Of a DNA stretch of 24,000 bases, positions 1 through 24,000 are shown piece by piece. Source of the stretch: Bacteroidales bacterium UBA6207 (GTDB lineage: Bacteria; Bacteroidota; Bacteroidia; Bacteroidales; F082); assembly GCA_002421995.1 (NCBI GenBank), contig DISP01000002.1:6417-30416 (forward strand). The letters run 5' to 3'. Position numbers and translations under genes: made by a program. Each line of letters starts with the position of its first letter. Position 1 is the stretch's first letter. Under the pieces are notes generated by a model that was not told the origin of the DNA, ran no database searches, and was given only the letters and a program-made list of their open reading frames with translations.

Positions 1-465
1 CATCTTCAAAGTTGACAGATATTCAACAAGCTTTGTTTTTAGGATTTCGAAGATCACATGAAAGTCTTTAACTAATTGAATACCATAAGATTTATTCGAA
101 TAGTTATCTTTGATGCAAGACTGATAATACTCGATCAATTGTTCGAAATAGGCTCGTTCAATATCTACCCACCTACTTTCTAAATAGTTAGAAAAAAGCT
201 TTTCAATAAATTCATGTTTAAAATTTAATTGTGGAGCAAAATAGCCACTTAAGAAGCCTTTTAATTCGCCAAAAGATTTAAACTCTTCCTTTATTTTAAA
301 AACTCCTTCTATCGAAATAAGTTCATCTTCAAATTTATTTTCTCGAATAGAGTCCATATGTGCCAAAAAGGCTTTGTTCATGTACCAAAGCATAAAATTT
401 GCATACCTTGTCTCCAACCCATGCGCCAAATCAAAGCCGTTTCCGATGATGAGCAGTTTATTCAT
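1..465 (-). CDS. abiH: AbiH-family abortive-infection protein, N-terminal 155 codons (3' end runs off the left edge)
   Basis: Not in the ORF track because it has no in-window stop. Hand translation of the reverse strand: ATG at 465-463, frame open to position 1 (no stop in any of the 155 codons), giving MNKLLIIGNGFDLAHGLETRYANFMLWYMNKAFLAHMDSIRE... The IIGNGFDLAHGL-T-Y-F N-terminus is the hallmark I associate with Pfam AbiH. The start lies 1 nt after the kinase stop (467-469). Confidence 0.7.
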   Translation of the reverse strand, partial: MNKLLIIGNGFDLAHGLETRYANFMLWYMNKAFLAHMDSIRENKFEDELISIEGVFKIKEEFKSFGELKGFLSGYFAPQLNFKHEFIEKLFSNYLESRWVDIERAYFEQLIEYYQSCIKDNYSNKSYGIQLVKDFHVIFEILKTKLVEYLSTLKM

Positions 466-466
466 C

Positions 467-2206
467 TTATAATAGTTTATGTTTGTTGGTCTTCAGTATC
501 ATTTCCTGTTTGCCAAAGGTGATTATATGCCTACCCAGAAGAAATATCTTTTGCTGTACTTTGACTCCGTCAACGTAAACACCTGACCAACTCCCCAGAT
601 CATAAAGCCAGACATTGTCCTTCTGGTTGATGATGACAAAATGCCTGCGGCTAACTTCCGGATCATCAAACAAGTCGAAATCGTTCTGCTTAAAGCCTTT
701 TCTTCCAAAAGAGATGATCATTTTGTTTTCTTCATATTCTTGATCACCAAGCTGAAAAACGATCGTATTTGTAGGTTTCAGGAAATGAAGAAACCTGTAC
801 TCATGAAAAAGCAATTTTGAACTCAGGAAAGGCTGGTTGTTTTGGTTCCAGCTTGCGTTGCTTTTCTCAGCATAAACCAAGTTGTTGTAATCCATAAATG
901 CTGTTGATTTGCCGGAAACAGCTTTTTCCTCATCGAACCTATTATTCAGAAGCTGAAATAAATTGAGATTTGATACAAAGACCTGTAAATCCGGAAACAT
1001 CTCAACAGCCAGCAGTGCTTGATCCAACCCTATCTCCCACCTGCCCGAAATGAAGTAGCATTGCAGTAGAAGGTTTAGCGCTTCTGCATCAAAGAAATGT
1101 TGATTCAAATAGCCCAGAAGCAGGGAGGTGGCCTTAGAAATTTGGTTTTCTGAGATGTAAACTTCTGCCAACTCTTTCTCAACACTGGCATTTCGGTTGA
1201 GTATTAAAGCATTTTCAAAACAGTTCCTGGCATGAACCAAATCGTGCGTTGCCAGAAAATATTTCCCTTTGAGAATGGTAAATCCTAAGTTTTTATCCGA
1301 TACAATACCGGAAAATAAGATAGACCGCACATTTTTCCATTGTCGGACCTGCAAATGAAATTGCAATTTCCGAACCAGCTTTTCTTCCTGCAATAACGAT
1401 TTCGTTAAAAATACCGGAATATTTCGGTTGATGAGCGCTTCACCGAGCTCTGACATCGTTTGGAATCGTGACTGTGGATTGTAATGACAGGCTTTTAAAA
1501 TGAAATGCTGAAGCCAGGGCTCAAAGTTCAGGATAGGTAAATCCGCATTCTTTACTTTTTGTACAATCTGCTCTTTTGAAAGTCCGGCAAAAGGATGTGC
1601 TTGATTCAGAAGCTCCAGTATGGTGATCCCCAGCGCATAAATATCTATCCGGCGATCGTCTTTGGTTGGATTTCCTTCCAGCATTTCCGGGGCTGAATAC
1701 AAAATGGTTCCAATGCTTGTATTCACTGTGCCAAAATCACTGATCTTGATTGTTTTATCCTCCGAAACCAACATATTGGCCGGTTTGATGTCGTGATGCA
1801 CAATTCCCTTTTCATGCAGGAAGTTAAACGCCTGGGCAAGCTGAATGAATATGTCGATAATTTGTCCGAAAGAGAGATTGTTATTACCTGCAAAATCATG
1901 GAGATTTCCCTGGCTGCAATACTCCATCACCAAAAATAAGCTATCCTTATCTTTAAAACTGCTTTTATAACTGATGATATTTTGATGGTTGATTCTCCCA
2001 AGGTGTCTGATTTCTCTGAGGATATTCACCTGATGAAACCTTTCCCTGCTGTGAAGCATTTTGATGGCAAATAGATTTTCGGAGATCGTTTCCTTTGCAA
2101 GATACACTTCTCCAAAACCTCCTTCTCCCAACGTTCGAATGTAGTTGTAGCCTTTTTGTACAAGGGTTGTTTTTATTGCTTCGTCCATCATTTGTTCTAT
2201 TCTCAA
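467..2206 (-). CDS. Hanks-type Ser/Thr protein kinase with central TPR-like helical region and C-terminal FHA domain
   Basis: 579-aa ORF. Kinase motifs: G-loop LGEGGFGEVY, FAIK lysine, catalytic HHDIKPANML, DFG (ISDFGTV), APE (YSAPEML). Helical repeats at about aa 300-440. FHA signature at the C-terminus: ISFGRK...VSRRHFVI...LYDLGSWSGVYVDGVKV. Confidence 0.9.
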   Translation of the reverse strand: MRIEQMMDEAIKTTLVQKGYNYIRTLGEGGFGEVYLAKETISENLFAIKMLHSRERFHQVNILREIRHLGRINHQNIISYKSSFKDKDSLFLVMEYCSQGNLHDFAGNNNLSFGQIIDIFIQLAQAFNFLHEKGIVHHDIKPANMLVSEDKTIKISDFGTVNTSIGTILYSAPEMLEGNPTKDDRRIDIYALGITILELLNQAHPFAGLSKEQIVQKVKNADLPILNFEPWLQHFILKACHYNPQSRFQTMSELGEALINRNIPVFLTKSLLQEEKLVRKLQFHLQVRQWKNVRSILFSGIVSDKNLGFTILKGKYFLATHDLVHARNCFENALILNRNASVEKELAEVYISENQISKATSLLLGYLNQHFFDAEALNLLLQCYFISGRWEIGLDQALLAVEMFPDLQVFVSNLNLFQLLNNRFDEEKAVSGKSTAFMDYNNLVYAEKSNASWNQNNQPFLSSKLLFHEYRFLHFLKPTNTIVFQLGDQEYEENKMIISFGRKGFKQNDFDLFDDPEVSRRHFVIINQKDNVWLYDLGSWSGVYVDGVKVQQKIFLLGRHIITFGKQEMILKTNKHKLL

Positions 2207-2228
2207 CCTATTTCATTCCATCTCTGAT

Positions 2229-2693
2229 TCACACCAATCTATGGATTGTTTTATCCGTTGTTTTAAGCAAATTTTCCAGTTTTCCTCCGGCACTGGCATA
2301 ACCTACCGTAACTTCATCAGCAAGTTGTATCATCATGGCATTTCTTATTTCTGCTGTTTGCTCTGTTACGCGTTTGACTTGCACATCAAACGGACTGATG
2401 ATTAAAATTCTGCCTTGCGCCATGGGTTTGATGAGCTCTGGTTCGATTTTCACTTTTAATCCCCTGGCTAATGCAATGATGATAGGCTGATTGCCTTTGA
2501 GTAAAAAATGCAACACATCTTTTTCTAATTGGCTATGAAATCCGCTGATGATACAATGGCCGGCCTCACGTTGCGCAATTGCCCAATCGTAGCATTTCAA
2601 AACAACCGTTGCAGGAATAGACCGGCTACATAAAAAAGCGCTTTTCTTTAGCTCTAATAATGCCTCATTTCCTATTAGTTGTTCAATCTTCAT
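2229..2693 (-). CDS. DprA/Smf-like (SLOG-type Rossmann) protein, short stand-alone form
   Basis: 154-aa ORF. FLCSRSIP...AIAQREAGHCIISGFHSQLEKDVLHFLLKGNQPIIIALARGL follows the DprA Rossmann pattern (GSR..G..vvSGlA.GiD..aH..aL..gg.tIaVl..Gl). The stop is 22 nt upstream of the kinase start, so co-transcription is likely. Assignment is by eye only. Confidence 0.55.
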   Translation of the reverse strand: MKIEQLIGNEALLELKKSAFLCSRSIPATVVLKCYDWAIAQREAGHCIISGFHSQLEKDVLHFLLKGNQPIIIALARGLKVKIEPELIKPMAQGRILIISPFDVQVKRVTEQTAEIRNAMMIQLADEVTVGYASAGGKLENLLKTTDKTIHRLV

Positions 2694-2751
2694 TTTACAT
2701 TACATCTTTAACTTGGACACTCTGACCATGTTTATGACTACCTTCATTATT

Positions 2752-2852
2752 AACTCCCCACTTTTTTTAATTAAGCTCCCCACTTTTAATTTTACTATTT
2801 CTTCTAATACAATCATTATCAGCAATTATATTAGGAACTACTCCCCACTTTT
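2752..2852 (-). promoter_or_regulatory. Three copies of AAAAGTGGGGAG (minus-strand reading) in the 166-nt gap between the AlbA_2 gene stop and the DprA-like gene start; candidate operator or promoter element
   Basis: The plus strand has ctccccactttt at 2754-2765, 2776-2787 and 2841-2852. A fourth copy sits inside the AlbA_2 CDS at 3106-3117. Function is inferred from position only. Confidence 0.35.
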
Positions 2853-2859
2853 TATTACC

Positions 2860-4575
2860 TTAAATCCTATGACCTCCTATAAAATCCTTACCTCGTTGTG
2901 TAATTACATAAGCTTGATTAGGGTCATTTGGATTTTCTGGAATGGTATAACTAATCAAATGATTGTCTTTAAGAGGTTTCACATAATCATCCCTATATCT
3001 TTCCTTACTTTTATATCCAAGAGAAGTTGCAAGTTCTTCCAGACTTATTGGTTCAAGTGTAAGCAATAACGTACTCAATATGATCTTCCCTCTTTTCTTT
3101 AATAACTCCCCACTTTTTTCTTCCCAGCTCTCTACCTTTTTCAGTTGCTGTATCTGTATATTGTTGTTTATCAGGAATCTTATCTTATCTAGCTCCATGC
3201 TTTTTTCTTCCCATTTCTTTGCCATTTCTATTGCCAACATGTCGATATCTACTATTTCTTTTAATTCTAAGTTTAATGGCAGACCCTTTAATAAATTCAG
3301 CTTTTGCTCACCTATTTGATCAACTGTTAACTGGGCTAAACCAATAAGCACATTAAATCTATTACCAATTCTCTCAATAATAATCGGAATAGTTGTAATA
3401 AAAGGATCGTCTTCAATAAATGAAGGTCTGGCACCAAGGGTATAGTAATTCAAGTATTTGCTGATATTCTTAATTCCTGAGCCAATTTCATCTGCCCAAT
3501 TCAGTTCGCTGAAAAACCGTCTGATATTTGGATTTTTAGGTTCTGCACTAAATGTATCTAGATCCAACGGACCTGTGAACCTTGGTTTGTTAGGGTTTTT
3601 TGCTTCGACCCGATCTGTGTAAATAATTATCTCACTTGCCAGTGAGGTATTATATTCTCTATGGATAATAACATTTGCTACAAGTTCCCTGAATATTAAT
3701 TCCCTCAAATCCTTTCTCTGTTCTCCTTCAATAAAGAACTTTTCAGGCCATTTTGATTTTACAAAATCTATAACTCTTATATAAGTATCAACAAGATTTG
3801 TTCTTAATGGAGGCAAACGGTCATCCCAACGGTCAAGGTTTTCCCTTCGTACCATAACATCCAATTTGTAAGCAGGCAGAATATTGCCGATTGTTTCGTC
3901 TTTTCCGAAAACTAAAGCAGCTGCAAGGGTTAATCCCTCTTCGCCAGTACTGAAATCTCTTCTGATGAAATTAACATCACGGAGTATCCTGTCGTTAGAA
4001 GCTGTAAGCCATGAATGCGTTGTGTTTATAGCAGCAATCAGCTTTCTGACTTTGTCAAAAACATCTTGGCTCAGATGTTCCATTTTCAGTTCAGGAAAAA
4101 TTTGAGTTTCAGTAAAATTCTGTCTTTTTCTAAAATAAATATCGCTTATCTGTCTATCATCATTTACTCTTATATCACTGTCGTTTTCTCTGTCGTAAAT
4201 AGTACCGGCATGTTTATGTACCAATGAGCTTACAGGAACCCGGATGTAAAGAATATTTTTTTCCTCATATTCAGCATCTCTGACAGGCAAGGCGTAGGGT
4301 GGACTTATTACATCAGGATTATTCAATGCAGTAACTATATTTTGTTTAAGCTGCATTATATTGGCTGCTTCAAGCCCAAGGACAATCCCGTCATCTGTAA
4401 CTCCCAATAAAATAATTCCTCCTTCTTTGTTCAGAAAAGACGAAACGGTATCGTATAAGGTATCAGGAACCCCATTTTGGGCTTCTTTAAACTCAATACG
4501 GATTCCTTCACCTTTATGTAAGAGTTGTTTTATTTCTTGGTGTGTTAACATAATCACTTCGATATTTTTTTCCAT
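2860..4575 (-). CDS. Schlafen-type AlbA_2 domain + HATPase_c_4 (RecG-C-like) + C-terminal wHTH protein
   Basis: 571-aa ORF. N-terminal GEGIRIEFKEAQNGVPDTLYDTVSSFLNKEGGIILLGVTDDG matches AlbA_2 (divergent AAA_4). Central RELIFRELVANVIIHREYNTSLASEIIIYTDRVEAKNPNKP matches HATPase_c_4. The C-terminus ISLEELATSLGYKSKERYRDDYVKPLKDNHLISYTIPENPNDPNQAYVITQRG looks like a wHTH. Internal WEEKS(M/G)EL repeat. An alternative start at M9 is possible. Confidence 0.8.
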   Translation of the reverse strand: MEKNIEVIMLTHQEIKQLLHKGEGIRIEFKEAQNGVPDTLYDTVSSFLNKEGGIILLGVTDDGIVLGLEAANIMQLKQNIVTALNNPDVISPPYALPVRDAEYEEKNILYIRVPVSSLVHKHAGTIYDRENDSDIRVNDDRQISDIYFRKRQNFTETQIFPELKMEHLSQDVFDKVRKLIAAINTTHSWLTASNDRILRDVNFIRRDFSTGEEGLTLAAALVFGKDETIGNILPAYKLDVMVRRENLDRWDDRLPPLRTNLVDTYIRVIDFVKSKWPEKFFIEGEQRKDLRELIFRELVANVIIHREYNTSLASEIIIYTDRVEAKNPNKPRFTGPLDLDTFSAEPKNPNIRRFFSELNWADEIGSGIKNISKYLNYYTLGARPSFIEDDPFITTIPIIIERIGNRFNVLIGLAQLTVDQIGEQKLNLLKGLPLNLELKEIVDIDMLAIEMAKKWEEKSMELDKIRFLINNNIQIQQLKKVESWEEKSGELLKKRGKIILSTLLLTLEPISLEELATSLGYKSKERYRDDYVKPLKDNHLISYTIPENPNDPNQAYVITQRGKDFIGGHRI

Positions 4576-4946
4576 GTATCATTTGAAAACAAGTAAGAAA
4601 CCAATTGTTTTCTTGCTTCCTCGACTGTAGTTTTTGATGCAATTGGAAAGCCGACAAATTTTGCAATTTCTCTTATTTGTTTCAATGTCATTTTGCTCAA
4701 TTGTTCCATCGAATCATCAATGGATATTGTAATTTTTTTAATTAATTCCTTGTCAACTTTAAGTCCTTTATTTTGTTTTTTTCTATCTGTGAAGGGTGCT
4801 GTTAATGAAATTTGTACTCGACCTCCGAACCTTTTAAGATTTTCAATGCTCTTCTCATCAAACTTATTTTTAAGAATTTCTCTCAAGTCATGAGGAAGTT
4901 CTTCTCCCGGTTTTAAAAATATATCATATTTTGGCATAATCTTCAA
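4554..4946 (-). CDS. Hypothetical 130-aa protein; the C-terminus resembles a SAP/Rho-N-like helix-extension-helix
   Basis: The ORF overlaps both neighbours (4924-4946 with ParA-like, 4554-4575 with AlbA_2), consistent with translational coupling. LSKMTLKQIREIAKFVGFPIASKTTVEEARKQLVSYL resembles SAP/Rho_N motifs (inference). No family recognised. Confidence 0.6.
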   Translation of the reverse strand: MKIMPKYDIFLKPGEELPHDLREILKNKFDEKSIENLKRFGGRVQISLTAPFTDRKKQNKGLKVDKELIKKITISIDDSMEQLSKMTLKQIREIAKFVGFPIASKTTVEEARKQLVSYLFSNDTWKKISK

Positions 4947-5925
4947 TTCTTTTAGTAATACGATTAATCAGATTCATCATGATTTCGCTGACCGATTGTT
5001 GGTCTGAGCCGGTGTGCCTTAATTCATACCATGCTGATTTATTAGCTCCCTGACTTAAAAATCTTGAGATGACATCAAGTCTTGGAACATGTGCCAGAAC
5101 TGGTTTATTGTCAATAATTTTCCTTTCAACAGGTTCAAGCTGATCCCGAATAGATTTGTATAATTCCTCAGTTGCCTGTTGCTGGTTGATTGTACCATAT
5201 TCATAACCACCAGCACGGTTCACGGCATTTAATACACAACCCAATAGGTACGGTTTTTCATGTTTTGGGATTTCTTTTACCCACTTTAATAAACGGGGCA
5301 TTCCATAAACAGAAATTTTATCGGGAATAGTAACCGTTAAGAAATAGGAGCAAGCCCTCAACATTGCCTGAGTCAGGTACATTTTATTTGGTGGACAGTC
5401 AATCAGTACATAATCAAAATCACTGAATGCATTTAACATGTTCTTGCAGTAATAGTATAAAGTATCATCAGCATTTGGTTTTTGGGTAATTTCCCTGATA
5501 ATGAGTTTGTCAAGCTCATCAATGTCGAATGAACCTCTTATCATTTTTAATTCTTTGGGAGCATGGATATCCGGAACAGCATCAATATATTGGCTGAACT
5601 TCACTTTAGCAATATTCGCCCATTTGTTTGGGGTAACAAGGTGGTAAATGGTAAAATCTGTTTTGTCAACTTTTGCAGGATCAACTCCGGCTGCAAGAGA
5701 AAGGCTGCATTGCGGGTCAATATCAATTAACAATACTTTCTTCCCTTTATTGGCAAGGTAGTACCCTAACAAGGTTGTAATCGTAGTTTTCCCAACCCCA
5801 CCCTTATAATTTGCAATGCAAATGGAACCGGGGTGTTTGTCAATTGGAAGATTCTCCAATTTTTGTTTGATGTTTTCAGGTATATCCATCTTACTTTTTG
5901 TTTTAATTTTCCTCCTCTTCCCCAT
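4924..5925 (-). CDS. ParA/MinD-family (deviant Walker A) ATPase with a basic N-terminal extension
   Basis: 333-aa ORF. NYKGGVGKTTITTLLGYYLANKGKKVLLIDIDPQ is the deviant Walker A; DYVLIDCPP is Walker-B-like. Overlaps the methyltransferase stop by 23 nt. An alternative start at M13 (MDIPEN) would remove the overlap. Confidence 0.85.
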   Translation of the reverse strand: MGKRRKIKTKSKMDIPENIKQKLENLPIDKHPGSICIANYKGGVGKTTITTLLGYYLANKGKKVLLIDIDPQCSLSLAAGVDPAKVDKTDFTIYHLVTPNKWANIAKVKFSQYIDAVPDIHAPKELKMIRGSFDIDELDKLIIREITQKPNADDTLYYYCKNMLNAFSDFDYVLIDCPPNKMYLTQAMLRACSYFLTVTIPDKISVYGMPRLLKWVKEIPKHEKPYLLGCVLNAVNRAGGYEYGTINQQQATEELYKSIRDQLEPVERKIIDNKPVLAHVPRLDVISRFLSQGANKSAWYELRHTGSDQQSVSEIMMNLINRITKRIEDYAKI

Positions 5926-8900
5926 TCTCCAACTCCTTCCCCATCCTGTATTTGATGTCGTAATTGATGATAAAATCCAACTCCTCTTCTGTGAAACCGT
6001 AGTGCTCCGCTAAAACGGTATCGATTTTGTCTATAATTTGCTTAGAAATTCTTGGTTGGAATACTTGCAATTTAAGCAGTCCATATTTTTTATAGTATGC
6101 TTCTTGAAAATAGGAGTTTTCTTGAAGGTCAATTAAAAGTCTTTCGGAAAGTTCAATGAGTTTATTTTTTAAATGAATACGAACTTCTGAAAGTGCAAAA
6201 GGGAAAGTTGATACTTCTCTTTTATTTAAGTTTCTACAATCTGAATAACCAATATAGTACCAAAAGAATAAAGATGAGAGATACGTAGAGTTGGAAATTA
6301 GTCTTTCATCATCATTTTTAAAACAAATCACTTTTAATTCGGATGTTATTCTAAGACTACCATCTGTTTCATAAATTTTAGGCGCTGTTTCCAGAAATTG
6401 AAGAAAATATCTCAGTTTTCTTGTGTGAAATACCTTGTGATTGCTTGAAGATATTATGTAGTTACTGATAGATTTGTTTGATTTCAGTTTCTTTATTATG
6501 TTGGTTTCATGTTTTGTACTTACTTTTGGGATGGAATCATTGTGAAATAGAGAGTTGTCAATTGTAGTATATTTTAAAAATCCGAATAAATACTCTCTAT
6601 ACTCAGAATTCCACCTATAATATTTAGTGGAATATAGGGCTTTTCCTGATCCTCTATTTGAAAGAAAAATTGATAGGTGCTTATCAACACCTTCAAATAG
6701 CTTTGCTGGACGCATAGAATATGAACTATACCACAAATTATTCATTTGACTATTTAATAAATCCCTTAAACTAGAAAATCCATCAGTACTAACAATCGAA
6801 ATTGGAACAATCATTCCAATAGAACCATTTTTATTGACTATTCTTGTTGACCGTTCAATTACATAGGCATAAAGATCTTTACATTCAAGAGTACTAAACT
6901 CCTTCAACTTATAATCAAAACTTGAAGCAGAATAAACAACATATGGCGGATTCCCAATGACCACATCAAAACCACCCTTATCGTGTATTATTTCATAAAA
7001 CTCAGCAAACCAATGGAAAGGTTGATGGGATTGTAACCATGTGTCATAATTATTGTCAGCTGTTTGTTTGTGCAATAATTGATTGAGCTCGTTGTTGAGC
7101 GCTTTCAATCGCGTGTTCAGTTCTTCCTTCGCTTGTTTAAAATCATGGTAATCATTGCTATATCCCAATTGGATATCTTTGTATCGGGTAAAGGCATGGG
7201 CAACAATGTCGCATTTTTCTTCAATCGCATCTTTCACGATCGACCCTTCCATGTCTTCAATCAGTGACCTGGAGAGTTCTGCCTCCGTTGCAAAGCCTAC
7301 GAGGGTGTTGCCGGCCCGTATGTTAAAGTCAATATCCGGCAGTGGCTCAAGACCCATATTGGGCTTGCGGTAGTCCACCTCCACCGTGGCCACCAACTTC
7401 AGAAACAACCGCAGTTTGGCAATTTCAACGGCCTCTTTCATAATGTCAACACCATAGAGGTTGCGCAGGATGATGCTTTTGTAGATATAATATTTCAGAT
7501 TGGGGTGGTGCTCGCTTTGTATTTCCTCCAACACCGAGCGAAAGTATTTGTGTTTGTTTCTGAGTGCCTGTTTATTGGCCTCGTTGTGGCGGTCTTCGTC
7601 TTCCACAAAAGCACGCATGCGCATAATGCAACCTTCATACAATGGTTCAAGGATGTTGAGCGCGGCAAAAAGAAATGCCCCTGAACCACAGGTAGGGTCA
7701 ATAATCGTAACGTGGTTCAGTGCTTTGTAAAAATGTTTCAAAAACTCAGGGTCTTCGGTGTTCTCAATCACATCTTGTGCAAACTGTCTGATATCGAGGT
7801 TGTACGTAATGAAATCATTAATTGTTTTAATGTCACCTCCTTCAATTTTAGCGCTGACATCTGCATACCTGCCGCGTCGGTCAACCACTTCACGCCAAAT
7901 CTCTGTTGGCAAGGCATGTGTTTCCAGTGCCGGACGATTCCATTCTTTGCGTCGTTCCAACAATCCCGGACTGTTGGTGTCAAGGCCTGCTTCAATCTCT
8001 TCAGGCAATGGCAGCGTGACGCCTTTTTTAACTGCTTCATAAATATATTGGTCGCCACTTTGTTTTAAATTATGCCAAATCCCGCTCTCTGATGTCATTG
8101 CTTGCGGATATTGCCTGCCGGTTTCTTCAAACAAATAAGGCAGAATGCAATTCTTGCTGATGTAATCAGTAATATCTTCCTTGGTATAATAGGCACCCAT
8201 ATCTGCCCGGTAATTGATATATTTTTCAAAGATATAACCAATCACATCGGGGTTGATTTCCCTTCCTGTTGCAGATGCGCGGGTGTCGAGATGCCATTCA
8301 TACTGATCAAAAAAGTCGAACACACGTTCAAAGGCTTTGTCTTCAATATCAATGGATTGATACATCTTTTCCAACTCGTGTTCATCAAACAGGCCGCCAT
8401 TGAGATAGGGAATTTTGCCAATCTCGATTTTCACAGCCGCAGTCTGGCTTGCTTGATTCAATCCCTTGTGGAACAAAACAAGTAAGAAGTCACGGTAAAA
8501 GGAATAAAACTGATCCTTCCCTTTTTTCTCCTGGCTCGCGATCAGCTTATCCCGCAGGTAGTTTCGGTTATTATCAAGGAAACCTTTTTTCTGAATAAAG
8601 TAGCAAAACATGAGTCGGTTGAGCATCAGCGAGGCATACCACTCCTGATTCACCCTGTCCTGAATACCTTTGATAAAAGTAAGAAATGCCGTATGCTCTC
8701 TTTTGAACCGATCGTAGAAGGCTTTGGTAATCCTGTCGGCATTGGCATGAAAGTTTTCGTTCATTCTTTTCTTCACATCCACAATGGTAATCTTGTCCTC
8801 CTCAGCCATTTCGAAGAAAACGCCCGATGCACGCTGAAATAACAACTCAGGGTCTTGCGACACATGATAACGCGTTTCAGTCACTTTGGCCGGTTTGCCT

Positions 8901-9220
8901 GATTGACGAACCACAAGCTGCCAGATTTGTTCCTGGTTTTTTGAATCCACAAAAATGATCAGATGTTCCTGAAACAACTTTGTGACTTTGTTTTCAATTT
9001 TCTTTCGGATACTGTAATCCGGAATTGTTCCGGAAATTGTGGGCTGGCAGGTGAAAATCTTGAAACCACTCTTTTCAGCTACTGCTTGCAAGGTGTAGGT
9101 TATTTCATCCACCACAATGGGCTGCCTTGTGCGGTCGTTGTTCCATCCCATTTCGTTGAACAGCTCTCTAAAGCTGAACATACGGATGTGATTGAAAAAT
9201 TCTTTCTTTTTTAATGCCAT
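5903..9220 (-). CDS. Large gamma-class N6-adenine DNA methyltransferase (Eco57I/TaqI-like) with a long N-terminal domain and a ~340-aa C-terminal target-recognition region
   Basis: 1105-aa ORF. SAM motif I IIDPTCGSGAFLFAALN (DPTCGSG encoded at 7679-7699). Catalytic motif IV VVIGNPPYVV (NPPY encoded at 6941-6952). The region C-terminal to NPPY is non-conserved-looking and AT-rich. Confidence 0.9.
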   Translation of the reverse strand: MALKKKEFFNHIRMFSFRELFNEMGWNNDRTRQPIVVDEITYTLQAVAEKSGFKIFTCQPTISGTIPDYSIRKKIENKVTKLFQEHLIIFVDSKNQEQIWQLVVRQSGKPAKVTETRYHVSQDPELLFQRASGVFFEMAEEDKITIVDVKKRMNENFHANADRITKAFYDRFKREHTAFLTFIKGIQDRVNQEWYASLMLNRLMFCYFIQKKGFLDNNRNYLRDKLIASQEKKGKDQFYSFYRDFLLVLFHKGLNQASQTAAVKIEIGKIPYLNGGLFDEHELEKMYQSIDIEDKAFERVFDFFDQYEWHLDTRASATGREINPDVIGYIFEKYINYRADMGAYYTKEDITDYISKNCILPYLFEETGRQYPQAMTSESGIWHNLKQSGDQYIYEAVKKGVTLPLPEEIEAGLDTNSPGLLERRKEWNRPALETHALPTEIWREVVDRRGRYADVSAKIEGGDIKTINDFITYNLDIRQFAQDVIENTEDPEFLKHFYKALNHVTIIDPTCGSGAFLFAALNILEPLYEGCIMRMRAFVEDEDRHNEANKQALRNKHKYFRSVLEEIQSEHHPNLKYYIYKSIILRNLYGVDIMKEAVEIAKLRLFLKLVATVEVDYRKPNMGLEPLPDIDFNIRAGNTLVGFATEAELSRSLIEDMEGSIVKDAIEEKCDIVAHAFTRYKDIQLGYSNDYHDFKQAKEELNTRLKALNNELNQLLHKQTADNNYDTWLQSHQPFHWFAEFYEIIHDKGGFDVVIGNPPYVVYSASSFDYKLKEFSTLECKDLYAYVIERSTRIVNKNGSIGMIVPISIVSTDGFSSLRDLLNSQMNNLWYSSYSMRPAKLFEGVDKHLSIFLSNRGSGKALYSTKYYRWNSEYREYLFGFLKYTTIDNSLFHNDSIPKVSTKHETNIIKKLKSNKSISNYIISSSNHKVFHTRKLRYFLQFLETAPKIYETDGSLRITSELKVICFKNDDERLISNSTYLSSLFFWYYIGYSDCRNLNKREVSTFPFALSEVRIHLKNKLIELSERLLIDLQENSYFQEAYYKKYGLLKLQVFQPRISKQIIDKIDTVLAEHYGFTEEELDFIINYDIKYRMGKELENGEEEEN

Positions 9221-9224
9221 AGTA

Positions 9225-12200
9225 TTATGTGTTTTTCAGGCCTAAGGAGCATATAATTTGAGGTTCTTTCCCCGGCATTTCATCCAGATTAACAATACAA
9301 AGTTTGTCTTCTTCCCGCAGCGAAACAACAAGATTGGCCAGATCATCATCAGATATCCCTGACTTTAACTGGCGGTTCAGTGTTTCTCTCGCAAACTCTT
9401 TAAAAGGATATTTAAAAATGTCGTCAATCGCTTTCTTTAATCCCTCATTCACAAACAGGGTGTTTTCGTATTCCTTGCAATACCTGTCAAGACGCATGTA
9501 CACACGGTACTTCACGCCGGTTTTCTTACCAAGCGATCCTCCTGTGTTTTTTTCATCATCCCGGATAAATTTGATCCCGGTTTTCACAAGTTCGTGGTGC
9601 TGATCAAGCTTATGACTTGGTTCTGCGTATGCATTACAGGCAGCAGCTTTAAGAATGGTAAGCTGTGATTGTGTGATGATACTTCCTTTGGTGTTGACCC
9701 ACGCCAGCACATCATTTTCATCATAGGTTCGGGTGTAAACAATCACACCTTCTTTGTCCTGATCAAGCTCATTGTTTTTGGTGGCATACACCACATTGGG
9801 CAAATTGGGGATGGTACGCTTCAGTTCCGGGTTGGCATCTGTGGCATTTTTCCAAATTTGATAGGCAAACGAAGCCAGATCCACTTCACTGTCGCCCTCA
9901 TCATCATCCAGCATTCCTGACTTTTCGTTGTATAGATCCTCGATATTGATAGGGTCACCGTCAAAGAATACCTCATCTGAACCCACCACCTCGGAATTTT
10001 GTCTGATGCGGTGTGTTAGCCTCCGACGAAGGTTAATGATTTGTTCGATACCATCTTCCGGCAAAAATGAATAGCAAAGTATTTCATCTGCTTTCTGCCC
10101 AATGCGATCCACACGGCCAGCACGCTGTATCAAACGGATGATAGCCCATGGCAGGTCATAATTGAGGATGATGTGGGCGTCCTGCAGGTTTTGTCCTTCA
10201 CTAAGCACGTCTGTTGTAATTAGCACCCTGATTTCGTTTCCGGTGACAGGGAATTTATTGCTCTGTGGGCTGAACCGCTGAGCCAGCAATGTAGGATTCT
10301 CACTATCCCCGGTCACAAACTCAAGCTTTTGAACATGTCTTTTTTTCAAATATGAGGCAATATATTTAGCCGTGTCAGCAAACTGGGTAAAAATCAACAC
10401 CTTTTCTGTTTGGTGCTTCCCAACAAGCAAGCGGTGAAGTGCATTGAGTTTTCGATCTTCATCTACATTCCATTGTTGGCATAATTTGAGTATCTCCAGG
10501 ATTGATTTGCTGTCACCGACAAGTTGTTTAACCAATGCAGGCACAAATAGCTCACTGCGAATCCAATCAAACTGATCTTTGTATTTCTGTCCGGCATATA
10601 AGTTATAAACCAAGGCAGCGTTTTTCAAATAAACCTGTTCATCCAGGGTGAACTGAATAAGGTTTTCATTTTCACCATCATTGTCAGTGTCATCATCTTC
10701 AAGAAATCCATCAAGATTTTGCGAGATATTTTTACCAATGGGTACCGGAAGACGATTTTGAATGGCATATAAATAAACATAGTTGCGCAAAATATGCCTG
10801 CTCAACGAGATGAGGAAAGCAAACCCACTACTTTCGAGTCGTTTAAACAGATTGGTCCGGCAAAATCCCATGAGGCGCTTACCGGCCCGCGACAGGTTCT
10901 GTATCACCACTTCTTCTTCCTTGCTTGGCTTGACGCCTGACTTTAGATTGATATAATTTCCAAGGCCATAGCGCGGCAAATCCAGCCCATTCACTGAATC
11001 AACAACCTCCTGTGAATACAACTGTGCATATTGATCGGACGGGTTGTTTGCATCAAAATCGAATTCAATTTTTTTGGCAATTCTGTCGGGGAAATACGAT
11101 CGGGTTCCATCAGAAAATGTCAGGTATTTTCGTTGTTTTTCAGGATCATTCACTGCATAGTTTTCTTTGATAAAGCTTCTGGTTCTTCTCACCAGATACA
11201 ACCGCATCAATTCCCGCCAGTCATCTGCAAAATGACTTTTTTCGAAAGCTTTAATACTCCTGATAAATGTTTCGGTATGCAAGGCAGAAAACTGAACCTG
11301 TCCGCCGATCATCCCTATGTAATTCTCAGGACTAATTCCCAAATCCTTGTCATCGGCAATGAACAACCTGAGCTGGTTCGACAAATCCGTATAGGACTTA
11401 TTATAAGGAGTGGCCGAAAGCAAAATAACCTTGCTGTCGTTCTCTTCAAGGTACGCTTTGATGGCACGATACCTGCTTCCCTGATCATTTCGCAGGTTAT
11501 GACTTTCGTCGATGATAACCAGCTTAAATCGCTTCAGATCAGGAAGTTTTCGCTGCACTTCCCCGATCGAGATCACATTCGCCTTGAGATCATACCTGTT
11601 AATATAGGCAGTCCACATCGTCTTTAAATTGGGTGGACAAATGATCAGGCTTGAAAAGAAAAAATCCTCTTCAAATATTTTTGCCAGGGCACATGCTGTA
11701 ATTGTCTTTCCCAAACCAACGACATCTCCAATAAAAACCCCTTCTCTGCTGTTTAATTTTTTAGCAGCAATCAACACTGCTGCCTGCTGAAATGACAGTA
11801 ATTCTTTTCTGAATACAGCGGGAATTTTAAATTCCGAAAGCCCGGCACGTGCTTCCTGCGACAAATGATAAGCCATCTTCAAATAAATGTGATAAGGCGA
11901 TACCAATCTGTCTGCTGCCCAGCTATTATCTATGATTTCAATGAGTTCCTCTGTAATATCAAAGCACCAGCGGTCATTCCAGCGATCATCAAACCAACCT
12001 GACAATTTCAATGCAGCGTCCTGATCCAGCACATCAATGTTCAACTCTCCCTGTAAAGCCAAGCCCGCAAGTGTAAGGTTGCTGCTACCCAGAAATCCAA
12101 CCACAGGTACCCGTTTGTCATTACTATAGGCCAGATAAAGTTTGGCATGCAAAGGATATCTCAAATGTAGTTTAACAACTACTTTCCCTTCTTTCATTTG

Positions 12201-12584
12201 CGCACTGAGCTTCCTAAGCGCTTTCTCATCTGCATCAGAAGGTGTTCCAATTGTCAGCTGGTCACGAAATTCCTGTGCCAGACGTTTTTTAAGTTTAGAA
12301 GCCTCATTTTGATCGAGGATGATATCATCGTCTGATCGAAAATACTCGCGTAACAACTCCACAGGGAGTTTTTGCATACCCACCAAAAGCCTGCATGTGC
12401 GGTGAAGCATATCATCATTTTCCATTACCATCTCACCAGGCAGCAAGTCAATTTTTGCATCAATCTCTTTCCATCCACGCAAATTAAAATACCCCACACA
12501 AAAGTCAGTGCGCTGCGACACCTCCAATGTTTCATTCAGAGCCTGTGTGAGATGGTTCTCAATGTTGTCGTATATTCTTGGCAT
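9225..12584 (-). CDS. PLD-family (single HKD) nuclease domain fused to an SNF2/DEAD-like helicase
   Basis: 1119-aa ORF. N-terminal HAKLYLAYSNDKRVPVVGFLGSSNLT is the HxK...GSxN PLD motif. Helicase motif I GDVVGLGKTITA, motif II VIIDESHNLRN, motif III LLSATP. C-terminal lobe LITTDVLSEGQNLQDA and QRAGRVDRIGQ. The stop is 4 nt before the methyltransferase start. Confidence 0.9.
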   Translation of the reverse strand: MPRIYDNIENHLTQALNETLEVSQRTDFCVGYFNLRGWKEIDAKIDLLPGEMVMENDDMLHRTCRLLVGMQKLPVELLREYFRSDDDIILDQNEASKLKKRLAQEFRDQLTIGTPSDADEKALRKLSAQMKEGKVVVKLHLRYPLHAKLYLAYSNDKRVPVVGFLGSSNLTLAGLALQGELNIDVLDQDAALKLSGWFDDRWNDRWCFDITEELIEIIDNSWAADRLVSPYHIYLKMAYHLSQEARAGLSEFKIPAVFRKELLSFQQAAVLIAAKKLNSREGVFIGDVVGLGKTITACALAKIFEEDFFFSSLIICPPNLKTMWTAYINRYDLKANVISIGEVQRKLPDLKRFKLVIIDESHNLRNDQGSRYRAIKAYLEENDSKVILLSATPYNKSYTDLSNQLRLFIADDKDLGISPENYIGMIGGQVQFSALHTETFIRSIKAFEKSHFADDWRELMRLYLVRRTRSFIKENYAVNDPEKQRKYLTFSDGTRSYFPDRIAKKIEFDFDANNPSDQYAQLYSQEVVDSVNGLDLPRYGLGNYINLKSGVKPSKEEEVVIQNLSRAGKRLMGFCRTNLFKRLESSGFAFLISLSRHILRNYVYLYAIQNRLPVPIGKNISQNLDGFLEDDDTDNDGENENLIQFTLDEQVYLKNAALVYNLYAGQKYKDQFDWIRSELFVPALVKQLVGDSKSILEILKLCQQWNVDEDRKLNALHRLLVGKHQTEKVLIFTQFADTAKYIASYLKKRHVQKLEFVTGDSENPTLLAQRFSPQSNKFPVTGNEIRVLITTDVLSEGQNLQDAHIILNYDLPWAIIRLIQRAGRVDRIGQKADEILCYSFLPEDGIEQIINLRRRLTHRIRQNSEVVGSDEVFFDGDPINIEDLYNEKSGMLDDDEGDSEVDLASFAYQIWKNATDANPELKRTIPNLPNVVYATKNNELDQDKEGVIVYTRTYDENDVLAWVNTKGSIITQSQLTILKAAACNAYAEPSHKLDQHHELVKTGIKFIRDDEKNTGGSLGKKTGVKYRVYMRLDRYCKEYENTLFVNEGLKKAIDDIFKYPFKEFARETLNRQLKSGISDDDLANLVVSLREEDKLCIVNLDEMPGKEPQIICSLGLKNT

Positions 12585-12600
12585 AATTGTGTATAATCGT

Positions 12601-12608
12601 CAAATGTA
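12601..12608 (-). promoter_or_regulatory. Possible Bacteroidota -7 promoter box (TAcaTTTG) upstream of the helicase gene
   Basis: The minus strand reads TACATTTG (plus caaatgta at 12601-12608), matching the TAnnTTTG consensus. It lies 16 nt upstream of the helicase ATG (12584). No clear -33 TTTG was seen. Confidence 0.3.
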
Positions 12609-12676
12609 GGAAAAATGTCAGTTTAACTTCTGATGGATAATGAAGTCAATCTCCTTCTCATAGGCAGCACCTCAAT

Positions 12677-14227
12677 TTATTCTCCATTACCTTTCAGCTC
12701 CTCAAACTTCGCTTTCATGGTTGGGTTTCCGTGGGTTAGCTTTTTAATTGTCAAATCCTCTGTCTTATCATTTGCAAGCCTTAGATTGTTTTCAGAAGAC
12801 TGCAAAGCCTCCTTGGTTTTCTGCAGATGAACAATTGTTTTATCAATTTCATCAATAGCCTCCTTAAATTTCCTGCTCGCCAGAAAATAATTTCGTGAAA
12901 AGCCTTCTTTGAAATTGTTTATTTTCTCTTCGAAATGGGTGATGTCAAGATTTTGGCTTCTCACCAGATTGAGTTCTGCTTTGTACTTCAACGAATTCAT
13001 GGCTGCATTGCGCAACAGGGTGATAATGGGAATAAAAAATTGAGGCCGAACCACATACATTTTTTCAAACTTATGCGAAACGTCCACAATGCCGGAGTTA
13101 TACAGCTCGCTTTCAGCTTCTAACAGCGTGACAAGCACGGCATATTCGCACTTCTTTTCGGCGCGGTCCTTGTCCAGCTCCCGAAAGAAGTCTTCGTTCC
13201 TTTTCTTGGTCGCCGTTTCATCGCCTTCATTCTTCATCTCAAATATGATCGAGATGATTTCATTTCCGGCATCATCAGATTCACGGTAGATAAAATCGCC
13301 CTTGCTTCCCGTGCGGGCATCGTTGTCCTTCTCAAAATAAGCTTTCTGAAAAGCCGTGGCGCGCAGTTTGTTAAATTCATTTTCGCAGTGCTGTTCCAGT
13401 GTTTCGCCAATCATCTTTGTCGAGAGTTTGAGCTTCATATCCTTGCGCAAAGCAATTTCTTCATCTTTCATTCTGATGATGTCTTCTTTCGTCTTAAGCT
13501 CGGCATTGAACTTCTCAATCAGCGACTTTTCATACAACTGCTTTTCTATTTCTTTATTCTTCAGGTCAATAGCCAACTCATCGCGTTCTTTTTCAATTTT
13601 TTGAACTGCCTCCGTCACACTGAGTTTTTTCTCTAATTCGGTCTGTTCCAGTTTGGCTTTCATCTCAGCCAACTCCGCCTCCTTTTGGCTGAGTTGCCTG
13701 GTAAGCTCTCGTTCATTTCCGGCCTTCAACTCGGCAATAAAGCTGTCTTTTTTTGCCAGCTCTTCCTGCAAAGTGTTTTTAAGGTTTGCCTCCAGCAACC
13801 TGACCGTATTTTCTTTTTCAAGTTCTTTCTGCCTGATTTGATTGGCCAGGGCATCTTTCTCTTTCTCCAATTGCTTGACCGCCTCGTTCACTGTCAGTTT
13901 CTTCTCGTTTTCGGCATTGTCAATTTTGGCCTTCATTTCGGCTATCAGTTGCTCTTTCTGTGACAACTGATCCGCAAGTTCACGTTCGTTTTTGGCTTTC
14001 AGCGCAAGAATTTCCTTATCCCTGACTGCCAGCTCTTCCTGCATCGTGTTTTTAAGCTGCGCCTCAGCAAGCCTGACAGCGTTTTCTTTTTCATTTTCTG
14101 CCAGTATCAGGCGTTTTTGCAGTTCGTCATCAAACTGCTGGTCTCTAACTTGCTTCAGAATGCTGGCAAACCCGGCTTCATCCACTTTAAAAGCTGTTTT
14201 GCAATTCGGACAGATAATATCGTTCAT
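12677..14227 (-). CDS. DUF2130-type protein: N-terminal Zn-ribbon, long coiled coil, C-terminal PD-(D/E)xK-like nuclease fold
   Basis: 516-aa [35 protein letters not shown] is the typical DUF2130 N-terminus. The coiled coil is K/E/L-rich. The C-terminal [27 protein letters not shown] gives a D...ExK arrangement. Confidence 0.8.
13541..14089 (-). repeat. Intragenic tandem duplication, 2 x 273 nt (2 x 91 aa), within the DUF2130 coiled coil
   Basis: Protein aa 47-138 ([21 protein letters not shown]...) and aa 138-229 ([21 protein letters not shown]...) align along their whole length. At DNA level, attttctttttca at 13808-13820 recurs as gttttctttttca at 14081-14093, offset 273. Confidence 0.75.
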
Positions 14228-14254
14228 GGGGTTATGGTTTTTTTATTGATGGTG

Positions 14255-14395
14255 GTTAGTAATGTTTTGGCGCTTGGCATAGTGGCGGATTTCGGAGTAC
14301 AAAACTGTCAATACACCACAAATGTTGATTTGAAAAACTGCACTTCAATTTACCACTGAACCCGCCATTACGCAAACCCGCAGTTGGCTGCTGAT
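14255..14395. repeat. Copy A of a ~140-nt hairpin-forming intergenic element (unclassified, MITE/REP-like)
   Basis: The core at 14314-14356 matches 19696-19738 at 33 of 43 positions, ungapped. The right arm cgccattacgcaaacccgcagttggctgctg matches copy B at about 21/31. The inner stem gcatagtggcgg (14277-14288) pairs with ccgccattacgc (14362-14373). Confidence 0.55.
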
Positions 14396-14544
14396 GTTCT
14401 CTCTTTCGTGTCTGTAAACCATTGTCCCTGTTGAGTTTTACTGTCTTTTTATTTGTCGAGTTGGTCTGTGCGATTGCGTATTTTTTATTTTCAGAAAGGG
14501 AGGATATTTTTTTAAATTCAATTTTTCTTGGGTCGGAAAGGTGG

Positions 14545-14601
14545 AAGCACATTTGCAAGCTTTGCACTGTGCTTGGGCTTGTGAGGCTTGCAAATGTGCT
14601 T
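14545..14601 (-). terminator. Perfect 16-bp inverted repeat (25-nt loop), 20 nt downstream of the qatD stop; candidate terminator or protein-binding palindrome
   Basis: aagcacatttgcaagc (14545-14560) is the exact reverse complement of gcttgcaaatgtgctt (14586-14601). No U-tract follows on the minus strand, so it is not a canonical intrinsic terminator. Confidence 0.4.
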
Positions 14602-14620
14602 ACACCTGTCCGTTGCTCTT

Positions 14621-15352
14621 TCATTTCAATCTACCTATTAAATTAAAGAAGTTGTTTTTAATTTGTCTCTCAACATCAACATAACTTAACTGTCTAGTTT
14701 CTGAAATATAACTCAAAACCTCCTTAATGTCCCAAGGGTTTATTGGCCTTTGATTTATTTGAATAAATGGGCCATCGCTCTCAGTTAATAATCTGTCTAA
14801 TGGAATTTTAGAAATAATATCCGTTCCATTCTTTGATTTTATCATTTTAGGATTTATTGAAAAGAAATAACCCGCCTCAATGATTGAATCAATTAGTTTT
14901 AATGAACCAGAGTACCAATGAAAAATAGCATTCTTTACTCTATATCTCTTTAGCAGTTCTAAAATCTCCTTTTCGGCTTTTCTTGAGTGAATACTTAATA
15001 TTTTTTTCTTGTTCGAAACGGTTTGCAAAATCAATTCAAATGATTCAATTTGAATTGACTTAGTATTTATTCCATCTGATGAAAAGTCTAAACCTACTTC
15101 ACCAATGTAAGATGTTTTGTCAATGTTTTTCAGGAATAAGTTAAATTCAGATTTATGGTTTTGTGCAAATAATGGATGCAAACCCAAAGCGATTCTACAG
15201 TTAGCGGTTTTTTGAAAGAATGGATATCCTTGTTCAAAATGACTTGGAAGGTTTGTCATTGAAATAACACTAATCCCTTGCAATTCACATTCCCTGAGAA
15301 TCTTTTCGGGGTTTTTATATAAGTCAATATGGCAATGAGTATCTATTAACAT
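14621..15352 (-). CDS. qatD: TatD-family metal-dependent hydrolase/DNase, QatD of the QatABCD system
   Basis: 243-aa ORF starting MLIDTHCHIDLY (the TatD HxH motif). Its start overlaps the qatC stop by 1 nt (TAATG). It is the fourth gene in the canonical Qat order. Confidence 0.8.
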   Translation of the reverse strand: MLIDTHCHIDLYKNPEKILRECELQGISVISMTNLPSHFEQGYPFFQKTANCRIALGLHPLFAQNHKSEFNLFLKNIDKTSYIGEVGLDFSSDGINTKSIQIESFELILQTVSNKKKILSIHSRKAEKEILELLKRYRVKNAIFHWYSGSLKLIDSIIEAGYFFSINPKMIKSKNGTDIISKIPLDRLLTESDGPFIQINQRPINPWDIKEVLSYISETRQLSYVDVERQIKNNFFNLIGRLK

Positions 15353-16689
15353 TAAACATTTGCTTTATTTTTAACATAGCTGTTACCTACTTTCCTAACC
15401 CAATTTTTTAACTCGTCTCTGGTTCTTGAAACCACCCCAACATATTTATGTAATTTGGTTAAATTTTTAACTCCATTAACTATTAGTTCCTGCTTTATCT
15501 CTTGGTCATTTAAGTTTTTGCTTAAGTATTCCAGCATTGAATTAATGTCTTGAGCCATTTTTCTTTTTTCTTTAATTGGAAAAAGGTCATTGATTGAATT
15601 TCCATATGTTGATTTATCAACTACATTTTTTAAGGCTGCTTGTCGATAAACACAAGGCATACAAACACCACAGTGGTCAGCATCTTTAATTTGCCAATGT
15701 GCCCTATGTCCTCTTTTGCCGCAAGAATTAGAATCTTTGATTATTGACAGTAAGTTATTTTTATCAATACATTCTGAAACCATTTCCCCTTTTGTTTTAA
15801 ACTCATAAGGATTTTCAATTTCTGTGTTAATTGATAGTTTTTTCCAGATACTGGATACTGTTTCAATCACAAACGGATGTGTAGTTCTGGTGCTACAAGA
15901 ACTTCTTCTAGATGAACTTAAAGGATAGTTAAGTGATACTGTGCCATTTTCAGGAATAATTATTTTACTTGTTTTTGTTGCTTGTGCTGCAACTAAAGCC
16001 AAACCAATAAAAAGGATTGAGCGACTTCTGAATGTTGTCTCCCTTGCTAAGTCTGACTCTTTTAGAAAAACTTCAACCGATGGAATAAGTTCAAATTGCA
16101 AAGGGTACAGCGTTTGTAACTTAGGTAATAGCTTATTTTGGTCTCCCTTAGGTCCGTGCATTTGACTATCATATTGTGAAGCAAACAGTACCTTTTTAGT
16201 TGGATTTAGTTTTAAGAAGTCAATCGCACCAATCAATGAATCTAGACCACCAGAGAACAAATTTACTTGCTCAAATACGCCTGTATAATTACTATTTAAT
16301 GTTGCAGAAGGCAAAGTTGATTTTTCTTGCCTAAAGGAAATAGACCAATAATCACCAGTTAAAAATGAAAGTAGTTTTTCAAGGTCTTCTTTACAACTAT
16401 TCCATGAAGTGAGGTTGTGAACAGGGAAGTTTACGCTTATTTCTCTTGACCATCCATCAACTGAATTACTTTTTCTTTCTATGAATCTATCTATGCCATA
16501 AACAGAGGAACTAATTATAAAAAAGTCATAAACCTCTTTGCTGACACTATTCATAAATGGTAATAATTCATCTAAATCAATACTAAGCAATGAACTTTTG
16601 CCTTTATCGTCTTTTATATTGATTTCCCCAACCCAAATATTTTTTGGGTCTTTTTTCGTTTGGATTGTACTAATATTAATCTTTTTCAT
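15352..16689 (-). CDS. qatC: QueC-like PP-loop ATPase, QatC
   Basis: 445-aa ORF. PP-loop motif NLFSGGLDSLIG (SGGxDS). C-terminal cysteine cluster HCGVCMPCVYR, as in the QueC Zn site. Overlaps qatB by 14 nt. Confidence 0.8.
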   Translation of the reverse strand: MKKINISTIQTKKDPKNIWVGEINIKDDKGKSSLLSIDLDELLPFMNSVSKEVYDFFIISSSVYGIDRFIERKSNSVDGWSREISVNFPVHNLTSWNSCKEDLEKLLSFLTGDYWSISFRQEKSTLPSATLNSNYTGVFEQVNLFSGGLDSLIGAIDFLKLNPTKKVLFASQYDSQMHGPKGDQNKLLPKLQTLYPLQFELIPSVEVFLKESDLARETTFRSRSILFIGLALVAAQATKTSKIIIPENGTVSLNYPLSSSRRSSCSTRTTHPFVIETVSSIWKKLSINTEIENPYEFKTKGEMVSECIDKNNLLSIIKDSNSCGKRGHRAHWQIKDADHCGVCMPCVYRQAALKNVVDKSTYGNSINDLFPIKEKRKMAQDINSMLEYLSKNLNDQEIKQELIVNGVKNLTKLHKYVGVVSRTRDELKNWVRKVGNSYVKNKANV

Positions 16690-17497
16690 CGCAAATAATT
16701 TTTATGACTGAATCAAAAATTTTCTCAATTTCATTTTTACCCGATTCTCCTTTCCAATCAATTTTCGACACAGGTCTTTGAGTGTTCAGTACTTTAACTT
16801 GACCGAGAATATCTTCCTTTATAATTCTAAAAGTTTCTTTAGAATTTTCAGCTCCTTTTTGTTGTTCAATTTTCTCTTGAAATCTTTGTGATAGATGCTC
16901 GAAAATATATAGCCCCCAAAATCTGCATAACATATCACCTAGTCCCATATCATCAACCATTTGCTTTACTAAATCTTCGAATTTTTGAAGGTCATTATTA
17001 GCAGAAATAGCAAGTTCATTCATAACTTCACAAGATGCTTTGTTCGCTGCCGTCTCATCCATTCCCTCATTTGATTCACTGCAATACACTAAAAGAAAAT
17101 CTATAACTTCTTGAAAGGTTTTACCAGCTAACTTGCCAAAACCTATTTCAACTAATGTTTTTTCTAATCCTTGACTTCCAACACTACTAAAGAATCCAAC
17201 TATTCTACCAGCTGATTTTCTTCCTGCCTTCCCAATCGATTTAGATTTTCCACTAACAATTTTAGACCTGCCGCCACCTGTTCTAACAAGATTGGTAAAA
17301 GCAGACTTTAGGTGTGATGCCCTCCTAATTTCAATCTTTTTATAAATTTTTACTGCATCATCTTGAGAAATGGTTTGATTCTTTTCTAACTCTTTTTCTT
17401 TTTCAACCGTTTTTGAAATATGAGTTATAGTTTTACTTAAATCACCCCATTGTGGTTGATTTGGTACACCTGGTGTCATTCTTTGAGTAGTTCCCAT
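16676..17497 (-). CDS. qatB: QatB-position protein (no recognisable domain)
   Basis: 273-aa ORF between the KAP NTPase and the QueC-like gene, with a 1-nt TAATG overlap with qatA. Assigned by position and size only. Confidence 0.6.
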   Translation of the reverse strand: MGTTQRMTPGVPNQPQWGDLSKTITHISKTVEKEKELEKNQTISQDDAVKIYKKIEIRRASHLKSAFTNLVRTGGGRSKIVSGKSKSIGKAGRKSAGRIVGFFSSVGSQGLEKTLVEIGFGKLAGKTFQEVIDFLLVYCSESNEGMDETAANKASCEVMNELAISANNDLQKFEDLVKQMVDDMGLGDMLCRFWGLYIFEHLSQRFQEKIEQQKGAENSKETFRIIKEDILGQVKVLNTQRPVSKIDWKGESGKNEIEKIFDSVIKIICDEKD

Positions 17498-19377
17498 TAC
17501 TTCCTTGGATTTAATGCTTTATAAATGCTTGAATCTTTTGAAAAATGCTTATAGATACTTTCTATTTCTGCATTATTCTTAGCTGCTAATTGAAAATCAT
17601 TTCTTAAACTAAATGGTATTTTAGTGTTATCAGCTTTGTTAATTGCTCTTATATAAGAATCAATAACACCATTGATTTTATGAATCATCAATTCAATAAA
17701 AACTTTGTGAATACTGTCATTTTCAGGTGATTTGATTAACTCTTTCTCCAAAAGGTTGAGAAGCGTTTCAATTTCTGAATCATTTAGCTTTCCGCTAATT
17801 TCTTGTTGAACCTCTTTATTTAGTATGCTTCCAGACCCGTGATTAATTAATTTTTTGCTTAGTACTCTAATATGAGGTGGAATTAAAGAAGCACCGCTTA
17901 TTGTAGTAGAAAGTTGGTCTCTTGAAATCCAGTAGTAATCTCTTAAATCAACACCAGAAATCTTGGGTTCTGAACTTAACCATTTAATAACTTTTTCAGA
18001 TGCCCACTCTGCGGAAAATTGCCTTTTGATCTCTTCAATATTATTTTTCGATGCGAGTTCTTCCAAAAGCAAAATTTGTTTAGGTTCTCCTTTTTGAGCA
18101 GTTTGCCAATTGTATAATTCTTTAAAAAGGTTTGTTGTTGAATATTCCAACACCATTAATTTAGCAAGTACATCAATTTTAAATTCTGCTATCCTAGCAA
18201 CTTTTACTAGTCTATTGCGAAGGGTAAAAGTGTTCAAAAATCTTTTTATCTGCCTTGGATTGCCTTTAAGACCTTCCGTTATGATTGGCGATAATGATGC
18301 TATAAGTGAGATGCTTTCAGTTAATTCTTGTTTCTGCTGTGGGTTTGCAAATTCCTGAATATCACCTAATCCAAACACATCGTATCTATTAGTTTCTCTG
18401 TTTTTACTAAATGCTTTAATCACTTTAACAAAATCATTTCCCATTATTTTCTTGCAATAAAGCAGAGTTAAATAAGTTTCAACTTCGTTGTCAGTTAATT
18501 TCGGTAAGTAGTAGGGTATTTGAATAAGCTTTTCAAGGTAATCACTAACAATTCTTTTATTTCTGCTGTCAGGGTCACTTGAGTTTTCAATATTATCAGT
18601 TTTATAGCGGTGTTCAATAGCAAATCTTACTATCCTTGGGTCGGCACCAATAACAAAGGCAGTTTTCTCAACATTAAGGAAAAGCTTAATTGCTTCAAGA
18701 TTTTCTATCAACCTATCAGGCGTACATCTATCTAAATCATCAATGATTACAACAAGTTTTTTTATTCCTGATTTTTCAATCATTGCATTAAAGTCATCTC
18801 GAAATTCTCTAATTATTGTAACTTCTTTGTCCTCATTTTTTTTAATGATATCCTTTAAAAACTCTTCAGCATCTTCACCTTTTAATTTATCTGCTAAGTC
18901 TTCTTTGCTAAGTTGAGAGAATTCATTCATTAGAAATGGTAATAATGAAACGCCTCCTGATAAAAAAGCTGCTGCACCGGGCACTATCACTTTTTTAAAA
19001 CTCAGCCCAAGTAATCTCATCCATTTTACTGACATTAAAAGTTTAGTCGTTTTGTCTTTGACTTTATTTCCAATGGTTTTATGCTTATCAAAACTCTCAA
19101 TTATAGATTCTAATAAAGCAGCTTTTGCATCATCATAGCCTTCAAAAACCCAACCATTAAAATACAAAACAAGAGTACCGTCATTTAATCCATCATCTTT
19201 ACCGCCTGTTAATTCTTTTTCAACTATTTTGAGAATACTCGATTTTCCACTTCCCCAATCACCAAACACACCGATTGTTACAGGCAATACTTTATCATCT
19301 TTAATAACGTCTACTAGTAAATCTGCGTGTACTTTGAAGCCTAAAAGGTCTTCGGATGTTTCATTGTCTGCCCACAT
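17497..19377 (-). CDS. qatA: KAP-family P-loop NTPase, QatA
   Basis: 626-aa ORF. Walker A GVFGDWGSGKSS and Walker B KLVVIIDDLDRC (the KAP-type DDLDR). It is the first gene of the four-gene Qat arrangement. Confidence 0.8.
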   Translation of the reverse strand: MWADNETSEDLLGFKVHADLLVDVIKDDKVLPVTIGVFGDWGSGKSSILKIVEKELTGGKDDGLNDGTLVLYFNGWVFEGYDDAKAALLESIIESFDKHKTIGNKVKDKTTKLLMSVKWMRLLGLSFKKVIVPGAAAFLSGGVSLLPFLMNEFSQLSKEDLADKLKGEDAEEFLKDIIKKNEDKEVTIIREFRDDFNAMIEKSGIKKLVVIIDDLDRCTPDRLIENLEAIKLFLNVEKTAFVIGADPRIVRFAIEHRYKTDNIENSSDPDSRNKRIVSDYLEKLIQIPYYLPKLTDNEVETYLTLLYCKKIMGNDFVKVIKAFSKNRETNRYDVFGLGDIQEFANPQQKQELTESISLIASLSPIITEGLKGNPRQIKRFLNTFTLRNRLVKVARIAEFKIDVLAKLMVLEYSTTNLFKELYNWQTAQKGEPKQILLLEELASKNNIEEIKRQFSAEWASEKVIKWLSSEPKISGVDLRDYYWISRDQLSTTISGASLIPPHIRVLSKKLINHGSGSILNKEVQQEISGKLNDSEIETLLNLLEKELIKSPENDSIHKVFIELMIHKINGVIDSYIRAINKADNTKIPFSLRNDFQLAAKNNAEIESIYKHFSKDSSIYKALNPRK

Positions 19378-19490
19378 AGTTATTTGTTTTTCTTAGTTTT
19401 CTTGTTAAAATTAAGTATCTGACAACTCGCTAATTTAATATTAATAATCTCTGTAACGTCATTCAGTGCTTTGGCAAAAAATGGCTCTTT

Positions 19491-19610
19491 TGGTTTTGCG
19501 AAGGGTCGGCTTGTGTGTCTGGCAAAACCAAATGTACCATTTGTGCAGTGACAGTCCGATTGTTATATAGTCTGTATGTTTTTGGTCACCTGTCAAAATG
19601 GTTTACATTT
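19491..19610. other. Two adjacent hairpins between the 175-aa gene and the qatA promoter region
   Basis: H1: tggttttgc (19491-19499) pairs with gcaaaacca (19522-19530), a 9-bp perfect stem. H2: aaatgtaccattt (19530-19542) pairs with aaatggtttacattt (19596-19610), 13 bp with a 2-nt bulge. An inner stem tgacag (19549-19554) pairs with ctgtca (19590-19595). Confidence 0.45.
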
Positions 19611-19653
19611 TTTTTCGTTCCTATTTCTCTGTCGGGTTGTGTCGTCCGTTACA

Positions 19654-19797
19654 CTTGCAGCCAACGTTTGGCAGATTTGCGATGGGCGGGCTTTTCAGCA
19701 CAAATGTTCATTCGGAGAACTGCACTTTCTTTACCCACAAATGTGTCATAGAAGCACGTCACCACGCCTATTGCAAATCTACTTTTAGCTGCTGGCA
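19654..19797. repeat. Copy B of the ~140-nt hairpin-forming intergenic element
   Basis: Same orientation as copy A. The termini gcagccaac (19657-19665) and tagctgctgg (19786-19795) are imperfect inverted repeats. The long stem gcagatttgcgatgggcgg (19671-19689) pairs with cgcctattgcaaatctac (19765-19782), including G-U-type positions. It has about 24 extra nt (19739-19762) relative to copy A. Confidence 0.55.
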
Positions 19798-19812
19798 TTT
19801 TTTTCTGTCGTG

Positions 19813-20340
19813 TTAGTTGAGTTGTCTTTCAGTTATGTCTTTTAGAATATTCTTGCCAAGTTTTTTTAGTAACTCAATTTCTTTGTCGTTTAAGTTTTCA
19901 AATGTAATCATACTTTCGTGGTGTAAATATGTAAACACTTTTCTGTCTGCTGAAAAAAGGTACAATTCGTCAAACTCGTAGTAGTGATGAAGTTCGTCAT
20001 AGTCTTTGTAATTTCGTGGTGGCGTCATTCCTAATTCGTGTTGTGCAAACTCATATTCTAATAGTTTCTGTTTGCAATTTTCGTTAAGGTCAAACTTAAC
20101 AATAATGTCGGTGTCCAACTCAGCAAGTCCCTTTTCATTAAGTTCCCAATTCGTAAAATAGTTAAGTCCTTTCGGAAACAGGTCTTGTTTAGTAACAACA
20201 CTCATAAAACCGAAACTGTCTGCAACTTGGAAGATAAAATCATTAAGGATTGTACGCCAAATGTCTTCTGTGATATTTTCCCACGAAGGAGGGTTTTGTC
20301 CTTGGAGTTTCACGTTGTTTAGATATTGATATTCTTTCAT
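19813..20340 (-). CDS. Hypothetical acidic 175-aa protein
   Basis: Clean AT-rich ORF on the same strand as the island genes, flanked by noncoding DNA on both sides. No motif recognised. Confidence 0.55.
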   Translation of the reverse strand: MKEYQYLNNVKLQGQNPPSWENITEDIWRTILNDFIFQVADSFGFMSVVTKQDLFPKGLNYFTNWELNEKGLAELDTDIIVKFDLNENCKQKLLEYEFAQHELGMTPPRNYKDYDELHHYYEFDELYLFSADRKVFTYLHHESMITFENLNDKEIELLKKLGKNILKDITERQLN

Positions 20341-20823
20341 TCGGCTCGTCTTTTAAGCTCGGTTTTATGCTTGCAGCTAACTAGCCGCTAACCGCCACTC
20401 TATTACGTATATCTCGCCACTTAATCGTTGATATCCGCAACTTGGCGAAATCACTGCTTCAATTTTCTTCTTACCATTCAATATTTTCATATCACATCAA
20501 TTTTAAAACCACAATCAAAAACCACAAAAGAGCCATCCGAACACCTTATCAGCATCCATCATAGCTCTTTCTTTCTTTAACCTCTTTGTATAACGGCACA
20601 AGCAGCAGGCCGTTAAACAAGGCACTAAAGATAAGCGAAGTATGCGTTAGATAAAATACCAGCGATAAATTTAGAATGAATCTAAGGAAATGGAAACAAA
20701 GGAAGCGTCCATTGGTAATCGCAAAGATGCTTGAATGGTCTTGTTTGCCACGAAAGCAATAATAGTCGTTATTCATTCGTGCATTTGTGGCATCATTAGT
20801 TGTTGCACCTTCGTAAATAAAGC

Positions 20824-21096
20824 ATGCCGTCACCTTCATCAAGCGTGCACAAGCGTTCTCCAAGCACGCTGATACGTTCTTCTTGTGCGCTGATGCAATG
20901 TTCAAGTGTGCTGGCGCATTCTTTTTGTACGCTGATGCAATGTTCAAGTGTGCCGGAGCATTCTTTTTGTGCGCTGACGCAATGTTCAAGTGCGCTGACG
21001 CATTCTTTTTGTACGCTGATGCATTGTCCTAGTGTGCCGGAGCATTCTTTTTGTACGCTGACGCTTTATCCAGGTGCGCTGACGCATTAACCAGGA
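20824..21096. repeat. Tandem array of 13 x 21-bp units with two alternating subtypes (42-bp super-period)
   Basis: Unit boundaries fall every 21 nt from 20824. Examples: 20887 gcgctgatgcaatgttcaagt, 20908 gtgctggcgcattctttttgt, 20929 acgctgatgcaatgttcaagt, 20950 gtgccggagcattctttttgt (identical to the 21034 unit), 20971 gcgctgacgcaatgttcaagt, 20992 gcgctgacgcattctttttgt. The two leftmost units (20824, 20845) are degenerate. Most units carry a short dyad, TGC-N4-GCA or GCG-N4-CGC. Confidence 0.9.
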
Positions 21097-21648
21097 ATGC
21101 AGTTGGGTTCACAGGAAAAATTCTACCCAAATATCATATTTATCAACTGCTCAAATCCCCTCTTTTTCCGGCTATCGCTCCATGCAAAATGTTCCGAATT
21201 TTCAACAATCCAGTCAAAAGCTAACAACTAAAGGCTAAAAGCCTATTAAACCACCAATATAAAACACTGAAATACAACACGATACGATTTTGTCACGGTT
21301 TTGCCTAATAGGTAGAGGTTAAAGATTAAATACTATGCCAACATTTTTACATATGGTAGAGCGGCTTGCCCGCGAGTTCAGGAAGCAGTTCGCCAAAACG
21401 AAAAAGCCTCCCCGCCGGCAACCGATATCATTGCAGCGTGTCAAAGCACTGTGGCTGTTGGTCAGGGCTGCCGGGCGGCACTCTGAGACTCCGCCACCCT
21501 GTGGCGACACTCATTATGCCTATACACCCGACCTGCGCATGCTCCAGCAAAAAAAGTTTCACACCATCGCAGGGAGCAACGCCCCTCCGGCTGTAGTGTC
21601 TTCAACGCGAAAAAATCAAAATATTAAAAATTCAAAACATTTTATATA

Positions 21649-22581
21649 ATGACAAAAGAAATCACTTTTATTCAGAAATTCAATGCCATCAAACGGGTGC
21701 TCGAAAATCACAGCAGCGCCTTCGATGGAAAACCGAACGCCATCGCGTTCAGAGACCGTTTCTTCAGCAAATCGCTCGAACTCTCCAACCGTCTCAACAA
21801 TCTTGTGCGCCCTGTCAGCAGCTTCTATGCCGATCGCAAGTCGCAACGTGAAAACCTTCAAAACCAGCTCCAGCGGATGACTGATTTTGGGATCATGCTG
21901 GCCAAAGGCACTCAAAACAGCGCCATGCTGAACACCTTCACAAGGTATAAGCAAATGATCAAGACGACATCGGCCAGTATGATGCTTCAGGTGGCACTCG
22001 ATGAGCTCAGCCTGATCAATTCGCAGATGGCTGCTGCAGAAGCACTTGGCCTCGATAGCAGCTTTATGGATGGTTTTGAGGAGATGCTTGCAGGGTATCA
22101 AGAGGCCTATAATTCGGCCCAGAACCAGTTGGATGTTCGCCGTGCCGAACGCGATGCCGTGAACACCCTCATCAAGGAGTGCAACGACATCCTGCGTTTT
22201 GAACTCGACCAGTTTGTCCGCTTCAACGCCCCCGAAAACCAGTCGCTGGCCCAAAACTACCAGCGTCTGCGCAGGGTGAAACGTTCCGGCTCCAATTCAG
22301 CGAACAACATGCCCGAAACCTCCGACATCATCGGCACCGTGAGCGATGCCGCTACCGGACTTCCGGTGGCCGGCGCTGTGGTCAAACTCATCGAGCAGGG
22401 ATGGACCATCACCACCGACGGGGATGGCGATTTTCTGTTTGATGACCTGTCTGCAGGACATCTTACCATTAGCTGCCATGCCTCCGGCTACGAAGTGCCC
22501 GAAATCGCCGCCATCGACCTGGGTCTCAACGACCATGTGGTGTGGAACTTCCAGCTTACGAAGCTGGCCTCCGGCAGCTGA
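21649..22581 (+). CDS. Hypothetical protein with a helical N-terminal region and a C-terminal carboxypeptidase-regulatory-like (CarboxypepD_reg) beta-sandwich domain
   Basis: 310-aa ORF in GC-rich DNA. IIGTVSDAATGLPVAGAVVKLIEQGWTITTDGDGDFLFDDLSAGHLTISCHASGYE matches the CarboxypepD_reg pattern. It is followed by a strong intrinsic terminator. Confidence 0.75.
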   Translation: MTKEITFIQKFNAIKRVLENHSSAFDGKPNAIAFRDRFFSKSLELSNRLNNLVRPVSSFYADRKSQRENLQNQLQRMTDFGIMLAKGTQNSAMLNTFTRYKQMIKTTSASMMLQVALDELSLINSQMAAAEALGLDSSFMDGFEEMLAGYQEAYNSAQNQLDVRRAERDAVNTLIKECNDILRFELDQFVRFNAPENQSLAQNYQRLRRVKRSGSNSANNMPETSDIIGTVSDAATGLPVAGAVVKLIEQGWTITTDGDGDFLFDDLSAGHLTISCHASGYEVPEIAAIDLGLNDHVVWNFQLTKLASGS

Positions 22582-22613
22582 TCCACCAAGCTCAGATAGC
22601 CAATCGTCCCAAA

Positions 22614-22643
22614 AGCCTTGCCCTAGCGGCGGGGCTTTTTTTT
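22614..22643 (+). terminator. Rho-independent terminator of the 310-aa gene
   Basis: Stem agccttgcc (22614-22622) pairs with ggcggggct (22628-22636), 9 bp including two G-U pairs. The loop is ctagc, followed by a run of 8 T (22636-22643). It starts 33 nt after the stop codon. Confidence 0.8.
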
Positions 22644-22645
22644 CT

Positions 22646-22827
22646 GTTGATGCGTTGATTTGTTGATCTGTTGATTTGTTGCTGGCGCAAGCCTTAGCTT
22701 AAGCTTAAGCTAAAGCTAAAAGCCAAGAGCCTTCAGCACCGCTCACATTCAAACGCGCAAGCATCAACAAATCAACAAAGAACAAATCAACTTCTTTTAT
22801 GCGGTTGATTTGTTGCTGGCGCAAGCC
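22646..22827. repeat. Cluster of the 12-mer GTTGATTTGTTG in both orientations, plus a 24-nt perfect direct repeat
   Basis: Forward copies at 22654-22665, 22670-22681 and 22804-22815. Reverse copies are caacaaatcaac at 22765-22776 and gaacaaatcaac at 22780-22791. The 24-mer gttgatttgttgctggcgcaagcc is exact at 22670-22693 and 22804-22827. Confidence 0.8.
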
Positions 22828-23030
22828 AAAACCAACGGCCAAGTTCCTCCAAAAGCCATTGCCAAAATTGTTCTATTATAAAACGACCTCGCGGGGCAGA
22901 TACCTTTCCTGATGCTGAAAGCAGCAGGTGTCGCAGTCACAGACTACGCCAAGCGCTGGTAATCAGCTATTGAAGCTGTCACAATAAATGCAGCCACTTA
23001 TTTATCCTCTAAAATTAAACAATTCAAATA

Positions 23031-23584
23031 CCCTAGCTTCAGGTGTCGCGATTGAACTTTAAACTTTGAACTCCTCAAAACCCCCTTCCAAACATTTCCC
23101 AAAACCTGATTTCCATCTCTTTCCAGCGTTGCACGGTAGCAGCGGCAAAGTCTTTCGAGAAGCGGCTCAGCTCTTTGGAGGCCTCGGCTTTTTTACCTTC
23201 TTTGAGCAGGAGCGCGGCTCTTTTTTCGGCAAGCGGCATTTCATCAAAGGCCTTTTGTTCAAACTCACGCACATTGCCTAGCACAATGTCTTTGGTTTTG
23301 CCCTAGCTTCAGGTGTCGCGATTGAACTTTAAACTTTGAACTTTAAACTTTGAACTCCTCAAAACCCCCTTCCAAACATTTCCCAAAACCTGATTTCCAT
23401 CTCTTTCCAGCGTTGTACTGTGGCAGCGGCAAAGTCTTTCGAGAAGCGGCTCAGCTCTTTGGAGGCCTCGGCTTTTTTACCTTCTTTGAGCAGGAGCGCG
23501 GCTCTTTTTTCGGCAAGCGGCATTTCATCAAAGGCCTTTTGTTCAAACTCACGCACATTGCCTAGCACAATGTCTTTGGTTTTG
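23031..23584. repeat. Tandem duplication (270 bp + 284 bp) covering the last 69 codons of the dipeptidase gene plus ~44-58 bp of downstream DNA
   Basis: 23031-23300 and 23301-23584 are identical by eye apart from two kinds of difference. One is a 14-bp indel: the aactttaaactttg mini-repeat is expanded in copy 2. The other is three substitutions (23132/23416 c/t, 23135/23419 g/t, 23138/23422 a/g). Confidence 0.9.
23075..23284 (-). pseudogene. Detached duplicate of the dipeptidase C-terminal 69 codons (gene fragment)
   Basis: The 69-aa ORF MLGNVREFEQKAFDEMPLAEKRAALLLKEGKKAEASKELSRFSKDFAAATVQRWKEMEIRFWEMFGRGF is 100% identical in protein to the C-terminus of the 23359.. ORF. It has no upstream gene body. 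Confidence 0.7.
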
Positions 23585-24000
23585 CCCCAGCTCACGGTGG
23601 CCAGCTTGTTGGCTTTGCGGTAGTGCCAGAGGGCGGCATCTTCGCGGTATCTTTTTTGTCCGCAAAACTCAAAACCGGCAGGCAATTCCGAAGCGCCGGC
23701 ATAGATGGGGATGCGCGGACTCTCGCCCGGGTTGTCAAACGAAAACCAGCTCACTCCGCCAATCTCGTCGGGCAGCCAGCCTCGCAGCTGGGTGATGTGG
23801 CTGTAGGAGCACCAGCTCACCGACACCGTGCGCTGAAATTCCACCGTGCCGGGAGCCAGATAGTTGAGGGTGTTGCGCATATCGGTGGTCAGCCAGGGGT
23901 TTGCCACCGGACTCACAAGGGTGTCGGCACCAATTTCGTTGCGTTTGTCGTCGTATTTCTTTTTGATGTATTTCACCTTTCGGGTCATGTCGTAGGCGGT
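23359..24000 (-). CDS. C69-family dipeptidase-like protein, C-terminal 213 codons (5' end beyond the right edge)
   Basis: The frame stays open upstream of the listed Met to position 24000 (..TAYDMTRKV..). It is GC-rich. SWFSFDNPGESPRIPIYAG and the ...FWEMFGRGF terminus resemble Bacteroidota C69 dipeptidases as I remember them. Family call is by eye. Confidence 0.6.
   Translation of the reverse strand, partial: TAYDMTRKVKYIKKKYDDKRNEIGADTLVSPVANPWLTTDMRNTLNYLAPGTVEFQRTVSVSWCSYSHITQLRGWLPDEIGGVSWFSFDNPGESPRIPIYAGASELPAGFEFCGQKRYREDAALWHYRKANKLATVSWGKTKDIVLGNVREFEQKAFDEMPLAEKRAALLLKEGKKAEASKELSRFSKDFAAATVQRWKEMEIRFWEMFGRGF

Follow-up and report, generated by a model that had tools for sequence, protein, structure and literature searches.

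Three adjacent genes at one end of the window (the whole 24,000-nt stretch analyzed, from contig DISP01000002.1 of Bacteroidales bacterium UBA6207) raise the question of whether a DprA/SLOG-like protein, a Ser/Thr kinase and an AbiH protein act as one sensor, kinase and effector chain, as a preliminary description of the sequence had proposed, or belong to separate defense modules.

Layout of the locus

All three genes proved to be real and to lie on the minus strand where the preliminary description had placed them:

1..465, minus: AbiH gene, 5' part (155 codons, cut at the window edge; PF14253)
467..2191, minus: Hanks-type Ser/Thr kinase-TPR-FHA protein (574 aa; Pkinase, FHA and TPR_19 matches)
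2192..2228: spacer of 37 nt, apparent recombination site joining the kinase-AbiH cassette to the upstream module, placed from nucleotide identity blocks
2229..2693, minus: DprA/SLOG-fold protein (154 aa; ShosA and DprA fold matches, context conserved without the kinase)
2694..2859, minus: intergenic region 5' of the DprA-like gene (166 nt; repeats and a degenerate palindrome)
2860..12584, minus: upstream system ending in the DprA-like gene (Pfam and PADLOC matches)

The AbiH frame begins 1 nt past the kinase stop, in agreement with the spacing first described. The 22-nt gap reported between the DprA-like and kinase genes corresponds to a TTG start (ORF 2206..467, 579 aa); the ATG at 2191 (574 aa), preferred by gene callers and homologues, gives 37 nt, leaving the tight spacing in place and its exact length revised. 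An exact look-up of the 579-aa form returned no match, and the DprA-like protein matched identical contigs. Hits in a scan for sigma-70 promoters and terminators equaled the shuffled expectation, with Bacteroidota promoters outside the models of that scan. The modules are probably co-transcribed in this region.

Folds and family assignments

The AbiH fragment at the window edge matched PF14253 in a Pfam profile search (4.8e-13, 50.2 bits). Extension through the identical contig L001 (12229-13287) recovered a complete gene of 352 aa, which matched at 3.1e-32 and 113.1 bits (cut-off 30.9), with aa 4-309 aligned to model positions 1-258 of 260, and bore out the proposed identity of the left-edge ORF. 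When its AlphaFold model (pLDDT 85.5) was compared with the PDB by Foldseek, the top 22 matches were SIR2 subunits of SIR2-HerA (best E 3e-4), at probabilities of 0.35-0.99 and TM-scores of only 0.33-0.40. The SIR2-like Rossmann fold predicted for the protein agrees with the published assignment of AbiH as SIR2-like (bioRxiv 10.1101/2024.09.18.613514; PMC13064643). AbiH is here an ordinary full-length SIR2-like member of its family, and would be an NAD+-consuming Abi effector able to work alone. Lactococcal AbiH was cloned as a lone abortive-infection gene, according to PMC13064643, which cites Prevots 1996.

In the kinase, a catalytic domain (~1454-2149) is followed by a TPR-like middle (~797-1399) and an FHA domain (~512-715). 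The Pkinase match (1.5e-53, 182 bits; cut-off 31.7) and the FHA match (4.7e-12, 46.6 bits; cut-off 20.7; aa 498-565) both upheld the earlier assignment, and the TPR region, weak in this protein (TPR_19, E=0.008), is clear in homologues. The catalytic residues K44, D134 and D152 and the FHA residues G496, S514 and H517 are invariant among 29 homologues. The best PADLOC kinase model was mad6 (3.3e-60), yet the protein fell below the cut-offs of both MAD6 (NF047741, 120.5 bits against 460) and PglW (NF033442, 60.8 bits against 990). PD-T4-6 models of PADLOC, which carry no curated cut-off, matched the kinase domain only (1.1e-52, model positions 5-271 of 327) and left the TPR-FHA half uncovered. 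Full-length matches to that half all fell at ~260-575 of ~570-aa kinases; we rejected its use with other enzymatic heads, as it was found only behind the kinase domain. Some kinases are longer by 120 aa (687-700 aa); a fused DprA-like domain was rejected as the source, the addition being an unrelated conserved N-terminal extension.

The DprA-like protein stayed below the cut-offs of Pfam DNA_processg_A (PF02481; E=1.4e-3, 18.3 bits against 29.6) and TIGR00732 (16.9 bits against 191), and matched the PADLOC PsyrA model (1e-9) over positions 123-257 of 398 only. Its AlphaFold model (pLDDT 84.8) was closest in the PDB to ShosA (8zva, E 7.5e-8), followed by DprA Rossmann domains, YpsA and LOG. The original DprA assignment thus holds for the fold and not for the family profiles, the structural prediction confirming a DprA/SLOG fold for the 154-aa protein. 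No ShosT (PRTase) or PsyrT (RecQ-like) toxin lies beside the gene, whose neighbors are the kinase and a SLFN_AlbA_2/HATPase_c_4 protein.

The DprA-like gene closes an upstream system

Upstream of the kinase, the DprA-like gene follows a set of genes on the same strand:

4575..2860, minus: SLFN_AlbA_2-HATPase_c_4-wHTH protein (Pfam/PADLOC)
4946..4554, minus: 130-aa protein, member of the upstream system
5925..4924, minus: ParA-like ATPase (Pfam/PADLOC)
9220..5903, minus: MmeI/Eco57I-type methyltransferase (Pfam/PADLOC)
12584..9225, minus: PLD-SNF2 helicase (Pfam/PADLOC)

This gene order, with the DprA-like gene last, is repeated in L178-L191, and the same system occurs without the kinase at 94% nucleotide identity. 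The DprA-like protein has 1826 homologues, in more than 120 clusters at ~73-86% identity; in three of three independent relatives (84%, 79% and 74% protein identity) its gene is terminal in the same cluster, and neither kinase nor AbiH follows it in any of the three. PglX-type models matched the methyltransferase weakly (best E 3.5e-15), and PADLOC and Pfam scans of the window ORFs found no PglY, PglZ, MAD7 or MAD8.

The 166-nt gap upstream of the DprA-like gene carries a repeated motif, as had been noted. It holds three exact copies of CTCCCCACTTTT, with a fourth found at 3106-3117; four copies compare with 0.17 expected, and 0 of 100 shuffles reached that number. On the coding strand the repeat reads AAAAGTGGGGAG (plus-strand positions 2754-2765, 2776-2787 and 2841-2852). 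A degenerate palindrome sits at 2712-2729, and the repeat and the palindrome TTGGACA-N3-TGTCCAA are conserved 5' of DprA-like genes in relatives that have no kinase or AbiH. A 38-aa ORF within 2694-2859 is predicted by some gene callers.

A junction separates the DprA-like gene from the kinase

Nucleotide identity to L178 (93.7%) stops ~30 nt before the stop codon of the DprA-like gene. Identity to L007 (86.4%) sets in 9 nt ahead of the kinase ATG, spanning the kinase, AbiH and ~105 nt beyond, the downstream flank being likewise common. Judged from these identity blocks, recombination joined the two parts exactly in the interval from the DprA-like stop to the kinase start, and the kinase and AbiH move together as a separate 2.9-kb block. 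The closest kinase relative (93% identity), which is also paired with AbiH, has a dCTP deaminase gene upstream in place of the DprA-like gene.

One monophyletic kinase clade (51-100% identity) has AbiH directly downstream in four of six loci (the window, L007/L087, L167 and L168) and a remnant in one (L008, where AbiH has decayed and the kinase is intact); the sixth, L176, carries Nmad3 in place of AbiH after a DprA-like gene and an intact kinase. Spacing in the clade is 1 nt or an overlapping stop/start, the upstream neighbor differs between loci, and those with enough sequence all have a methyltransferase-based system upstream. A kinase-AbiH cassette, in the sense of AbiH directly 3' of the kinase in related genomes, is confined to one clade. 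This linkage exceeds what random packing of defense islands predicts.

Outside this clade the two genes occur apart. Of 80 genome loci with the kinase, about 75 lack AbiH, and a survey of AbiH homologues for kinase neighbors, suggested in the preliminary description, found the pairing to recur in the one kinase clade and to be missing from 79 of 80 sampled AbiH relatives. In 26 of 47 loci, genes of various kinds stand at tight spacing ahead of AbiH, and the closest AbiHs beyond the 71% group (49% identity) sit behind other genes. Linked and solo AbiHs have the same length and invariant residues. Neighbor-joining trees, with a poorly resolved backbone, recovered monophyly of the kinase-linked AbiHs in 0 of 100 bootstraps, a result that gives no support for co-divergence with the kinase and is not proof of independent capture. 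Immediately 5' of a 44%-identical kinase is a gene with a weak SIR2_2 match.

Distribution of the kinase family

The 839 kinase homologues share a common kinase-TPR-FHA architecture and occur in at least 544 species genomes of Bacteroidota, Proteobacteria, Planctomycetota, Acidobacteriota and other phyla. Among 57 evaluable loci, a methyltransferase lies upstream of the kinase on the same strand in 30 and downstream in one; 27 loci have no recognized methyltransferase, by a detection that was crude. At least four unrelated methyltransferase types accompany the kinase. Hma operons contain or adjoin it in 13-14 loci, in at least six of them directly between HmaB and HmaC, and the clades of the kinase tree correspond to the kind of partner system, as in a cross-phylum Hma clade. 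All but four of 59 loci place another gene close to the kinase on the same strand, and the genes 3' of the kinase are varied. Hma operons are a hotspot for inserted defense genes according to the excerpted text of PMC11232893, which does not mention the kinase among the inserts. Searches of plasmids with the kinase and the DprA-like protein (tblastn) gave no match, and a phage-borne origin of the kinase was rejected, with only one full-length relative in IMG/VR.

Explanations for the gene arrangement

The chain originally proposed would have the DprA/SLOG protein sense a nucleotide or DNA signal and pass it through the kinase to activate AbiH. The adjacency of the three genes, the absence of a terminator-like signal between them, the SLOG fold and the presence of DprA-like genes near kinases of 100% (window), 53% (L176) and 33% (L063) identity are in its favor. 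Still, gene order differs in L063, Nmad3 rather than AbiH follows the kinase in L176, the 93%-identical kinase-AbiH pair has its dCTP deaminase gene upstream, the DprA-like gene was part of the upstream cluster in all three relatives sampled, and the junction parts it from the kinase. The chain fails because a survey of 80 loci for the kinase, 80 for AbiH and three contexts of the DprA-like gene showed the triad in no second genome, and we regard it as very improbable. Somewhat unlikely, in our judgment, is a true two-gene system in which the kinase would sense through its TPR region and activate or release AbiH as a SIR2-like NADase through phosphorylation and docking of FHA, with the DprA-like protein uninvolved. 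Such a partnership would explain why AbiH or its remnant stands directly 3' in five of six clade loci with differing upstream genes and why the pair travels as one nucleotide block; the different SIR2-like gene (SIR2_2) beside the 44%-identical kinase fits it as well, and a twofold recruitment of AbiH, if real, would hint at selection for the pairing. Against it stand the many kinase and AbiH loci that lack the other gene, the identity of linked and solo AbiHs in length and invariant residues, the retention of the kinase where AbiH decayed (L008) or was swapped for Nmad3 (L176), and the cloning of lactococcal AbiH as a single gene.

The position of the methyltransferase, upstream in 30 loci and downstream in one, could instead mean that the kinase serves the upstream system as a regulatory or guard subunit, comparable to PglW or MAD6, with AbiH as an unrelated passenger. 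It would then tune the helicase-nuclease/methyltransferase or fire when phage inhibit that system. This reading gains from the placement between HmaB and HmaC in a cross-phylum clade, the methyltransferase-based system upstream at every AbiH-clade locus with enough sequence, the top rank of mad6 among PADLOC models and the requirement of MAD6 for MADS defense (bioRxiv 10.1101/2023.03.30.534895). It is distinctly unlikely nonetheless: the upstream system exists without the kinase at 94% nucleotide identity and in three of three DprA-like contexts, the variety of methyltransferase types speaks against one dedicated partner, the protein scores far under the NCBIfam thresholds of MAD6 and PglW, and 27 of 57 loci have no methyltransferase recognized by our crude detection. 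Broader, and in our view unlikely, is the idea that kinase-TPR-FHA proteins are portable phospho-signaling switches for different defense cores, guarding the methyltransferase line or gating an effector. The cores would be Hma, the MmeI/Eco57I-type methyltransferase-helicase, SIR2-like AbiH or SIR2_2, and Metallophos phosphatases; the switch would guard against phage inhibitors or gate an AbiH-type effector through docking of FHA to phosphothreonine.

The explanation we prefer, at about an even chance, is a mosaic of separately evolving defense modules that includes a portable kinase-AbiH back-up cassette, rather than a three-step signaling chain. On the observed gene content, module boundaries, distribution and folds, the DprA/SLOG gene is the conserved last gene of an upstream restriction-like system and has conserved upstream repeats of its own; the system is composed of a PLD-SNF2 helicase, an MmeI/Eco57I-type methyltransferase, variable small genes, a HATPase_c_4/wHTH protein and the DprA-like protein. 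The two-gene 2.9-kb cassette would have recombined in at the 3' end of this system. In many phyla, members of the kinase family are found within defense operons based on a methyltransferase or at the 3' end of such operons. Because AbiH is absent beside most kinase members, the kinase is presumably self-sufficient. Its TPR region may sense, its Hanks domain would arrest the cell as a growth-arrest effector, and its FHA domain could keep the kinase auto-inhibited or dock phospho-substrates. So built, it would be a second-line back-up of the abortive-infection type, like Stk2 or PD-T4-6, independent of an AbiH that may deplete NAD+. The linkage within the AbiH clade and the tracking of partner systems by kinase clades fit a functional tie to the neighbors and count against the mosaic, as does the rarity of isolated kinase genes (four of 59 loci).

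Comparison with known systems

The three-gene model gives way to three testable units: the kinase family, the kinase-AbiH cassette and the system terminated by the DprA-like gene. Literature searches on Hanks/FHA anti-phage kinases and on AbiH with a kinase and FHA found no description of the kinase-TPR-FHA family, usually at the 3' end of methyltransferase-based operons (Hma, type IIG-like), or of the pairing. The cassette is a rare natural case of a SIR2-like AbiH translationally linked to a possible sensor, and the conserved helicase/methyltransferase/HATPase_c_4/DprA-like system has a strongly conserved SLOG-fold gene at its end. If the kinase proves to be a guard or switch, it would lengthen the short list of kinases known to control bacterial immunity (PglW, MAD6, Stk2); if the switch reading is true, the layer would be general and previously unrecognized.

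The window AbiH resembles lactococcal AbiH in its full-length PF14253 match (113 bits), similar size, predicted SIR2-like fold and location in a defense island. The two are only distant kin, however, and the window gene abuts a kinase gene translationally, as in only one of 80 sampled relatives. In at least six loci, related kinases occupy the position between HmaB and HmaC at which PMC11232893 reports the insertion of other defense genes, whereas the window has no Hma genes. Like Stk2 of Staphylococcus and PD-T4-6 of E. coli, whose PADLOC models match its kinase domain down to 1e-52, the window kinase is a Hanks-type enzyme with intact catalytic residues in a defense island. It differs from both in its fixed TPR and FHA C-terminal half and in a family usually embedded in the operons of other systems. 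With PglW (BREX type 2) and MAD6 (MADS) it shares the position of a Ser/Thr kinase downstream of a large DNA methyltransferase in the same operon, yet it scores far below their cut-offs (61 against 990 and 120 against 460) and has other non-kinase domains. Further, versions of the upstream system that lack the kinase occur, and PglY, PglZ, MAD7 and MAD8 were not among the window ORFs, unlike in BREX-2 and MADS. The Rossmann (SLOG) fold of ShosA and DprA links the 154-aa protein to ShosTA and PsyrTA, but it has no PRTase domain or ShosT/PsyrT-type toxin and ends a helicase/methyltransferase cluster. In PrrC/EcoprrI, a restriction operon harbors an Abi effector that acts as its back-up; the window genes have no homology to it and share the arrangement, a gene of abortive-infection type within a restriction-modification operon or at its end.

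Gene boundaries and domain assignments

The left end of the window carries three adjacent genes:

2693..2229, minus strand: DprA-like ORF (154 aa)
2191..467, minus strand: kinase ORF (574 aa from ATG 2191; 579 aa from the mechanical start, TTG 2206)
465 to beyond the window edge, minus strand: AbiH ORF, starting 1 nt past the kinase stop

The preliminary description placed these genes 22 and 1 nt apart. The second distance holds, but the first widens to 37 nt because the kinase starts at ATG 2191, the codon chosen by gene callers on identical contigs and by all homologues. Pfam searches bore out a kinase with a C-terminal FHA domain (Pkinase, 1.5e-53; FHA, 4.7e-12), added a weak TPR_19 match and recognized AbiH in the edge fragment (4.8e-13). 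Contigs identical to the window's are present in public assemblies and one of them, L001, reaches 4.7 kb past the edge, completing the truncated AbiH (352 aa) and upholding its assignment over the full length (PF14253, 113 bits). The G+C content of L001 is 30-35% across AbiH and climbs to 45-55% within the next few kilobases, followed by unrelated genes. The onset of the rise coincides with a Y1/IS200-like transposase-related ORF after AbiH (L001:13445-13906, just past the window's left edge), which contains short tandem DNA repeats and marks the island border.

The AlphaFold model of AbiH (pLDDT 85.5) best matched the SIR2 subunits of SIR2-HerA/Nezha (E ~3e-4, probability 0.99, yet TM-scores of merely 0.33-0.40), in accord with the published assignment of AbiH to SIR2-like proteins (bioRxiv 10.1101/2024.09.18.613514; PMC13064643). 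The 154-aa protein fell below the Pfam threshold for DprA (18.3 vs. 29.6 bits) and matched the PADLOC model PsyrA (1e-9). The best structural match to its AlphaFold model (pLDDT 84.8) was ShosA (8zva, E 7.5e-8), followed by DprA Rossmann domains and then by YpsA, LOG and Moco-carrier proteins. Hence, its description as DprA/SLOG-like survives as a predicted fold but not as DprA orthology, which was ruled out (TIGR00732, 16.9 vs. 191 bits).

The DprA-like gene and its upstream system

Conservation of the DprA-like protein greatly exceeds that of the kinase or AbiH: it has 1826 homologues, and over 120 clusters share 73-86% identity with it, all 148-178 aa long bar one partial entry of 229 aa. 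Three independent loci sampled at 84, 79 and 74% identity shared one gene order, which also lies upstream of the gene in the window (12584..2860).

Gene order in the three sampled contexts of the DprA-like gene
1: PLD-SNF2 helicase, ~1100 aa (3/3 contexts)
2: MmeI/Eco57I-type methyltransferase, ~1090 aa (3/3 contexts)
3: variable insert (ParA and a 127-aa protein, PDDEXK_3, DUF4062, or nothing)
4: HATPase_c_4 protein, N-terminus SLFN_AlbA_2 or cytidine deaminase
5: DprA-like, terminal

The genes 3' of it were unrelated (130-aa and 309-aa proteins and then a mer operon; DUF4349; a second SNF2 helicase), and kinase and AbiH were absent from all three contexts. By this order, the DprA-like gene closes the upstream system. 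As a whole (2229-12584, minus strand), the system is conserved; the N-terminus of its HATPase_c_4/wHTH protein is interchangeable between AlbA_2 and cytidine deaminase, and the DISARM core genes are absent. A complete QatABCD defence system lies at 14624-19377, minus strand (PADLOC: QatA 1.7e-107, QatB 6.8e-9, QatC 3.7e-93, QatD 5.9e-67). Between the two systems (12677-14624, minus strand) are a 516-aa DUF2130 protein (2.8e-85) and a 122-aa ORF with no family match.

The repeated motif noticed in the 166-nt gap upstream of the DprA-like gene (2694-2859) is a 12-mer, CTCCCCACTTTT, present there in three copies and once more inside the next gene (3106-3117), giving four matches against 0.17 expected. 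The gap repeats are kept in kinase-less relatives, as is a palindrome, TTGGACA-N3-TGTCCAA, immediately before the start codon. Direct repeats of AAAAGTGGGGAG and the palindrome are conserved 5' of the DprA-like genes of the window, of L178, L181, L184 and L186, and of the Nmad3 locus L176, which has two copies of the variant AAAGATGGGAGTT. Both elements belong to the gene's own upstream region and look like operator sites, possibly bound by the adjacent wHTH/HATPase_c_4 protein. Gene callers placed a 38-aa ORF across the repeats, two copies of which are in different reading frames.

The mosaic junction

We compared the window's contig with its relatives by blastn. With L178, a DprA-like context, identity is 93.7% over a stretch that begins where the methyltransferase gene ends and breaks off ~30 nt short of the DprA-like stop, with no similarity beyond. 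With L007 it is 86.4% over a block that opens 9 nt upstream of the kinase ATG, spans both kinase and AbiH and extends ~105 nt beyond the latter; the chromosomal flank downstream is 75% identical. Upstream in L007, a dCTP-deaminase defence gene directly precedes the kinase, with an SMC-like ATPase and a methyltransferase ahead of it. These limits therefore place the junction within 2192-2228, and kinase and AbiH form a separate 2.9-kb cassette. We thus rejected the sensor/kinase/effector module proposed earlier: the DprA-like gene ends the upstream system, as its gene order suggests, and the three genes occur together in no other genome among the 80 kinase loci, 80 AbiH loci and three DprA-like contexts covered.

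The kinase family and its neighbors

Searches retrieved 839 kinase homologues (E < 1e-10); a relative is encoded in at least 544 species genomes of many phyla, and the family is essentially absent from viral contigs. Nearly all complete members have ~570 aa and combine kinase, TPR and FHA, with invariant catalytic and FHA residues and a TPR-FHA half found behind kinase domains only. The exception is a subgroup of 687-700 aa (P0013, P0016, P0017, P0023 and P0024) with a conserved N-terminal extension of ~120 aa, for which no relation to any window protein was detected.

The neighbors at 80 genome loci, analyzed by our own ORF calling, phmmer and blastp, were highly diverse, and only 4 of 59 evaluable loci lacked close same-strand neighbors. 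A large DNA methyltransferase preceded the kinase on the same strand at 30 of the 57 loci with enough sequence and followed it at one. A DprA-like gene was near the kinase only in L063, in another order (kinase, 182-aa gene, DprA-like). Tightly coupled 3' genes encoded Metallophos phosphatases (4 loci, overlapping stop/start), HmaC, an MNT-type nucleotidyltransferase, SNase, YgjP peptidase, N6_N4 methyltransferase, Nmad3 and several unknowns. Hma genes occurred in 13-14 of the 80 loci (L037-L041, L045, L047, L049-L051, L054, L067, L082, L083), with the kinase inside or beside the Hma operon and, in at least six, directly between HmaB (DUF1156 methyltransferase) and HmaC (HEPN-DUF499). In a neighbor-joining (NJ) tree, most Hma-linked kinases fall into a single cross-phylum clade, suggesting an Hma-plus-kinase subtype that moves as one unit.

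Among these loci, only L007 had AbiH after the kinase, and L008 had a 165-aa remnant there. This ORF (L008:7725-8222), AbiH-like over its first 30-40 residues alone and otherwise unrelated, is an AbiH that has decayed although the kinase ahead of it is intact; a SLFN_AlbA_2/HATPase_c_4 protein comes after it. We also examined the contexts of the closest metagenome kinases.

Contexts of metagenome kinases (identity to the window's kinase)
P0004 (51%): SMC-like ATPase, 162-aa gene, kinase, AbiH
P0006 (51%): methyltransferase, RhuM, EVE, kinase, AbiH
P0003 (53%): SLFN-type protein C-terminus, DprA-like gene, kinase, Nmad3 in place of AbiH
P0021 (44%): McrBC, SIR2_2, kinase, adjoining a Piwi (pAgo) gene; L169:980-5926 and 9726-11837
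P0010 (45%): no close partner gene

The SLFN-type and DprA-like proteins of the P0003 locus are 63 and 50% identical to the window's, and the SIR2_2-like gene of L169 is a second, different SIR2-type neighbor of the family.

Kinase-AbiH linkage and its interpretation

All AbiH-linked kinases fall into a single clade of the NJ tree. Although diverged to 51% identity, this clade retains AbiH or its remnant at 5 of 6 loci while the upstream gene varies, which is a real linkage. The pairing described earlier thus recurs within this clade but is absent from nearly all AbiH relatives: when AbiH homologues were surveyed for kinase neighbors, only one of 80 metagenomic relatives (29-71% identity), from the L007 lineage, had one. 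AbiH was tightly behind diverse genes at 26 of 47 loci, and the nearest AbiHs beyond the 71% group (49% identity) had another gene, such as a ResIII helicase, ahead of them. Within the 51% kinase sub-clade, AbiH shares only 40% identity with that of the window, and kinase-linked AbiHs formed one group in 0 of 100 bootstraps of a tree with a weak backbone. Linked and solo AbiHs agree in length and invariant residues.

We give about even chances to the island being a mosaic, with a portable kinase-AbiH cassette docked 3' of a methyltransferase-based system. As most family members occur without AbiH, the kinase would then both sense and arrest on its own. As nearly all AbiH relatives in turn occur without a kinase, AbiH would be a SIR2-like Abi protein that consumes NAD+ and needs no partner. 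The main alternative, that the kinase gates AbiH within the clade where the two genes stay together, seems less likely. More doubtful still is a role for the kinase as regulator or guard of the upstream methyltransferase/helicase system, comparable to those of PglW and MAD6 in their own systems, since the family scores below the thresholds for MAD6 and PglW and since the upstream system occurs at 94% nucleotide identity without a kinase.

Comparison with known systems

In the literature searched, no paper describes the kinase-TPR-FHA family, its preference for a 3'-terminal position in methyltransferase operons, the pairing of kinase and AbiH in a cassette, or a helicase/methyltransferase system that ends in a DprA-like gene. 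Defence kinases are a known kind, AbiH and its SIR2 fold are already known, and Hma operons have been reported as a hotspot for defence-gene insertion (PMC11232893). Two kinase-AbiH loci (L007:3-3766 and L167:1-2924) have a methyltransferase and an SMC-like ATPase upstream in common; the ATPases are 33% identical, with a weak mad3 match (1.9e-9), a hint that this lineage may have a larger arrangement resembling MADS. At four Bacteroidota-type loci (L011, L034, L066, L081), the kinase stop overlaps the start of a 221-aa Metallophos (calcineurin-like) phosphoesterase, a translational coupling that could be a kinase-phosphatase pair and recalls the KKP module.
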